DNA of 64,000 nt from Schmidtea polychroa (Eukaryota). Positions 1-64,000 of the stretch are shown piece by piece (positions within the stretch are counted from its first letter, which is position 1; every line of letters begins with the position of its first letter). The notes beneath the pieces were generated by a model. The model made no database searches. It was given only the letters and a program-made list of their open reading frames with translations, and was not told where the DNA came from. The position numbers were made by a program, and so were the translations under genes. The DNA is taken from NCBI GenBank assembly GCA_044892525.1, contig CM097885.1:162564001-162628000 (forward strand), written 5' to 3'.

Positions 1-985
1 CTTCTACGGCAGTCAATGAACACAGCGACTCTTCGGATTAATAGCAGTTCACTTTACAGAACTCACCTCTTGCTGACAGTCAACCACTAAATCGTAGTAC
101 CAACGTCTCGTGCGACGGGCTTTTAATGACCAATTAAAACAGTTATGTGCGGTTACGGAGAGGAATACGAAAATAAGGAGAAAGACGACCAAATTACAGC
201 GAGAAAGCGCAGTATCTTCCCTACATTTGATGGATACATCGAACCAGCACAATGGGAATTAAAGTTCAAAACAGATGGCACCAGAAGAACATATCAGAAG
301 ACAGAGAAAGAGAACAGCAAATAAAGATGAAGAAATAGTCAACAATCAGATACAACAGCAGTGAAATTGACTGTGATCTGGATTCTCATAAAGGATATTT
401 CTCGTTTGAAAAGTATTAACCATTCAATAAAGATCAATCAGGATATCAGAGTCCAGAAAATGAAACATAGGACTAATGAACTGAATCAGAACAGGATTTT
501 ACGACGAAAGAACCGAATTTCGTTATTGACTAAAATAAAACAAACATCACTGAAAAAGATATATGCCATCATTTTTGGTAGACAAATTTGCGACGATGAT
601 GTGTTAAACCTTGCATTAAAATAAAGATTAATAAACGACAATACGAATAAAATATATCCCAATAAAACTATTCCTCGCTGAAAAAGATAATGAGAACATT
701 ACCTTGACGGCTCCCAAAGAAATTTTGGATAACAAGGGAAGATATATCGAAAATTTTCAGTTGGTTGGAAATTACCGAACAAGCCCAAACCAATGTAGGG
801 CCAATATCTATGACAATAAAATATCCCAGTTCAACGTGGGTCCCAAAGCAATTCAGAAAGCAATCCAATACTCAACAAACACATATTCATTCATCTAATT
901 ATTTACATTTAATCATTCTTGTGAGACAATTTGATTATCCTTCATACACATTATTTATCCACTTGTTTAATTGGAAAGTGTAGTC
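1..985. repeat. Copy A of a ~1-kb direct duplication (copy B at 12432-13416); decayed retroelement-derived sequence
   Basis: Four ORF-track translations are identical at offset 12431. Identity ends at ...GTGTAGTC (985/13416), where a CAGGGGT hAT end begins in copy A. The left boundary lies outside the window. Confidence 0.9.
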
Positions 986-1390
986 CAGGGGTACCCACTA
1001 ATTTTTCTAGGAGAGCTACATTCACATCCAAAATGTGTATGCGATCTACTTTTAAAAAAAAAAAAAGTACTCCTCCATTTCTTCGCAATAATGATAAGTC
1101 TTGGCTTTTTTATTTAGCATTTTTTTATTTAGCATTTTTAAACAAAATTAATTTAACAAAAAAGCTTAGGAAAATTTTTCACTTTGTTACACCAAAATTT
1201 TTTTATTTAGCATTTTTAAACAAAATTAATTTAACAAAAAAGCTTAAGAAAATTTTTCACTTTGTTACACAAAAATTTAAGCATAAAACAGAAATTTTAT
1301 ATAAAATCTAAATTTATATAAAAAATATTTTTTTTATGAAGATCTACTAAAAAATCCTTCGCGATCTACCGGTAGATCGCGATCGACCTT
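986..1390. mobile_element. Truncated hAT-type non-autonomous element (left end only)
   Basis: Starts CAGGGGTACCCAC. Has the GCGATCTACCGGTAGATCGCGATCGAC subterminal palindrome typical of hAT MITEs and an internal ~70-bp tandem duplication. No right TIR found. Confidence 0.55.
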
Positions 1391-2804
1391 ATGGTAAATG
1401 TGTAATTTCGTCATAGTGTAATTTCTTCTGTGTAATTTTGTGAAGGGTATCAATGCTAAAATGACCTTTAAATAATCTAACATGAGAAAGATGTTTTTAC
1501 AAACTTTGTTATTACTGTAACAGATTATTAATGTAAATATTATTGTTACAAGCAACAAAATTTTAGGGATAATTATACTTTGTTGAGAAAATTTTTGTTA
1601 CCTCGTCTCTGAATTGTTTGATATCGTCGGTGTCATATCCAGCTTTGTATGTGCCTTAAGTTCCAAGATTATACTTGTTCATTCGTATGACAGGATGTTT
1701 GGAATTTGTAGCTCTTAATACTTCACACGTGTTTAAATTTTCAATGACACAATAAAACCTTTTGCTTGATACCTAGGGTAAATGCTCCTAAGGGAAATCA
1801 CCCCAAGAGGAAACGAATCTGATTTAGCTTTTCAAAAAATTTCTCTACGTCTTCCCTTTTTCTAATTCCAACTTTTGTTTAAGAATTAGTCTGCCTACTT
1901 TTATAACCGATTTTGCAATTTGCCTATGTCTTTCGCGTCTACTATAAGGTTCTCTCTTATTCAATTAGCCTCAAATTAAATAATTTGCATAGGAGGAGCC
2001 GAAAATATCCCAAACAAATCAAATTATTTCATGTTAGCTTGACAGGCTGCCACAATGGAAGGGATTTTGTTTATTTAATGAAATTGATTCGTTTTTATTA
2101 ATTAATTAACTAATTAATTTGTATTTCTTAAATAACGTTGTCTAGGGACAAATAGTGGTGTTCATCTCTCTCCACTCCATCACCATTATTTCTAACACCT
2201 TGTCAGCACTTTTTGAATTAAATCTTTTATAAAGCAATTTTTATACATTTTTTGTATGTCAATTGCCCTCAAAATAATAAAAAAATTCGACATCCATTTT
2301 TAATGAATAAAATGAATTAATTATGATTCATAAGGCTGACTAGCAATAATATATTTAATTTGATAATTATTTTCAAACATTATATATACAATAAAATTTA
2401 GGGGTCCCAGAAAACCATTTAATGGTTCTGAGATCTTTATTGATAAAACATCTTTAAAGAAAAAATACTAATTAATTTTTTTGAAATTTTTGACCACTGA
2501 ACATAAAAAATAGAAAGGCCATCCAATCCATGACAGTTTTTTTCAATCCTTGGATTCTGATTTATAGATATTGAAATTCATTAAATAAATGTATTTTTAT
2601 TGATTTTTAAAGAAAAAACGTAAATAGCATATTGCATTTAATGTTTGACTATTGAGACCAAAACTCAGTTTACTGTAAAAGCTTCCGGCTTATGAAACCT
2701 CTTTCGAACTCCAACTAAGTCGCCAGAATCGGTGATAATTTATCATAAATCCCATTGATATAATATCCTTTTTTACCACTGTGAATTAAAATTACAATCT
2801 CATT

Positions 2805-4231
2805 TTATATCAGGCAATCAAGGGTAAAGTCTAATTTTCTAATAACGAATTTGAAATAACTAGCTGCCAGACTATTTATTTCTCTAAATCTAGCTTGTAC
2901 ACCTGCATATATGCCGCTCATATTACTGGCGTTATCATATGATTGGGACCTGCAATTTCCAATACTTATGTTATAATGTTTCAAAGTATGTCGTATAATG
3001 TCGAATAAATATTTTCCATCGTGTTGTTCGATTGCAATAAATTTTAAAAATCGTTCAACCACATTTCCACATTTAAGTACATACCGAATGATCCCGGTAA
3101 GCTGGTCCATATGACTAATATCAGGAGTTGAATCAATGCTGATTCCATAATATTTTGCTTCTTTTATTTCAGATATTATCTGCGTTGCAACTTTAGATCC
3201 TAGTATACCAATAAATTCTTCACATATAGCATTAGATAAATAGGAAACATTTCCTCTTCCAGCATTTGCATGTCTTCGAATATGTTCTTTTAAAAAGGAT
3301 CAAATTCGGCTATAAGATCGATACAATCAAGATAATTTCCATTATTAGAACAATTACGAATTTCATTATCGCCACGAAATGGCAAACCTCGTTCAGAAAG
3401 AAATTTTATTACGGCAAATATTCTCTTTAAAACTTCAATCCAGTAATTACACAATTTTTCTTTCTCTTTCTGTAGCTCTACATCAATTCTACTGTTCTTC
3501 TGTAATTGAAACATAGATGACACTGCGTCAAGGTGATCTTTTGATTTTTCATGTGATGTAAATCTGGATATTGCATTTTTCCAATCATCAAATCCATTTA
3601 TAAGTTGGTTGAGGATTACGTTCACTCTAGGGAAAAGCTTGCAAATATAACAATGTACTGTTCCAGTTGATGAAAAATATATATGCCAGTCTCCTTCGAT
3701 TGCTTCCCCATTGCCTCATAAAATACTCTTTACGTGGATATCTGATTTTGTCTCCATATTTTCTACCCTTCAAGAGAAAATTGAATTCTATATTTTGTGA
3801 AGGCTTATTTTCAGAAAAATAATTAATGAGATCTGGAGTAATAACCCATTTAGCTGGACCAGTATTATATTTTAAGTTTAAATTAACTTTTGATATTTCA
3901 TTAGATATTTCTATTATTTTATCCTCTGATGATATAAATATTTCGGCAGAAGTTCGGTCTTCTTCTACATCTAACTCACATGTATATGTATCTTGTTTAT
4001 TAGTATCTTCCGTACCAGATGATAATTGTTCTGAAGTTTTATCTTGATTTTGGTCTTCTGGATCAATAAATTCAGTTACATTTGTAGAGCAGCTTTCATT
4101 ATTTCCTCTTATTTCTGTTATATATTTGAGTAGTGAACCTTTCATTTTTTTTTCAATGCTTCTTCTTTGACTATTTTCTTTTTACGCTTTTCGGAGCCCG
4201 ATTCATGTTTTCTCTTATATCCGTCAGACAT
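2805..4231 (-). pseudogene. Frameshifted ZMYM1-like/TTF-type hAT transposase
   Basis: ATG at 4231 gives MSDGYKRKHESGSEKRK. Fragments include GFDDWKNAISRFTSHEKSKDH, IKFLSERGLPFRG, GNYLDCIDLIAEFD and SQSYDNASNMSGIYAGVQARF, broken across frames. Confidence 0.85.
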
Positions 4232-4653
4232 TTTACTTTCTTATTTTTAATTTACTTACTTTTAATAAGTAATTAATATTTATAGTTTTACAGCAATATT
4301 ATTTGTTATAACTAGATAACTCTAACAAAGTAGAAACACAATAAAAATAGTTTAATCTTTTCAGAAAATTACTTGTAAAAAAATCAGTTGCTATGGTTGC
4401 ACAGCTATAATCACAGAAAATTTAATTTCATTCGTATTTTCCTTGCAATTGAAAATAAACCAGCCAATCATATCAAACAGGTTTAAAATTTTTGTTTTCA
4501 AATGCGTGGAATTTAAACTTAGAAACAAAAGACTTAAAGTATAATAATTGGTACTCATCATCGCCATACATATACGAAATAAGCATTTCTTCATTTAATT
4601 TCGATCGTAGTAGAAAAACGTTATAAAGCGAAATAAAGGCACCAATATAATAT

Positions 4654-5433
4654 TGTTGGGTTTTTAATGTAAGTCGGTACTACGGTCTGACTCCTTTGTG
4701 TTCTTTTCCAAATAAATAAATAAATAACCCAACACAAAATCTTTATTAACTCTGATGCAGTTACACTTTTATACTTTTATTAGTTTACTCACACTTGACA
4801 CAATCTGGTTTGTCTGCACTTTTCAAATTGCCCACAAATTTCAACTTTACTATTTTCTTTTTCGCTCTCATTACTTCGACTTTATTTTCTTCGACCAACT
4901 GGCAGTTTTGTTTTCTTGCCAGTTGCTTTTATACCCACTTGGTAATTGACTTTATTTTTGCCAATTATTTTTGGTCTTACTTCCCCCCGGGCTTCCTCTT
5001 GGAGGTCTAATTCAATTTAAGGGAATTGGCTCATTTTCTTTGACGGCTCTTTTAATTTTATCCGGCTAAATTAATTGCCTTCCCAAAATTGGATTTCTCC
5101 GGCTAAATTAATTGCCTTCCCAAAATTGGATTTCTCAATTCGCTCGGGTTTTCCATTGTCTCGGGTTTCCCATTAGCTCGGGTTTTCCATTAGTTAATTA
5201 ATTTTTGTTTTTTGTAATTTATTCCTTTTAGGGACCCCCCCATTGATTTTATTTTATTATAGCTGAACTCGTCTCATTATTTAGCATCCGCCCATACCAG
5301 TTTCCCCAGAAAATATTCATTTTTAAAATTTTTGATTTTTAATTAATATTTTGTACTTTAAATTTTTATTTTGAATTTGGTGTTTTTGTCAATTTTCACC
5401 TCATTTTTGTGCCTCTCTTGTTGAACCCCAACA
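4654..5433. mobile_element. 780-bp TG...CA element (solo LTR or Ginger-type MITE)
   Basis: Ends TGTTGGG / CCCAACA with a 4-bp ATAT duplication (4650-4653, 5434-5437). Internal short tandem repeats. A partial inverted copy lies at 15404-15643. Confidence 0.65.
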
Positions 5434-6062
5434 ATATTCACAAAATAACATTCATAAAATAAACCAATATGGAATGAAACTAAACTTTGTTATGTAAATA
5501 AAGTGTTGTTAAACAAAAACACTTTGGAATTAAATTAACGCATTTTAAAAATAAACCACAGCTGACTTCGTTAGGGATACTGGCAAAAAAACTATTCGAT
5601 AGGGTTAAAGGTAAAAGTGCCTAGGGCCTACGAAGAGGTTAATTCGGGCATGATGTGACGAATAAAGAACTTACAGTAATCGTGTTGATAATAAGAACAA
5701 TCTAACTACTCACAGCAGCCAACAACAATTATTTCATACGTACTGTGTCTAATTCAATACTAATTCAATGAATACGACCAAACGCAATTGTCTATTATTT
5801 ATGCTAAACAATTTCAAAATTAAAGCGAAATGAATTACAAAACTTTTATAAAAGTGAAATGATTAAATTCATAACCACAACAACTTGTGATAAATAATAT
5901 TTAAATGCACAATATATTTATTTCACAATATTAAAACAGGTTAATTTTCAGCACATCAAAATTATCCAAACGGATACAAAATAAAATGATAATAAAAGTA
6001 ATAAAGTAATAAATAGTTTAAAATTTTATTTTAAAATACACAATGACGTCACATACCACCTG

Positions 6063-8918
6063 CTACGCTAATATTTCCAATAGCTCTTTTATGTAGCTAT
6101 TGCTTGGACATGAGAATATTTCTTCGTTCCAAAAATCTTTTATAAAAATCCATAAATCTTGGACAGCATCGCTATCAATATAAATCAATAAGCTTCATAT
6201 TTTCGCCAAAATATACTCACCTGGACACCCCTAAATGTCTAACTGAGTTCAAAAGATATCTCCAAGGCCACTCAATTTCACCCCATTTAACATCACAGAG
6301 ATATTTGAACAATAATCTAGCGATATCCTCATGATTTTCTTCATCATTAAGATAATCAATGTGCATCTTAAATGCTTGCAAAAGAAATGAAGAACAATCT
6401 GGATTAATATGAATTTGCTTCTCAATATACCTCGCTCGAATCTCTGCGACATCTTGATTAGTTACTGATCCTTGTATGTAAGATTGGTTACGATTCAAAA
6501 AATCCAAGAGATATTCTGAAGTATGAATATTATTGGGGCAGGCTTCATAGTAGAGTTTAAGAATCTAAAATGCAGAAATAGAAATAAGAAATTCAAAAAG
6601 AAAGGAAAAGCTGGAACATTTTTTTAAAATAGGATTTATTATTTACTAAAATAAAATCAATTCAATTTTAACCCTTTCGCACCGACTTTCCGTTAATGAC
6701 ACTATGCTAAATTTATATATTGGAACTTCTTAATATTGACCTAAATATGAAATATTCTCATTTTTGTAATCGTGGCGCTTCTGAATATCCTAGAAAGTCC
6801 TGGGATAATAAGTCCCAATAGGCTTTTATGGACCATTCAAAATATCTTAGTAGGATCATGATGAAAATTTCTGGGACGTATTGTCCCAATAGGGGCGAAA
6901 GGTTAAAATGTTAGAAAATCAAAATTTCAATATTATCTGAAACTCGACTTTCAATATCGAATAATTCATTTAATTTATCCATTATTCGATATTCAGATAA
7001 TATTGAAATTTTGATTTTCTAACATTTTAAAATTGAATTGAATTTATTAAAATTTATATTTATCATTTATTTACTAATTTTTTATTAACTTGTATTTTTT
7101 AAATATTTTAATTTTTGAATTCTTTTAATTTAAAAGAATTCAAAAATTAAAATATTTAAAAAATACAAGTTAATAAAAAATTATTAAATAAATGATAAAT
7201 ATAAATTCAAAATTCCTTCATTTGGTATCTCATGAATCAATTTTAAATAATGTATATAAATAAACATCAATTTATTTGAAAATCGATTTTTTTCTATCAG
7301 ATGAAGCCATAAATTAAAATGAATTCAGAAAAGTAATTTTATATAAAAAAAATAAAATAAAAAAAATTAGCTTAAGAATAATTCTTTAAAAATAAACTCA
7401 TAAAAATATTATATATTAATCAATAATTCTATAATATTAATCAACCAAATATTAATATAATATAAATTGGCTTTTGTAGAATTTTTTCCCATTTAAAATA
7501 TTTAATTGTTTATTTTCCCAATTTCATTTTAGACAAGATATAAGGTCTTTCCGATACTCATTAAGGACAGTATCATAGAAACCAGGATCAAGATAAAACA
7601 AAAAACGACGAGATTGTGTGGAACAACAGATTGTTAAGAGAAAATTACAATTTTCACGATGATTAAAGAAACATTGGAATAGAACAAGTGGGAGTTAATT
7701 AATAGGAATTAATAAAAACCGCAGATTCACGTTAATATATGAAAATTATACAATAAAGAATTTGCATTGTACTGGATGGAAACATTTATATCTATGAAAG
7801 GAATGGAGTCAATGATAGAATTAAAAGTAAAATCAAAAAAGGTTTGAATATTTAGATATCCTATAAATAAAATCTTTTATCATTTCTACTATTGATCTAT
7901 TTCCACTAGCAAATTCACTCTCATTTCCTTTAAGAATATAAATCAAATTTGGTTTTATAATCTCAAAAGAAATGAAGCCAAATTGTAAAATGTTATTGGC
8001 AAATATGAGAACTTACTTGATATGCATCCAGGTGTTTCTGCTTGTATTCCAACAGATCGAGATAATTTAATAGGAACGAGTCGACTACTAATTTCTTTTC
8101 AATAGCAGGAAATAATTCCTTGAAATCCAATTCCGCCTGGATTCTAGATTCTTCATCTTCCGAACCAAACTTCAACGACTGTTTCCAAGTGGCATAGTAT
8201 GAAACAGCGACTATTAACTTAATAAAATGGTTCACAGTTTCCATTTCCTGTTCTCTTATAAACCTTTTATTCCGGAAATATTCTGAGTACTAAATTTACA
8301 GTGTCAAATTATCATATCAATGCAATTCAATCACAAATTAGATGGCGTTCGAAATTAATAAATTACAATTCCATGCTCGCCATTGTATAGTATATTATAC
8401 AACACAAACTGCAGTATATGGCAGTATGGAGATATTGCAATAAATTTTAAAAAATAAAATAAAAATAATCACCTCATTTGTGTAAATATGCTTAATTTCA
8501 TCATAACGTTTTTGTTCTAATAAATAGAGAAAATATTCATATATCATATTTGATGGATCCCAGATATCACAATTCAATAAAGCGTTGAAAAAAATGTTCA
8601 TGGAATTGCTATCTCCAAGTCGTGATAAAATATGAAATCCGGTTCTCCAAAGAAAACTAGAACTTATTTTGAAATTTATAATTAAAATGATGAAATATGA
8701 TAGAGCATGAATAATTTCATTTCGCGATAATTTATTATAGATGGATCGAATGAAAGCTTCTCTATTATTTACAATATTCACTTGATGATCTAAAGGTTCA
8801 CCGATAAGCCTGATCAAATCCTCATTCAATAAAGTAAATGATTTATGTTTTAATTTAGTTCTCTTTTTCAAAATAGATAAAAAAATATTCGACAAATGTT
8901 CAAATGATTTCTCACTGT
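6063..8918 (-). CDS. TAF1A: Host gene, TAF1A/TAFI48-like (RNA Pol I SL1 subunit A); four 3' coding exons 8918-8473, 8289-8017, 6564-6221, 6171-6063
   Basis: All junctions are GT-AG with compatible phases (2,0,0,2); stop TAG at 6065-6063. The joined protein has colinear blocks resembling vertebrate TAF1A as recalled: FLWRTGFHIL, YFLYLL, YYATW, VVDSFLLNYLDLLEY, ILKLYYEACPNNIHTSEYLLDFL, WPWRYL, VQDLW. The 5' exon(s) were not located. Confidence 0.65.
6650..7048. repeat. Foldback (long inverted repeat) interrupted by the piggyBac MITE
   Basis: TTAAAATGTTAGAAAATCAAAATTTCAATATTATCTGAA (from 6903) has its perfect reverse complement at about 6990-7030. The left arm continues at 6650-6671 once the MITE is removed. 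Confidence 0.8.
6672..6902. mobile_element. piggyBac-type MITE in a host intron
   Basis: TTAA at 6668-6671 and 6903-6906; ends CCCTTTCGC / GCGAAAGG; internal GTCCCAAT motifs. Confidence 0.75.
7052..7206. repeat. Near-perfect palindrome, 76-bp arms, 3-nt loop
   Basis: 7052-7127 is the reverse complement of 7131-7206 with few mismatches; centre GAATTCTTTTA-ATT-TAAAAGAATTC. Confidence 0.85.
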
Positions 8919-11240
8919 CTAAATTTCTTTAAAATATTAAAAATTACTAAAAATTTACCCATTGATTTTCCACTATCTTTATATAATTTGAAAAACGTAC
9001 GTCTGTCCATTAAAAGTTTTAAAATATAAAAAATATTTAAGTTTTAAATTTTTATCACATTAATATACCAATATTTAAACAAATAAAAGTTTTGTTAATT
9101 AGAATTCTTTTTAAAAAATAGGTAAATTCGATAAAAATTTAAATATTTAATTTAATTTAAATATTTATTGTCTATTACAATTACAATCGATTTGATTTCT
9201 GTTAACACAATTACACAAAAGATTTTGTTTTTAAAAATAGGTTAGGTCGATAAATATTTAATTTAATTTATTATAATTGGTATGTTTTAAAAACAATTAA
9301 ATTTAAAATATACATTTATTTTTTTTAAATGTTTGATTTAAACAAAATAATTTTGGCGTTATCTGTGAAATGTGAAATTACCAATTACTGATCTAACTTA
9401 AAGCGTGTCTTGAAATATCAACAAGAATGACAACTTCTCTATATTATCAATAGTTATTGTCCATCACAATCACAATTAATTTGATTTCTGCTAACACGAT
9501 TACACAAAAGATTTATCACTCAAGATTTATTACGACATACAATGAGAAATAGTCCAAATTATTGCCAGCGAAAGTGGTTCTTCAAGCGAAATTTCTCAAA
9601 TTACTTGTGTAAATAGACGAGTTCCTTTTATTTTTGTTGACTTTCTGTTTCTGCAACAATTTTTTTTAAAAATATTTAACCATTTTTTTTGTCTCACTTT
9701 CTCTTTTGATTTCTTGAGTTGTGCATCGGCCTTTCATAAATTTTTGTTTGCTGGCACTTGTAAATCAACATAGTTTTCGTTTTCTTATCTACAACTTCCG
9801 TTATGTAAACTTATTGTTGCTGTAAATTAAAAAATGAGATGGCTGTCTCACATTTCACCATCAACGATGTGGTAAAGGCAAAAAAATCATTTGGTAATTA
9901 TATCAAGTGGTATTATATATTATTGTTGGGCTGAAACCGAGAACTTAGAGTTTGTTTTAATCGATCGAAAATACCTAACACAGAGACCGCAAAGTTGAAA
10001 AAATTTATGATCAAGGTTTAATATAAAATAAATTACATAACACATTAAGAATCAATAAACCCCGTAAAATAGAATAAAGAGATAAATAAATTTAACAAAA
10101 AAATTGAACATTTAAAAATTTCGATAGAAAAATAATAAAATGTAAAATAGAATTATTTGAAAATTTTTTAAACGATATAAAAATTAAATCGTCAAAATAA
10201 TAAAATTAGTTAACATTATGTAAATTGTAAAGTTTATAGAATTAAATGGTTAGAATTATGTAACTTATTAAATTTAAAGAATAAAAGTGTTTAAATAAAT
10301 AAAAATTAAATAACTCAAATTATTTAAATTATAAAATTTATAAAATTAAATTATTAAAATTAATAAAAAATTAAATAATTAATTAATTCAATTAATGAAA
10401 TTAAAAATAAATAAATAATTGCACACATTCATGCATGCATGCAAAATTAATTCAAAATTTTTCGCACTCTAATTGGATAGAGTGGCAGAGAATGCATGAA
10501 TGCGCATTCAAAATCAGTATAAATACTGATTACAAATTCATTAGAAAAAACTTTTTTTTCAACACCACAACCTAATTTGCAGACAGTACGCATATGCTCT
10601 CAGTTTTCGATTTTATGCTATCGTGGATTTGGTAATTTATTTTTGTTGTAATTTTTATGAAATGATTTAATCTAATAAAATTTTTGTTGTAATTTTTATG
10701 AAATGACTTAATCTAATAAATTTGTTTGTTTAATTTTCATGCAGGATTTAAATTTTAGATAATAATTTAATTAGGTTCAGTTTTTACATTCGTTAATTTT
10801 GATTAATAGTTACGGTGATACTGAGATCCAGTAGGCCACAGCTTAAGCGACACTAGTTGTTCCTCTTGCGAGTAGGTCAGCTGGCTTTTCAGATTCACGC
10901 GGATTGATCGGGCCATAACGAGGAGGCTTCTCCCCTGGTCCGTCTCCATAAGTATTTTCTAGTCGGAAATGAGTTTGACTTAGAAATACAGGCAGATCCC
11001 TGCGCAAATTTTTTTAAGAATAATTTAAATATTATGGGAAGTGTGGATTAACTTGGAAATAAGGGCCAATTCCTGCTCAAATTTTTTGAAGGATAATTTG
11101 GATATTATAGGAAGTATAGAACAATAATTATTAGATGGAAAATAAGGGCGGATCCCCGCGCAAAACTTTATAAGAGAACAATTGGAAATACCCGTAATTG
11201 AGGACCACAAATGATCTAAAAACAGCATACATAGTGAATA

Positions 11241-11960
11241 GTGACGTAAGACCTTCTATCGGCAGTCTAGAACCTGAAAAGAAAATACAATGGGGAGTAG
11301 TTTTAGTAATAGAGCTCACCTGCTCATTGTTTTTCACTTTTGCGTACAGTACCAACATGGTCGTGGCCATGGGTACACAAATGGGTTTAAACTGCAATAG
11401 TCATGGAGGTGCTTAGGAAAGAGTCGAACGATTATGATTACCCCTAACGTATTTTAAAATGTAAAAATGACACACCCCTAAGTAACCAACATTATCTAGA
11501 AAACCGTTTGTACTCGCGAAACGTTCGTGGTTTGAAATCACTCTAAATATATTGACCGGTTGGCATTCTAAGACAAGATAGTACTTGAGTGAGACGAGAC
11601 TCGACGCTCTGATCTTAAAGCTCAGGATGATGTACGCATGATCACGCAAATATATAACCAACTACTTAATAAATGGATTAATGATACTCCTACAGTACAC
11701 AAAGACCAGGACCCAAGAAGTAAGACAAAATCTTAATCACATCAGGAATTACCGAAAAGGAGGGCTATTGAGAGCTTACCTTCGAAAAGTAAGAGTCCAC
11801 AAAAATTATCAAAATACAGGGAAGAGGATCCTTTATCCTTACCTCCAGATATTACTATGGGAGAGAAGAAGACTACGCAATGTGTAACAGCATTGACAAT
11901 GATGAATTCATCATTACCATTCCAATTCCGAAGGATTTCAATATGACTACAACAAACAAA
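11241..11960 (+). mobile_element. Decayed 5' end of an APE-type (RTE-like) non-LTR retrotransposon
   Basis: Conserved leader motif at 11241-11322, followed by LSETRL (11585-11602) and a degenerate xxDFN motif near 11930-11945, both AP-endonuclease-like. Many stops. Confidence 0.45.
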
Positions 11961-12431
11961 ATGATCCCGACGAAGATCTACTGAGATTAATTATCAGGAA
12001 CCAGACACAAACCTCACCAAAGCATTAAAAGTAAAAGAGAAACCATTCATCGTAGAAGACTATGTTGGTTTTGGCAGTTCAATATTAGAAAAAGTTAGAA
12101 CAAACTTATTCTAAGCGACACTTTAACTTTCGGGACTCTTCCTTCTCCCATGGTCCCATGTATCTATTTTGATTTATATTGCGAATACCCATTTTAATTA
12201 AAACAAAATCTCCAATTCGAAATTCGCGATTTGTTAATAAATTGATTCTATTATCTATCGGTGTTTGTGAAAAAAATTCACTATAAATCTATAAAATATC
12301 AAAATGTTATCGAAACATTTCTAATGCGTTAAAGCGTATGTTTCCTTAGAATAGTTTAAATAGATGACAACGAATAGGGAATTGAGTCCATAGGAAAATG
12401 ATGAAGGATAAGGTAAAATGAGGCACGGCAC

Positions 12432-13416
12432 CTTCTACGGCAGTCAATGAACACAGCGACTCTTCGGATTAATAGCAGTTCACTTTACAGAACTCACCTC
12501 TTGCTGACAGTCAACCACTAAATCGTAGTACCAACGTCTCGTGCGACGGGCTTTTAATGACCAATTAAAACAGTTATGTGCGGTTACGGAGAGGAATACG
12601 AAAATAAGGAGAAAGACGACCAAATTACAGCGAGAAAGCGCAGTATCTTCCCTACATTTGATGGATACATCGAACCAGCACAATGGGAATTAAAGTTCAA
12701 AACAGATGGCACCAGAAGAACATATCAGAAGACAGAGAAAGAGAACAGCAAATAAAGATGAAGAAATAGTCAACAATCAGATACAACAGCAGTGAAATTG
12801 ACTGTGATCTGGATTCTCATAAAGGATATTTCTCGTTTGAAAAGTATTAACCATTCAATAAAGATCAATCAGGATATCAGAGTCCAGAAAATGAAACATA
12901 GGACTAATGAACTGAATCAGAACAGGATTTTACGACGAAAGAACCGAATTTCGTTATTGACTAAAATAAAACAAACATCACTGAAAAAGATATATGCCAT
13001 CATTTTTGGTAGACAAATTTGCGACGATGATGTGTTAAACCTTGCATTAAAATAAAGATTAATAAACGACAATACGAATAAAATATATCCCAATAAAACT
13101 ATTCCTCGCTGAAAAAGATAATGAGAACATTACCTTGACGGCTCCCAAAGAAATTTTGGATAACAAGGGAAGATATATCGAAAATTTTCAGTTGGTTGGA
13201 AATTACCGAACAAGCCCAAACCAATGTAGGGCCAATATCTATGACAATAAAATATCCCAGTTCAACGTGGGTCCCAAAGCAATTCAGAAAGCAATCCAAT
13301 ACTCAACAAACACATATTCATTCATCTAATTATTTACATTTAATCATTCTTGTGAGACAATTTGATTATCCTTCATACACATTATTTATCCACTTGTTTA
13401 ATTGGAAAGTGTAGTC
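12432..13416. repeat. Copy B of the ~1-kb direct duplication
   Basis: Same sequence as 1-985 (offset 12431). Confidence 0.9.
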
Positions 13417-13479
13417 AATCCTTTTTATTGTTTATATTATAAATTATAAGAAATAAATAGACCAATCAGAATAATTGGA

Positions 13480-13870
13480 ATTTGAAAGTAAATAACGATC
13501 AATAAATCTGATCTCTGGGATTCGGATAACTTCAATCTTTACATGGAACAAGGGTGATACCATCTTTAGTCAATATTTTTCCTATGAAGATTAATAGCCA
13601 TTGCCTAAGCATTTTCCTGTCGTCCCCAGATAATTTAAAAATTCGTGTTACCATTTGTGTTCCGAAAAGTAGGATCGTCTCAGGTACATAAATGTCATCA
13701 TCGCTGGGTAAAGTCAGTCCGTCACATTTGCTAAAAGTACTATTTTGTCTACAAATACGGAACCTTTGATATTATTCGATCCAATCATTATGTCATCCAG
13801 TAATTTACCTATGTACTTTCCATTTCGAGCACAATGATTCAAAAGAATGTTCAATTAAAACCCTGTTTCT
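13480..13870 (-). pseudogene. Possible reverse transcriptase remnant
   Basis: Minus-strand frame gives LLDDIM...VFVDKIVLLA...EFLNYLG, resembling the YADD and KYLG RT motifs; has stops. Confidence 0.35.
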
Positions 13871-14891
13871 CGTGTTCGGATAAGAACACAGTTAACCGAA
13901 CACAAAAGAAGAAATAAAGCTGCTGAAGACGATGATTGGCCTACTGGGGGGGACCTGGTTCACCCTCGTCCAGATGAAAGAGTCCATCCAGAAGGTACTG
14001 AGATTGAAACACTGTAGAGATAACCTCTTCGAAAAGAGTCGGACCCAAAGTACCCTCATACAGGAGCACTTCCAAGCCTTGTATCAAGTGTACACAAAGA
14101 ACAAACTCGAGGCTAGAATCAAAGGGCTATATTAAGACAAGAGATCTAAGGTGCAGCTGTCACCAATAGTTCAGTTTATTCAATGTTGATTTCAAGCTCT
14201 ACAGCCCTAACCGCTGAAACAAATGACAATCTAATCGTAATAGTCACGCATTACCAGGCCTTCAACTCAAGCGATACGTCCACGTCCTAAGCGCAAACAA
14301 ATCTCGTGCTCAGGGTCTAACAAACGCAAGCTAGCCAAAGAAGCGGCCGAAATGGGTATCTTGGCCACCAATATTTGTCCACCGGAGGTCGATCTCCCGA
14401 TCTCTTGCACGAGCCTTCCTTGGATGTGAAACCAAGAGATCAGTTCAACCTAGATGAAATCTTAGTGAATGCTGAGGACGAAATTTTCTGGCAATGATTT
14501 CCTTGACTATTTAATATAGATTTATTTATTATCCGCAGTCACAAACCCGTCGAGAAGGTTTGCAGAGGTTTCACCTGCTCTGTAGCTTTCTCCGACTTAG
14601 CACTATTCCAACATGGTTGCAACTATAACTGGTTAGTTGTTTTGAAATAGTGATGCGGCGACTTTCTGGAACTTGTACTCATCGCAACCTATGATCATAC
14701 CCTCACAGTCAATTTTCTTCTACATTCTCTTTGAACTTTCGCCGAGTAAGCGCCAACAATATCAATATTAGTATAATATTTGTATAAATAAATTGATATA
14801 ATCGAACAATTGAATAAGTATTTATATTATTATTATAGTAATTTTATATTGTAACAATTATTCGATTGTTATTTAACACTGAATCATATAA

Positions 14892-15302
14892 CAGGGGAGG
14901 CCAACCTGTGGCTCGCGAGCCGCATGCGGCTCTTTGAAGGTTTATTTGCGGCTCCTGATAAATTTATTTGATTCACTTTTTTATTTTTCCACTATATTTA
15001 AGAATTATTATCGTTGAGTATGTGTCTCAAAATGTCTTTTAAATTAATCATCACAAATATAAAGAATAAATGCAACGTTGTAATAAATTTTATTTTCGTC
15101 CAAGCTAAAATAGGAATGACTCATCAAAATAATTTGTATCAAATGGGCTAAGAATATAATTTTAATATGTAATTTTTTGTAAGTTAATTAAATTTTTTTA
15201 TTATTTTTTCGCACATCTTTTGAATACGTATTTTTTGCGGCTCACAAAACATTTTGAATTTCGAAAAATGGCTCGGGCTATCGAGGAGCTTGGCCACCCC
15301 TG
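14892..15302. mobile_element. hAT (Charlie/Buster-type) MITE, 411 bp
   Basis: TIRs CAGGGGAGGCCAA / TTGGCCACCCCTG; 8-bp TSD TCATATAA / CCATATAA (7/8); GCGAGCCGCATGCGGCTC subterminal palindrome. Confidence 0.85.
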
Positions 15303-15403
15303 CCATATAATAATAATATTATCACTGTAATATATTTAATATCTGTCTAAGTAGTCGAAAAAATTGCAATTAATACCCTTATCTGAATATAAATTCTATT
15401 ATT

Positions 15404-15643
15404 TGTTGGGGTTCAACAAGAGAGGCACAAAAATGTGGTGAAAATTGACAAAAACACCAAATTCAAAATAAAAATTTAAAGTACAAAATATTAATTAAAA
15501 ATCAAAAAATTTTTAAAAAATGAATATTTTCTGGGGGAAACTGGTATGGGCGGATGCTAAATAATGAGACGAGTTCAGCTATAATAAAATAAAATCAATG
15601 GGGGTCCCCAAAAGGAATAAATTACAAAAAACAAAAATTAATT
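15404..15643. repeat. Partial inverted copy of the 4654-5433 element end
   Basis: TGTTGGGGTTCAACAAGAGAGGCAC... is the reverse complement of about 5192-5433 with few differences. Confidence 0.8.
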
Positions 15644-17043
15644 TATTCTTAACGAATTCTTCATTGAGATAGGCTAGTGCTTTTCCAGGGTTCCAATATT
15701 CATACCGAAAATCATCAGTTCGCCCACGATCCATCAACACTAGTGGATTTAACTCTTCGATGCACCAGACTTGTGTATTAATTTGATAAACAATTTCTGG
15801 TTGATAAATTCATCATAATATCCGTTCACATTTATTTGTAGAGTTAATCAAATTCTTGATAAACACGCTAAGAGACGAATGTAAGAGGTAAGTCCTTTTA
15901 TCGGCACTCACGAACCCGTACTGTGAACCTTGTGGAGAGTAGTCCTAACGTAGGGGCTTACCTGTCTACAAGTTCCGACCTGCGTATGCATCTCCAACAT
16001 GAAATACCTTCATGAGCATGCGTATGGGAGATTAATTGGAAGTCATTAAGGGAGCATAAGAAAGCCAACGGAGCATACAAACATTTACCCTAAGTGACCA
16101 ACACTTTTTTCTTCATATGTTAACGCGATACTTATTTGGGTCCGCTCTTCAATATACAATAAAGTTCCCCTTCTATGTCAATAGCAAAAAGAATTATTTT
16201 TCTTTCAAAAGAAATAACGTATTCAAGAAGTGAAACGCAATATTTCCTCTACTTTGTATTTTTAATGGTAAGTTAATTCAGGTGTGTCTTTACGCCCATC
16301 TTGGAATGTAAGTTTTACAAGAACTGATCTTCTTTTCTTTCTAAATAATGTATAACTTTATTACCAAGGAATAGATCAATTTCTTTAAAGCAAAAAGCTA
16401 ATTGCTTTAGCGTGTTGCCTATGCAATAACTATTGAATGTAGTGGTTGATTTGTTAAAATTCTTTCAATGGTTTCTTTCACATATCACGGACGGAATGTG
16501 TTTTGAAAAATAAGCCGTGTTTTATTTGAAAGTGTCTTTCTATATTCGACTTCATATTATTTGGAATTTGTTCATTGCAAATAGGACATTTCACAATAAA
16601 CGCAAAAGATTCAATCCATGAACTTTTGAATTCGCGATGTTTACGTGCAATTTTTCTTAGCAGTCATTGAACGGTATATATAAAGGTTAAAAATAAATAA
16701 ATATAAATATAAACATAAATAAGAAAAACCAAATAAAACCAAAAATAATATAATAATTATACAAACCCTGGGATAAAAATATTTTAAAATCACAAAAAAT
16801 ACAGGGGAAATAGAAGTTCATAGAAAAAGCGATACCAACCGCACCAATGGAAAGATCAGGCCACAGCCTGAAACAATAAATGGAAATAAATTTATTCTTT
16901 TGTGACTATTTAACCAAATGATCCGAAATAGGAAAAAATTGCGATTACCGAGTAACCGGATATTTCGAGTAACTCGATACCCGATTAATTTGCAAAATAC
17001 CCGAGCGGGTATATTATATTAACATTATTGCACGAAGTAATTA

Positions 17044-19328
17044 CCGTATTTTCGCGCATATACCCCGCATACGCGTATAACCCGCACACGCGTATACCCT
17101 GCACAAATTACAAAATAAGTAAAAACAAAATCGTACGACCCGCACTCTTATATACCCCGCATGTGCAAAGTGAGACTTGCCGTAAACTACCAGTACATAA
17201 GGTTGTTGCTTATCAGACGTCTGTCCCTCGAGACGCAATCGTGCTGCAGTTGTTGTTCCAACAAGCGATACATGGAGTGCAACACGCGTGTGAAATACGA
17301 TACGAGCCTACGTCGTATCTGTAGTATGTTGTTTTGACAGAAAGTCGTTGACCTAGTTATCTGGTGATGGTAGGAGAAAGATTTACTGCAGCAGCTGAGC
17401 TGGGCCCTACGATTGGCCTGATTGTGCATCGGCTGGTGCTCGGCCTTATTGTGTAGGCTATTAATTCCTGGGGTAATCAGCAGCACGGGTATTCTTGTAG
17501 TTTGAACTTCGTAGCGTATAGTGTGCAGCACGTGCAATTAAAGTGTATAAAAAAAGTGTATAAATTCTAATCAGTACTCAGTAAAGTCTTTTAAGCCTAA
17601 AAATGCCAAAGCGTAATTCATATACAGCCGATTTTAAGCTGCAAGTTTGTGCAGTTGCTGCTACAAAGGGCAATAGAGCGGCTGGAAGACAGTATGACGT
17701 TGATGAAAAGTCAGTTCGCGAATGGCGAAAAGACATTGAAAGTCTACAGCAAATTAATCCCCGCAAAAGAGCTCGTCGAGGGGGAAAGGTTAGATGGCCA
17801 CAGCTGGAGACAAACCTCACAGCATGGGTTCGCTCTCAGCATGAAAACAACAGGGCAGTGTCAACTGTTGGTATCAAACTGAAGGCGAAAATAATGGCTC
17901 CTGAAATGAAGATGGATAATTTCACTGGTAGCAACAACAGGGTTTTTAAATTCATGACACGTAATCAGCTGTCGGTTCGTGCACGGACAACTGTTGGCCA
18001 GAAACTGCCAGAGAATTGGGAAGTGAAAGTTAACGACTTTCAGGAATTTGTTAGAAAGGATATCGTTGAACAGAATTTAAATCCTTCTACTGTCTATAAT
18101 ATGGATGAGGTACCCATGTCTTTTGATATTCCGGCAACTCGCACTGTAGCGGAAAGTGGTTGTAAAACGGTTGCTATTACCACAACTGGACATGAACGCA
18201 CCTGCTTCACGGTTGTCCTGGCGTGCTCAGCTGCCGGTGAGAAGTTGAAACCATTGATTATATTCAAAAGATTGACAATGCCACGTGAGAAACTGCCTCA
18301 GGGAGCAATCGTACTGTGCAACAAAAAAGGATGGATGAACACGGACGTGATGAAAGAGTGGACTGAACGATGCTTTCGTGCTAGACAGGGTGGATTCTTT
18401 CTGCCAAAGTCGTTGTTGATTTTTGATGCAATGGCTGCACACAAAGAGCCGTCTGTTCACAAACAGATCAATAAGACCTGTGCGCACATTGCTGTCATTC
18501 CGGGTGGCTTAACATGTAAGCTTCAGCCACTTGACATCGCTGTTAATCATTCATTCAAGTGTTTTGTCAGCAACGAATGGGAGAAATGGTTGAGTGAAGG
18601 AGAACACACATTCACACCATCAGGAAAGCAGAGATGTGCTACGTACATTGAAGTATGCAAATGGGTTCTGGCAGCGTGGCAGCAAATCAGCACTGAAACT
18701 ATTCGCAATGGTTTCAAGAAGGCTGGCCTGCTAACAGTTAGTGAAGCTAATTCAGAGCCAGCAGTAGGGGGCAGCTTCATTTCGGCCGACAATGTGAACG
18801 CTGATACTGACGATGATGATAGTGATGAAGAGTCGATTTATGACCCAACTGCTGTTGCCAACATGCTTCGCTTATTTGAAGAAGACAGTGAATATGATAC
18901 GAGTTTCGATGGCTTCACTAACTATAGCGAGGACAGTGACATTAGTGAGACTGGCGATTGATTGCGGCTGTATTGCATGCATTGTAGTCTATACGTTTCG
19001 ACACTACTGGTATCGGCAAATTAGTTTAGTTGCTTACCTACTTGTTACATTTGATTACTAGTATATTAAAGATTCTCTGCCGCATCGGTACTATTTGTTT
19101 TCTTGAGGTTTATAATGAGATGTTCATAAAGCTTTCCAATGTACATTTCACAACCACACAGCGAACTATAGGAGGTATAAAGACCCACCGGTATGTCAAT
19201 AGTTTCCGTTATGCTATGTTTATGAGTAAAATAAATTTTGTAAACCCCGCACCTTTGTATACCCCGCACAGCTGCCATTCGTTTGGAAAAACTTGTATAA
19301 CCCGCGGGTTATATGCGCGAAAATACGG
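17044..19328 (+). mobile_element. Full-length pogo-family (Tc1/mariner superfamily) DNA transposon, 2285 bp
   Basis: Perfect 19-bp TIRs CCGTATTTTCGCGCATATA; TA TSD at 17042-17043 and 19329-19330; intact transposase inside. Confidence 0.95.
17603..18961 (+). CDS. pogo transposase, DD35D (Brinker-like HTH + CENP-B HTH + DDE_1)
   Basis: NMDEVP, LIFDAM and LQPLD with 35 residues between the last two Asp; 452 aa, uninterrupted; acidic C-terminal tail. Confidence 0.92.
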   Translation: MPKRNSYTADFKLQVCAVAATKGNRAAGRQYDVDEKSVREWRKDIESLQQINPRKRARRGGKVRWPQLETNLTAWVRSQHENNRAVSTVGIKLKAKIMAPEMKMDNFTGSNNRVFKFMTRNQLSVRARTTVGQKLPENWEVKVNDFQEFVRKDIVEQNLNPSTVYNMDEVPMSFDIPATRTVAESGCKTVAITTTGHERTCFTVVLACSAAGEKLKPLIIFKRLTMPREKLPQGAIVLCNKKGWMNTDVMKEWTERCFRARQGGFFLPKSLLIFDAMAAHKEPSVHKQINKTCAHIAVIPGGLTCKLQPLDIAVNHSFKCFVSNEWEKWLSEGEHTFTPSGKQRCATYIEVCKWVLAAWQQISTETIRNGFKKAGLLTVSEANSEPAVGGSFISADNVNADTDDDDSDEESIYDPTAVANMLRLFEEDSEYDTSFDGFTNYSEDSDISETGD

Positions 19329-19773
19329 TACTAAATTTATATTTAAAATGTTAGTGTAAATTATATAATTTAATTTTAATTGTATTTTTAAATTGCATAT
19401 ATTTTGAATATTAATAAATTAATTTTTATTTCTATTGTCTAATTTCATCAATAAGTTTAAAAAGTCTAACTGATAATAAATTAATTTCTTATTTACAATT
19501 ATTTTATAAATTATAAATTATATTATTATATTATATTAAATTATATTAATATAATATAATAATATAAAAATAATATAAAATTTAATTATATTAAATTATA
19601 TTAAAATATATTAAATTATATTATTATAAATTATTATGAATTTACTACGATTCATTTAATTTTTTTGATTGAAAAGGATAATATATCTAATAATTAATAT
19701 TTTAAATTATCTTTTGTGATAATTATTTTCGAAATTGAAATATTTAGTGTAAAATAAATTTAAATAATAAATT

Positions 19774-21016
19774 AGTAGGTAGATAGTGGCCTACGGGAAC
19801 AATTACCCCCCCCCCCCCCCGGGGGGGGGGGGGGGGTTTGTTCCCAAATTTTTATTACGCAATTGTTCCCAACTCATTTTTTTGCTTTCAGGGATTTTTG
19901 GTCCAAATTTTTTTTTATCACACTATAGTGAGAGGGTCTTGATGGTCCTGGGAATTTCTATACAAAAATCCGACTACCACTAAAAAAGCCAAGGATTATT
20001 CACACTATAGTGAGGGGGTCTCGATGGTCCTGGGATTTTCAATACAAATAAAATTTTTTCTATACAAAAATCCGACTACCACTAAAAAAGCCAAGGATTA
20101 TTCACACTATAGTGAGGGGGTCTCGATGGTCCTGGGATTTTCAATACGAAAAATTTTTTTCTATACAAAAATCCTACTATCAATAAAAAAGCCAAGGATT
20201 TATCACGCTATAGTGAGGTGAGTCTCCTTGGTCCTGAGAAATAGGTGGTCTACACTAAAAAACGTGGTAAATTTTTCAATTACAGTAAATTACGGTCCAA
20301 ATTTTTCAATTAAAGTAAATAATGGTTCTAAAAATTAAATTAAAGTTAATTATGGCTCAAATTTTTCAAATAAGGTAATTATGGTTCTAAAAAATTAAAT
20401 TAAAGTTAATTATGGCTCAAATTTTTTAATTAAAGTAAATAATGGTTCTAAAAATTAAATTAAAGTAAATTATGGTTCTAAAATATTAAATTACAGTAAA
20501 TTATGGTCCAGATTTTTCAATTAAAGTAAATAATGGTTCTAAAAATTAAATTAAAGTTAATTATGGCTCAAATTTTTCAATTACAGTAAATAATGGTTCT
20601 AAAAATTAAATTAAAGTAAATTAAGGTTCTAAAAAATTAAATTAAAGTTAATTAAGGTCTAAATTTAAAATTAAGTAATCAATGGTAAAAAATTTTAAAT
20701 AAGTAATAATTTTTAAATAAGTAAATTAAAGTAATAATTTTTAAATAAGTAAATTAAAGTAATGTAATAAGTAAATTAAAGTAAGATTTTAAAATTTATT
20801 AACAAAAAGTTGAAGGTGTTTGAGAATTGAAATTTTTTAATGGAAATTTTTATGAAATATTTTTTTAAGTAATTTTTAATGGAAATTTTTATGAAATATT
20901 TTTCAATGATAATTTTAGATGGAAATTTTTAAGATAACTTTTAATGAAAATTTTTATGAAATATTTTTCAAAGTCAAATGAAAATTTTAACGAAATAATA
21001 ATAAAAATAATAATAA

Positions 21017-21069
<53 letters not shown>

Positions 21070-21148
21070 TATCGACCAAATACATAAAAATGAACTAGAC
21101 ACATAAAACACAAACAATTAACAAATGTAAAGATATAAAATTTATTCA
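19774..21148 (+). repeat. Left TIR of the Polinton (1375 bp) with internal tandem arrays
   Basis: Reverse complement of 34332-35984. Contains a C15G16 hairpin, ~80-105-bp CACTATAGTG repeats, ~30-bp AT-rich repeats and an (ATA)n tract. Confidence 0.92.
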
Positions 21149-21154
21149 ATAAAA

Positions 21155-24100
21155 TTAGTCCTCATCGGACAAAATAACGTCATCGATATCGATGTCATCT
21201 TCTTCATTAAATTCTTCCTCATCTTCTCCAAAATCTTCATTTAATTCTTCCTCATCTTCTCCATCATTTTCTCCATCATTTTCTCCATCATTTTCTGAAA
21301 CATTTTCTGCAACAATTTCTCCAACATTTTCTCCAATATTTAATTCACTTAATCTTACATGCCCATATGCAAGACTAGCGTTTTTCCCCACCCAAACCCT
21401 TTTGTCATCTTTGTTTGTTAGTGCTATTTTTGTGTTTTTAATTGTAAAAATTTGATGATTTTTGCTTGTTATTTTAGTCTGAGGAACCGAAAAAATCTGG
21501 TTAGTGTTATAACAATCCAGGTATGACTGATGTTTTATGTCACTACCTTTCAATGTTACACCTTTAGCCTTTTTTGTTTCCTCATCACCCAACAAGCTAT
21601 AACATTTAGGTCTAAGAAAAACCCACTCCTTATATTTAAGACCTTTATTCTCGTCTTTGAACTTTCCAATGACTGAATCAAGGTTCTTACTATATAAGGA
21701 ATGACAACTATTGTAATTGGAAGTATCTAATAAATTATCTCGAATCATTGCAGGTAAAAGAACCTCAAGTTTGCAGTTAATGACTTCGAGGAAAAAAGAA
21801 TCTGTATCACCTGCAACGATATTAATTTTACAATTAAACTCATTGCGAAATGATTCCAGATCCTTATATTGCAATTCATACATTCTAAGTTTAGATAGAT
21901 CAAGTACAGATTGACCAATGTAACTCGGTCTATCTAAACATATAGAATCTGAATTCAATAGTGTTGCAATTAAATTATCAGCTATTTTAATAGATTTTTT
22001 AAAAGTCGGTTTTGACGAATATTTAACTAATTTACCGGCAGTTGTACAAAGACGAAGATTCATTCTTCTCTTTAAATTTTCAACTGTTTTGCCGTATAAA
22101 CTGTTATTTAGCAATTTATAATAATTTTTATCTAAGTTATTTACGCTTTTTGATCTTAATTCGGTATTTGTATCTATATATTTTTTAAAAATTGGTGATT
22201 GCTTAAATCTTACACCTCTATTTACATGTGTTACTTTAACACCAAGTTCTAAATATAATTTTAATAATCTCCAATGAATAACATAATTAGATTTTGGAAG
22301 ATGAGTTAATAATAATTTTTCAACCTTAGACCCAGCAGGTTTCATTTTTTCAGCAGCTACAGGGAAATCATCCAACTTATCATGAAGCTCAGAAGGAATT
22401 ACAAGATCAACTTCAAGTGTGTATCCATAAGACAAAGATTCAAGATTTAAATTCCTACATTCATCCAGTATTTTATCAAATCCATCAAGAACCCAACAAA
22501 ATTCGCCACAAGGTAATGATTGACTTAAAGCCCACCCATAAAGATTATTAATATCTATATAAAGTAACTCGGTGTTCTCGTCGGTTTTTACGTAATGCTT
22601 ATTCACAAAAGTAAGACCGCCTCTTATTCCACCCTCATAAAAGCTAAACATTTCGTTTTCAGTTATGAGTTCAATTGGTTCATTTAAAGACATTAATGCA
22701 GAAGACCAAGACATGCCTGGAATTCCGAAATAATTCAAAGGTTCTAATCTATTGTGAGCAATTGATTTCAACCTAAACTGATGAAAGAAATCAGCCAAAA
22801 GAAAACAATCAAGTTTTAGGTAGATCATCATATAATCTAATAAAGTTCTGCAATTAGATTCTACCCAAATCTCCTGAGCTTTTTCATACTCAAGCTCAGT
22901 GACACCCTCCCAGATTGGTGGTAATTCATACGTAGTTTGTAGAACATCTAAAGAAGTGGCGAAATTATAAGGGAAGATTCCTTTTTCACCTACTATGGTG
23001 CCAGAAAAAGCAGAATTAGTAAAAGGCAAAGAATTCAAAGTTTTGACTGCTTTAGCCAAAGAATCATTGACAAATTGATATGAATCAATGAATCTTATGC
23101 TAATTTTGCCTAAATGAGCAATCAAAGATATAAATTTTTCCGTAGTTATTGGGATGCACCCTAAATTCCAATTTTTAAATTTATTTAATCCATATTTAAG
23201 TATATGATGCATATCGTATCCCTTCAAGTTGTGAAATACGATAGGCAAAATTTTATTTATTTTTCTATTTACGTTACATGTGCTACAAGCTGCACCCAAG
23301 TATTTGCCCGTAAAATGATCGTGATCTCTAACAGGATCCACGATAGATTTCAAACAAAGATAACAAACCGTTGAATTAATGAATTGTTGTTGCTCAATTT
23401 TAGTTAATTTAATCATTGGTTTCCTACCCATTTTATAATAAAAAGGAAGAACCTTATTTAATGCTATATCCTCTATAGCACTTAAAAAACTCTCGACGCA
23501 ATCTAAACCTATAAACTGTTGATAGGATTTAGATCCGTCAAAGTTATTTACTAGTAAAAGACCAGCAGATATTGGCATGTGTCGCTGAAAATGAACATTA
23601 TCACAAGGTAAAATAGCCTCAAAATCGGCATAAACTACGAAAGGAGGAGTTACTGTTTTCGACCAGTCAGTAAACTGTAAGAATTTATTTTCAGGGAAAG
23701 TATAAAGAGTAGTTCCTAATTGATTGCGTTTGCATAATATTTCATGTTTTTCTAGTGCGTTTCTGTTGTTAAAACCATTCAAACAACGATGACACCATAT
23801 TGATCGTATGCGTGTAGGACAACTAGTGTTTATGTGGCAATTCAGTAACCTATTTAAATTGCTTATAGCAATGTAATGGAAATTGTTCCCTTTATTTAAT
23901 AATAGTAAATTAATTACTGTTCCATTTAAAACTTTGGAACGATGTATAATGTCTAAATGGGGGTGTTTTAAAACGTAATTATCTGTTAATTGTTTGTTAT
24001 TGTCATAAGAAAAAACATTAATTATTAAACCAGGATTTTTGGCCTCGAATTTTCTAATATCTTTTAATTTCATTGGTAAGTCTAATGGATTATATATTAA

Positions 24101-25351
24101 CTCAGATAAATTATAACTGGATGTTCTATTTCTATATTGTTTAATAACTTCATCATATTTTAAAATAGCTAAAATGCTATATAAAAAACACGAATCGTCG
24201 GTGTTTTTTACATTAATTAAACAATATTTATTTTTTAGACAAGTAGGTAGTTCAATGAAACTCCTACCACTTAATCTACTTAGCCTACTTATCTTTGTTA
24301 TGGTGAAGTGGATTTCAGTTATTTTTTTTATGATCCAACTACTTCCTAACTCTGTGATATTACTTATTTTCTCGTTTAGTTCCCTAATGCCTTCGTCAAA
24401 AAATGAGGCAGTTAAAGGTTTTGCGTAATTCGAAATATTATTAACCTTTATTTCCCCGTCTTTTTCAAATTCGATTGTTATTCCGAATTGAATTTTGACG
24501 GAGCCTAATTCGTTAATAATATCTCGTAATTTTATAATTAATTGTTCTGGAAATATTATTTCCTTTATATTCAAGTTACTTGTATTTAGACTTAAAATTT
24601 GATGTGTACCCCTTAAATCTTTTTGTACTATGGGTACATTACCTCCTATTTGTACATTAGTAGTCGAAGAGTCGAGTGAAAGATTATCAAATTCATTATT
24701 GGGTTCGCCTACATCCCAAGAGTCGAGTGAAAGATTATCAAATTCATTATTGGGTTCGCCTACATCCCAAGAGTCGAGTGAAAGATTATCAAATTCATTA
24801 TAGGATTCATCAACTAATCCGACCTGGGATTCAACAAAAGGCAATCCATCATTGGATTCAGCAAAAGACAATCCATCATCGGATTCAGCAAAAGACAATC
24901 CATCATTGGATTCAGCAAAAGACAATCCAACATTGGATTCAGCAAAAGGCAATCCATCATTGGATTCATCAACTAATCCGACCTGGGATTCAACAAATGT
25001 ATTTAATTTAATTTTTTTATTAGTAGTATTTATTTCAATAGTTGAAGGACGTTTAAAAATAACATCTTTTTTAGAATTGAACCTATCTAAATGTTGTTTA
25101 TGCTTATTATAAAAAACGCTATATGTTAAGGGCTCGCTAATCTTACATATGGGGCATATAAAAAAAGTTTTATTATAGTATTTTTTAGAATAATAATTCT
25201 CCATTATAGAATGGCAATTATTATGTTCTTTCGACGAACAATAATTTGGATAAAGTATACCTAAAATATATACATTTAAAAATTTGGCTAAAACATTTGA
25301 TAAAAATAATACTATTAAAATTTTCTTATAATTTTGCATGTATGCATCCAA
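21155..25351 (-). CDS. Protein-primed family B DNA polymerase (pPolB) with N-terminal extension
   Basis: Exo motifs YADFEA, FHNLKGYD, YLKLDC; Pol motifs DINNLYG, KLLNNSLYGK, GDTDS. Also an EndoVII-like CYLC...DHDHFTG...CxxCN insert and a C2H2-like CHRC...HEILC. Confidence 0.96.
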   Translation of the reverse strand: MDAYMQNYKKILIVLFLSNVLAKFLNVYILGILYPNYCSSKEHNNCHSIMENYYSKKYYNKTFFICPICKISEPLTYSVFYNKHKQHLDRFNSKKDVIFKRPSTIEINTTNKKIKLNTFVESQVGLVDESNDGLPFAESNVGLSFAESNDGLSFAESDDGLSFAESNDGLPFVESQVGLVDESYNEFDNLSLDSWDVGEPNNEFDNLSLDSWDVGEPNNEFDNLSLDSSTTNVQIGGNVPIVQKDLRGTHQILSLNTSNLNIKEIIFPEQLIIKLRDIINELGSVKIQFGITIEFEKDGEIKVNNISNYAKPLTASFFDEGIRELNEKISNITELGSSWIIKKITEIHFTITKISRLSRLSGRSFIELPTCLKNKYCLINVKNTDDSCFLYSILAILKYDEVIKQYRNRTSSYNLSELIYNPLDLPMKLKDIRKFEAKNPGLIINVFSYDNNKQLTDNYVLKHPHLDIIHRSKVLNGTVINLLLLNKGNNFHYIAISNLNRLLNCHINTSCPTRIRSIWCHRCLNGFNNRNALEKHEILCKRNQLGTTLYTFPENKFLQFTDWSKTVTPPFVVYADFEAILPCDNVHFQRHMPISAGLLLVNNFDGSKSYQQFIGLDCVESFLSAIEDIALNKVLPFYYKMGRKPMIKLTKIEQQQFINSTVCYLCLKSIVDPVRDHDHFTGKYLGAACSTCNVNRKINKILPIVFHNLKGYDMHHILKYGLNKFKNWNLGCIPITTEKFISLIAHLGKISIRFIDSYQFVNDSLAKAVKTLNSLPFTNSAFSGTIVGEKGIFPYNFATSLDVLQTTYELPPIWEGVTELEYEKAQEIWVESNCRTLLDYMMIYLKLDCFLLADFFHQFRLKSIAHNRLEPLNYFGIPGMSWSSALMSLNEPIELITENEMFSFYEGGIRGGLTFVNKHYVKTDENTELLYIDINNLYGWALSQSLPCGEFCWVLDGFDKILDECRNLNLESLSYGYTLEVDLVIPSELHDKLDDFPVAAEKMKPAGSKVEKLLLTHLPKSNYVIHWRLLKLYLELGVKVTHVNRGVRFKQSPIFKKYIDTNTELRSKSVNNLDKNYYKLLNNSLYGKTVENLKRRMNLRLCTTAGKLVKYSSKPTFKKSIKIADNLIATLLNSDSICLDRPSYIGQSVLDLSKLRMYELQYKDLESFRNEFNCKINIVAGDTDSFFLEVINCKLEVLLPAMIRDNLLDTSNYNSCHSLYSKNLDSVIGKFKDENKGLKYKEWVFLRPKCYSLLGDEETKKAKGVTLKGSDIKHQSYLDCYNTNQIFSVPQTKITSKNHQIFTIKNTKIALTNKDDKRVWVGKNASLAYGHVRLSELNIGENVGEIVAENVSENDGENDGENDGEDEEELNEDFGEDEEEFNEEDDIDIDDVILSDED

Positions 25352-25406
25352 TCAAAATTAATTATTTGCTATAAATGATAATTTAATGAAATAAATTTAA
25401 CAAAAA

Positions 25407-25839
25407 ATGTCTACTATAAATAGTATCCTATTAGAAGAAAATAGTACATCAGTTATAGGTATGGTATGTAAACCTCCTATTCAATTCCTTCAATATAATA
25501 TGTACTATTTGAAATATCCTATTACTTATTCGTTCAAGGTAATTTTTTATTTAATTATTTAATATTAATTTGTTATAGGAACCAGTTAATTTAAAAACAT
25601 GTCAATTCAATATTCAAATTGGAGATATTGGGGAAGAAGATAGAAAAAATCTTGGAGAAATTCTTAAATTAATTAATAAAGAAATGATTTTTAATGAAAA
25701 ATTTACATTTATCAATTGTGAAAAAGGGTGTAAATTAGACGAAGATAAAAAATCAAAAGTGCGAATACTTATTCAAGGAGTCAAGATAAATGGAGTTATA
25801 ATTAAACCAATTTGGAAAATTACAAATGTTTTTGAATAA
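25407..25839 (+). CDS. Spliced 130-aa ORF, possible OB-fold ssDNA-binding protein (exons 25407-25538, 25579-25839)
   Basis: ATG 25407; 40-nt phase-0 intron GTAATT...TTATAG (25539-25578); exon 2 open for 87 codons to TAA inside AATAAA. The SSB call rests only on the C-terminal KVRILIQGVKINGVIIKPIWKI strand pattern and its position next to pPolB. Confidence 0.7.
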
Positions 25840-25914
25840 ATATTTAAGTGTTATTTTAAATGTTGTTGAAAAAAATTTTAAAGTTAATAAGTATTTAATA
25901 AGGGTCAGATTATT

Positions 25915-26945
25915 ATTAAAGAGTACTGCATGCTCACTGCAGACTATTATGTAGCTACGTGCTCACTGTAGACTACATTATTATATTAAAGAGTACTGCA
26001 TGCTCACTGCAGACTATTATGTAGCTACGTGCTCACTGTAGACTACATTATTATCATTATAAAAAAAATTTGCGAGGGATTTCCCCTTATTTCAAAATAA
26101 ATATCATTAATAATAATTTCATTATAAAATATTATTTAAAAATGTTAATAATTTCATCATTATAAAAAAATTTTACGAGGGATTTCCCCTTATTTCAAAA
26201 TAAATATCATTAAAAAATAACATTAATAATAATTTCATTATAAAATATTATTTAAAAATGTTAATAATTTCATCATTATATAAAAAAAAATTTTTACGAG
26301 GGATTTACCCTTATTTCATTATAAAATTTTATTTAAAATATTAGTAAAATATTAGATTATAAAAAATGAGTGAATTTCCTCTTAAGATCAAATAAAATTT
26401 TATTAAAAAATTATATAAAAATATCATTAATAATCATTAAAAAATATTAGTAATTTCATCTTATAAAATTTTATAAAAAATTGATAAAAATACTTACATT
26501 TGACATTTTTGTTCATAGTTTCATTCATTTCAGAATTTTTGTTCATTTTCATAGTTTTTTAGTTTCAATCTTTTTTATCTAAAAAATAATTAAATTTTAA
26601 TAATTAAAAAATAAAATTCTTACAATCCTTGGTACTAGCAAATTATGAGCAAATTTTAAAAACAAATCATTTATATACTTCTTCTTCTACTTAATACATT
26701 ACGTAATAATTAAAGGATTAAATTTGATACCATGCGTAATAATTAAAAGATTAAATAACTTACATAATAATTAAAGGATTAAATAACTTGCATAATAATT
26801 AAAGGATTTAATACCTTACATAATAATTAACTTAATTAAAGATTTAGTTTAATAATCAACTAAAATTTAAATTTTAATAATCAATTATATTGAATTAATA
26901 ATCAACTAAAAATTTATTGAAATAATCAGCTAAAATTTATTGAAA
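25915..26945. repeat. Non-coding repeat-array spacer inside the Polinton
   Basis: 2 x 70-bp unit (25921, 25991); 3 x GAGGGATTT(C/A)CCCTTATTTC units (about 26074, 26177, 26298); ~28-bp TAATAATTAAAGGATT array (26700-26830); AATAATCAACTAAAATTT repeats. Confidence 0.8.
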
Positions 26946-26966
26946 ACAACTTTTTATTATAAAAAT

Positions 26967-27345
26967 TTATTTCATTGACTTTAACCAAGCCAAACAATGT
27001 TGTCCACATGTTTTTGTTATAGGGTTTTGGTAACGTATTCGATTGTATTCAATCGGCATTGACATTGATTGTAGTTTATTGATTAATATAGGTGGATAAT
27101 AGAATCCCATTGGATCAAATGCATATATTTTGTCTGGTTTCACGTATACTGCAAGCCAATGTTCACCATTCAGATTAGCAGATTGAGTATTTACAATTAT
27201 TGCTTTGTTGACATCTAAATAAGGTATTTTGTCTAATGGGAAAACACCTAGAAATTCTTTTCCTAGTAATTTTCTTCCGATAACATGTATCTGAATAGAA
27301 CTAAATTAATAATAATTAAATAATTTAAATTAATTCTTACTTCAT
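26967..27345 (-). CDS. Adenain-type cysteine protease (PRO), spliced: exon 1 27345-27341 (ATGAA), exon 2 27300-26967; 112 aa
   Basis: Removing the 40-nt GTAAGA...TTTAG intron (27340-27301) gives MNSIQIHVIG...FLGVFPLD...IVNT...GEHWLAV...FDPMG...Q...TCGQHC, with the His, Asp, Gln and Cys catalytic motifs. Confidence 0.92.
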
Positions 27346-27379
27346 ATTTGATTAATTGATTTTCGATATTTGGTTTATA

Positions 27380-28603
27380 TTATACCAAAACAGTACGAGT
27401 AGATGTAATTTGAATTTCTTTTTCAAAAACTCCATATACGATTACAGAAACAGCTTCAGTAAGTGAAGATGCGAATTTAATATCTAATCGCAAATTTCCA
27501 CTTTGTGGTAACTGACTTTGATGAAGATCAAAATCTGGTGCCAATACGAATGTAAAGAATGGATACTTGCTCTTAAAATCAGACATGGTGATACCACAAT
27601 TCATATTTTTATTTAGATAACCCATATTTCTAATAATCGATTGCATATAACTTGTACTATAATCATCATTCTCAAAATCTTGACTATATTTTTCGCGATA
27701 ATCACTTCCTTTACTTAAAGTTATGGACTTGACATTAAAGTGATCAAATAAAGAAAATGATTCTGAAAACGATCCACTAAATCTTTTACTAGATTGAAAT
27801 GCAACAAGTATAAAATTAGGTAATCGTCTATCTCCAAATATTTGTTCTTTATAAAAAGAGGAAGAACCAATAGGTAATGAGAAATCAACAACTTCTTTGC
27901 TTCTTAAAGGATAAATTGCATTTTTGGTAGACAGACCAATTTGATGTCCTGCCAAAACCGATGGTTCAACACGAACTCTTCTAACCATTAATTTTGCGTC
28001 TAATAATAAAATTTTCGGTTCAATTTTCGCACAAGTTAAACTAAGTGTTGGATTTGATCTTGTTAATTTAATTTGAACACTAACACCTGGTAGTAAATAT
28101 TTAGGTTGATCAAAGAAATCAAATTGAAGTGGGGAACATAAAGAAAAGGATTTTGATTTTTCAATCCATGTTTTTCTCGTAAGATCTTTGTTAGTATACC
28201 CCATTCCACCTAAAGATGTTCGTTTAGTATCTCCGTCATAATTTATAAGTGTTTCAATTAATGCTTTGTGGGCAAATCTATCATTTGATCCTTCAACTTT
28301 GATTGAATTAAAAATTAATTCAACATCTTTAAAAAGGGTTTGGAAGAAGAAATTATTTGGAATTACTTCTGATTCGCCTAAATTCTCACCTAAATTATTA
28401 ACAACTTTCAATTGAATATATAACAAAGTATCATTCAAATCTAAATATTCAGTCTGCGATCCATTTATGTAAAATTGAATCGAAGAAGAACCGGCATCTG
28501 TAATTGAATTTCTTGGGTATACATCTTCAAATGCTCCATGTTCAATCACTGCTTGGGGAGAAGGTCTATCAAAAAGACATAATTCTGATTTAGCACTAAT
28601 CAT
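27380..28603 (-). CDS. Major capsid protein (double jelly-roll, Polinton PY/hexon-like)
   Basis: KSELCLF N-terminus, YLDLNDTLLY, QFDFFDQPKYLLPGVSVQIKLTRS and GNLRLDIKF; 407 aa; sits in the structural block. Confidence 0.9.
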   Translation of the reverse strand: MISAKSELCLFDRPSPQAVIEHGAFEDVYPRNSITDAGSSSIQFYINGSQTEYLDLNDTLLYIQLKVVNNLGENLGESEVIPNNFFFQTLFKDVELIFNSIKVEGSNDRFAHKALIETLINYDGDTKRTSLGGMGYTNKDLTRKTWIEKSKSFSLCSPLQFDFFDQPKYLLPGVSVQIKLTRSNPTLSLTCAKIEPKILLLDAKLMVRRVRVEPSVLAGHQIGLSTKNAIYPLRSKEVVDFSLPIGSSSFYKEQIFGDRRLPNFILVAFQSSKRFSGSFSESFSLFDHFNVKSITLSKGSDYREKYSQDFENDDYSTSYMQSIIRNMGYLNKNMNCGITMSDFKSKYPFFTFVLAPDFDLHQSQLPQSGNLRLDIKFASSLTEAVSVIVYGVFEKEIQITSTRTVLV

Positions 28604-28998
28604 TTTTCAAAGATGGTACCATATCCTTTCATTCTTTTGTTTATATGTTTCTTCATAATTTTTCGGCGTTTAAGTATTCCGCCTTTTTGTTCTTTATCAT
28701 TTTTAAATACATCGGATACTTTATTAATTACTTCAGGTAAATGTTGCATCACAGCTGGTAATGATTCTTTAATTTCAGAAATTGCATTTGATTTTAAAGC
28801 AGGCAAGATATTTGCATTGTTATTTATTACGTCATTAGCTGTTTTCATACCAAAATTTCCTATTCGTCTAAGAATTGGGAGTGCAAATCTACCTATTGTC
28901 TTCAACCAACCGGTTCCATATTGTTTACCAACAAAATATGGTAAATCACCACCCGATTGGTTACTACTATAAAAATGTATTATGTCAGGATTACTCAT
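28600..28998 (-). CDS. Small virion-associated protein with amphipathic segment (pVI/pX-like)
   Basis: QSGGDLPYFVGKQYGTGWLKTIGRFALPILRRIG pattern as in small conserved Polinton ORFs; basic C-terminus. Confidence 0.7.
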   Translation of the reverse strand: MSNPDIIHFYSSNQSGGDLPYFVGKQYGTGWLKTIGRFALPILRRIGNFGMKTANDVINNNANILPALKSNAISEIKESLPAVMQHLPEVINKVSDVFKNDKEQKGGILKRRKIMKKHINKRMKGYGTIFEK

Positions 28999-30007
28999 TT
29001 ATTTTACGAAAATGTAATGTCAAGTATGTTTTATCTTCTTTTCCAAATATATATTTTCCACTATCATCTCGTATATTGATTTCTATATTGTTTATATATG
29101 AAGACGATACAGGTAAGTACATTGGATTCTTTTCAATTATTTGTACTAAATCATCTTTTTTATGTTTTTCCACCCAAATACATTTCAAAAGAGGGACCAA
29201 TGTATCACCAACAATAATAGGTTCGATAATATTTGTATAGATCATCAATTGTTGATTGCGTTGTAATACTTCAGGTTCTTTAAAACCAATAATAAGTTTG
29301 TCAGTATATGCTTCTTCTAATAATCCTAAACTATTGGCTAAAAATTTACTAAATTGAACTTTACTGACATCATCATCCATTACAATTTTAACGATTTTTC
29401 CTTTTTGAATATCAACAGATTTAAATGGACGAGGATAAAAGAGTGATAGTTGATCATTTATTTGTGAAAGATCTGTAATGATATTTTCTTCGAATGTATC
29501 TGTATACTCGACATCGTAATAATATTGTATAGTTAATCGAATTGTATCAAACTTTATTTTTCGATTATTTGGAGGAATAGTGATTTGGTTCAAGGCTTTT
29601 TTAAAAGTTATTTCTTTTTCTGAAAATCCCAATTTTTGCGCTTCTTTAATACTATCGAATTCTACTTTAAAAGGAAAATATTTACAATTAATGTTCAATG
29701 TATTTCCATCAATATATATTAAATAAAATGGAGAGTCGTGACTGATTGTATATTCATTTTTTTCTTGGTTAAAGTAAAAGTATTCATAACTTGTATGTAA
29801 TACACTTTTACTATATTTGACATTTGAATTACTGTAAAAAGGAAAATAATTATACACAAAGGTAAAGTCCATGAGAGCTACTTCCCATTCACCATCCAAG
29901 TAAATAGGATTTTGAAATTCGACATTAAATTTACCAGCTTCATTATTTGGATGAGTCTGAGGACAACTATTAGAAGGTAAATTCACATAAAAATCTTTTT
30001 TAATCAT
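28991..30007 (-). CDS. Minor capsid protein (penton-like), paralog B
   Basis: FYVNLPSNS...FQNPIYLDGEWEVAL N-terminus; IYTNIIEP...VPLL...NPMYLPV...NIEINIRDDSG...LTLHFRK C-terminus. Confidence 0.88.
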   Translation of the reverse strand: MIKKDFYVNLPSNSCPQTHPNNEAGKFNVEFQNPIYLDGEWEVALMDFTFVYNYFPFYSNSNVKYSKSVLHTSYEYFYFNQEKNEYTISHDSPFYLIYIDGNTLNINCKYFPFKVEFDSIKEAQKLGFSEKEITFKKALNQITIPPNNRKIKFDTIRLTIQYYYDVEYTDTFEENIITDLSQINDQLSLFYPRPFKSVDIQKGKIVKIVMDDDVSKVQFSKFLANSLGLLEEAYTDKLIIGFKEPEVLQRNQQLMIYTNIIEPIIVGDTLVPLLKCIWVEKHKKDDLVQIIEKNPMYLPVSSSYINNIEINIRDDSGKYIFGKEDKTYLTLHFRKINE

Positions 30008-31025
30008 TTATTTTACGAAAATGTAATGTCAAGTGTGTTTTTGTATCTCTACTAAATTTTATTAATTTTCCACTATCATCTCGTATATTGATTTCAATGT
30101 TGTTTATAGAAGAATTAGAAATTGGTAGATACATTGGATTCTTCATTTCTAGTTGCACAATTTCTCCTTGTTCATATTTTTTTATCCAAATAGATTTCAA
30201 TAACGGAACTCTTACATCTCCAACAGTCAATGGTTCGATAATATTTGAGTAAATAAACATTTGTTGATGATGATTAAATAACTTTGGAATTTTTGTTCCA
30301 ATAATTTCTTTCTCTGTAAATGTTTGTTTCTTTAATCCCAATGTTTTTGTTAAATTTTTATCAAAGGTTATTGATGAAATGTTATCAGCAAGACTTATTT
30401 TAACCAATTCATTATTTTGTATTTTTAAATCTTTAAAGGGAGACGGATTAATTGTCATTAACTGACCATGTATTTCAGATAAAGTATTGATGTATAATTC
30501 ATCTTCGAAATAATGTTCAAATTTTGTTTTTTCAACAACACTTATAATTATACCAAATTGATCAATTGTTTTATCTTCTGTAAATTTTGGTAATTTAATT
30601 CGCAAATGATCACTATCACTAATAACCGATACTGATTTTAATCCAAATTTAATAGCATGTTCAAAATCTGGAAACGTTATTTTAAATGGAACATGTGGAC
30701 AAACAACAACCAAATTCTCATATCTTTCAATGAACATGTCAACTTCAGGAGTATTTTTAGGATTTATTACTTCAAAGGTTCGATTTGAATTATTTATTCT
30801 AAAATATTTAATTTCTTCATCCATCTTTACTTTTTCATATTGTATCAATGAATTACTGTAATAAGGAAAAGTATTATACACAAAGGTAAAGTCCATGAGA
30901 GCTACTTCCCATTCACCATCCAAGTAAATAGGATTTTGAAATTCGACATTAAATTTACTAGCTTCATTATCGGGGAAAATAAGAGGACAACTATTAGAAG
31001 GTAAAATAATATAAAAATCTTTCAT
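30000..31025 (-). CDS. Minor capsid protein (penton-like), paralog A
   Basis: Same terminal motifs as paralog B; the central ~200 aa are highly divergent. Confidence 0.88.
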   Translation of the reverse strand: MKDFYIILPSNSCPLIFPDNEASKFNVEFQNPIYLDGEWEVALMDFTFVYNTFPYYSNSLIQYEKVKMDEEIKYFRINNSNRTFEVINPKNTPEVDMFIERYENLVVVCPHVPFKITFPDFEHAIKFGLKSVSVISDSDHLRIKLPKFTEDKTIDQFGIIISVVEKTKFEHYFEDELYINTLSEIHGQLMTINPSPFKDLKIQNNELVKISLADNISSITFDKNLTKTLGLKKQTFTEKEIIGTKIPKLFNHHQQMFIYSNIIEPLTVGDVRVPLLKSIWIKKYEQGEIVQLEMKNPMYLPISNSSINNIEINIRDDSGKLIKFSRDTKTHLTLHFRKIND

Positions 31026-31030
31026 AATAT

Positions 31031-32179
31031 TTATTTAATCAATTGATTTTCAGATATCCAAGATGGAGTTTCATATCCATGCCATTTAACATAGTATTGT
31101 TTATATTTACCATCTTTTTTGGTTTTTAAAATCTTTTGAATTCTAAATATTGTAGGAGCAGGAATTACTTGGAGTTCTTGTTCATAGAATTTACCAGTGA
31201 TTGGTTTGTTTTCATGATCAACTATCACATACATGACAGGATTCTGTTTTGTATCGATTTTAAAAATTTGATATACTTCATCACTCCAATTATTATCAAA
31301 GTTTTTGATGAATGGTGAAGAATTGATTTTACTAATTCTTACATGATCACCAACCTTGTATTTCGGTTTATTGATTTTTTCTGACTTTGTTTGATTTTTA
31401 GTAAAATCTGCAGGTGTTTGTCCTTTTAATCCTCTGTGTGGTGAATGATTGTAACTGAAAATAATTTTTGGCAAAACATTTATCCAAGTTTTATTACCTT
31501 GATATACAAAATATTTTTTCAAGCGTTCTCTTAAAGTTCGATTAAATCGTTCTACGTGAGCAGCTTTGAACTGAGAAAATACCGAGTAATGGTTTATTCC
31601 TTTGATAACCTCTTTAACTTTGCTGTTATAAAATTCTTTACCTAAATCATATATTTAAAAATTAATTAATTAAATTTAATTACCTAAATCCGTTTGTAAA
31701 TTAATAGGTTTACCATCTGCAAACATTTCTTTTATCGCATCAGCCATTTCATTTGCAGATTTAGTTTTTGTAGGAACAGCACGAGCATATCTATTAAAAA
31801 CATCTATACAAGTCAGAATATATTTGTACCCCTTGTTAATTTTTGAATAAGGTATCATTTCCATCAAATCCATTTGCCATACATCATTGTTTCCAATTGT
31901 TTTGTATGGTCTTGTTGGAAAACGTTTCAACATTGGTTTATTTAAACTATATGCTAATTGATTAGATAACCATTTCTGAGTTTCTTTCTTTGAATTATTC
32001 ACTCGTTTTGTTAATTTTTCTACGCCACCAAAACCATCTGGATCTTTTGGGTTTGTCCATATGGTTTTTAACTTTTTCTCTATTGTTTTCACTTTTTTCA
32101 CTTTTGTTTTCACATTTGTTTTCACTTTTGTTTTCATTTTTTCCACTTTTGTGTTGGTTTTGTGATACGTTTCCTTCAT
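31031..32179 (-). CDS. Retroviral-like (RVE) integrase with C-terminal chromodomain; exons 32179-31684 and 31641-31031; 368 aa
   Basis: WQMDL (D1). QTDLG|KEF (D2) is restored by removing a 42-nt GT-AG intron (31683-31642). VERFNRTL (E). YYVKWHGY...SWI chromodomain. Confidence 0.92.
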
Positions 32180-32248
32180 TATTACAACAAGTTGTCAAAA
32201 TATTAAAATCTACAATATTTTTATTTGGTAATGAACTCTTGATACCCA

Positions 32249-32575
32249 TTAAGAACTTAATGATGAGATTGCACTAATTGCAGATAAGACTATAGGAATT
32301 AGTGCACCCAAGAACCCTCCTTTTTGTTTATATATTATCTTTCTCATTAGACGACGATTTTTTGTATCAACTAGAGATAAAAGTGATCTTTTATGTCTTT
32401 GCAATACTAATCTTTTAGCTTTAGTTATATTTACATTACCGCGGACAACATTTATAATAACTTCAAGTAAATCATCAATAACAAATGATGGAAAAGACTG
32501 TAAAATTGATATTCGTTTCGAATTTGGTGCCTTTATTAAAGCATTAAAATATGGTAAGCTCCGTTCAAATTTCAT
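32249..32575 (-). CDS. Basic core-like protein (pVII-like Polinton ORF), 108 aa from the ATG at 32575
   Basis: EVIINVVRGNV...LQRHK...KQKGGFLGALIP pattern. The track's start at 32620 is a non-ATG codon. Confidence 0.7.
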   Translation of the reverse strand: MKFERSLPYFNALIKAPNSKRISILQSFPSFVIDDLLEVIINVVRGNVNITKAKRLVLQRHKRSLLSLVDTKNRRLMRKIIYKQKGGFLGALIPIVLSAISAISSLSS

Positions 32576-32604
32576 TATTATTATTAATTTACGCGACGGT
32601 TTGT

Positions 32605-32757
32605 TTATAATTTGATCCACTTCTTGATTTGTTTCTTAGTTTTTGTAGTTTTTGTACCTTTTGATCCACTTTTTGTTTTCTTTGTACGTTTTGTTTTCTT
32701 GGTAATTTTCTTCGAAACACTTGGAAGATTTTTAACAACTACTTTTTTAAATGACAT
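32605..32757 (-). CDS. 50-aa Lys-rich basic protein (candidate DNA-condensing protein)
   Basis: MSFKKVVVKNLPSVSKKITKKTKRTKKTKSGSKGTKTTKTKKQIKKWIKL: 19 Lys, 1 Arg, no acidic residue. Fills the gap between the ATPase and core-like genes. Confidence 0.65.
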   Translation of the reverse strand: MSFKKVVVKNLPSVSKKITKKTKRTKKTKSGSKGTKTTKTKKQIKKWIKL

Positions 32758-32776
32758 GATTAATTTTATTTAGTTT

Positions 32777-33400
32777 TTAGTTTTGTTTATAAATCGTAAC
32801 ACCGTTTATATTAAAAATATCAGTTCTAATACGCATATCATCTGGACATTGTTGTGTAAAATCAAAAAATAAATATCCATGAGGAATTTTTGTTGCATCT
32901 TGGAATGAATCAATCAAAAATTTTCTATTATTTGGATAAGCTTGTCTTGCAAGAAAATCTATTATTGTTTGATCTCTAGGATTTTTGAAAATAATTAAAT
33001 ATTGGACATTTAAATTACGTGTTCTATGACTTCCACCTTGATGAAAAAGATTTTGTGTAATGAAAATAACTGTAACTCCACAATGTCTACTGATTTTTGT
33101 AAATAAATTATTAAAATCTTTTTCTTTATTTGCTTCCTGGTACAGATCATCGATAATAATAACATCACCTTGACGTAATCTAGATGACCAATTTTTATCA
33201 AATCCTTTAATTATTGTCATTTTTAATTTACAGAAACTGTTTTGAGTCAATCCATGTTCTTCATCTGCACCTCGATGCCAATATATTTTATTAAATTTAG
33301 ATTTAAACATGTTTGATTGTAATAAATTACATACAAATAAAGTTTTCCCGCTTCCACTAGGTCCAACTATTTGATATACTGCGTCATTTCTTAATTCCAT
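32777..33400 (-). CDS. A32/FtsK-like genome-packaging ATPase
   Basis: Walker A GPSGSGKT, Walker B IIIDD, FTKISRH, FITQN. Confidence 0.95.
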   Translation of the reverse strand: MELRNDAVYQIVGPSGSGKTLFVCNLLQSNMFKSKFNKIYWHRGADEEHGLTQNSFCKLKMTIIKGFDKNWSSRLRQGDVIIIDDLYQEANKEKDFNNLFTKISRHCGVTVIFITQNLFHQGGSHRTRNLNVQYLIIFKNPRDQTIIDFLARQAYPNNRKFLIDSFQDATKIPHGYLFFDFTQQCPDDMRIRTDIFNINGVTIYKQN

Positions 33401-33450
33401 TTTTTAATTAAATTATTTTATTTAATTTGTTTATAATTACAATAATTAGA

Positions 33451-33927
33451 ATGATCAGCAACATTAATTATAGAGGAAGATGTGTAGTTAATGGAATGAA
33501 GTTTCCATCAGGAAAACCTCAACATGTCGTGGACAGAAGTGGAAAATATCCAATTTTATTCTTCAAGAGCGGGAAATGTAGGATAATGGGATGTAAGAAA
33601 CCATTACAGGAAGGCGATCTCAAATATCAGATTCAAGATTTACAAATCCAATCAATTACATTAACGCTAGATATGGGTACATGCATTGATTTAAATGCAT
33701 TGTCAAGGAAAACCGATAGTTACTACGAGCCTGAAATATTTCCAGCTTTACGTATTCTCAAGTATAACCCCCTATGTGTAAATGTTTTTTCAAGTGGGAA
33801 AGTTGTTATATTAGGGATTAAAACATTTGATTATTTTAATCAAATTCAAGAAATTCAGAAATTCATTAAATCATTAACTATAAATATCACAACAAATGAA
33901 GAAATATTGGAATATTTATTAAGTTAA
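33451..33927 (+). CDS. TATA-binding-protein-like protein, 158 aa
   Basis: Two TBP-like repeats: ILFFKSGKCRIMGCK and YEPEIFPALRI...NVFSSGKVVILGIK, plus SNINY and IQSITLT strands. ATG at 33451 (the track uses TTG 33427). Confidence 0.85.
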   Translation: MISNINYRGRCVVNGMKFPSGKPQHVVDRSGKYPILFFKSGKCRIMGCKKPLQEGDLKYQIQDLQIQSITLTLDMGTCIDLNALSRKTDSYYEPEIFPALRILKYNPLCVNVFSSGKVVILGIKTFDYFNQIQEIQKFIKSLTINITTNEEILEYLLS

Positions 33928-33990
33928 TTAAATTAATTTAATTAATTGTGTTTAAATTAACTGAATATCTACAATAACAAAAATTCAAAA

Positions 33991-34338
33991 ATGGATGACG
34001 ATAAGCAAGCTTACATATTCCAGACTATATTAACGAAGATGGAAGAATTGTTCCCGAATATAAAGAACAGACTTTCATATTGTGCTCCGGAATTATTAGC
34101 TTATAGAATCAAGCAATTAACTGGGATCAATATAGAAGAACTTATACGAAGACATTTCGAATCTGTACAAGAATCAAGATTTAAATGCATAGACGATTGT
34201 GAAGTATGTATGGATCCGATGAAATTACCATGTCCGTTTAGATGTAGATGCTGCCAAGAATATAAGATGAAAGAAGTTGTTCATATTTTACTAGCAGAAT
34301 TAAGAAGAGCTTATTACAAGCAAATATTGGATGAATAA
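33991..34338 (+). CDS. Cys-rich protein of unknown function, 115 aa
   Basis: ATG in A-rich context; CIDDCEVCMDPMKLPCPFRCRCC cluster; the stop falls in the AATAAA at the TIR boundary. Confidence 0.75.
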   Translation: MDDDKQAYIFQTILTKMEELFPNIKNRLSYCAPELLAYRIKQLTGINIEELIRRHFESVQESRFKCIDDCEVCMDPMKLPCPFRCRCCQEYKMKEVVHILLAELRRAYYKQILDE

Positions 34339-35984
34339 ATTTTATATCTTTACATTTGTTAATTGTTTGTGTTTTATGTGTCTAGTTCATTTTTATGTAT
34401 TTGGTTGATATATTATTTTTATTATTATTATTATTATTTTTATTATTATTATTTCATAAAAATCTTCATTAAAAGTTATCTTAAAAATTTCCATCTAAAA
34501 TTATCATTGAAAAATATTTCATAAAAATTTCCATTAAAAATTACTTAAAAAATTATTCCATAAAAATTTCTATTAAAAATTACTTAAAAAATTATTTCAT
34601 AAAAATTTTCATTAAAAAATTTCAATTCTCAAACACCTTCTATTATTTCAACTTTTTGTTAATAAATTTTAAAATCTTACTTTAATTTACTTATTACATT
34701 ACTTATTTAAAAATTATTACTTTAATTTACTTATTTAACTTTAATTTAAAATTTTTGACCATTGATTACTTAATTTTAAAATTTGGACCTTAATTAACTT
34801 TAATTTAATTTTTTAGAACCTTAATTTAGTTATTTGAGCCCATTCATTACTTTAATTTAAAAATTTGAACCATAATTTACTGTAATTCAAAAATTTGGAC
34901 CTTAATTTACTTTAATTTAATTTTTTAGAACCATAATTTACTGTAATTGAAAAATTTGGACCAATACTTACTGTAATTTAATTTTTAAGAACCATTATTT
35001 ACTTTAATTTAATTTTTTTAGACCCATAATTTACTTTAATTAAAAAATTTGAGTCATAATTTACTTTAATTTTTTACCATTATTTACTGTAATTAAATTT
35101 TTTAGAACCATTATTTACTTTAATTGAAAAATTTTGACCATTATTTACTTTAATTGAAAAATTTGAACCATAATTTACTTTAATTTTTAGAACCATTATT
35201 TACTGTAATTTAATTTTTAGGACCATTATTTACTTTAATTGAAAAATTTACCACGTTTTTTACTGTAGACCACCTATTTCTCAGGACCAAGGAGACTCAC
35301 CTCACTATAGTCTGAAAAATCCTTGGCTTTTTTAGTGTAGACCACCTATTTGTATTGAAAATATCCTGAGACCTTAAATTACCATGCTTTTTTAGTGTAG
35401 ACCAGCTTTTTGTATTGAAAATATCCCGAGACCTTAAATTACCATGCTTTTTTAGTGTAGACCACCTATTTCTCAGGACCAAGGAGACTCACCTCACTAT
35501 AGTCTGAAAAATCCTTGGCTTTTTTATTGGTAGTAGGATTTTTGTATTGAAAATCCCAGGACCATCGAGACCCCTTCACTATAGCGTGAAAATTCCATGC
35601 TTTTTAGTGGTAGTCGGATTTTTGTATAGAAATTTTTTTTTTGTATTGAAAATCCCAGGACCATCGTTTTTGTATAGAAAAAATTTTTTCGTATTGAAAA
35701 TCCCAGGACCATCGAGACCTCCTCACTATAGTGTGAATAATCCTTGGCTTTTTTAGTGTAGACCAGCTTTTTGTATTGAAAAAAATTTTTTGTATTGAAA
35801 ATCCCAGGACCATCGAGACCCCCTCACTATAGTGTGATAAAAAAATAATTTGGACCAAAAATCCCTGAGAGCAAAAAATGTGAGTTGGAACAATTGCGTA
35901 ATAAAAAGTTGGAACAATTTTACCCCCCCCCCCCCCCCCCCGGGGGGGGGGGTAATTGTTCCAGTGGGCTACTATCTACCTACT
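34332..35984 (-). repeat. Right TIR of the Polinton (1653 bp)
   Basis: Inner boundary TGAATAAATTTTATATCTTTACATTTGT matches 21121-21148 exactly; has extra repeat units around 35290-35520. Confidence 0.92.
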
Positions 35985-36169
35985 TAAATTGCTATTATTA
36001 TGGCATTAAAGGACTTTATATATTATATTTTAAAAAAATCTAATCATTATTTCTCAGTCAAATACCATTCTCAGTTTGATATGAAGTTAACAAGTGGATT
36101 ACATACTCCTTTATCAGAATAAATGTTTATCAATAACAAGTTATTACAATATTTTTATTCGTTAATAAA

Positions 36170-36500
36170 AGTAACTCATATGTTAGAAATAATTTTAATT
36201 ATATAACATTGTCACTTATAATTTTTGATAATGACTTTGTAATGATATTGAATTTGACTAAATAATTTTTTCATATATTTTTTAAGAATATTTCGATTTA
36301 CATATTGATGAACTTTCAAATATTAAATATATAAACCAGTTAACTTTATCATGATGATATATTAAATATATTATATTTGAAATCTACTTGAAAATTATTG
36401 TAGGATATACTGAAATTTGAGATTTAGTTTACTATAATTGCTATAATTGGCTGAATCGGTGAAAAAATTATGTTAAAATATATATAATCTCTAGTCAAGT
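36170..36500 (-). mobile_element. Decayed dispersed repeat (homologous to about 62090-62340), possibly Penelope-like RT remnant
   Basis: Clear nucleotide similarity between the two loci (ACTTTGTAATG...TTGACTAAATAAT...ATTGATGAACTTT). The Penelope call rests on one weak LLKRLFSQNQIHYKVII match. Confidence 0.35.
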
Positions 36501-36653
36501 ATTATGATGGGGTGAAAATAATAATTGTAGTGAATTTGATCTTTGAGAGTTCTTATTATATAGCAACTAAATTATTTCAATGGGAGAATGTTTGGTTGTA
36601 ACAGTTGAATAAAATTCATATTTTTTGAAGATATTTTATGTGTTTTAAGAGGA

Positions 36654-36656
<3 letters not shown>

Positions 36657-36725
<69 letters not shown>
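36657..36725. repeat. (AT)n microsatellite
   Basis: Uninterrupted AT dinucleotide run of 69 nt. Confidence 0.95.
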
Positions 36726-36728
<3 letters not shown>

Positions 36729-37729
36729 GGCTCAAGTGGGTGAAATTAAGGGATGTAGTCGGTTGGATTCTGTAGGGGATCGGTTAAAATTTTTGAGGGA
36801 TATAGTTGGTAGGATGATTAAAGGGGTAGAATTATTTCGTGAGGGATTGGTTAATGTGGGAATCTTTTGAATATTTAAATGGGCATTGTTCTTGTTGAAA
36901 ATGTTTTCATGGAAAATACAAAAGATTAGTCAGCTATGAATCAATAATAGTTCCTATGTGAAATTATAACGTTTTATTAGGTTGTGATGAATGCACAGTA
37001 AATTAATTTAGAAATCTGGTTTAGAACAATGTTTAATTGATTTTCTATTAATTATCCAGGGTTTTATTAGGTCATTTAGGGTTAATGTCCAATTTACTTA
37101 GTTTTATGTTTTTACAATGAAATATTTAGAGATAATTGGGATTGATATCAACTTTAAACTATTTTTATCTTTATTTAGGATGTTATAGGCGGACAAAAGT
37201 TGAGAAATATTGACTTAAGAGAGTTGGACAACAACTAAAGAAAATTGATCGTTATTGGAGGAAATTTATGATTTATCAGGTGATTTTAATTAGATTTAGA
37301 AATATATTTTATTGAATGGATAAATTTAATCTTTCAATGGGATGTAGTCGGCTAAATTGTACAGTAATATTTATTTTAAATTTCGAGTAGAGTGATATGA
37401 AATTAGATTAACTTGAATGATCAGTATTTAAGATAAATATTTAAGATAAATATTTACTGGAATATTAATGACTAGATTTTAAAGTTCTTTCTTGTCCATT
37501 AATTAGATTGTAATGATGTTTTGAATAATTTTTACATGTTATTTTCACAATGATTTAAGATATTCGATAAATTACAAAGAATATTTTGTTAGTACTTAGT
37601 TGTGCGTACCTAGTTGTTGGTAAATGGTTGTAAGTTTCCTTCCATTAGTAACTGGTTCTTTGGTATGTAGCTGTTTGTTAGAAGTACATAGTTGTAAGTA
37701 TTTGGTTGTAAGTATCTGGGTGACCTTTT

Positions 37730-38990
37730 AAATTCTGACTTAAACATATTTGATTTTAATAATTTATAAACAAATAATATTTTCCCACAGCCCATTGGAT
37801 CAATAATTTGATATACTGCATCATTTCTTAATTCCATTTTAATTAATTTAATCTATTAATATTATTTTTTAGCTAATTGTTATACATGAATAAAAAAATA
37901 TTCAAATATAATTACATTATTAATGCTTAGCAATATAAATTATTATTTTTACTATTATTATTTTATTATTATTATTATTTGCAAAATTTGCAGCTAAATT
38001 ATATTTAAGAATTATTTCATTAAAATTTTCATTTCTCAAAAGCTGCCTATTATTCAAACATTTTTATATTAGATTTAAAATTATTACTCTAATTTACTTA
38101 ATTTAAAAATTTAAGCCAATAATTTACTTTAATTCAATTTGTAGACCATTTATTTACTTATTTTAATTATTACGAACAATTCTCATCATCTTTCTAAATT
38201 TATTACTTAGTTTTAAAATTTAGTCTTTTCATTTACTTATTTACAAAATATAACTCTTATTTAGTATTATTTTATTAGTAGAAGTTAATTGAAATCTGTC
38301 TTTGAAATTAATTTAATAAAAATTTCTATTTAATTTTGCCTTAGAAAATAATTTCATAAAAAATTTCATTTAAATTTGACTTCTCAAAACCCGACTATTA
38401 TTAAAACTTTTTGATAATAAATTTAAAATTCTTACTTTAATTTACTTAATTTAAAAATAATTACTTTAATTTTAAATTTGATTCAAATTTTAGCCTTTTA
38501 ATTCACCCATTATTATAATTATAATTATTATAATTTTGTGGGACTGGTGTCTAAGTGGTGAATTTACTATTTGGTTTTGACGTTGGTATGAAGTTCAAAT
38601 CCAAGTTTGAAAGACTTTTTTCAAAAATTAATTTTTAACAGTTATTTTTAATACAAATCGAATTAGCATACTTTATTAGCTATAAATTGAAATTTTCATA
38701 AAAATCGGTTAATGATTTTTAGGTTTATAGTATTTTCTCACCTACTGATATAAAATGCAGTAAACAAGCATTAAATAATAATTGATATTAATTTTCAGAC
38801 CATTTGAGGATTTATTTTATTGTACTTTGTGATTTCATTAATTATGTTTAGTTGTACCCTTCAATTGACCCACCCAAATTATACTTGAAAAATTTAATGT
38901 TTTTTCAGTGATAATTGAATTTTGCATTGAGAATCCAAGGACCATTGAGACCCCTTCACTATAGTCAGAGAAATCTTGGTCCTTTTTTCT
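37730..38990. mobile_element. Decayed, internally deleted relative of the Polinton right end
   Basis: ATPase 5' end MELRNDAVYQII...KSNMFKS (minus strand, start 37837); MLSNINY at 37923 matching the TBP-like N-terminus MISNINY; TIR-like AT tracts; GGACCATTGAGACCCCTTCACTATAG near 38940-38965. Confidence 0.8.
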
Positions 38991-39907
38991 ATAGGGCCTT
39001 TTTTGTATTGAAATTTTTATTTTGTATAAGACACAATTCCGGGGCCACTGGTCAAGTCAAAACGCCAACAACCAACTCGGTCAGAGGAAATAAGAAACGA
39101 AAAATGTTGCAGGCAGAACGAGAAACCCAATTAGTTGCCGAACGGATTCGTCTAGCCCTGAATCCCCCCCAGAGGCGCCAATAACCTCGACAAGGCAGTC
39201 TCGCCGTCCTATCTATCTTTAAATTTAGCCCCCACAATCATTAGAAATGTCAGAAACATTAATATATATTTTTAGTAACACTCCCGGTAACCTAATCGTC
39301 AGGAATAAGATCAATAACCATTCAAACTATATGTAAATATGAATACATGTAGTGTGTGTGTATGTATCAATCATGAGAACATAAGTTGTATTTCCGTCAA
39401 TGACCACTACTCTATCAGTATATAAAAGAGTATATCTTTATCTGAACTTACTTGACAAAAGTAAGAATTCGAATAACACGATTGAATAAGCCAGACTCAC
39501 AATCTAAAGTCACAAATAATGTTCCGACTAGCTAAAAATAAATGCCTTAATACATACAAACTACGCTAAATTCAAATCAGAATACTTAGAACTCTAATAA
39601 AAATTATTTAAACCGATAAAGATAAGTAAGAAAAGCAAAACTCGACAGACTAACTAAATTTATTAATACCATAAGTTAATCAGAGATTCGCATGAATCTA
39701 GAATATAAATTTTAAACATATCGAGTCTAGAAAGTGGCTGTTACTCAACAGGAATTAAACTAGGTATTCTTTAAGCACTTTGGAATCGGGGTGATTTAAC
39801 GGTCAGTAGAACATTTGTTTTTAATTAAATTTCCACTGTCGGCGTGACAAAGGGTTGGGGCGTTTAACGAATCTGAAAATGATGATATTTAAACCGGGTA
39901 TTTAGAG

Positions 39908-40300
39908 ATGTCGCAATCCAGCAATCGCAGCGAGGAGGATCAGCACAACGAGACAATCACTCGCCTCCGGACCAGGTATGTATGGTACAAAATGTACGAA
40001 TGGAATCGGGGTCAGGACCTCGCCAACTGGGGCCTCGTAATTCGTAGTGGACCAGAACCCGATGCCTCGGCGTGGGTCAAGACAGAGCCAGATAACAATT
40101 GGCTAGTGGAGGCTCGAGATCGAGCTATCGGTGAAATAGAAGCGGCACAATATAAGCTTCGGTTGATCCAAGCCCAGATTCGCGCGGTCGAAGCCGGCAA
40201 GCCTATCGAAGAGGCCGAAGACTTGGAAGACGACGAAAGACGGCTCCACGAAGTTGAATGCGAGTCTGTGATCTTTGACTGCAATAACAATAATTTGTGA
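39908..40300 (+). CDS. Orphan 130-aa ORF, Trp-rich N-half and helical acidic C-half
   Basis: ATG-initiated and markedly more GC-rich than its flanks; no family recognised. Confidence 0.45.
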   Translation: MSQSSNRSEEDQHNETITRLRTRYVWYKMYEWNRGQDLANWGLVIRSGPEPDASAWVKTEPDNNWLVEARDRAIGEIEAAQYKLRLIQAQIRAVEAGKPIEEAEDLEDDERRLHEVECESVIFDCNNNNL

Positions 40301-40462
40301 TTATAATTCTTAGTTGAATTGTAACGATCTCATAGCTTGTGGTATCTGCATTATTAAAAATGAAATTGTTACACATCTTTATATCGAATTAGTTTTTAAT
40401 TTAAGCCGGATCACAGAGATATAGAATGCGTATGAGGGTTATCGTTATATATCCGTAGAGAG

Positions 40463-40813
40463 TTGAGGCGGAAGAGAAGAATAGTATATAAGAAGCCCAT
40501 TAATCGTGTTTGTAATTTAGTGTTCAAACTCTTCGAAAACCTCAGAAAGGACCGGGAACAGGCCAAACAACAAGTCGAGCGCCTTCAGGCAAACATTACC
40601 AAGTTCAAGGAACGATGCAGAGAGATGGAACGTACTTGGTTTCGTCCCGAGGTTATGCATAAACGCAAGAAACAGATCGAGCAATTGCAGCTCCAAAGTA
40701 CTCAAGACAAGACCGAAATCCGCGAACTGAAATTGCAACTGAACGAGAATTTTTATATGCAGCTTGCAAACTTCGCGGTCTTGGACTTGTATCATCCATT
40801 GACGAATACCTAA
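40463..40813 (+). CDS. Orphan coiled-coil ORF, 5' end probably disrupted
   Basis: GC-richer, heptad-like REQAKQQVERLQANITKFKE; begins at a TTG, not an ATG. Confidence 0.3.
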   Translation: MRRKRRIVYKKPINRVCNLVFKLFENLRKDREQAKQQVERLQANITKFKERCREMERTWFRPEVMHKRKKQIEQLQLQSTQDKTEIRELKLQLNENFYMQLANFAVLDLYHPLTNT

Positions 40814-41174
40814 TCCAAAGTGTTGTCCACCTCATTAAAGCCTTAAATTCCAATGATAATTTAGGAATTTAATTGTAAATGAACTTATTGAAGCCAGAGG
40901 ACAAGGAGATTTAAATGTTGCACTCTCCTGGCTGAACGGTTTAATATCTAAAAGCTACCCAACCTTTTCTATATTCTCAAAGTTTAAAAAATGTGCCCGA
41001 CATCTACTTTATCAATATGGTATATCTACCAAAATCGCAATACTTGAAGACCTATTACAACTCGAAATAAAATACAAGAGTCGTATTAATTATTTCACAT
41101 CAGGTAACTTAAATGAAACCTCTTCTGAATTACACTCCATTATTGGACTTATCCATGCTGAACGTTGGTGCGCG

Positions 41175-41830
41175 ATGAAATGCCAAGGCTATATGGCAAA
41201 GGCAATTGAAGAAAGCAGCATTGCCGATTATTTTTTTAAAAGCGACATCCTTCCTGATGCCCAATTCTTTCTTCTAATCCGCGCACGCAACAATATCTTA
41301 AAATTGAACTATTCACCTCACGGCCTTAAGACCAAAAAATCAATACTCTGCAGACATTGCCACGCTCACCCCGAAACACCTGCACACATCTTTAATCACT
41401 GTCAGGCTCGTATAAATGAACGTAGAAATAAACACAATAATGTCTTACAGACCGTAGCAGAGTTTCTTATTTCTATCAACTATGAGGTAGATATAGAAAA
41501 AATATCTGAAGGAACCTCCTCTACTCTCAAATCGGATCTTCTACTTAAATTAAAGCGTAATAAATCTATCCACATCTTGGATATTAAGGTTCCATTTGAC
41601 TCAAGAGAAAATTATGATAACTCTAGAAAAAATAATTACAACAAATATAAGGGACTAGGCGAGGAAATTGGAAGACTACATAAATGCCCACACACTTTAC
41701 ATGCTCTTTTAATAGGCACTTTAGGGTGATGGGATAAGAAAAATGACACAATACTCAAAATTATCGACCTATCCAATAATGAGATAAAGGAACTTGCGAA
41801 AAAACCCTGTGTAGCCGCAATTAATAGCAG
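41175..41830 (+). pseudogene. 3' end of an RLE-type (R2/NeSL/Utopia-like) non-LTR retrotransposon
   Basis: CRHC...ETPAHIFNHC zinc knuckle, KHN, SD...LDIKVPF, YNKY, IGTLG*W (Trp codon region follows a premature stop). Confidence 0.88.
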
Positions 41831-42385
41831 CTACCAAATATAGACAACATATATATAAAGAATGATTATAGATATATAGATTATTTGTATCCAATGAGTA
41901 GATGGATTGGGGCCCGCTAGATAGATCACATACCCCCCCCCCCCGACCGGAAAATTTTTTAGAACAAAGACAATGACTCTTCCTATGACTCATCAAGAAA
42001 ATATTATTATTTTTCGAATTATTATTATGTGATCTAGCGGGCCCCTGGTTTTCGTTTGCCCAAATGTTATCGTTCCAATCGATCGATCGCTTATTTTGAA
42101 GCTTAGTGCAAGACCTTTCGAATGAGCTATTGAAGGTATCATCATCATTAATATTGACAAAGTTATTAACGTTTTCCCGAGACCATTCAAGGTCATTTGA
42201 CTATTTTATTATTATTTTTCAAAATATTATTTTTTCTAGGTCAAAAATTTTTTCAAGGTCATATTTTAAAATTTAAATTTACAGAGTTCCCGCCAACGAA
42301 AATTGTTCAACGATAGCTCATTTTAAAGTCCAATCCAAGACCTTTCGAATGGGCCATATATTATTAACATTATTATTTCTAAAGA

Positions 42386-42458
<73 letters not shown>

Positions 42459-42700
42459 TGCAAATATTCATAAAACTTAATTTCTACGTCAATTTCATGA
42501 TTTTCAACATTTTCATCATTTGCATGAATATTTTAATAATTTTCAATATTTTCATAATATCCAACTTTATCAACATTTTCATGATTTTCATAATTATTAA
42601 TATTTTCATGGATTTTTAACATTTTCATAATTTTCTACATTTTCAATATTCTCATAATTATTTCAGGAACATTTTCATCAAATATTTTTCTTCTTCTTTA

Positions 42701-43015
42701 GTGATTTTCAAGCGCAAAACAATACCTAAAGATGTCTTTCCTAAAGGAGTAATTGTTACTGCAAACGAAAAAGGGTGGGTCGATGGAAGTATTGTTAACT
42801 ATTGGTTAGAGAATATTTGGCGTAAACGCAAAAATTCATTTTTTTGCAATAAATCTGTTTTAATATATGATTCAGCTCGGCCACATATCACGCAAGATGT
42901 CAAAGATAATGTGGGAAAATATTCCCAGTTGGTCGTAATCCCCGGGGGCCTGACATCAAAATTACAACCCCTGGACCTAACTGGATACCTGAAGGCTCAA
43001 TACTCCTGGACCTAA
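42701..43015 (+). pseudogene. pogo transposase fragment
   Basis: IFKRKTIPK...NEKGW...LIYDSARPH...VIPGGLTSKLQPLD. Confidence 0.88.
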
Positions 43016-43743
43016 GTTAACCGAACCGAAACTCAAAAGTACCCAACTGGCGATGGCTTGCCATGTTTATTGTATACTGCCTAATGGATACCCGCGTTTG
43101 AAGAATCTGTGAATGAATACCACTGTACTAACGATTGAGCCTCGGCTGATCTTTCAGAGATTATGAAGCTTTAGACTTCTAAGGGTGAGAACCACTCCCC
43201 TTCAGCCTTAACCGGCAAGTGGATTTGATTCAAATAAAATTGGATTTTTTTTTGTTTGACTACCTGTAACCCACCAGTTTCAATAAGTGAGGTAAGACGT
43301 AAGTCCTTCTATCGGCAGTCAGATGGTGGGTAAGTCGAAATATGGTGAAGGAGCAGTCCTAAGGCAAGGGCTCTTCCGCTTCACTATATTCCGCCATCAT
43401 GGCACAGTACACCCATGATGGGGGTTCTGACTAGCTGTCGACTAATAGGGCCTTTTTAATTTGAGTGACCTTCATCCCATAGCAGCGAGTGAATGTTTGT
43501 TGACCTAGTCGACTACCCAAAATGATTCTGATTTGTTTGACTACACTAATACATGCACACAAACTCGCACACCAAAAATAAGGTATATATACCGACGCAT
43601 TTCAGTCACACAAACACAAACGCTACTTTGCCACATTTATTTTGTCTAATTTTTGGAAATCGATAAGTAAAGAACTTTCATTAATGTGTTATCATGCTTA
43701 AAAATAATTTTTTTTGTCTTCAATTTTCATCAGTGATCTAGAG

Positions 43744-44356
43744 CAGCGCTGTCCAACTGGCGACCCATGGGCCGCATGCGGCCCATCTCATCATTTTCTG
43801 TGGCCCATTCACAAAATAAAAATATCTGTATAATGGAATTTTTTTTTTAAATTTTTGTCAATTTTAAATATGACCAGCATTATATCAGTAATATTATTTG
43901 TCTTATTTTTCTTTCTAATCTAGTTTTTGTCATGAAACTTTACTGATCTATATTTAATTCCGCAACTATATGACACACGCATAGCCAATACTATTTTGTA
44001 CTATTTTGTATTACTTTTTTCCAGTCTAGTATGCCATGAAACTATACCCACAAGTGACATAGTTTATTTAAAATTGTAAACGTTGTTTAATTACGTACAA
44101 TGAAATACATATGTATTTAAATTTTAAAATCTGTAAACGCGTGTTTAATTGTTTTTATTGTGAAATTTTATTTGCTTAATATACACATAAAATTAGGTAA
44201 GTACATTTAAAAAATTTGGTATTTAATTTTTTTTTTAATTTCTTAGTTTTTTATTATTTCAAGCGAACTTATTTTATTATTTAAAATTTATATGGCCCGC
44301 CAAACCTACAAAAAGATAAAATTGGCACACATGTACAGAAAAGTTGGACAGCGCTG
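43744..44356. mobile_element. hAT MITE, 613 bp
   Basis: Perfect 15-bp TIR CAGCGCTGTCCAACT; perfect 8-bp TSD ATCTAGAG. Confidence 0.93.
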
Positions 44357-47300
44357 ATCTAGAGGGATTGACTGAGACTCCCGTTGTTGAAAGTTTCAAC
44401 ACGAGATCCCAACCAACCCGCCATCTATACTGTGATATGAGGTTCACAACCTGCAAAAAGCAAAATGATTACCTACCCGGACTCGCGGTTGACTGCGCTG
44501 TGTACACGGTGTAGCGTTTCTGCTCGAAGATACTTCGTGGTGATACTTAGTTAAGGAAACTTAGGGGAGAAATTCAGCGAATAGAATTTCACTATTATTT
44601 ATTAAATAGTATTTCAAGTGGGTTTAAAAATTTCTAATCATTATTTAAGTATTTTCTGATATTCCACTCGATCCCTTGTTGATCGTAGTCTGAGTTCTGC
44701 GATCCATCGTTCCAACTGGGAGTTGTCAGTTTCGATTCTAGCAAGCCATCTTTCAACGCGGGCTAATTCTCATCTGATCCGATTTTCATTACTTTTTTGA
44801 CGGGTTTTTTTCTCACCTTCTGACACGGTTCCGAATATCATATGAGATTCAGTTTCATCGTCTAACTCGAATTTAGCCACTAATTTGTTCAACTTCTGTC
44901 GCATTTCTCGAAATTCCTTTTCCATCTTGCTTGAAATTCATCTCTTTGCGCATACGTCATATTACTGGTAATATCAGAATCAATGTAACAAAATATCCTC
45001 GTGCATCTGTTACCTAATTGTTTTTGACAATAAAAGTTTTTGTATTTATTCATATCATCGCCGTGGTTTGGGGCCGACACTCCTGTAAATCTGAATCTCT
45101 TCCTTCCAGCACTTTTATCTTGCGATAGCCGATTACGACTCCGAATCACTGAGAGATTCAGTCCGGAACATAAATTTTGTTGGAATATAAAAGTTGAGTG
45201 ACATAAGTCTTTCTAAAATCCGTCGGAACCCGTCAGGAAGGTTGTAGAGTAGTCCTAATGGAGGGGCTCACCTGCTTTACAAATTTATAGCCGAATTTGC
45301 ACATAACCAATGTGAACTGAATCACGGGTGTTTTGTCGTATCAAATAATCAAGGGCGCGGTCTAGACTCTCCAGTTTATTGTCTTCAATTTCTGAAGATT
45401 TCGCGTTCAGTGATCATTCTAGAAATGCCACTCTGCACTCATAGTCAGTAGTTTTAATCAACCGGTTTTTCTGAGAACACCCCAACATAATGGTCAGTGT
45501 ATATATCTATCATCTTACTTCTTGTGCATACTAGAAGGGCGCCAAAATTACTTTGTGGAACACTTTAATAATTTAAAAATTTAAGCACAAATGTAGAAGT
45601 CAAAATAATTTTAGTGAAGCTACATCATAATTACATGTGGAGCATTGATGATGGGAAAAAAATTACATTTTTTGTAATTATATTTCTAAGAACTGAAGTA
45701 TTTTCTGATTATTTGTCTAGTAATTGTAATGAAAATATATTATGTCAAAAAATTCAATTATTGCACCGAACTAGTTTTTATCAGTCGCCATAAAATCGAG
45801 AGCCGGCAATCTCATAAAAAATTTAAATTGAATAAAACTTATTGAAAGCTGTAAAGAAATAAATCTTTGAATAAAAATAATTGATTAAAATCTAATTTCA
45901 AAATGAATTAAAAATGATTTTTAATCAATCAAACAACTTACTTAAAAATATGTTTAAGTAAATTGATTATTATTGTTTTCTAAATAAAAAATTAATTAAA
46001 TTTTTAAAATATAATTTATCATGGGTTTAAACTCTAAGGATTCATTAAAGATGGTTTATTATGCAAACAGTTCATTAATGATATTATTCAATGCAAGGAA
46101 TTTACTAATGAAATTAAAAAATAATATGAATAATTTATTCATGTAATTTAGTAAAATTAATTAAATTAATAATAAAATGAATTGAATTAGTTGAGATTAA
46201 ATGATTTTTTAAAATAAATATTTTGAATTTATAAAATTTCTACAACTATTTCCATTAAAATATACAAAATTCTCTATTATATCCATAAATGATCAAAAAT
46301 TCCCTTATTATGATTATAACACTCAGAATCAAATGTTTGTTGCCAAATGCTCCAAGCTGCATTGGGGAGGTTAATGATCACATGGGTGAACGCTTGCAGC
46401 GCCAATTTTCTACTCATATGCGGGCCTTGGCATCTTGAAAATTATTAGAGTGCCCCATTGTGACGAAAGGTCGGAAAGCATTGATCTAAGGTATACCAAG
46501 GGTCATTTTGAAGGGATTTATGGATGGTCATAATTTATATAACCGTGCGCGCAGATATATTCTTAATCAACATTTATGTTTAACAAATATATATGTTCAA
46601 GTTTTTAGTTATGAACAAGAACTATTAACTTAATATGAATTGAAAATGTTATTAATAGTTTTAGTAATCAGTTTAAGAAAGTAATTGGAAACAAAACAGT
46701 TGTTTTTCAAAGAACAAAATGAAACCAAATGTATTTGTACAGATACTGTGGTGCTTTTGGATATATTAGATAGACCGCAATGGTTGAAAGAGACTATCAG
46801 AAAAAAATGGAAAATGTAGAAACTAGATTTGAATTGATTTAAAAAATGCAATACTTGCATTAAATGAAATTAGAAAAATCAATGGTAAATCACATGATAA
46901 TGATCAACATTCCATAAAAATATACTCAAATAAATCAAGAGATCAGTTCAATATGATAATGAAAGAATTTCGAAAAATCTATCGTCAACATGTTAGGTTC
47001 GATGCGGTACTCGATCTAACACAATAGGTTTGACTCCTCAGTTGTTCAAAAGGTTGCGCGTATGATATATGGTTATTAAATAAATAAATAATAATATGAA
47101 TTTTACAAATAATTATATAAACTAAATAAATTACAAAACTTAGTAAATAATAAAACACTGGCTGCGCTCCAAGTTCAGAAAACCCGGTTATTCAAACCGC
47201 CTTGAAGGTTATTACAAAGTATCAAGGCTGGCCCTAAATGCGCCTACAGCCCGATATAGGTGCTAAGGACAAAGAAGAGGGTGAATCCCGAAAATTTAAC

Positions 47301-49439
47301 GCTATAGTATTAATCCCAGAAATGGATAAGACTTATATTCTAGAAGCGAAACAATAACAAAAGGCGTACTGACACTTAGACCCTTTAAATAAATATATTT
47401 TATGCTATATGAAAAGTAATAAACTAACTAATTATTTATCAGATATCCTTGAGAAATTAAATATAGAAAACCAGGAATGGTTATTATTTTTCCAAACTCG
47501 AATTTGACAACTTTCGATCGATACTTATTTCACTAGAATTTAATAATTGATTGATATTGTGTGCTTGCTAAATCGAAATCTATACTTGTCCAAACCCAAT
47601 CTAACTTGTTCGTAATTAATTAGTGTTGTTCGCTTATTGTGAGCCTTCTCGTAAATCTAATATTTTCCCGTCCTTTTTTCAAATATGTATCTCTAATTTA
47701 TATTAATATAAAGTTACTAATTCTATTTATAGTAATTATTTATTTACTATTTTTACTACATATTTTTATTTAAATACTATTTTCTAAGTATAGTAATTTT
47801 TATTCAATATTTATACTCTATTTCTTATTATAGCAATTATTAATGATTTATTTCTATTTTAAGTAATTTTTAAGTACTAATAATAATTAATTTTATTTAA
47901 TTCAAAAATTGTCTTAATATCTTTAATTCCGGCTCGTATCGAACCCCAACAAACACGTACAACAGAATAATAAGGTATTATATAAAGGGAGAGTTCAATA
48001 CTTCTTGAATAAACGAAATTAGAGTTCTTTCATCGTTTATTTTCCTCTGGAAGCCATCAATAATATACCAAACTGTCAATCAGGAGCCACAGATGTGGGA
48101 AATAACATATAATACCTCCAACATTTAGGTTACAGAGTTTTAAAATAGTTTAAGGTCATCGCCATATTTGGGTGACGTGCCCTCCTATGAAACTACACCG
48201 TGGCAGTCAACGTATTAACAAAAACACGTGCAATACGAGAGCATGATTACCAAAGACATGTGCAATACAAGAGCGTTAAAAAAGATATTAAAATACGAAT
48301 GCTTTATTCTGATTGGTCAACGGTTATATAAACAGACTAATCTTTTAAAACTTATTATAAAAATATCGCCAACTAAATTTTACATAAATTTGTTAAATGA
48401 ATTGGTTATTAATAATGAAAATAATGAAGTCATCAATAACCTAATATATCTCGTCAATCGAACATAGTTGAAGACACTCTTCTGGAAAATTCTTACATTT
48501 TAAATTTGGAAACAATCGATCAAAAGAAAAATTCGTTCAAAAAAATATTTGAAGAATTATTTGATAATAACATAAAATGGACTCGGATAATCGATCATAA
48601 AACAAATTATGAAGAAATCTAACTTTGACCATGAAAACTATTATCAGTGGTTTGTTGAGGTATTCCATTTTTAAGTATTATAATTATTATCATTAAGATA
48701 ATTGAATCAAAAATTGTTCCATGGATAGATGCGAACGGTGGATGAGATACATTGTTTAAAATAGCTACAAAAGCCAAAAGGACTAATGAAAATCTTGCAA
48801 AATTAAAAAAACATATTAAAACTTGCTACTGTATTATTTGTATATGTCTAATAAGGTTTATCATAAATTATCAAATATGAAAATGCATTCGAATTTAACT
48901 TTAATCTAATATAATATATAATTTAACTATAATATTTTAACATAGTGTTACATCTGCAGTTATTTGAGTAATTGATTTATTATAATTTTTATTTGATTGA
49001 TCGTAGTTTTATATTAGAAAAATTACAATTTGGATAAGCATCCCCAATAAAAATTAATTACTGATATCATCTATTAATTCGGGGTCTATTTTAGACATGA
49101 TTCCAATATTTTTAATTTAAATTTATTTATGGTTCGTATAAAATGGAATGACGGTAATTTTGATATTTTTAGAAATGAAACGATCAGCGCAAACACCTAT
49201 TCTACAATATTTCAAAAAATAAACAAGACAGCATTACAGAAAATGCGGCATCAGTACAAACGTATATATGTCAAGAAACACCGTCCATTCCAGCGCCATC
49301 ATCTTCATCTTCGGGATCGACACCATCATCATCATCGTCCTACGATTCGAAGGATATTGGTATACAAAAGAGGTGATCTAGAACACATCAGTAAGCGTTT
49401 TTGGCAGCAACCCATAACTTTTAAATTTCCATTTCTATG

Positions 49440-50155
49440 TTGAGAAAGCGAAATATTGACGTAAAGTATTATAACAACCATAATAATATAAATAATGAAT
49501 GGCTCGCATATTCTGATATTTACAAAGGCTTGTTCTGCTAATATTGTGTACTATTTGCCGATTTTTGTGGTGCTTATAGAAATATTAAAGTTGAGGTTCG
49601 TAACAAAATCTTTAATAAAGTTTTCAAAACTGTTCTTGAATCTCATTTAAAAAATTCAAATTCGAATGCCACATACACACTACACAAAACCAATTAATTG
49701 AGTCATTAAACAACATCATTAAACAAACAATTTTAAGCCGCGTTAAAAAGGCAAATATTGTTCAGTCGTTTTTGATGAAACAACAGACTTGAAACTGAAC
49801 CTGAACTATTAAGTGAAGATGAAGACCAGTTTGATGATTATGAAGACGTTTTTCAGTATGAGCCCGGTATAGACACCTATGTTGACGAAAATACAACTAT
49901 TTTTGAACACTTGAAGCACAATACGCAACAGCATCCTGCAAAATGACGTTAAAATCGAATTCCAACGTGAGTATGAACTAATTCTAGATACTAAGGTTAG
50001 ATGGAACTCAATTTTATAATAAAAATAATTTTGGTGAAGTTCCATATTAAACAATATTATTTATTTTTATAAGGTTATCCGGTATCCGCCGGATAAATCC
50101 AAAATGTCTATCATATAACTGCGGTTTCAGGAAAACCGGATATTTGGAAACCCTA
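49440..50155 (+). pseudogene. TTF-zinc-finger hAT remnant plus an adjacent hAT-type end
   Basis: EWLAYSDIYKGLFC*YCVLF at 49497-49559; CCGGATA repeats and TGGAAACCCTA at about 50078-50155. Confidence 0.55.
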
Positions 50156-51280
50156 GTGATGACGGTTTTCCGCCATAAACCAAATTTGACCTAATTTAGC
50201 CGGCGATACAATGTATGCAATTTCGTTTGGAAACTTTAAATTTGTACTTTAGGTTTGTTAATAAATCAGTGTTACCCTCAGCACGCGCAAAGACGCTGCA
50301 TTATCAAATAGGATGAACCAATATTGATATATTGTAATTTATATATTAAAAAGCTTGAAGATTCATCGAATATCAAAAACATCGATATATTTACTGATTC
50401 ATAGTCTCAAGCTTTTTAATAAATACAATGGAAAAGAAATCAGTGGCGAAATTTGACAAAAAAGTTCTTATAATATTGTAATTTAATTATTAAAAAAATT
50501 AAAATTAGTTATCATTAAATGAGTGGCAAAAGAAAAAAGACAGCTAAAGATTGGGAAAAAGAATTTCCTGATGATTTGATGATAATAAAGAAGCAAATGA
50601 CAACCAAATACGAAGAATCAGTAATAATTGAAGGATTAGGGTGAACATATCGCGGGAATGAGTTTGAATTCAATAGTAAAATCTCAAATAGAACTCGTGA
50701 GCATATATTCGAGTCAAAGAAACATTCAGACCAAAAAGAATCAGCGAAAAAAAGAGAAAAATCCAAAAACAGTTGACTTTAATGGAGACTAAAGTCAGAC
50801 AAGAAGAAAAAACACAAAAATCCGAATCATTTTATCATGAATTTATGCCTTGACATTGTCTGCAATCCGAATAATTAATGCTGATGGACCTTTAGGACAG
50901 CGTTGCCAACCGTACTATAATTATAGTATTTGTACCATAATTTGTATCTTGTGTACTATGTACTATTGGAAGTTCTAATTGTACTATAATTTTAACAAAT
51001 TTATCTAAAACATTTTTTCACTACGATATTTTAATTTTCTGAAAACAATTAATCAGAATTTTTCTAAAAAAAACTTTAATCAATATTAATTTTTTACAAA
51101 ACGTATTTCGGTATGAATAATGAATATGAGCAGATGGTAAAAATTAACATCTGATTTGTTTTGTTGGATTGAAATTCAAAGTTCATGTGTTTTTCTAAAC
51201 ATAGTACGTTTTTTAAATATTAAGTTTTTAAAATGTTTTCTAACTTATTTTTTTAATATTTTAGAAACCGTAACGTAACT

Positions 51281-53401
51281 ATGGATATTAGTAGCAATAG
51301 TGACGACAGCAGCAGCAACGCATGTATTGCTTTAAATATAAAGCAAAATCATAAAAAGATTTTAAATAAGAAGAGAGTGCAAAAATATAGAAAAGCTTGG
51401 GAAAAAGATGAACGCTTCAAAGGATGGCTAACCCATGATGATGAATCAACAACCAGAGGTAGATGTAGAATATGTAATATTGGTTTTTTGGCTGAGCTAC
51501 ATGTAATTAAAAGTCATAGTGAAGGAAAAAAACATAAATATTGCATGAGAGGTGAGCGTCAAACTAATTATACAAAAATAACTAACTTTATAAACAAAGA
51601 TTGTATAGAGCTAAAGTCACAAATTTCTTTAGCAGAAATAAAAGTTTGTGCATTTTTAGCAGAGCATAACATTGCTTTTAGTGCTGTAGATCATTTAACA
51701 AATCTATTAAAAAATATTTTTCCGGATTCCAAAATAGCGCAAGGTATTAAACTTGGTCGGACAAAAGCAACAGCCATTATACGGGAAGTAGTTCCACCTG
51801 CCCATAAACAGGAACTATCTAAAATATTAAAATCAACTAAATTCAGTATTTTAACTGATGAATCCACAGATATTAGCTGTGAAAAAACTGCATGTTTAGT
51901 AGTAAGATATTTTGATGCAAAACAAAATAAAATTCAAAGTAGTTTATGGGAGTTGGTCAAAATATATAAAGACGCTGAATCCGCAGCTACAGCAGAACAT
52001 TTATTTAATAATATTATGTCATCACTGCAAGAAAAAAATATACCAATATGCAATATAATAGGATTTGGTTCTGACGGATGTAACGTGATGATGGGTGAAC
52101 ACAATTCTGTTGCTTCTAGATTTATAGCTGCTTGTCCAGGTATTAAAATTATGAAATGTATTTGCCACTCAGCCCATATTTGTGCAAGTGCTGCATGTAA
52201 AATGCTACCAAGAAGATGTGAAGATTTAGGTCGTAATATTTATAATTTCTTTAACTGTAGTGCGAAAAGACAAAATGAGTTCAAAGAGTTTCAAGTATTT
52301 TTTAATTTGAACATTCATAAAATGCTACGACCATCGCAAACTAGATGGTTATCATTAAAAGCATTAGTTGATAGAATTATTGAACAATGGGACGCACTAC
52401 AATTATATTTTAATGGAATTTGGTTAGGAGATCGAGTAATAGCCACTGAGCAAATTTTTCGTGACTTAAATGATCCGTTCATGAAGCTATATTTTTATTT
52501 TTTAAGTTGGATTTTGCCAAAATTTGTTAATTTTAATAAGTACTTTCAGACTGAGCAAGTGATATTAACAAACTTGTTCGAAAAACTTTCTGAAATGTAC
52601 AGAGATATGCTGCTTTGCTTTATGCAACGCCAATATGTCATGATAACCCCACTAAATGACATAAATCCTTCAGATAGGTCGAAGTATATTAATATAAAAA
52701 ATATTTATTTAGGTGTTGTCGTACTTCAAGAAATTCAAAAAAATAATGATATTAAAAACAATCATGAACTTTTGTCAGATTTTTTCGAGAGATGCGTGCG
52801 TTTTATGGAAGTTTCCTGTATTGAAATTAAAAAACGTTTTGATTTCAGTGACAACAATAATTTGAAACTATTGATAGCATTGAATCAAGAAAATGCTCTT
52901 TCTGATAAATATAGAGAAACTTTTCCAAGTATGATACCAATATTAATAGCTTTTGAACGAGTTTTGGACAATAACCTAACGAAAAAACAAGAAATTGATA
53001 ATGAGTGGCGATTACTACCTATTTCATTTCCATCTTTACCAGAAAAAATTACAACAGAAAAGCAAATTGATAAATTTTGGGCGAAACTGATGACATATGA
53101 AGTTTTGAATGAATTTCCATTCCAAAACCTATCCAGTTGTGTATTAAATATTTTATGTATTCCGCATGCGAATGCTGAATGTGAGCGAATTTTTAGTAAA
53201 GTTAATTTAATAAAAACTAAAATACGAAATAAATTAAATGTCGAAACAGTTAACGCCACTTTATTAACATCTCAAAAAGTAAGCCAGGAAGGTGGATGCG
53301 TGACATTTATGCCAACAAAAGAAATGATAAACCAAAATAATCAAAATATTTATAAATTTAAAAAAACAGATCAAGATTGTGATGTTGAATTTGACATTTA
53401 A
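51281..53401 (+). CDS. Intact hAT transposase, 706 aa
   Basis: CRIC...H...H zinc finger, LTDESTD, FGSDG, CICH, TRWLS, ANAECERIFS. Confidence 0.92.
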   Translation: MDISSNSDDSSSNACIALNIKQNHKKILNKKRVQKYRKAWEKDERFKGWLTHDDESTTRGRCRICNIGFLAELHVIKSHSEGKKHKYCMRGERQTNYTKITNFINKDCIELKSQISLAEIKVCAFLAEHNIAFSAVDHLTNLLKNIFPDSKIAQGIKLGRTKATAIIREVVPPAHKQELSKILKSTKFSILTDESTDISCEKTACLVVRYFDAKQNKIQSSLWELVKIYKDAESAATAEHLFNNIMSSLQEKNIPICNIIGFGSDGCNVMMGEHNSVASRFIAACPGIKIMKCICHSAHICASAACKMLPRRCEDLGRNIYNFFNCSAKRQNEFKEFQVFFNLNIHKMLRPSQTRWLSLKALVDRIIEQWDALQLYFNGIWLGDRVIATEQIFRDLNDPFMKLYFYFLSWILPKFVNFNKYFQTEQVILTNLFEKLSEMYRDMLLCFMQRQYVMITPLNDINPSDRSKYINIKNIYLGVVVLQEIQKNNDIKNNHELLSDFFERCVRFMEVSCIEIKKRFDFSDNNNLKLLIALNQENALSDKYRETFPSMIPILIAFERVLDNNLTKKQEIDNEWRLLPISFPSLPEKITTEKQIDKFWAKLMTYEVLNEFPFQNLSSCVLNILCIPHANAECERIFSKVNLIKTKIRNKLNVETVNATLLTSQKVSQEGGCVTFMPTKEMINQNNQNIYKFKKTDQDCDVEFDI

Positions 53402-53413
53402 GAGGTTGTTATA

Positions 53414-53688
53414 CCCTTTCCCAAAAAATGCTTTCCGAAAAATAACAATTTTTCTTTTTATTTATAATTCAGTATTTTAAAATATTTTAGCATAAACTTA
53501 TCAGAGAAAAAGTAAATTTGATTTTTTTCTTATAATTTTGAATTATAGATTTTTGTATTAATTAAAAATGAATAATTTGATAAATCCTGCATCATCTGTT
53601 ATGCTTTGATGCTAAAATATTTTAAAATACTGAATTATAAATAAAAAGAAAAATTGTTATTTTTCGGAAAGCATTTTTTGGGAAAGGG
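53414..53688. mobile_element. Long-TIR MITE nested just after the transposase stop
   Basis: CCCTTTCCC...GGGAAAGGG ends, ~80-bp near-perfect arms, flanked by TA on both sides. Confidence 0.75.
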
Positions 53689-55548
53689 TATGACTGACGC
53701 TTAAATCAAAATAGAATTATGCTATATGTAACTATAAATATATAATAAGTATTATTACATATAAATTTATTACTTAATTATCATATGAATTTGTTTGCTA
53801 TTGTTTTTATGTATATTTTTTAATGGGTCCTGAAGAAAAACCAAATATTTTAATTTTTGTTAATTTAATTTTAATAAAAAGTTTATAATAGAAAAGCATT
53901 TTTTTGTAGTTTTTTAAATATGTACTATAATTTTTTTGAAAATACTATAATTTTGTCCATATTGTACTATAATGACATCTTCAAAAGTTGGCAACCCTGC
54001 TTTAGGACAATGTTTGAAAAAATGGATTCCTGCAATGCCTAGAAGAATACAATTAAGAGATAAATATATGCCCGAAATTTTTCAAAAATTTTCATATAAA
54101 AAAGAAATTAGAACATCAAAAAATTAGCATACTAATAGACGAATCACAGATATCCTCGGGAGAAAAACAATTAATACGATATTTTCCTTTTATAACAGTG
54201 AATTGAAAAATAAGAATGTTACTGGGTGATCTTTAGTTCACTAAGAAATACAATCATTAAAAAGTTAATTTATGATGGTTTACTCTCATACAACAAAAAA
54301 TGGTGTGATATTATTTCAATTTCTACTAATTTAGCACCTTACATGAAGAAATTCATTTCGATTGTTCAAAAAGAGTTTAACTCAAAATTGATTCATATTA
54401 ATGACATCCCTCACATGATTCATGTGGTTGTTAGTTAAGAAATAGGTAATATACGAGAAATTATTATCGAATTTGGAAATATTTTTATCAATGCAAATAA
54501 ACTCCTGAATCAATTTTATTTAATTCTTGAAGAAAATGGTGAGAAGCTTAGTAAGCCAAAACAAGTTGTTGACCATAGATGGTTTTCTTATTATGCTACT
54601 GTTAATGATATCATTGAGTTGTGACCATACTTATGCGAATTTGTTGAAATGAATGATAACAAAAAAGTTTATAATTTAAAGTCATTACTTGGAGATTCAA
54701 AAGTGAAAACTTTACAATTCTTTGTGCAATATCCGAAATACATATATATGTAAACTGCAAAAAAATGTTAAGTCTGGTCAGCCCAATATTCATTTAATTT
54801 ACTCATTACTCAATAAATTACCGCTAATTCTTAATGAAGAAAACCTAGGTCATGAATTGATGATTCATTTAAAGTAACTTGACTTAAACTGTCAAAAACA
54901 AATAAAGAATGTAATTTTAAAGTATCGAAAAATGCTTCATAGTAAATGGAAAGAAACATTTGAACGAAATTTCATTTTGAATGTATTTGACGATAATGAA
55001 TTATTGCACAAAATGTTTCTCTTTGGCTTTTTCAAAAAAAAATGCTGCTGAATCAAGACTTTGATTGTGACATATTATTTTCCATTTCTAACGAAGTAAT
55101 CTCTTAGCTAAAATGCGAATTTCGTTCTTATTTACATTACCCAATTCCTGAAAATAAATAAATCTCTACAATTAACTTTTGGTTGAGTTGTCAACAATAT
55201 TTTCCGTTGTTATCTAAAATTGCCATTCAACATTTATGTATGGCAACTATAAGTTTGGATGCCGAGCGATCATTTAGCAAACTTCGAGACATACAAGATT
55301 CAAAGATGTAATATGAATGAAAAAAGTATAAATATACAACTGATAATGTACTGTAATGGTGATATTGAGAATAAGTTAAATTAATATTAAATAATTACTG
55401 TCATTTTTTGATTAATGACATTAACTACTATTTTAATTTTTATAAAATTTTTATTCACCGAATTTAACCGAAAATAAAAAAGAAATTATTAACCGATTTT
55501 GACATGCGATTTTTAAATTTATTTTTAACCGTAAACCGTCATCATTAT

Positions 55549-57766
55549 TAAGGTGACCATTTGTAAGCGTTTACCGCGTACAGTAAGCGTTTACCGCGTA
55601 CAGTAAGCGTTTTCAACCAACTACGCGTTTTCAAAAAATAAACAAATTTTAAATTAGTTAGCAGACATTTTTGGTTTATGTGTCCTAAAATAAAAATAAA
55701 TTACAAAACAAATTTAAAAGTGACTTTTCATAAAAAATTAAGTAATGGTAAGTACCTATATATGACCATATGACGTTATTCTGTTTTTGAGTAATTTTTA
55801 TGAAAATTTAAGATAAAAAAGTACATTAATAAATAATATTTTTTTGTTGCAGACAAAATGAACGAGCAATTTAAAAAGAGACGATTAAATACATTTAATG
55901 AAGAATTGAAGACGGAATTTCCCTTCATCTTACAAATAAAAGAAGAATTGGTAAAATGCACCATTTGTTTTGGTCAATTTGATATTAGTAGTCGTGGCCG
56001 ATCAGCTATTGAAGATCATTGTAAAAGTAGTAAACATAAATCTGTTTTTGAAGCTTCGTCATCATCCAAAAAAATTACTAATTTTCTAAGAAGCTAGAGT
56101 TACGGACAATGTGAAAAATTGATGGCAATTCAAGAAGGAACGTTTGCATTCCACACAATTAAACATAATCACAGCTTCCACAGTACTGATTGCACTTCAA
56201 AATTAATCAAAAAGTTTTGCTAGAACTAAATGTGAAGCAATTGGTATTAATGTTTTAAAAAACTACTGCGATGATAATTTGGAAAATGATCTGTCAAAAG
56301 CCTCATATGTTACCTTGCTTTCCGATGCATCAAATCACCATGAAATCAAACTGTATCCAATTTTGGTTAGATATTTTGATGTCAAAGAGGGAGTCAAAGT
56401 TCAATTATTAAATATGGAATTAATTACAAGTGAAACGTCAGAGTATTTGTCCGAACACATTTTTAAATGTGTTAATGATAAAAAAATGTCTAACAAAATA
56501 TTGGCTATTTCTGCAGATAACACAAACTTAAATTTCGGTGGATTGAAGCGACGATGAATAAACAATGTCCAAAAAAAATTAATTAATAAATTTTAGCGAA
56601 ACAATATTGGAGTCGACTGCAACGCACACATTTTATCTAATGCAATTAATACTGCCTTATCAAGTTTGTCAATTGATGTCGAAATCATCATTCCTCAAAT
56701 TTATATCAGTTTTTTCATCGTTTTACTGTAAGAGTGGCTTCATTAGAAAATTTCTGTGAAAAAGCTGGCGTTGAATATCGAAAACTATTAGGATGTTCGA
56801 AAGTACGTTGGTTACCTTTACTTCCAGCAATTGAAAGAGTTTTGAAATTGTATCAGCCATTAAAATCATACTTTCTCAGCATTGACAAATGTCCAAAAGT
56901 CTTAAATTTGTTTTTCAATGATGAAAGTAGTGAAATGTTATTGCTATTTATCCACAGTCAAGCTAAAGTTTTTCACAACACTGTTAAAAAATTTGAAAAG
57001 GACGATATTTCTGCTGCTGAAGTTGTTATAATTTTACAAGATTTAAAATAACAAATTGAAACCAGAAAAGACAAACAGTTTCTTCCTTTTAAGGTTACCC
57101 AACTATTAAAAAACGCTGAAAAATCAAATAATGATATTAAGAAAAGGTTTATGAAGGAAGTTGACAGTTTTTATCGTATTTGTTCGGAATACTTAGAAGA
57201 ATGGACTCAACATTTTAAAGTGTATATATTCGTATGGTCATTACTTCATGAAAATGTAAAATGGGAACAAGTTACTGTCACAATTTCTTATTAAAAAAAT
57301 TTAGTTCAATTTGAAATCGACGACAATGAATTATTTGATGAAGTTCATAGAGTGAATTTGTATTGTAGTACAATTTGTCCAGAAGAAAAAAGAAACACCA
57401 TATTCCATTTCTAAATATTTAAAAAATGGTTGAAGCAGCTTTTTGTTTGCCAGGTACAAATGCTTCAGTGAAGAGTGTTATTATCTGTGAATGCATTGTC
57501 TGCAATATTAAAAGTCAAATTTAATTTACGAAATGTAAACTGTACTGAATTTACCGATATATTAGAAAAAAATGAAACAATCTTGAAAAAAATTCATTCC
57601 GTTGAAAAATACAAAAAATAAATAATATAAAATATTATATGTACTTGAAATGTGATTTGAATCAGTATTTTATTGAAATAAATTAACTTTTTTTGTTTAT
57701 TTGGTAAAAATTAAAGTTCATTTTTATAATGTACGCGTTTAGAAAAAAATATAAATGGTTACCTTA
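55549..57766 (+). mobile_element. hAT Blackjack-type element with decayed transposase, 2218 bp
   Basis: TIRs TAAGGTGACCAT / ATGGTTACCTTA; perfect TSD ATCATTAT; tandem GTAAGCGTTTACCGCGTACA subterminal repeats; fragments LLSDASNH, ISADNTN, KVRWLPL. Confidence 0.9.
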
Positions 57767-58206
57767 ATCATTATGTATAGAATATATAACAAATAAATTT
57801 TCAGCTATATTAACTATACGTCCTCCAGCATAAACCATTTGAGAAATTCTCCGTTATATTTAGGAACAGGCATTATAGAAATATTTAGTATAAGCAACGC
57901 ATTATTTAAAAATTATCCAACAATTTAATTTGCACAATATTTATCTTTACCAACAGATATAGATAGTGAGCCGATTGCAAATATTAATTTAAAGCAATCC
58001 ATTAGAAATAAATATACAAAATATTTCTCTTTCCATCATCCGCTATTAATTGTACAACACTCATATTTATTCGGCTATATATTTGACAAATTGGAAGGTT
58101 GTATTTTTTTATTTTTTAAATTTTAATTAATTTTGTTTTTAGATTATTATTTAACGTTGATTTTAACTAAAAATGGAACAATATTCCATATTTAAGAATG
58201 TAAACA

Positions 58207-59260
58207 ATGGACAACTTGATATTATCACCATTCATGGAGGAGATGCTACAGAGTCGGGAGATGTTAGCCCTCTTTGACGATAATCACCGATTAGTGAAAT
58301 CCCATCGGCCCATCAATCAGAAAATACTATATTGTCTGGAAACTTGTTGTCCTATTTGTAAATTGCGTTTTCCACCTCATTTAGATGAAGCCTCAAAGAA
58401 ACTACACTGGATGATTCGTGAGGCATACTTTCAAAAATGGACACAAGTCAACTGCCAAGGCCACAATCAGAATACACAGAGTGGAAAATGCCGAAAAACC
58501 TGAAAGACTACGAATGGCGATTCATAATTAAAGCTCGTGCCAACATGCTAGACAAAAATATGAAACAATCAAACCAAGGAGGAAGATTAGGCAGCATAAA
58601 ATGCAGAAACTGTGAAAATCCCCACGAATCATCCACACACGTCCTAAACATGTGTGTAAGAGGAACCAGAATGAGGACCAACAAGCACAATGAAATACAA
58701 AAAGCACTGGCAGAAATTCTAAGAAACAATAGAATCAATTTTGAAACAGAGAAAAAACCAAAAGAAGCAAAGGAAATGTTAAAACCAGGCATAGTAGCCA
58801 GATTAAAGGATCACATGATGATAATTGATGTATAATGCCCATTTGATGACCATCCAGCCATAGAAGCATCAAGAACAAAAAACCAGAACAAATACAGAAA
58901 ATTAGCACAAGACATCCAAGAAGCAACAAACACATACACAACAGTGGAAACATTTGTGGTATGCTCGCTCGGAACATGGGACAAACGAAATAATGATGTA
59001 TTCAGAAAACTGGGACTCAGATATTAAGAATACATGCCCATAAAGAACAAAATGATAGATAGAGTGATTAAAGGCTCCAGAAAAACATATGAAAATCATC
59101 GGGGCTTATATCAATAGCACAAGAAAATTGAAAATGGATGATTGTGCCTGCATCCCTAAAAAGGCACACCTGAATGTTAAACACCCCATACAGTAGCTCG
59201 CCTACTGTATTTGGACTAGAATATTTATTATGTTGATTTTCACTTTCATTAATAAAATTT
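58207..59260 (+). pseudogene. 3' end of a second RLE-type non-LTR retrotransposon with 3' UTR
   Basis: IKAR, CRNC...ESSTHVLNMC, KHN, IIDV*CPFD, QNKY, SLGTW; AATAAA near 59250. Confidence 0.88.
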
Positions 59261-59276
59261 GCCTATTACTATAGAC

Positions 59277-61734
59277 CAGTGGTGCCCAACCTAGTGCCCG
59301 CGGGCAAAAAAGTGCCCGTGGAGACTTTTTCAAATGCCCGTGGGTGTTTTTCTAAATACGGTTAAAGAAAATATCAATTTTTAACATTAAGATGTATAAT
59401 GTTTCAATGAGAATTACAAGTGCATTTTTAATTTTCGAAATTAAAATTAATCAATCCCAACAATTAATTATTAAATGGGAATTCCAAGAAAATTAAATTT
59501 TTTCCTACTTTAAATTAAAATTAATTAACTCAAATATCGTTACATCGTTAGTTAAAAAACTCTATTTAAATCAGTCAACCAAAAACAATCTCTCAGTGTG
59601 GACAACAATTTATCCAAATAAAAAAAATAATTTTTGTTTTTACAAAAATGTCTCTCAGCAAAGGGATGTCTCAAAAAAGAAAACGTGAAGATGAAAAATC
59701 TGCGCAACAAGTGTTAAGAAATAACTGGGAAGAACAATTTTTGTTCACACATTCACAATCATCAAGGCCAATTTGTCTGATTTGTAATGACACAGTTGCA
59801 GTCTATAAAAAATACAATGTGGAACATCATTTTAATCAGATGCATTCAGAATTCAAAATCAAATACCCAATTGGATCTGCAGACAGAACTGACTTTATTT
59901 CAAAGAGAAAATCGAAACTTGCAGTTCAGCAAACATTTTTTACCAAAAGACAAGAAGAAATGCACGGTGTGACAAAAGCTTCCTTTCAAATTTCCCTGCT
60001 GCTTGCCAGATTAAAAAAAAGTTATTCAGATGGTGAAATGGTAAAAGAGGCAATTTCTATTTTTGCTGAAAACTCAAGTGACCCAAAAAACAAATTGCTG
60101 TCCAAAAACATAGCACTTTCAAGAAATACAGTTACTCGGAGAATTGAAGAAATGGCCAATGATGTCTCAAAACAAATTATTGTTGCTGCTTCACTTTCAA
60201 AATACTTTTCAATTGCAATTGATGAAAGCTGTGATGCAACTGACAGTGCTCAATTACTGGTTTATATAAGATGTGTCAATGAAAACTTCGATGTTGTTCA
60301 GGAACTTCTTGGCCTTTGTCAACTGAAAACCACAACAACTGGAGCCGATATCTTTGAAGCACTGAAAGATTGTGTGGAAAATTCAATCATCAACGAGTAT
60401 AAGCTCAACTGGAATCAACTGGAAAGTATCTGCACAGATGGAGCTCCTGCAATGGTTGGAAAAAACAACGGTTGTGTTTCCCTTCTAGAAAAATATCTAA
60501 AAAGAAAACTTTTTAAGTACCATTGCATTATTCATCAAGAAGTTCTTTGCTCAAAGGATATGGAATTCAAGCATGTTATTGACACAGCTGTGCACTGTAT
60601 TAACAAGATTAGAGCACGATCTCTAAATAGAAGAGAGTTCCGATCCATGTTTGAAGAGGAAACCGATGATTGTGGTGAACTTTTGCTCCATTGCTCCGTT
60701 CGCTGGTTGTCAAAGGGAAAAATGCTGTCAAGATTTTTCCAGTTAAGGACCCAAGTACTGCAATTTTTGGAAGAAAAAAAAGAGTTGCCTACCGAGTGTG
60801 ATCTTTTGAAAAACAATTCCTGGTTGAGTGAATTGGCTTTTCTTGTTGATGTCACAAATTACCTGAACATCTTGAACACAGGATTGCAAGGTGAAAATAG
60901 TTTGTTCCCAACACTATTCAATCAAATCAATGCATTTAAGGCAAAATTAAAACTGTTTTATAACAGTCTTTCTCAAGGAAATCTGGATCTTTTCCCAACG
61001 CTTCAGAAATTTCAACTTGAAAGTTCAATCACTGTCAACTTGGACTATGAAAAATACAAACTTGCCATTATGAATTTGTCTCATTCATTTTCTTCTCGAT
61101 TTTCTGACTTTGAGGCAGAGAAGGATAACATTTTATTGTTCATTAATCCATTCTCTATATCAGAAAGTGAAATCAGCAAGTATTCTCCAAAAATACAGAT
61201 GGAAATTACTGACATTCAAAACCACACAGGATTAAAGAGAAAGTTTCAAGAGCTTTGTGAATCACCTATTTCACCCGACTTAAAAGCATTCTGGAAGCTT
61301 GTTTTAAAAAATGACTATCCTGAACTTAACAACATGGCACTCCGGTTTGTGGTCAAATTTGGATCAACTTACATTTGTGAGAAGACATTTTCTTCAATGA
61401 ACTACATAAAAAGCAAATTCAGATGTTCACTCACTGATGCTCACTTGGAAAACCTCATTCTATTATCAAATTCAAAAATCAATCCTGATATTGATCAACT
61501 TGTTAGCCAGACTCAAATTCAAAAGCCGCATTAAAATGATGTTATAAATAAATTTGTTTGTTTTGTTTCACATTATTATTTTTATTATTTTAAATTTTTA
61601 ATACAAATGCATGTTTCCTAATAAAAAGATTGTTATAAGATCATTTTTCTATTAACTAATTTTTCAAAAATGTGCCCGCAAAGACTTTTTCATTTAAATA
61701 GTTGCCCACTTGATAAAAAGGTTGGGCACCACTG
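59277..61734 (+). mobile_element. Full-length hAT (Buster/Charlie, GTF2IRD2-like) transposon, 2458 bp
   Basis: Perfect 16-bp TIR CAGTGGTGCCCAACCT; intact ORF. The flanks CTATAGAC / ATCTAAAG do not match. Confidence 0.92.
59648..61534 (+). CDS. Intact Buster-family hAT transposase, 628 aa
   Basis: CLIC...H...H BED-like finger, IAIDESCD, CTDGAPAM, CIIHQE, VRWLS, FGSTYICEKTFS. Confidence 0.93.
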   Translation: MSLSKGMSQKRKREDEKSAQQVLRNNWEEQFLFTHSQSSRPICLICNDTVAVYKKYNVEHHFNQMHSEFKIKYPIGSADRTDFISKRKSKLAVQQTFFTKRQEEMHGVTKASFQISLLLARLKKSYSDGEMVKEAISIFAENSSDPKNKLLSKNIALSRNTVTRRIEEMANDVSKQIIVAASLSKYFSIAIDESCDATDSAQLLVYIRCVNENFDVVQELLGLCQLKTTTTGADIFEALKDCVENSIINEYKLNWNQLESICTDGAPAMVGKNNGCVSLLEKYLKRKLFKYHCIIHQEVLCSKDMEFKHVIDTAVHCINKIRARSLNRREFRSMFEEETDDCGELLLHCSVRWLSKGKMLSRFFQLRTQVLQFLEEKKELPTECDLLKNNSWLSELAFLVDVTNYLNILNTGLQGENSLFPTLFNQINAFKAKLKLFYNSLSQGNLDLFPTLQKFQLESSITVNLDYEKYKLAIMNLSHSFSSRFSDFEAEKDNILLFINPFSISESEISKYSPKIQMEITDIQNHTGLKRKFQELCESPISPDLKAFWKLVLKNDYPELNNMALRFVVKFGSTYICEKTFSSMNYIKSKFRCSLTDAHLENLILLSNSKINPDIDQLVSQTQIQKPH

Positions 61735-62343
61735 ATCTAAAGGATGGAATAAAAATGAATTTCGGTTCGGTTGGATTTTTTGTCAATTCAAAAATTGGAA
61801 TTTTGTTTATGATGGAATAAGTTAGGTTAATGTTGATAAAAGGAAATATAAAATTCTTTTCTGGTAAATTTGTTTTGAATGATCGTATGGTTGATTGGCG
61901 GTTGGGTTTGGGTTAGACTGAGGATTGGCTGTTTATTTTTTTTATTAATTTTGTGTTTATTATTTTTGTGGATTTCTATCATTTTCTTGAATTTCATATT
62001 GATTGAATGTATATTTAAAAATTTAATGTTAATTCTAGGGTAAATTTAATTAATTTCTTGATAATTGGATGTATTTTTATTGACTTGTTTTTTAATTTTA
62101 AATAAAAATTATTTTTAATGACAGTTAGCTTAATAATCAAGTGATAGAATAAGGTTTTGATAATAACTTTGTAATGTATTTGATTTTGACTAAATAATCT
62201 TTTCAATAATTTTCTAAGAATATTTTCATTTACACATTGATGAACTTTTAAAAAACAAGCTAAGAAACCAAGGATGATTGAAAATGATTGGCTGAATCGC
62301 TGAAGAATTATGATCAATCAATATATATCATCTCTAGTTAGGT

Positions 62344-64000
62344 CAGTGGTTTCCAACCTGGGGGGGGGCGTGCAGATGTTTTTAAAATCTTGTTAATGAA
62401 TACAGATCAAATAGGTTAAAAAATAAATCAGTAGTATATTTAATTTACAATTCTTGTCGGAAATTTTTCAAATATGAATGCGAAATTATTTCATTAAAAA
62501 TATTCTCAAAACAAAATATCTCATTTTCTTTTTTCAATCCGAGCACTAATAGAGCATGAAAACAAAAGATAAGTACTTGCATCATTCGAGTATTCTCGTA
62601 CTTATGCACGCCAAACTTCAGAAATAAGAAGCATCTGATTGTTTATATTCTATAAACAAAAGTAGTTGTTCATAGTGCTCACGATAACAACTTCAATACA
62701 TAGATAAAACACTTTGATTTGGTATTTTAAAATATAAACATACAGATAGATATCATAACTATTATAATAGTACCTTGTTAATTAAAAAATGCTGATATAA
62801 TTCAAGGTAGTTTTTCGAAACTAGCGCAAAATTTCGAATCTGTAAACATAAAATAACATTTATTTTGACCTTCATCTACTTTTTTTTCATTTATATCGAT
62901 TTTTTACTTTATTTTATATTCACCAATAACATTTTAATGGAGTAATATGAATATTGTTTTTGTAGTAATTCACGGTTAAGTAAAAATGACACAAGATATT
63001 TTTTTATTGTTCATATTCATTAATAAAATTTGTTAAAAAATTAGTTTTTAATTCTACATTTATAAATTATCCAAATTAAGACTGATATTTTATTTAAAAG
63101 GTAATATTGATTTAATTGTATTGTATTTTAAATTAATATAAAAGGCTTGATTTAAAATAATACCCCTTTTAGATGGATAAATACGTAACTAGCTTTAAAA
63201 GAAAATCAAATGAAGCTGAAGCTGAAGCAGAAGCAAAGAGCGAAAGTAAAGAAGAAAATTTCGTAAGCATATCTTCACAAATTAGTAAACTTAAATATAG
63301 AAAATATGACCCAGTATACTTATCATTTGGATTTACATATAAGATTATTAATGGAAAAGAGCATCCATTGTGTTTACTGTGTATGAATACTTTGGCCTCA
63401 GACAGCATGAGTCCAAATAAGTTAAAACAACATCTTGAAAAATGTACATGGTGATCTCGTTGGTAAGACGAAAGAATTTTTCAAAAAAAGTTAGAAAGTT
63501 TAAGTAAACAACAAGAAATGTTTCTAAAGACCATGTCTATATCACAAAAAGCATTGCTTGCGTCATATAAAGTTTTTTATAGAATTGCCAAATGCAAAAA
63601 ACCACATTCGATAGGTGAAACTCTGGTGTTACCTGCAGCCATTGATATGATAGAAACTATGCTTGGAGAATCATATGCTGACCAACTTAAAATAATTCCC
63701 CTTGCAGATAACACGGTTGGAAGATTGATCCGAAGATCTTTGCGACCAATTAATAGAAAAAGTAAAACTGTCTTCTTTCGCATTGCAAGTAGATGAAGCT
63801 ACTGATGTTATTAAGGATCCACAAGTGATAATATATGTAAGATATGTTGTTGAAACCGATATTAAAGAAGACATGTTGTTCTGCAAACCTATTGAATTTA
63901 ATACTACAGCAAAGGAAGTTTTTAAAATCATTGATATTTTTTTTAAAGAAAATGGCATTCTATGGGAGAACTGTGTTGGGCTATGCACAGATGGAGCTCC
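62344..64000 (+). mobile_element. Buster/ZBED5-like hAT element, frameshifted, runs off the window
   Basis: Left end CAGTGGTTTCCAACCT; fragments RKYDPVYLSFGF...CLLC...PNKLKQHL, KKPHSIGETL, IPLADNTV, CTDGA. Confidence 0.88.

Follow-up and report, generated by a model that had tools for sequence, protein, structure and literature searches.

A complete, high-copy Polinton with predicted introns, a TBP-fold protein and TATAAAC sites ahead of its capsid and packaging genes in Schmidtea polychroa

The element and its genes

The window (the whole stretch of 64,000 nucleotides of S. polychroa DNA that was analysed) contains a Polinton/Maverick element of 16,211 bp flanked by perfect TAAATT duplications, as an earlier note on this DNA had described. 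Both element ends open with AGTAGGTAGATAGT, and the end motif is AGTAGG. The terminal inverted repeats (TIRs) are long, ~1.35 and 1.63 kb when measured to the inner anchor, and imperfect (1,200 matches, 89 mismatches and 40 gap openings in their alignment). They belong to two distinct types, each matched in other copies. Because TIR types recombine, TIR divergence is unusable as a clock for copies. The gene order and strands given in the earlier note were the same on re-examination, and its statement that there are no nested insertions agrees with the comparison with sister copies, in which the window copy carries no extra insert. The features are as follows.

19768..19773, left target-site duplication (TSD), sequence TAAATT
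19774..21148, left TIR, with internal tandem arrays (units of 102, 30 and 13/39 nt); at its inner end, AATAAA lies immediately past the pPolB stop
21155..25260, minus strand, predicted exon 2 of pPolB (zinc-finger-like start, repeat linker, weak EndoVII/HNH-like insert, PolB motifs)
25261..26497, minus strand, predicted pPolB intron of 1,237 nt, phase 1, GTAAGT...TTTTAG, holding the SSB-like gene on the opposite strand
25407..25839, plus strand, SSB-like gene (exons 25407-25538 and 25579-25839; predicted 40-nt intron 25539-25578)
25909..26325, spacer repeats (70 nt, twice; 116 nt, twice)
26498..26552, minus strand, predicted short first exon of pPolB, within what had been called a repeat spacer
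26670..26677, minus strand, TATATAAA box, candidate pPolB promoter 125 nt ahead of the predicted first exon (a pattern match only)
26967..27345, minus strand, adenain-type protease (ATG plus 2 nt at 27341-27345; predicted 40-nt intron 27301-27340; exon 26967-27300)
27380..28603, minus strand, putative major capsid protein (MCP), 407 aa
28600..28998, minus strand, pVI/cupiennin-like small protein, 132 aa (amphipathic helix, QxGG motifs)
28991..30007, minus strand, penton (minor capsid) paralogue 1, 338 aa, 47% identity with paralogue 2
30000..31025, minus strand, penton (minor capsid) paralogue 2, 341 aa, assigned from a structure model
31031..32179, minus strand, rve integrase with a chromo-like tail (exons 31684-32179 and 31031-31641; predicted 42-nt intron 31642-31683)
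31995..32249, minus strand, conserved small ORF of 84 codons, Met-Gly start, Cys-Cys pair, overlapping the integrase start
32249..32575, minus strand, core protein with an adenovirus pX/mu-like end, 108 aa (Adeno_PX, E 2e-6, above cut-off)
32605..32757, minus strand, small basic protein, 50 aa, 40% Lys+Arg
32777..33400, minus strand, A32-like packaging ATPase, 207 aa
33451..33927, plus strand, shortened TBP-fold protein, 158 aa
33991..34338, plus strand, Cys-rich accessory protein, 115 aa
34332..35984, right TIR, of a type that differs from the left one
35985..35990, right TSD, sequence TAAATT

The structural genes are tightly packed, with neighbours overlapping by 4-8 nt. The 84-codon ORF had been missed earlier; 11 related ORFs occur among relatives, and its Met-Gly/Cys-Cys product is possibly lipid-modified. 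We take DINNLY, KLLNNSLYG and GDTDS, which are conserved in sister families, to be the PolB motifs of pPolB; against Pfam, this protein matched Endonuclease_7 only, under the cut-off of that family, and no PolB family at E 0.1. The integrase (80 homologues) matches Pfam rve above cut-off on its exon 1, and its frame needs splicing. The protease matches Peptidase_C5 above cut-off and has the His, Asp, Gln and Cys motifs, and the ATPase is of the A32/FtsK type (Pox_A32 above cut-off, Walker motifs). The model of penton paralogue 2 (pLDDT 89.7) has the single-jelly-roll penton fold, the nearest solved folds being the mavirus penton 6g41 (Z 13.4, rmsd 6.4, 231 aligned) and the Sputnik penton 3j26_N (Z 12.6).

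Other assignments are more tentative. The 407-aa protein is presumed to be the MCP from its gene position; one of 11 relatives gave a weak Pfam match to DJR-like_dom (E 0.039). MCP and SSB-like profiles gave nothing significant against PDB, Pfam and PHROGs, nor did the MCP profile against phage records. The pVI/cupiennin-like label of the 132-aa protein, which is without any family match, is likewise our presumption. A sister homologue of the SSB-like protein has NCLDV, DUF2738 and linear-plasmid proteins as Atlas neighbours (0.92-0.95), with a recognition score below threshold, and an SSB function may be considered a weak lead. The Cys-rich protein has clear relatives in the source genome only, and a single weak metagenomic match.

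Copies and selection

The family occupies at least 203 loci in the genome, counted by the integrase junction with exact flanks. The 102 MCP matches that were scored all span the full length, with 100% identity (rounded), and 23 of the 25 other copies in which both ends were seen have a perfect 6-bp TSD of their own. Selection was counted in a second sample of copies, picked independently of the MCP; the first 20 copies had been picked by MCP identity, so that their MCP pN of 0 is by construction. Over seven morphogenesis genes, shared changes are 44 synonymous and 18 non-synonymous, compared with 67 and 172 for private changes (Fisher p 1e-9); for capsid and packaging genes, pN/pS is 0.10 for shared and 0.64 for private changes. 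The protease, ATPase, MCP, both pentons and the core proteins are all under purifying selection along the shared branches. The view of the earlier note that the element is complete and recently active is borne out by this recent amplification and by the full set of morphogenesis genes under purifying selection. The purged shared changes are consistent with a recent spread using the capsid and packaging genes. Of the 20 copies in the unbiased sample, only two have every gene complete and open over the span retrieved; therefore, much of the family is decaying. Palindromic derivatives that lack some modules are also spread in the genome.

Purifying selection alone is no proof of particles, and virion formation by the family is something that we infer. 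Alternatively, the element could be a purely intracellular transposon that reuses capsid-type genes, for example for shielding replicating DNA, or it could depend on a helper large DNA virus that reads its promoter motif. Particles of animal Polintons have not been observed, according to the vertebrate Maverick account (Barreat and Katzourakis, PMC8097293). The likeness of the penton to those of mavirus and Sputnik would suit such a life style, as would the spread of the palindromic derivatives. Against it stands purifying selection on the whole set of protease, ATPase, capsid and core genes, and the spliceosomal introns predicted below would favour transcription in the host nucleus over a cytoplasmic virus factory. 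We consider this alternative unlikely, and prefer an element that would form particles.

Predicted introns and the start of the polymerase gene

Four introns are predicted, in the integrase (42 nt), protease (40 nt), SSB-like (40 nt) and polymerase (1,237 nt) genes, so that three core genes and the SSB-like gene would be spliced by host-type introns. Two introns of the host TBP gene are 42 and 45 nt long. Intronless core genes are a described trait of Polintons rather than part of a strict definition, and the window element departs from it. The earlier note had all recognisable genes open; this holds when the introns are spliced, but not for the unspliced integrase, protease and SSB-like genes.

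The integrase insert, with three in-frame stops, lies within the D-x-G-x-E-F motif, at a site that corresponds to one residue in 79 of the 80 homologues. Other families carry unrelated GT-AG inserts at this same site (30-87 nt at the loci measured), some of which are not multiples of three. It may be asked whether the inserts are damage, the integrase being dead and the family mobilised in trans by intron-less sister families, since other families have a contiguous motif in 109 or more loci and an 11-nt direct repeat flanks the 42-nt insert. This appears highly improbable: several families have unrelated GT-AG inserts at one site, and both integrase exons remain under purifying selection (10 synonymous and 5 non-synonymous shared changes, 20 and 56 private ones). 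A fresh gain of the intron through the 11-nt duplication was also considered, and dropped because other families carry unrelated introns there. On the integrase tree, read by eye and with rows L054, L174 and L176 (introns of 81-87 nt) counted as intron-bearing, the distribution of the intron is compatible with a single gain plus a single loss, or else with two gains.

The position of the protease intron is retained in 6/6 sister loci and 2/6 metagenomic loci. Of 18 copies, seven have an SSB-like intron whose length differs by 2, 7 or 9 nt, the exons being nearly invariant. When contigs of four runs, the nature of which was guessed, were compared with 26950-34400, the integrase and protease joints were absent among the joints listed and the integrase site was partly skipped, which is evidence neither way.

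For pPolB, the predicted donor is present in 29 of 30 acceptor-bearing family copies, across at least three spacer types; when one spacer was shuffled 300 times, it arose by chance in 19. A sister family retains the 70-nt unit of the spacer with ~88% conservation. In the window family, pPolB can be read as an ATG-led open frame from 25339, but none of the eight other loci with the conserved pPolB start has an in-frame ATG upstream, and seven of them have the AG acceptor. The first exon is predicted 1.2 kb past the supposed 55-bp promoter. Of the two tiny divergent intergenic regions proposed in the earlier note, 33401-33450 stands; 25352-25406 was bounded by the stop-to-stop limit of the pPolB frame rather than by a start codon, and lies inside the predicted intron.

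TATAAAC sites and the TBP-like protein

The strand that encodes the morphogenesis module carries a recurrent heptamer.

27373..33435, minus strand, candidate late promoters, TATAAAC at ten places (first bases 27379, 28645, 29096, 30108, 31105, 32332, 32609, 32791, 32810 and 33435)

Each site is located 34-101 nt upstream of a start codon, with at least one per each of nine genes, and none occurs on the opposite strand; shuffled sequences have 1.5 sites on average and at most six. Among relatives, which are not independent and include near-duplicates, 98 of 194 TATAAAC sites lie 30-45 nt ahead of an ORF start, versus 2-10% for eight control words. Four window sites, 80-101 nt from the ATG, are inside coding sequence. 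Penton Ile-Asn codons spell TATAAAC in 10/10 contexts versus 35/202 elsewhere, and relatives retain the sites even within coding sequence, position 7 being invariably C. The pattern has gaps. The integrase has no TATAAAC of its own within 110 nt; in relatives, the exact word is found upstream of the pentons in only 4/13 and, for the protease, in 0/12 at 28-50 nt and 2/12 within 110 nt. At 28-50 nt it precedes 0/47 TBP-like, 0/12 SSB-like and 0/4 pPolB starts, and the Cys-rich gene is also without it.

These sites bear on the promoter model of the earlier note, in which two modules are each driven by a single bidirectional promoter located in the 55-bp or 50-bp gap, downstream genes being reached by splicing or re-initiation. 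The packing of the structural genes, the site at 33435 inside the 50-bp gap and the ATG-led pPolB frame of the window family agree with it. However, nine further TATAAAC sites lie upstream of internal genes, and each of the nine structural-type genes has a site of its own. Among the 15 metagenomic loci with both an ATPase and a TBP-like gene, the two are head-to-head in just one, and the other pPolB loci start as described above. The model is thus very unlikely, and one candidate promoter per gene is the better description.

The TBP-like protein matches Pfam PF00352 (E 3e-16). Its model (pLDDT 94.5) has the TBP fold: among the Foldseek matches listed at E<0.001, all are TBP, with TM 0.59-0.69. 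In the model, one repeat is full and one reduced, the first repeat being without helices. Whereas TBP has both repeats complete and intercalates four Phe, this protein has three conserved Phe (38, 97 and 113) on the DNA-binding face, retained in 83-84 of 84 homologues, which we presume to map onto three of the four Phe of TBP. The protein deviates from TBP at conserved contact positions. In metagenomes, 23 of 56 TBP-like loci carry another Polinton core gene, and a shortened TBP-fold protein is typical of this Polinton clade. Scans of viral contigs gave no relative, save a distantly related TBP encoded on a giant-virus-like contig, and no TBP-less Polinton control was found.

Since TATAAAC is near an ordinary TATA box and includes what we take to be a forkhead-type word, host factors could read it. 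The per-gene promoters would then be real, but their reader would be host TBP or a forkhead-type factor of the host, with the TBP-like protein acting, for example, as a decoy for TBP partners or binding the origin or TIRs. The TATA-like spacing of the sites, the helix-less first repeat and the altered contact positions are in keeping with this. On the other side, host TBP would have no need of the C at position 7, which is fixed even in coding sequence; the expected early genes, including the TBP-like gene itself, lack the word; and the DNA-face Phe are conserved. A host reader is rather unlikely, though to be taken seriously. The TBP-like protein itself likely reads TATAAAC, switching late genes on.

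Altogether, we propose the following picture, with a probability of roughly 60%: the Polinton in the window is complete and belongs to a young, high-copy family; host RNA polymerase II likely transcribes it in the nucleus; its predicted spliceosomal introns number four; and each capsid or packaging gene has a separate TATAAAC-type promoter, of which the shortened TBP-fold protein of the element is the likely reader. Host factors would first transcribe pPolB (from the spacer, via the 1.2-kb intron) and the SSB-like, TBP-like and Cys-rich genes. Excised linear DNA would be copied from the TIRs through protein priming, and co-replicating genomes would recombine. The TBP-like protein would then activate, gene by gene, the ATPase, core, basic, Met-Gly/integrase, two penton, pVI-like, MCP and protease genes. 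Particles would form, and the integrase would place new copies with 6-bp duplications. What the sequences themselves give is the anatomy, the copy number, the pattern of selection, where the motif lies and how it is conserved, the conserved splice signals and the model of the TBP fold; splicing, use of the promoters, the motif's reader, the timing and the particles are proposed.

Such a gene-by-gene late programme, as in herpesviruses, is likely. In beta- and gamma-herpesviruses, late transcription involves a TBP-like protein, ORF24 of KSHV, and the word TATTWAA (available parts of PMC6541308 and 10.1101/2025.08.25.672222). As there, a viral TBP-like protein here goes with a variant TATA word ~30 nt before structural genes and would use host Pol II. 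However, ORF24 is described in these sources as large, part of a six-member complex and binding Pol II directly. The window protein, of 158 aa, has one TBP repeat in full and the other reduced, and belongs to an unrelated virus lineage; the likeness is one of analogy only. More tentatively, and at less than even odds, an animal Polinton clade may have evolved, independently of herpesviruses, a one-protein late switch in which a miniature TBP steers host Pol II to a private TATAAAC ahead of every virion gene, the family still cycling and forming particles, and being spliced with an adenovirus-like distant first exon of the polymerase gene. Many near-identical copies, a candidate regulator, ten mapped sites and four predicted splice joints make virion-making and gene timing in animal Polintons testable.

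The element resembles vertebrate Mavericks, as described by Barreat and Katzourakis (PMC8097293), in its pPolB, integrase, ATPase, protease, minor capsid and putative major capsid genes and small conserved ORFs, in its 6-bp TSD, ~16-17 kb length, TIRs (up to ~1.4 kb there) and AGT-rich ends, and in purifying selection on core genes. Those elements are described as intronless, with two modules mostly facing the centre and the ATPase grouped with pPolB; unlike them, the window element has four predicted introns, core genes on one strand, a duplicated penton, a TBP-like gene and AGTAGG rather than (AGT)2 ends. With adintoviruses and MELD viruses it shares penton, adenain, FtsK, integrase and pX-like genes, together with a putative hexon and a cupiennin-like gene; in the available parts of that account, a genome-map legend in the section on non-animal datasets has a 'TBP' label, and a promoter motif, introns and a TBP function are absent from the description, one supplement being without a match (Starrett et al., PMC8502044). 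In a literature search outside which lay Kapitonov and Jurka 2006, Repbase entries and bioRxiv supplements, no account was found of a Polinton TBP with a promoter motif, nor of introns in Polinton core genes. Nematode Mavericks have the same core gene set and an invertebrate host, but, in the part of the source available, introns in cargo genes only (10.1101/2022.07.12.499685), whereas here they are predicted in core genes. Because core Polinton genes can, as predicted here, be spliced, open-frame scans may score intact Polintons as broken and misplace the polymerase start.

Anatomy and gene identities of the element

The element covers 16,211 bp (window 19774-35984) and is bounded by two TAAATT hexamers. 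It belongs to a known kind of Polinton, and inspection of its ORFs and sequence upheld the gene order and strands of the earlier note. Pfam matches above the curated family cut-off were obtained for the protease, integrase exon 1, the pX-like core protein, the A32 ATPase and TBP. The sole family match of pPolB, a weak one to endonuclease VII, corresponds to a weakly supported HNH-like insert (residues 655-690). This insert resembles the HNH domain that pPolB2 carries according to excerpts of 10.1101/2023.08.22.554363. The Pfam scan of the window proteins returned no family match for MCP or either penton. The MCP assignment is putative and is based on position, conservation (41-67% identity to ten relatives) and one weak DJR-like match, in 1 of 11 relatives. 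The structure model of penton 2 (pLDDT 89.7) matches the mavirus penton with Z 13.4 (rmsd 6.4, 231 aligned), and also a PBCV-1 capsid chain and Sputnik (Z 13.4 and 12.6, respectively). Penton 1 and penton 2 are 47% identical, and the window element has two penton genes where the sister families examined have a single one. Over their initial 180 nt (window 29825-30004 and 30849-31028), the genes are 91% identical, as against 47% for the whole proteins, which suggests gene conversion.

A small conserved ORF overlaps the integrase start in another frame and has 11 related ORFs in relatives; its product may be a lipid-anchored virion protein:
31995-32249, minus strand, Met-Gly...Cys-Cys ORF

The TATAAAC motif and the TBP-like protein

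Within the morphogenesis module (window 26967-33450), the coding strand carries 10 TATAAAC sites and the opposite strand none, against a mean of 1.5 and a maximum of 6 in 300 shuffles.

Distance from TATAAAC to the start of each gene
Protease: 34 nt
MCP: 42 nt
pVI-like: 98 nt
Penton 1: 101 nt
Penton 2: 80 nt
Met-Gly ORF: 83 nt
Core: 34 nt
Basic: 34 and 53 nt (two sites)
ATPase: 35 nt

Only 11% of the module is positioned 30-105 nt upstream of a start. Since each of the 10 sites precedes a start, the single bidirectional promoter per module proposed in the earlier note is very improbable; we favour separate promoters for the structural genes, with a probability of about 85%. The integrase likely has a transcript in common with the Met-Gly ORF that overlaps it.

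The motif is conserved. Across family copies, one variant was found in 392 matches. In relatives, an ORF starts 30-45 nt downstream of 98 of 194 sites, versus 2-10% for eight control words. There the motif lies 28-50 nt upstream of ATPase (17/19), core (8/10) and MCP (7/11), and within 110 nt of pVI-like (9/9) and protease (2/12); for the pentons, it is exact in 4/13 and present as ATAAAC in 12/13. It was absent 28-50 nt upstream of TBP-like (0/47), SSB-like (0/12) and pPolB (0/4, scored from an internal ATG and not from the predicted first exon). In penton contexts overlapping the site, Ile-Asn is written ATA AAC in 10/10 cases, versus 35/202 elsewhere; therefore, constraint acts on the DNA.

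There is about an even chance that the element's own TBP-like protein reads TATAAAC. Its family comprises 123 proteins, mostly of 145-165 aa. The model (pLDDT 94.5) shows one full TBP repeat and one repeat without helices, and matches TBP structures with E down to 6e-9 and TM of 0.59-0.69. Phe38 and Phe113 do not vary among homologues, and 83/84 have Phe97. Metagenomic loci with the gene carry another Polinton core gene in 23/56 cases (15/21 among loci of at least 3 kb), and the position of the TBP-like gene varies among them. The gene marks a clade and was not captured recently. KSHV ORF24, which works with TATTWAA about 30 bp upstream of late starts, offers the nearest functional parallel (excerpts of PMC6541308; 10.1101/2025.08.25.672222). 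The label "TBP" stands without further study in a figure legend of PMC8502044, in the part available. TBP-like genes are very many in the genome. Several divergent, apparently intronless host TBP paralogues (loci L180, L181 and L182) exist besides the intron-bearing TBP gene.

Predicted introns

The integrase and protease introns are very probably spliced. The former (42 nt, GT-AG, 7% GC) holds three in-frame stops, at a site occupied by a single residue in 79/80 homologues. An intron-less integrase of this family was not found in the genome search, the sole match having other codons. In other families, the motif is contiguous at 109 loci and interrupted by unrelated inserts at the same site at 79 and 212 loci; three further loci have inserts of 81-87 nt. 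A fresh gain in the window element was dropped as an explanation, because of these unrelated introns. In one family, the integrase intron consists of a (TAT)n repeat of varying length. The protease intron (40 nt) is placed after the ATG plus two bases, an arrangement found with different sequence in 6/6 sister and 2/6 metagenomic loci. Two of the introns in the host TBP gene measure 42 and 45 nt.

Splicing is also probable, somewhat less firmly, for the SSB-like and pPolB introns. The SSB-like intron (40 nt) varies in length in 7/18 copies, and the homologue in a sister family is one 136-aa ORF. The pPolB intron would enclose the SSB-like gene on the opposite strand:
25261-26497, minus strand, predicted pPolB intron

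In the window and 7/8 other loci, a conserved zinc-finger-like pPolB stretch comes after an AG whose phase-1 position is fixed, and no in-frame ATG lies upstream of this conserved start in the other loci compared. Of 30 family copies with the acceptor, which are non-independent, 29 have a single strong phase-1 donor that follows an open ATG (chance level: 19/300 shuffles; 6/54 tiles of other window DNA). The donor lies 867-1,800 nt upstream, across at least three spacer types. The adenovirus polymerase likewise begins from a small distant exon. Within this intron, a 70-nt tandem unit (window 25909-26059, ~88% conserved in a sister family) contains CATG-cored palindromic words and is a candidate enhancer.

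In the available parts of the sources, intact vertebrate Mavericks showed no introns (PMC8097293) and nematode core genes are intronless (10.1101/2022.07.12.499685), in contrast with the four introns predicted here, some in core genes. The literature searched yielded no description, for Polintons, of spliced core genes, a nested SSB-like gene, a duplicated penton or a TBP together with its motif.

Amplification, selection and genomic surroundings

The element is almost certainly a recently amplified Polinton. All 102 MCP matches scored are full-length with 100% rounded identity, and the integrase junction with exact flanks occurs at 203 loci, among ~600 integrase loci of several related families (203 + 109 + 79 + 212). 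Between the window copy and several others, only 9-12 sites differ across ~12 kb. Twenty copies were drawn from the MCP match list (set A, biased by selection on MCP identity) and 20 were taken at about every fifth of 100 listed integrase-junction matches (set B). Both ends are visible in 16 and 9 copies, with a perfect TSD in 14/16 and 9/9, every TSD being different. A full set of complete, open genes is found in 11/20 of the biased set A and in 2/20 of set B, where some are partial merely because the fetched span ended.

In the seven morphogenesis genes of set B, changes common to at least two copies (44 synonymous/18 non-synonymous, pN/pS 0.10), a class possibly inflated by local duplicates, contrast with private changes (67/172, pN/pS 0.64; Fisher p 1e-9). 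This pattern points to selection during replication and drift once inserted. PMC8097293 argues, in the part available, for particles from this kind of pattern; the argument is indirect, and whether this element forms particles is evenly balanced.

The left and right TIRs of the window copy differ by 89 mismatches; the left has 0 mismatches to the TIR of another copy and the right 6 to a TIR of different type. The window copy is a hybrid of TIR types, so that TIR divergence is no sign of old age.

Mirror-image derivatives occur at loci L015/L016, on contig G000:C2 (2389764 and 2392696) and on G000:C1 (67845417 and 67849553). One such copy carries pPolB with the SSB-like gene at each end, has a perfect TSD and lacks integrase and ATPase; elsewhere, MCP pairs are arranged head-to-head. 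The sister family at L063 arranges its modules differently, pPolB pointing toward the structural genes, and has a further gene:
L063:5914-6345, minus strand, Bcl-2-family gene (Pfam E 1e-7)

In run X4 (organism B), deep contigs are ~91% like the element and shallow contigs 99-100% alike; contamination or recent transfer could explain this. Planarian Polintons are described in excerpts of PMC8532177 as PIWI targets, de-repressed upon knock-down and in differentiation, which is not necessarily true of this host.

Other mobile sequences lie nearby in the window:
17603-18961, plus strand, open pogo/Tc5-type DDE transposase (452 aa, family match), 800 nt from the element's left end
37700-39020, remnant of a diverged Polinton-like TIR, ~80% similar to the right one, adjoining a non-LTR retrotransposon fragment
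51257-53401 and 59570-61534, which we take to be hAT-like transposases

A direct repeat whose copies are 100% identical (window 1-300 and 12432-12731 onward, 12.4 kb apart) may represent either LTR-like ends or a local duplication.

Follow-up and report, generated by a model that had tools for sequence, protein, structure and literature searches.

A short predicted intron at codon 2, and a conserved, out-of-frame candidate second acceptor, in the protease gene of a Polinton clade represented in Schmidtea polychroa

In the 64,000-nucleotide stretch of the Schmidtea polychroa genome analysed here (the window), the last gene in the structural arm of a Polinton element encodes an adenain-type protease, and this gene does not appear among the listed ATG open reading frames of at least 80 amino acids. 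How does the gene obtain its start codon, and does the splicing event that would supply it also govern when, or how much, protease is made? The first-pass annotation had proposed that ATGAA is joined across a 40-nt intron to a frame encoding a 112-aa adenain-type protease, and the coordinates, the frame and the match to Peptidase_C5 agree with this. The start codon occupies positions 27345–27343 of the minus strand, the donor GTAAGA lies at 27340 and the acceptor TTTAG ends at 27301 (Table 1). The stop-to-stop frame 26967–27305 contains 112 codons, and splicing swaps the first two residues, so that the product still has 112 aa. The proteases of relatives stop at about the same place, and 112 aa is therefore the full length.

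Exon 2 alone has no ATG ahead of the catalytic His and Asp; its first in-frame ATG is codon 66, downstream of His49 and Asp64, and the unspliced reading from the upstream ATG is Met-Lys-stop, ending at codon 3. The earlier claims that no ATG serves the catalytic region and that the gene is absent from the ORF track are borne out. Production of the protease is predicted to hinge on one splice, as had been suggested, with no other ATG available for the catalytic region and with the intron position conserved throughout the clade. The motif ATGAAGT[AG]A occurs twice in the 128,000 bases of the two strands of the window, and a simple short-intron scan of the whole element passes seven candidates; all 12 complete metagenome loci of the intron clade nevertheless have the motif 37–43 nt ahead of the homologous AG, which exceeds chance. 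No sequencing run recorded as RNA contains the stretch, and contigs of four runs (X1, X2, X3 and X6), which are of uncertain kind and show presence only, have neither a joint nor a 40-base gap at the intron over 26500–28800, a result that speaks neither for nor against splicing.

Table 1. Features of the element and of its protease gene, in window coordinates
Feature	Position	Strand	Remarks
Polinton/Maverick, 16.2 kb	19774..35984		termini AGTAG...CTACT; long imperfect terminal inverted repeats
Predicted 40-nt intron in a small plus-strand gene	25539..25578	+	
AATAAA	26953..26958	-	candidate polyadenylation signal directly 3' of the stop codon
Protease exon 2, adenain-type cysteine protease	26967..27300	-	His49/Asp64/Gln93/Cys100; PF00770, 1.4e-05
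Candidate second, out-of-frame CAG acceptor	27291..27293	-	Gln5 codon, 10 nt into exon 2
Predicted phase-2 GT-AG intron, 40 nt	27301..27340	-	93% A+T; stop at codon 3 if unspliced
Protease exon 1, coding part	27341..27345	-	start codon and two bases of codon 2; conserved in intron-bearing relatives
TATAAAC box	27373..27379	-	34 nt upstream of the protease start codon; probable promoter common to structural-arm genes
Major capsid protein gene	27380..28603	-	ends 35 nt before the protease ATG
Predicted 42-nt integrase intron	31642..31683	-	inside the T-D-x-G-x-E-F motif
TBP-like gene of the element	33451..33927	+	oriented head to head with the structural arm; lacks the TATAAAC box

The element carries the marks of a Polinton/Maverick: inverted repeats and a target-site duplication, a family B polymerase, an integrase, a packaging ATPase, a capsid protein and an adenain-like protease. 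The duplication, TAAATT, is 6 bp long and flanks the element at 19768–19773 and 35985–35990, and the arms of the inverted repeat lie near 19.8–21.1 kb and 34.3–36.0 kb. Hairpin-capable palindromes made of a C-run and a G-run are located just within both termini (19810–19836 and 35925–35950). The ATPase matches Pox_A32 in Pfam, and a pX-like gene is also present. Small basic proteins are encoded at 28600–28998 and 32249–32575 on the minus strand, and show x-x-G-G motifs and a pX-like match in Pfam; x-x-G-G is presumably a protease cleavage motif, and these proteins are possible substrates. The capsid assignment comes from Atlas features only (double-jelly-roll-like clusters, score 0.98; PF21738 on 24–30% of members). 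A pair of tandem paralogous genes of 338 and 341 aa (28991–31025, minus strand), near-identical at their ends and divergent in the middle, probably encodes minor capsid proteins.

The polymerase is a 1394-aa ORF with polymerase-B-like motifs, which falls into Atlas clusters carrying PF03175 on 19–47% of members (score 0.96). A direct Pfam scan of this ORF returned only Endonuclease_7 and a phmmer search of the PDB returned no match, and the polymerase is therefore of a divergent type. A small two-exon gene of unassigned kind (25407 to about 25792, plus strand), which holds the 25539–25578 intron, is divergent from the polymerase ORF. Two further candidate short introns, 26623–26579 (45 nt) and 26497–26460 (38 nt), are found on the minus strand in the repeat-rich region upstream of the same ORF, and may be part of a spliced leader of the polymerase, comparable to the four in locus L061 (1853–2243). 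The integrase has its rve domain in exon 1 and rve_3 and Chromo in exon 2. Its intron is absent from loci L063 and L071, where the integrases are single long ORFs, and to judge from these uninterrupted genes it seems to have been gained later than the protease intron.

The protease frame was matched to Peptidase_C5 by the Pfam scan, and a profile of 29 relatives aligns to adenovirus proteases across the His, Asp, Gln and Cys residues. The predicted structure of exon 2 has a pLDDT of 92, and its best match is adenain (4piq_A, TM 0.84, E 4.9e-06), with the first helix of the model beginning at residue 3. The protease thus has the clan CE order of His, Asp/Glu, Gln and Cys and, in the model, the adenain fold. 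The likeness to adenain, the L3 protease of adenovirus (PF00770; 4piq, 1avp), consists of this aligned catalytic core and common fold; unlike adenain with its 204 residues, the window protease has 112 and lacks a C-terminal domain, and its proteolytic role here is putative.

The window family is young and abundant: 141 of the 150 scored protease hits agree at every one of the 111 residues searched (5340 candidates), and all 40 scored DNA hits are about 100% identical over 601 nt. In one place (G000:C2:102217168-102296768) at least 16 identical protease genes follow each other at a spacing of about 3.5–7 kb, which is a tandem array of an element fragment. Of 60 loci fetched in two overlapping sets, 59 yielded the upstream region, and both splice ends are kept in all 59. 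A broken remnant, with the 5' end of the protease lost or interrupted, would explain that no ATG ORF is called, but against it stand the identity of the scored copies, the splice ends kept in every locus and the intact catalytic residues; this reading is hardly credible, being largely refuted by the conservation across families.

The first-pass annotation had called for a check of other Polinton protease genes for an intron at codon 2, and the intron is found in many of them. Among 38 relatives from metagenomes, 12 loci carry ATGAA, GT[AG]A, 37–43 nt at 80–91% A+T and, at the homologous codon, an AG, four pairs of these 12 being near-copies; in one further locus (L069), which is cut off, only the acceptor is visible, and the remaining 25 lack the intron motif and possess an in-frame ATG at or close to the corresponding position. 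Sister families in the same genome, which were recovered with diverged queries after a first own-genome protein search had given only the family of the window, keep the intron position in 80 of 80 loci at 62–71% protein identity. Their introns are 36–40 nt long and differ by single bases, and most of these loci have Asp in place of Asn at codon 2. Such single-base changes in length would not be tolerated in coding DNA. The interiors of the window intron and of the introns of relatives are 0.50–0.71 alike, which is no more than shuffled sequences (0.62–0.69). The intron position is thus common to one Polinton clade, and interior and length drift freely. A scan of IMG/VR gave 12 matches to the pattern, none of which is a relative.

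These features, GT-AG ends, a fixed position and a drifting interior and length, are those of a U2 intron. Seventeen hand-picked predicted introns of host myosin genes have the same make-up and measure 42–63 nt, so that the protease intron, at 40 nt, lies just under them in length and is equal to the other introns of the element. Translation from unspliced RNA at a near-cognate codon reached by leaky scanning (ATT at codon 4 or ATA at codon 6, both in frame before His49) would dispense with splicing, but it leaves unexplained why ATG-N-N-GT[AG]A is invariant and stands at a fixed distance, why the AG is invariant too and why the length between them drifts by single bases, and the upstream ATG-stop would hinder it. 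Such initiation is very improbable. The protease intron is very probably real and required, and on comparative grounds it is very probably old.

The window, 30 of the 38 metagenome loci (near-duplicates dropped) and 16 of 28 database proteins gave 47 proteases, from which a tree was built. In it, the 11 rows that bear the intron form one side of a branch with 98/97 support, which is present in all 200 bootstrap trees, and with midpoint rooting they are nested among intronless rows. The simplest reading, though not a proven one, would be a single intron gain. Two database proteins inside the intron clade, P0005 and P0030, start with M-N-S-[VI]-Q-I, which is the predicted spliced start. They may derive from spliced RNA or from a loss of the intron, and if it was lost, the intron is dispensable. 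Most of the other database proteins from this clade open with residues translated from the intron or have a late start, and P0034 (65 aa) starts past the catalytic His, in line with the earlier remark that this protease is easily missed.

The first-pass annotation had also regarded the splice as a possible timing or regulatory switch. Maturation proteases are late functions. A switch in which the intron is retained early, giving Met-Lys-stop, and is spliced only late in the replication of the element would fit this, and in every intron-bearing copy the unspliced RNA is non-productive and the old intron has been kept. However, the intron holds no conserved interior element for a regulator, 25 relatives manage without it, and the protease is already tied to the structural genes by an upstream box that they have in common. 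This box, TATAAAC, was searched on the minus strand between 21100 and 34400, where each of the ten sites precedes, by 34–101 nt, the start codon of one of nine arm genes; a Markov null (200 sequences) gives a mean of 1.2–1.6 sites and a maximum of 6. The boxes fall within 27373–33435 of the minus strand and stand before the protease and eight other genes.

The same box is found before most arm genes of the relatives, and ATAAAC lies 31–46 nt before the protease ATG in all nine of the intron-clade loci compared. In the sister families of this genome the sequence 31–34 nt before the protease ATG is TATAAAT, not TATAAAC. The box is also present in the intronless loci L073, L079 and L089, and it is nearly absent from the distant L091, L096 and L097. 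It is more likely that the promoter box, and not the intron, sets the timing of the protease, and the TBP-like protein of the element would then set the late timing of all box-bearing genes. With transcription starting at or just behind the box, the first exon would, given the distance from box to ATG, be at most about 40 nt long and perhaps 10–15 nt. A timing switch is improbable and the corresponding claim is not supported: the splice ends resemble those of ordinary short host introns, two other genes of the element carry introns of 40–42 nt, and the protease lies behind the shared box. What is left of the claim of regulation is favoured only by a second acceptor, which points to amount and not to time.

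This second acceptor had been overlooked in the first-pass annotation, where the quoted TTCTATTCAG is itself a candidate out-of-frame acceptor, 10 nt downstream of the first. An out-of-frame YAG is found at +7, +8, +10 or +11 of exon 2 in all 11 intron-clade sequences tested (the window included and three duplicates left out), and each of the 80 loci of the sister families has one 7–11 nt into the exon. As background, 15% of other phase-2 stretches hold such a YAG, and the product of the probabilities under a synonymous-codon null, which takes the amino acids and local codon use as given, is 1.8e-6; the rows are related, so that this value overstates the significance. The homologous site has no out-of-frame YAG in any of 19 intronless relatives, and behind other short introns it occurs once in 25 (one of eight element controls and none of 17 host controls). 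Gln in the first five codons is encoded by CAG in 12 of 12 cases, 8 of them from the genome of the window, versus 10 of 93 at the remaining Gln codons of these genes, and where residues are identical between the protease genes, the codon differs in about half of the cases. Gln or Glu near the start of a helix can cap it. In the model, Gln or Glu at residue 5 may cap the first helix, which explains the residue and not the codon. Selection on the second YAG is likely.

The strengths of the two acceptors were compared with a crude matrix derived from the 17 host introns. In the window the proximal AG scores 5.6 and the distal 2.0; the proximal AG is higher in all eight metagenome loci, and the distal is higher in four of six sister families. 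Introns ending at the proximal AG measure 36–43 nt and those ending at the distal AG 46–51 nt; the latter fall inside the intron-length peak of 45–85 bp given for the planarian Schmidtea mediterranea in the accessible part of PMC13594981. According to the accessible text of the respective papers, closely placed AGs compete in mammalian assays, with CAG outranking TAG (PMC2018619), and the proximal AG is usually preferred in mammalian work (PMC9984181, PMC2018619). The frame behind the second AG is open for 8 codons in the window and for 0–31 codons across sequences, and is not conserved. The distal AG was also considered as the productive acceptor and was rejected, as offsets of +7, +8, +10 and +11 give two phases with a fixed exon 1 and no ATG follows; a fusion of the upstream gene onto the distal AG was rejected on the same two-phase offsets. 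The two AGs within about 11 nt resemble the closely spaced alternative 3' splice sites treated in the accessible parts of PMC2018619 and PMC9984181, as candidate competitors, but differ in that the distance between them is never divisible by three, that the product of the distal one is not conserved and that its use is putative.

The match of the intron ends and make-up to host introns, and the higher score of the proximal AG in most loci, would be accounted for if this were an ordinary short intron with efficient, constitutive splicing, in which the second YAG is a recognition helper, an exonic enhancer or an inherited codon and is not joined. Exon 2 opens with a pyrimidine run, a possible tract, and the accessible text of PMC2018619 describes one AG being recognised in step 1 and its neighbour being ligated, in the opposite order there. 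Constitutive splicing with a silent second YAG is the main rival reading, though rather unlikely, as equally short introns of the same elements do, with one exception, without a second YAG, as do the host controls. Against a dose-limiting role of the second YAG stands the integrase intron, which is just as short at 42 nt and has none, so that shortness alone does not make an intron inefficient.

The reading that is preferred here, by a slight balance of probability, is a host-spliced protease whose start codon stands in a 5-nt coding exon and whose amount, not timing, is limited by an out-of-frame acceptor. The first AG would lead to the 112-aa protease and the second YAG to a frameshifted short peptide, so that a fixed share of messages would be wasted and the shared promoter would yield only a small amount of a minor virion enzyme. 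That dose limiting by a fixed attenuator is the function of the second YAG is plausible, if a little on the doubtful side. Tentatively, the clade may be seen as having gained one codon-2 intron and kept the competing acceptor despite saturation of silent sites, as an attenuator that holds the protease below the capsid genes of the same virus-specific late box and could be tuned by host splicing.

The pTP and Pol genes of human adenovirus have a three-codon leader exon. Similarly, the start codons of IVa2 and pTP in turkey adenovirus lie in or across a small upstream exon, as stated in the accessible text of PMC11304566 (the available part of PMC7070027 gives background only). In both systems the host spliceosome gives, or here would give, a start codon to a viral gene, which in adenovirus serves replication or packaging; adenoviruses differ in that the introns are long and belong to large, alternatively spliced units, in contrast to a 40-nt intron behind a gene-specific box in a protease gene. 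Dinoflagellate Polinton-like proviruses carry young introners according to the accessible part of PMC11957031, and share with the window element the presence of spliceosomal introns within Maverick-like elements. Introners, however, are mostly young mobile insertions gained after integration, unlike the window intron, which appears old, is common to diverged families and has an unalignable interior.

The element is closest to animal Polintons/Mavericks (adintoviruses, PMC8502044; vertebrate, PMC8097293; nematode, bioRxiv 10.1101/2022.07.12.499685), with which it has in common the inverted repeats, the 6-bp duplication, pPolB, the rve integrase, the ATPase and the capsid, as well as an adenain-like protease beside the major capsid gene. 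Core genes are intronless in intact vertebrate and nematode Mavericks according to the accessible text of PMC8097293 and bioRxiv 10.1101/2022.07.12.499685, whereas here the protease and the integrase are split by short predicted GT-AG introns, the protease intron being inherited within the clade. The accessible parts of PMC8502044, PMC10748475, PMC11296320, PMC12220804 and PMC2836005 do not speak of spliceosomal introns in the protease of a Polinton. Among the papers searched, none deals with a protease intron conserved in Polintons; an earlier annotation in supplements, Repbase entries or subscription papers is possible.

An old, clade-wide intron in a core Polinton gene is thus very probably real. 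The conserved out-of-frame second acceptor is a new observation, a candidate dose limiter, and the one feature that points to regulation. As core genes have been described as intronless and intact copies of Polintons are often picked by uninterrupted ORFs, the protease of the intron clade is mis-called or missed. That an old intron is shared implies that a gene for virion maturation is expressed in the nucleus and spliced by the host, and it provides a dated case of intron gain within a virus-like lineage. Should the second acceptor be in use, it would show how a compact element with one type of late promoter makes a minor enzyme at low dose.

Follow-up and report, generated by a model that had tools for sequence, protein, structure and literature searches.

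Tandem predicted penton genes of a Schmidtea polychroa Polinton: evidence for partial concerted evolution and natural recombinants

Two neighbouring genes in a 64,000-nucleotide stretch of the Schmidtea polychroa genome (contig CM097885.1, positions 162,564,001 to 162,628,000; hereafter the window) carry identical DNA near both of their ends and differ in their central parts. This raises the question of how the ends of two such genes came to be the same. A preliminary description had read them as minor-capsid paralogs whose ends are either homogenised by gene conversion or used as recombination arms around a swappable receptor-binding cassette. The analysis presented here indicates that they are probably two diverged predicted pentons from one old tandem duplication, whose 5' ends have been homogenised by repeated conversion and whose insertion domains have remained distinct.

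Both genes, here called g1 and g2, lie in an element of 16.2 kb with long terminal inverted repeat arms at approximately 19774-21148 and 34332-35984 and the 6 bp target-site duplication TAAATT on both flanks. A 6-bp target-site duplication is a feature of Polinton/Maverick, and the element is a member of this class. The following features of the window were used.

19774..35984, minus strand: Polinton/Maverick copy, 16.2 kb, with terminal inverted repeats and target-site duplication
21155..25351, minus strand: polymerase-like ORF of 1398 aa
26967-27308, minus strand: protease-like open frame (about 113 codons) in which His, Asp and Gln-Cys motifs were recognised by eye
27380..28603, minus strand: likely double jelly-roll major capsid protein (Atlas feature score 0.98)
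28600..28998, minus strand: 132-aa ORF between g2 and the major capsid gene, found at the same place in sister families
28991..30007, minus strand: g2, ORF of 338 aa, predicted penton paralog (model pLDDT 87.8; mavirus penton match)
28995..29025, minus strand: 3' identical block in g2, coding for the predicted last strand and overlapping the 132-aa ORF at that ORF's start
29252..29821, minus strand: g2 insertion domain in the model, codons 63-252 (116/189 residues identical to the homolog P0002)
29585..29608, minus strand: g2 amino-acid hotspot, codons 134-141, at a hairpin predicted in the distal insertion domain
29849..29934, minus strand: 5' identical block in g2, an exact match to the g1 block
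30000..31025, minus strand: g1, ORF of 341 aa, predicted penton paralog (model pLDDT 87.9; mavirus penton match)
30004..30034, minus strand: 3' identical block in g1, predicted last strand, overlapping the g2 start
30264..30845, minus strand: predicted g1 insertion domain between jelly-roll strands D and E, codons 61-254 (125/194 residues identical to the homolog P0001)
30873..30958, minus strand: 5' identical block in g1, codons 24-51, putative conversion tract and crossover site
31031..32179, minus strand: rve integrase with a chromodomain-like end, present in this copy as two separate ORFs
32777..33400, minus strand: A32-like packaging ATPase (Pfam Pox_A32, E 7.9e-7, above cut-off)

The integrase was recognised by Pfam (rve, E 1.2e-8, above cut-off), and its end matched Chromo below the cut-off (E 2.5e-4, 21.3 bits against 25.1). 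An integrase with a C-terminal chromodomain belongs to the definition of adintoviruses, as do a PolB bearing an OTU-like domain at its N-terminus and a hexon reciprocally found by BLASTp (PMC11071296). For the major capsid ORF, to which Pfam gave no match, 228 shared Atlas features were obtained, with PF21738 on 24-30% of the cluster members and a recognition value below the mark of the tool. The 1398-aa ORF had no match in Pfam, PHROGs or PDB sequences; with polymerase-like motifs recognised by eye, it is a candidate for the protein-primed family B polymerase expected in a Polinton. The protease-like frame, which is without an in-frame ATG and gave no PHROGs match, may be spliced or broken. 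Also inside the element are a TATA-binding-protein-like ORF (33427-33927, plus strand; Pfam TBP, E 4.7e-16) and a small basic ORF matching adenovirus protein X (32249-32620, minus strand; Pfam Adeno_PX, E 2.5e-6). Outside the element, the window contains a Tc5/pogo-type and two hAT-type transposase ORFs (17603-18961, 51281-53401, 59648-61534) and a 300-bp exact direct repeat (1-300 and 12432-12731).

Pfam and PHROGs assigned no family to g1 or g2. In a structure search, the mavirus penton was the best match to both models (E 1.2e-7 for g1, E 5.9e-9 for g2), with TM-scores of 0.35-0.40 and about 10% identity. Mavirus, Sputnik and adenovirus pentons headed both match lists, and viral minor capsid models matched as well. 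Based on these models, g1 and g2 are predicted to be pentons with a jelly-roll base and a D-E insertion domain. The predicted base consists of three N-terminal strands together with C-terminal strands, and the third strand is followed by an insertion of about 190 residues; the 5' block codes for the predicted second and third strands. The PX protein of Polintons has been described as the penton (PMC4028283), and most adintovirus pentons carry an insertion after the third strand, between D and E (PMC11071296). For mavirus and Sputnik, the variable insertion domain between these strands has been proposed to recognise the host or the helper virus (PMC6048507). A slippery heptamer of the frameshift type has been hypothesised near the penton 3' end (PMC11071296); one was found there in g1, none in g2, and one of four sister genes had it. 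The central parts of g1 and g2, which had been regarded as unrelated, share 53 of 190 residues and a common predicted fold with an identical order of strands and helices.

The genome comprises 781 Mb in 1012 contigs. The g1 protein gave at least 118 scored matches at 99-100% identity, a 26-mer of the shared block gave 477 exact matches, and 30 fetched element copies had a mean identity of 99.7%; the two-penton Polinton family is young and high-copy. Polymorphism was scored in 74 distinct rows from 89 mapped loci. Four-gamete violations were common across copies at 28995-31020 (147 of the 863 site pairs no more than 250 bp apart), from which it is likely that copies of the family recombine with each other. 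In the same interval, the rate of change across copies is about 2.5 times higher at CpG sites than at the remaining C/G sites. A homolog search returned 29 proteins and led to a 26-protein alignment, and trees were built from 21 proteins (this alignment thinned, plus two sister-family pentons). P0001 is the ortholog of g1, and P0002 and P0032 are orthologs of g2.

A search with P0012 revealed other Polinton families in the genome, with the same gene order and a single penton in 15 of 15 fetched loci. Since these single-penton families are abundant, two pentons are not needed in general. Some of these families are mosaic near the penton start. In one locus (L188:1250-1750), the integrase of one family is joined to the penton and capsid genes of another, with the switch at the penton start, and in another (L193) a short tract of another family lies at the border of base and insertion, near the end of strand D. 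An IMG/VR scan yielded 13 pattern matches, none of them a relative. A metagenome scan yielded 34 loci, mostly short, with a tandem penton-like pair in one: this contig (L073:175-2453) carries two distant tandem penton-like genes of 389 and 361 codons, whose ends are not obviously identical at the protein level.

Both identical blocks were confirmed as maximal exact matches, one of 86 bp (29849-29934 and 30873-30958) and one of 31 bp (28995-29025 and 30004-30034). The 86-bp block is embedded in about 180 bp of 91% identity, and its two copies form a direct repeat 1024 bp apart. Divergence along the genes was not uniform. When identical residues with degenerate codons were compared between g1 and g2, 1 of 47 differed synonymously in codons 2-60 versus 37 of 98 in codons 61-329 (Fisher p 6e-7). 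Within the 5' block none of 26 synonymous-capable codons differed between g1 and g2, whereas the pentons of single-penton sister families differed from g1 or g2 at 6-10 of 20-23 such codons (30-50%), demonstrating that synonymous sites of this block are free to vary.

The orthologs were then compared in the same block. P0001 and P0002 share 17 of 29 residues there, whereas g1 and g2 share 28 of 29; P0001 and P0002 were compared as proteins only, and their status as neighbours rests on an equal longest contig (4061) for both. In the block g2 is identical to P0001, the ortholog of g1, at 24 of 29 residues and to its own ortholog P0002 at 21 of 29, so that the main donor appears to be g1. The pattern expected of orthologs is kept outside codons 21-58. 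A tree of the 41 N-base columns did not join g1 and g2, with weak support and without resolution.

Polymorphisms within the family gave a further line of evidence. The paralogs of one copy shared a variant seven times in the 5' block versus 1.5 expected (p 0.003, 74 rows), compared with none in the middle and one at the 3' end. The seven cases fall on four sites and are all synonymous; four of them are one site and may represent one event. The 3' end, too, had more shared singletons than expected (19 versus 10.8), so that context mutation bias inflates this loosest count of sharing. In one two-gene copy (L108), a gene that is g1 in its remainder carries g2-type alleles at 12 of 12 diagnostic sites upstream, a tract of conversion in the opposite direction, from g2 to g1. 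Taken together, the synonymous contrast, the ortholog comparison, the divergence of the sister families and the synonymous polymorphisms that older copies share between paralogs bear out the proposal that the 5' base is homogenised by gene conversion; as judged from these alignments, the genes appear to undergo concerted evolution by interlocus gene conversion in the 5' block only.

We propose that homologous recombination at the direct repeat, within or between copies, would copy short tracts, mainly from g1 to g2. Such tracts would survive in the base, where both proteins may tolerate the same residues, whereas in the insertion domains, which have diverged, they would be prevented or removed. 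The same repeat is sometimes resolved as a crossover, which gives one-gene copies, extra-gene copies and tandem arrays. In this view both proteins would be placed at the vertices of the capsid, where they may form mixed or alternative pentamers and g2 would face the host more than g1; mixed vertices and distinct receptors are plausible.

These products were counted with exact patterns spanning the 5' block, which gave 118 g1-type matches (youngest allele only) and 214 g2-type matches. Crossovers do occur in the blocks, and the single-gene recombinants that had been predicted are present in the genome, with five matches, or eight when one allele was relaxed, in addition to locus L048. The one-gene form is g2 with the first codons of g1. 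With L048 included, it was found at seven sites on six allele backgrounds and therefore likely represents several events. The 24 reciprocal matches comprise 22 units of tandem arrays on contig C2, one three-gene copy and the L108 tract. At the 3' end, recombinants were found as two g1-g2-g2 loci and one locus without g2. All of these counts are lower bounds, since exact patterns miss decayed copies. In the sequencing runs listed for the two-penton stretch, among which there was no RNA run, no listed contig spans the stretch (runs with a small share at 80% likeness gave fragments), so that contigs could not confirm the recombinants. One 210-base contig (run X7 record 23), compared with 30790-30970 of the window, has 12 differences from g1, two of them g2-type, and is unlike it beyond 30970; it is possibly another penton gene with the shared block.

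The tandem arrays (G000:C2:152476001-152486000 and C2:152770001-152790000; L101, L104, L105) repeat the g1 body with a 1023-bp period, contain 10 and 18 block copies, and have most units broken near codon 329. They share one deletion and hence reflect one event or an assembly duplicate. In poxvirus gene accordions, one gene is expanded and contracted in tandem by recombination; unlike these, the arrays described here belong to integrated copies and consist for the most part of units that are broken near the 3' end. A palindromic derivative occurs at two sites (G000:C1:67836001-67866000 and C2:2383001-2403000; L113-L115, L109-L110). It consists of two inverted half-elements with a one-penton deletion, is without polymerase and is closed by terminal repeats; the spacers differ between sites. 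Among the fetched and matched loci, none of the one-gene, three-gene and array forms founded a family, which suggests that mobile lineages needed or favoured both genes. The recombinants fit ordinary homologous recombination at the direct repeat, in mobile lineages that have kept both genes, and the one-gene and many-gene copies are likely a by-product and not a programmed swap.

The history of the central parts was followed in trees of the middle, in which (g1, P0001) and (g2, P0002, P0032) formed sister clades with a support of 98, or 96 when the C-terminal base was included; the C-terminal base alone gave a tree without the sister relation of the two lineages. Identity of the insertion domains to their orthologs was 61-64%. 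For variants common to at least two copies, pN/pS was 0.09-0.35 in all six regions, whereas it was 0.49-1.07 for private variants. Both middles are thus old and under purifying selection. Positive selection across the whole domain was ruled out by pN/pS values of 0.18-0.35 in both middles. In g2, 7 of 23 amino-acid alleles carried by at least three copies fall in codons 134-141 (scan p 5e-5 for the gene, 8e-4 for the middle, 0.012 for distinct codons), and the same scan on g1 gave no hotspot (p 0.72). P0002 and P0032 differ from each other at 10 residues, all of which lie in 81-156, with three at 137-139. This suggests that the hotspot is a host-facing loop; it could also be due to relaxed constraint or to an imported tract.

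The strongest competitor of repeated conversion with its neutral outcome is that homogenisation is itself selected, the two proteins forming a mixed pentamer in which selection fixes conversions for interface-compatible base strands. We regard this as possible but rather unlikely. The block codes for predicted base strands, both genes are constrained, and conversion altered g2 amino acids relative to the ortholog. A mixed penton has a precedent in the tectivirus PR772, where the vertex is made from two proteins (P5/P31) with similar base domains (PMC6750898); in PR772 only one of the two bears a spike, which is trimeric, whereas here both have full inserts and co-assembly would be hypothetical. 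However, the P0001/P0002 pair persists without homogenisation, the larger C-terminal base is identical between g1 and g2 at only 57 of 85 residues, and neutral conversion explains the pattern without this additional step. A prediction of the g1 and g2 complex, in which alignments were not used, scored 0.01 and gives no evidence either way. The fuller version of the mixed-vertex reading, a real virus whose pentons co-assemble, whose conversion keeps the base strands compatible and in which the tip of the g2 insert diversifies under host pressure, is doubtful at present.

The cassette reading of the preliminary description, in which identical ends are kept as recombination arms to exchange insertion domains and thereby change tropism, fared much worse and is very unlikely. 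In its favour, crossovers do fall in the blocks, and the sister-family loci L188 and L193 are mosaic near the penton 5' end. Moreover, in human adenovirus D the loops of the penton are exchanged by way of conserved flanks that likewise act as crossover sites beside variable surface domains (PMC3648800), although there alleles of one gene are exchanged between co-infecting types and here paralogs of one genome exchange their base. The middles, in contrast, follow the lines of their orthologs and were of two types only in the fetched loci. Among 275 block hits of the fetched loci (overlapping loci counted repeatedly; a sample made up of 18 matches that were unpaired, taken from the first 100 of the 477 block matches, plus 40 further loci), 148 led into a g1 middle and 122 into a g2 middle. 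The remaining five belonged to truncated or deleted copies. Comparison of the middles across these copies thus revealed neither a swap nor a third type, nor any double crossover by which a middle alone had been replaced. When a crossover falls in the 5' block, approximately the first 20 codons are exchanged and not the middle, and the 3' arm is only 31 bp and common to other families. Programmed cassette switches of the shufflon type have a dedicated site-specific recombinase and several alternative variable parts behind a constant part. Such a switch was rejected as well, as a Pfam scan found no site-specific recombinase among the 11 element ORFs and only two types of middle were found in the fetched loci.

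That no conversion took place at all, and that the two ends stay alike through strong constraint on protein and codons in an AT-rich element, is still less probable. Constraint does account for the 3' block, which codes for the conserved last strand, overlaps the start of the next gene and is nearly the same in single-penton sister families (one difference in the first 7 codons); conversion is not needed there, and conservation largely explains the identity, contrary to what had been assumed for both ends. The N- and C-terminal strands are also the most conserved columns among the 26 homologs. For the 5' block, on the other hand, constraint is already disfavoured by the synonymous contrast and the sister-family divergence, and the shared polymorphisms argue against it. 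Hardly credible is an artefact in which collapse or polishing of the assembly across the repeat made the blocks identical: the two C2 arrays do share a deletion, and one ends in ragged units, so that this second one may be an assembly duplicate, but in 30 of 30 young loci the blocks show no difference apart from two single changes, older copies have private variants in the block of each paralog and differ between paralogs within it, both genes are present at a cover of at least 80% in 70 of 89 mapped genomic loci, and contigs of four studies have the same flanks and alleles.

Among known systems, the adintovirus and Polinton PX penton likewise is a single jelly-roll with a D-E insertion, encoded one gene from the major capsid gene (PMC4028283; PMC11071296). 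Duplicate pentons are mentioned for two adintoviruses, and the accessible parts of that account say nothing on conversion, recombinant products or selection on the insert (PMC11071296). Mavirus and Sputnik provide the best structural matches and likewise have a variable insert between D and E; they differ in the low similarity to the models given above and in an insert of 139 aa versus the longer, two-part insert of about 190 aa here, and the mavirus penton is the homo-pentameric product of a single gene, whereas here there are two genes (PMC6048507). Our literature search retrieved no paper on conversion between Polinton penton paralogs or on reciprocal recombinants; the family may be described in papers under subscription, in repeat databases or in supplementary files of PMC11071296. 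The accessible portions of 10.1101/697771, 10.64898/2026.10.13.758929 and PMC9952930 contained nothing on conversion between penton paralogs.

The two-penton Polinton is a real feature of this genome, a duplicated predicted penton that appears to be under partial concerted evolution and is accompanied by natural recombinants. With one-gene and many-gene products in one genome beside this concerted evolution, rates of conversion and crossover between viral paralogs become measurable. Particles of animal Polintons have not been observed (PMC8097293); with its hundreds of copies, its two pentons under constraint and its localised hotspot in a predicted surface domain, this young family is a good place to seek natural particles. 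If the mixed-vertex virus described above were true, the locus would provide sequence evidence for an extracellular, receptor-binding stage of an animal Polinton.

What the first reader, a model, noticed from the sequence alone, without database searches (positions are those of the whole stretch)
33451..33927. A Polinton that encodes its own TATA-binding-protein homolog
Seen: a 158-aa ORF with both TBP repeats. Three of the four DNA-intercalating Phe positions look conserved (LFFKSGK, EIFPA, NVFSSGK). Repeat 1 is shortened and the repeat-2 Asn is Ser. It sits head-to-head with the packaging ATPase across only 50 bp, at the start of the whole minus-strand virion/integrase gene block. Established: TBP is not in the standard Polinton core (pPolB, INT, ATPase, PRO, MCP, mCP), although TBP homologs occur in large DNA viruses. 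Inference: a 16-kb element may carry its own promoter-recognition factor for late structural genes, or a dominant-negative decoy of host TBP/TFIID/SL1.
Basis: partly seen in the sequence, partly recalled or inferred. Interest (0 to 1): 0.92.

Follow-up and report, generated by a model that had tools for sequence, protein, structure and literature searches.

The report
Polinton-encoded minimal TBP with matching promoter box
An integrated 16-kb virus-like element really does encode a stripped-down TATA-binding protein. The gene is conserved across its whole clade, and each capsid-module gene is preceded by a dedicated TATAAACA box that this protein most likely reads.

Summary
ORF 33451-33927 (+) encodes a 158-aa protein that passes the Pfam TBP threshold (E 3e-16). 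AlphaFold2 folds it with pLDDT 94 into a TBP saddle, and the top 44 Foldseek PDB hits are all TBPs. It is a reduced TBP. Repeat 2 is complete. Repeat 1 keeps its strands but lacks both helices. Three of the four DNA-kinking Phe are invariant, and the central Asn/Thr positions are Ser, Leu and Met.

The gene lies in a 16,211-bp Polinton/adintovirus-like element (19774-35984) with a 6-bp target-site duplication. It sits 50 bp head-to-head with the packaging ATPase. It is not a one-off. More than 100 diverged relatives exist, and every relative on a contig long enough to show neighbours sits in the same element type. All 5 long contigs found through the capsid gene carry it.

New here is an oriented motif, TATAAACA(A), before the virion-module genes (TATAAAC 133 sense, 2 antisense in 32 loci). 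It usually lies about 35 nt before the ATG. It is absent before the TBP gene itself (1 of 54).

Best reading (inferred, no binding data): an element-encoded core-promoter factor for the virion genes. A 2021 paper's figure legend lists a 'TBP' gene in related viruses, so the gene is not wholly new. I rate it a new variant of a known kind, interest 0.62.

The parts
19774..35984 (.). Integrated Polinton/adintovirus-like element, 16,211 bp
   Evidence: The terminal inverted repeats reach these bases, which are flanked by identical 6-bp TAAATT.
19768..19773 (.). Left target-site duplication, TAAATT
   Evidence: Read directly from the sequence.
35985..35990 (.). Right target-site duplication, TAAATT
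   Evidence: Read directly from the sequence.
19774..21150 (.). Left terminal inverted repeat with internal tandem repeats and a C/G homopolymer palindrome near the tip
   Evidence: Inverted-repeat pairs I1-I25 and the sequence itself.
34330..35984 (.). Right terminal inverted repeat, same make-up as the left one
21155..25351 (-). Protein-primed family B DNA polymerase, 1398-aa ORF, intact
   Evidence: It has no Pfam PolB hit of its own. tblastn finds 44-62% identity to PolB ORFs of relatives, and where those ORFs were called as genes they carry PF03175. A weak Endonuclease_7 hit lies inside it.
26967..27305 (-). Adenain-like protease frame (bounds are those of the open frame)
   Evidence: tblastn with the protease ORFs of L070 and L071 (Pfam Peptidase_C5 there, faint and weak) gives 45-47% identity, E 1e-28, with no stop in the match. 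No ATG lies at the 5' end of the frame.
27380..28603 (-). Major capsid protein, double jelly-roll, 407 aa
   Evidence: AlphaFold2 pLDDT 90.1. The best Foldseek PDB hits are iridovirus, PBCV-1, mavirus and Sputnik MCPs, E about 1e-14.
28600..28998 (-). Virion-block ORF, 132 aa, function unknown
   Evidence: Conserved in relatives at 42-56% identity.
28991..30007 (-). Virion-block ORF, 338 aa, paralogous to the next ORF, function unknown
   Evidence: Both ORFs hit the same gene in relatives.
30000..31025 (-). Virion-block ORF, 341 aa, function unknown
31031..32179 (-). rve integrase with C-terminal chromodomain; reading frame interrupted (broken, or holding a short intron)
   Evidence: Pfam rve E 1e-8 and Chromo E 2.5e-4 on the two parts. 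There are three in-frame stops and no frameshift. Relatives have one ORF of 341-368 aa. The closest relative, L009, is also called in two pieces.
31995..32249 (-). Small ORF starting Met-Gly that overlaps the integrase start in another frame
   Evidence: Its 5' end is conserved in L001, L002 and L009.
32249..32620 (-). Adenovirus mu/protein-X-like core protein ORF; the likely start is an internal ATG about 35 nt after a TATAAAC box
   Evidence: Pfam Adeno_PX E 2.5e-6, 27.7 bits, cut-off 25. Relatives are 108-111 aa.
32605..32757 (-). Very basic 50-aa ORF
   Evidence: Relatives have a 49-62-aa ORF at the same place.
32777..33400 (-). A32/FtsK-type packaging ATPase, 207 aa
   Evidence: Pfam Pox_A32 E 8e-7, 29.2 bits, cut-off 22.8. 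It is 93% identical to the ATPase of L009.
33401..33450 (.). 50-bp divergent intergenic region
33427..33435 (-). TATAAACAA box, 35 nt before the ATPase ATG
27373..32810 (-). Nine further TATAAAC boxes, all in gene orientation, at 27373, 28639, 29090, 30102, 31099, 32326, 32603, 32785 and 32804 (start coordinates)
   Evidence: There is no antisense copy in this 6-kb block.
33451..33927 (+). TBP-like protein, 158 aa: helix-less repeat 1 (about residues 1-50), linker, full repeat 2 (about residues 60-128), long C-terminal helix
33991..34338 (+). 115-aa Cys-rich accessory ORF downstream of the TBP gene
   Evidence: It has no Pfam hit and weak tblastn matches in L003-L007.

Best explanation
The ORF encodes a minimal TBP-fold DNA-binding protein. 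It is a conserved, near-core gene of one clade of Polinton/adintovirus-like elements whose hosts are probably animals.

Proposed mechanism:
1. The gene is transcribed from a promoter of its own kind, one without the TATAAACA box.
2. The protein then binds the variant TATA box TATAAACA(A). That box sits in gene orientation before each gene of the virion/integrase block, typically about 35 nt before the ATG.
3. Through its cellular-type repeat-2 stirrup (Y/F-E-P-E-L/I-F-P) it recruits host TFIIB and RNA polymerase II.
4. Because repeat 1 has lost both helices, it would not offer the surfaces that cellular regulators of TBP use. The virion genes would then be read by an element-specific route.

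What is shown: the fold, the conservation, the linkage to the element, and the motif with its orientation and spacing. What is inferred: that this protein is the reader of that motif, that it recruits TFIIB, that it escapes cellular regulators, and the order of expression.
For: Fold and family: Pfam TBP E 3.4e-16; profile against PDB 1e-20; hhalign against canonical TBPs 99.6%; AlphaFold2 pLDDT 94.2; the top 44 Foldseek hits are all TBP.

Functional residues under constraint: F38, F97, F113, E95, M46, G47, C109 and N111 are invariant in 83 sequences whose mean column identity is 38%. E93, P94 and E95 are 95-100% conserved.

Family size: 59 clusters at 50% identity score E<=1e-30, and most of the best 150 match the profile end to end.

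Linkage: every relative on a contig with detectable neighbours lies beside the ATPase, MCP or PolB of the same element type. All 5 long contigs found through the MCP carry the gene, down to 46% MCP identity.

Cis element:
- In 32 loci (105.7 kb of virion block), TATAAAC occurs 133 times sense and 2 antisense, and TATAAACA 123 to 0.
- Canonical TATAAAA (37/49), TATAAAT (33/27) and TATAAAG (20/10) show no comparable bias.
- An earlier run on 27 loci gave 100 to 2, binomial p 2e-27.
- The distance from the first T to the ATG is 32-38 nt for 17 of the 20 ATPase genes (18 have the box within 200 nt) and 33-39 nt for 11 of the 15 PX-like genes (all 15 have one). It is 36-51 nt for most MCP genes.
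- Only 1 of 54 TBP genes has the box within 200 nt upstream.
- The box is conserved while its flanks have diverged.
- The window has 10 sense and 0 antisense copies in the 6-kb block.
Against: There are no binding, transcription-start or expression data.

The core ATAAACA also fits the forkhead consensus RYAAAYA.

One of the four kinking Phe is absent, and the central Asn/Thr positions are Ser68, Leu121 and Met46. Classical TATA binding may therefore be weakened or altered.

The loci are related, so the motif counts are not independent events.

For several block genes the box lies 75-105 nt before the ATG, inside the preceding ORF.

The N-terminal half is not significant against PDB by sequence alone. 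Its strands rest on the structure model.
Confidence: 0.55

Rival explanations
1. Decoy or competitor of host TBP. The protein binds host TATA boxes or sequesters TFIIB and similar partners. Because it lacks the repeat-1 helices it forms dead-end complexes, which shuts down host transcription or rebalances it in favour of the element.
For: The repeat-2 stirrup, the surface that TFIIB uses (established knowledge), is as conserved as in cellular TBPs. The repeat-1 helices are missing. Neighbouring accessory genes in relatives are host-manipulation types: Bcl-2, RING and TRAF-MATH.
Against: This reading does not explain why a specific, oriented, fixed-distance TATA variant is kept before the element's own virion genes. 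The DNA-contact residues differ from host TBP, which fits poorly with competition for the same sites.
Confidence: 0.15
2. The TATAAACA box is read by a host factor, either a forkhead protein or host TBP. The TBP-like protein does something else with DNA, for example bending or marking the AT-rich terminal repeats for replication or packaging.
For: ATAAACA matches the forkhead consensus (my knowledge). The TBP fold is also used outside transcription: DUF3378 co-hits on canonical TBPs. The element has long, repeat-rich, AT-rich TIRs.
Against: No TATAAAC box lies in the TIRs. A fixed distance of about 35 nt to the ATG is typical of a core-promoter element, not an enhancer site. Canonical TATA variants, which host TBP would accept equally well, show no orientation bias. 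The gene and the box co-occur in every long locus examined.
Confidence: 0.2
3. A decaying fragment of a captured host TBP gene with no function.
For: The protein is shorter than any cellular TBP core. One copy in a relative (L069) is in pieces.
Against: The ORF is intact and full length relative to a family of more than 100 diverged clusters that share the same architecture and invariant residues. The model is very confident.
Confidence: 0.02

Closest known systems
Cellular TATA-binding protein (Pfam PF00352; eukaryotic and archaeal TBP)
   Same: Same saddle fold over both halves. Three of the four kinking Phe are kept. The repeat-2 stirrup motif is near identical to that of cellular TBPs.
   Different: It is 158 aa against a core of about 180 aa. 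Repeat 1 lacks helices H1 and H2. The repeat-1 stirrup Phe is replaced. The central Asn of repeat 2 is Ser, and both central Thr positions are hydrophobic. It is encoded by a mobile virus-like element. Identity to solved TBPs is only 21-26%.
'TBP' gene drawn in MELD viruses with adintovirus-like PolB (Starrett et al. 2021, Virus Evol, PMC8502044, Fig. 5 legend)
   Same: A TBP-like gene in mid-size linear dsDNA viruses that carry an adintovirus-like PolB and an integrase. This is probably the same gene family.
   Different: The paper only names the gene in a legend. It gives no architecture, distribution or promoter analysis. I could not see the figure or the sequences, so identity with this family is not verified.
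Herpesvirus late-gene TBP mimics (KSHV ORF24, HCMV UL87, EBV BcRF1) and their TATT-type late promoters
   Same: Works alike in concept: a virus-encoded TBP-fold protein reads a non-canonical TATA variant before late or structural genes and brings in host Pol II (PMC6541308 abstract, and my knowledge).
   Different: There is no sequence relationship. Herpesvirus proteins appear only as weak structural hits (E 0.015-0.022). They are large proteins working in a six-member complex, whereas this one is 158 aa and still close to cellular TBP in sequence.
TBP homologs of giant viruses and mirusviruses (Nucleocytoviricota; ASFV B263R-type; mirusvirus TBP)
   Same: Virus-encoded TBP-fold proteins. They are the best BFVD matches (E 4e-8 to 1e-3).
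   Different: They belong to genomes of 100 kb to Mb, most with their own RNA polymerase. They are longer (190-500 aa) with two full repeats. Identity is 10-21%. The single IMG/VR hit (L010) is such a canonical two-repeat TBP on a mirusvirus- or giant-virus-like contig with heliorhodopsin and ribonucleotide reductase.
TBP-related factors of animals (TBPL1/TRF2, TBPL2): my knowledge, not tested
   Same: Diverged TBP paralogs with altered DNA-contact residues that serve specialised promoter sets.
   Different: They keep two full repeats with helices and are host genes. No such protein came back as a named hit, so no direct comparison was made here.

Membership tests
TBP family (PF00352) | Sequence match to the family model above the curated threshold | tested here: met
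   59.3 bits against a cut-off of 22.9, E 3.4e-16. All 35 PDB sequence hits are TBPs.
TBP family (PF00352) | Two tandem repeats forming one curved antiparallel beta-sheet saddle | tested here: met
   The AlphaFold2 model (pLDDT 94.2) has strands in both halves. Foldseek aligns about 172 columns to full TBP cores, TM 0.6-0.69. This rests on a model, not a solved structure.
TBP family (PF00352) | Each repeat has the full S1-H1-S2-S3-S4-S5-H2 topology, with four helices on the convex side | tested here: not met
   Repeat 1 shows no helix in the model. hhalign opens a gap where H2 of repeat 1 lies and does not align residues 1-13.
TBP family (PF00352) | Four Phe that kink the TATA box | tested here: not met
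   Three are present and invariant (F38, F97, F113). The repeat-1 stirrup position aligns to K22 or P23. F18 (89% conserved) lies 4-5 residues upstream and aligns to the Tyr that precedes the stirrup.
TBP family (PF00352) | Central minor-groove Asn (S1, S1') and Thr (S5, S5') | tested here: not met
   The repeat-2 Asn is Ser68 (96%). The Thr positions are Leu121 (70% Leu, 16% Thr) and Met46 (100%). The repeat-1 Asn is probably N4 (99%), but the sequence tools did not align that strand.
TBP family (PF00352) | C-terminal stirrup that binds TFIIB/Brf | tested here: inconclusive
   The motif is conserved at the sequence level (E93 95%, P94 96%, E95 100%, F97 100%, P98 84%). Binding itself cannot be tested with these tools.
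TBP family (PF00352) | Sequence-specific binding to TATA DNA | not testable with these tools
   Only indirect evidence exists: the conserved TATAAACA box before the element's virion genes.
Polinton/Maverick (adintovirus-like) elements | Protein-primed family B DNA polymerase | tested here: met
   The 1398-aa ORF has no Pfam hit itself. It is 44-62% identical to ORFs of relatives, and where those ORFs were called as genes they carry PF03175.
Polinton/Maverick (adintovirus-like) elements | Retroviral-type (rve) integrase | tested here: met
   rve E 1.2e-8 and Chromo E 2.5e-4. The frame is interrupted by 3 in-frame stops.
Polinton/Maverick (adintovirus-like) elements | A32/FtsK-type packaging ATPase | tested here: met
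   Pox_A32, 29.2 bits against a cut-off of 22.8.
Polinton/Maverick (adintovirus-like) elements | Adenain-type cysteine protease | tested here: inconclusive
   An open frame is 45-47% identical to ORFs of relatives that carry weak or faint Peptidase_C5 hits. It has no ATG at its 5' end. There is no Pfam hit on the window's own frame.
Polinton/Maverick (adintovirus-like) elements | Double jelly-roll major capsid protein | tested here: met
   AlphaFold2 pLDDT 90.1. The best Foldseek hits are MCPs of iridovirus, PBCV-1, mavirus and Sputnik, E about 1e-14.
Polinton/Maverick (adintovirus-like) elements | Minor capsid (penton) protein | not tested
   The 338-aa, 341-aa and 132-aa block ORFs are candidates.
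Polinton/Maverick (adintovirus-like) elements | Long terminal inverted repeats and a 6-bp target-site duplication | tested here: met
   The TIRs are about 1.4-1.6 kb. TAAATT lies on both sides.

The most novel reading that the evidence does not exclude
A 16-kb integrating virus of animals carries a two-part, self-contained core-promoter system. One part is a minimal TBP that has shed the surfaces used by cellular TBP regulators but kept the TFIIB stirrup. The other part is a private TATA variant (TATAAACA) placed before every virion gene. Host Pol II would then be switched onto the virion module independently of TFIID. This would be the smallest known genome class with its own TBP-based promoter code.
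Probability: 0.4. Interest if true: 0.8.

Novelty: new variant of a known kind. Interest (0 to 1): 0.62.

Why it matters
Polintons and adintoviruses are thought to rely wholly on host transcription, and how they time virion-gene expression is unknown.

A conserved element-encoded TBP plus a matching promoter box gives a concrete hypothesis that can be tested with expression and structure data. It also offers a natural 'minimal TBP' that shows which parts of the saddle can be lost.

The TATAAACA box and the TBP gene are also practical markers for recognising and annotating this clade. The clade is common in soil, sediment and virome assemblies but absent from IMG/VR.

Tried and rejected
- Exact-sequence look-up of six window proteins found none in the collection.
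- Rfam on the whole window gave no match.
- IMG/VR scans with the TBP, MCP and ATPase alignments found no member of the clade. The single TBP hit, L010, is a canonical TBP on a mirusvirus- or giant-virus-like contig.
- A scan of prokaryote genomes found nothing.
- The host species could not be named. Searches for the sample and assembly identifiers in papers found nothing. The flanking pogo transposase has only animal-named homologs, which suggests a metazoan host but does not prove it.
- The PolB ORF gave no Pfam or PDB sequence hit by itself.
- The N-terminal 60 aa alone is not significant against PDB.
- I considered that TATAAACA could be a poly(A) signal. I rejected this because it precedes the first gene of the block, where no co-oriented upstream gene exists. 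It also keeps a fixed distance to the downstream ATG, and often lies inside the preceding coding region.
- I looked for covariation between TBP residues and box variants. The box is too invariant to show any.
- The supplementary files of Starrett et al. are not held, so I could not check which of their viruses carries 'TBP'.

Full report
**1. The observation**

The ORF at 33451-33927 (+) encodes 158 residues.
- It passes the Pfam TBP model well above threshold: 59.3 bits against a cut-off of 22.9, E 3.4e-16.
- It hits only TBPs among solved structures, best E 2e-13. A profile of 83 relatives raises this to 1e-20.
- A profile-profile comparison with six canonical two-repeat TBPs recovered gives probability 99.6%, E 1.5e-23.
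- AlphaFold2, run on the family alignment without templates, gives pLDDT 94.2 and pTM 0.83.
- The 44 best Foldseek matches in PDB are all TBPs. They align over about 172 columns with TM 0.6-0.69.

The ATPase ATG (33400, minus strand) and the TBP ATG (33451) are exactly 50 bp apart.

**2. Anatomy of the protein**

The model has strands at 2-10, 25-28, 35-38 and 42-48. It then has a complete second repeat: strand 62-74, helix 81-87, strands 90-92, 100-102, 109-112 and 117-123, and helix 129-157.
- Repeat 1 keeps its sheet but has lost both helices. hhalign shows the matching gap. The sequence of residues 1-60 alone is not significant against PDB (E 0.35).
- F38, F97 and F113 align with the invariant Phe of canonical TBPs and are 100% conserved in the family. 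The repeat-1 stirrup Phe falls on K22 or P23.
- The repeat-2 central Asn is Ser68 (96%). The two central Thr positions are Met46 (100%) and Leu121 (70% Leu, 16% Thr).
- The repeat-2 stirrup, which TFIIB contacts in cellular TBP (established knowledge), is almost unchanged: E93 95%, P94 96%, E95 100%, F97 100%.
- C43, C48 and C109 are 94-100% conserved. Their role is unknown.

**3. The element**

Inverted repeats of about 1.4-1.6 kb end at 19774 and 35984, and identical TAAATT hexamers flank them. This makes a 16,211-bp insertion with a 6-bp target-site duplication.

On the minus strand, in the order the block is transcribed, lie:
- an A32-type ATPase;
- a very basic 50-aa ORF;
- an adenovirus protein-X-like ORF;
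- a short ORF beginning Met-Gly;
- an rve+chromo integrase;
- three ORFs of unknown function;
- a double jelly-roll major capsid protein (AlphaFold2 pLDDT 90.1; Foldseek hits to iridovirus, PBCV-1, mavirus and Sputnik capsid proteins, E about 1e-14);
- an adenain-like frame;
- a 1398-aa protein-primed PolB.

The TBP gene and a 115-aa Cys-rich ORF form a small plus-strand cassette next to the right TIR.

State of the genes:
- The integrase frame is interrupted by three in-frame stops and no frameshift. The closest relative is also called in two pieces there, so a shared short intron is an alternative.
- The protease frame is open over the whole homologous span but has no ATG at its 5' end.
- The other genes, including TBP, are intact.

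The flanks are packed with hAT, pogo and RT-related ORFs. The named homologs of the pogo transposase are all from animals. Together with the Bcl-2, RING and TRAF-MATH genes in relatives, this points to a metazoan host that I could not name.

**4. Relatives**

A word-indexed search found 123 proteins of mostly 144-170 aa (range 97-275) at 35-68% identity. All come from metagenome or read-archive assemblies. Some are auto-named TBP by JGI, and none comes from NCBI or UniRef.

A full HMM scan of 1.84 billion cluster representatives found 59 clusters at E<=1e-30. Most of the best 150 match the whole profile in one stretch.

Every relative on a contig with recognisable neighbours lies in the same kind of element. 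Some are whole contigs of about 16 kb with the window's layout, carrying a Bcl-2 homolog between the ATPase and TBP genes.

The gene occupies three positions:
- divergent from the ATPase, as in the window;
- co-directional and upstream of the ATPase;
- after the MCP and protease.

To remove ascertainment bias I searched with the MCP and opened five long contigs. All five carry the TBP gene, one of them in pieces, down to 46% MCP identity. The gene is therefore a near-core gene of this clade, not an oddity of this copy.

**5. A matching cis element**

Upstream regions of the virion-block genes share TATAAACA(A).
- In the window, ten copies lie on the minus strand between 27373 and 33435 and none on the plus strand.
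- Across 32 loci (105.7 kb of block), TATAAAC is 133 sense to 2 antisense, and TATAAACA is 123 to 0.
- TATAAAA, TATAAAT and TATAAAG show no comparable bias (37/49, 33/27, 20/10). An earlier run on 27 loci gave 100 to 2, p 2e-27.
- The first T lies 32-38 nt before the ATG in 17 of the 20 ATPase genes (18 have the box within 200 nt).
- It lies 33-39 nt before the ATG in 11 of the 15 protein-X-like genes (all 15 have one), 36-51 nt in most MCP genes, and about 99 nt in the 132-aa gene.
- Only 1 of 54 TBP genes has the box within 200 nt upstream.
- The box is kept while its flanks diverge, even at 37% ATPase identity.
- It cannot be a poly(A) signal. It precedes the first gene of the block in divergent layouts, it tracks the downstream ATG, and it often lies inside the preceding ORF.

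**6. Interpretation**

The simplest account is a trans/cis pair: an element-encoded TBP-fold factor and a private TATA variant that marks the virion module. The TBP gene itself is driven by a different promoter class.
- The altered repeat 1 is the half that contacts the 3' part of a TATA box in cellular complexes (established knowledge). That is where the box departs from the canonical consensus, with a C at position 7. This is suggestive but inferred.
- Retention of the TFIIB stirrup, together with loss of the repeat-1 helices, suggests that Pol II recruitment continues without the usual TBP regulators. This too is inferred.

Rivals are a decoy of host TBP, a host reader of the box (ATAAACA fits the forkhead consensus) with another role for the protein, and a dead gene. 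The last is contradicted by conservation.

**7. Prior knowledge and novelty**

Full-text searches found no analysis of a Polinton, Maverick or adintovirus TBP. The exception is Starrett et al. [quoted passage not shown]

Virus TBPs are known from giant viruses and mirusviruses. Herpesviruses use a TBP mimic for late TATT promoters (PMC6541308).

The following appear to be new:
- the clade-wide conservation of the gene;
- the helix-less first repeat;
- the TATAAACA box with its strict orientation and spacing.

I rate this a new variant of a known kind.

All residue correspondences in this report come from tool alignments.
- Both bear on where those frames are interrupted.

Noticed in passing
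window 19805-19838 and 35925-35953: A run of about 16 C followed by about 13-15 G (a perfect homopolymer palindrome) sits about 30 nt inside each end of the element. Beyond it lie arrays of roughly 50-110-nt tandem repeats that fill the TIRs.
   Followed up: no
window 31995-32249 (-); also L001, L002, L009 upstream of their integrase genes: A short ORF beginning Met-Gly overlaps the integrase start codon in another frame. Its 5' end is conserved in relatives. It may be a separate small gene, possibly encoding an N-myristoylated protein.
   Followed up: partly
window 32249-32620 (-) and 32605-32757 (-): An ORF has an above-threshold match to adenovirus protein X/mu (27.7 bits, cut-off 25). Next to it is a 50-aa, extremely Lys-rich ORF. 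Both look like DNA-condensing core proteins of the adenovirus kind.
   Followed up: partly
window 21155-25351 (-), residues about 650-700 of the product: The PolB ORF carries a weak Endonuclease VII-like, Cys-rich segment (E 0.003). The same weak or faint hit appears on PolB-region ORFs of L067 and L069. By eye, the N-terminal third also looks like a cysteine-protease (OTU-type) domain, but I did not test this.
   Followed up: no
window 25400-26960: About 1.5 kb between the PolB start and the protease frame has no ORF longer than 51 aa and only about 23-27% GC. Relatives have small ORFs here. It could be decayed genes or a regulatory region.
   Followed up: no
L003-L008 (Bcl-2), L001 and L006 (RING), L068 (TRAF-MATH): The accessory cassette around the TBP gene in relatives carries homologs of animal cell-death and signalling proteins. 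The window copy has only the TBP gene and a 115-aa Cys-rich ORF.
   Followed up: partly
upstream of TBP genes in 52 loci; window 33401-33450: TBP-gene upstream regions share TTGTTT(T)A at about -55 to -65 and ATCATAATT a few bases before the ATG. The first resembles the reverse complement of the 3' half of the TATAAACAA box. In the window's 50-bp spacer it is literally the same site read from the other strand.
   Followed up: partly
window 28991-30007 and 30000-31025 (-): The 338-aa and 341-aa ORFs are paralogs, because both hit one and the same gene in relatives. Some relatives have three such ORFs in a row. Their function was not tested; one may be the penton.
   Followed up: no
window 17603-18961, 41175-41729, 51281-53401, 59648-61534: The flanks hold a pogo/Tc5 transposase, an RT zinc-finger fragment and two hAT transposases with intact long ORFs. 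The element sits in a transposon-rich, AT-rich (25-35% GC) region of a probable animal genome.
   Followed up: partly
L010 (IMGVR_UViG_3300020438_000074): This is a 44.7-kb viral contig with a canonical two-repeat TBP next to family B DNA polymerase, both ribonucleotide reductase subunits and a heliorhodopsin. It is mirusvirus- or giant-virus-like and unrelated to the Polinton clade.
   Followed up: yes
L072 (Logan SRR25018252): A read-archive contig encodes an MCP 99% identical to the window's. The same or a very close element is therefore present in another public data set.
   Followed up: no
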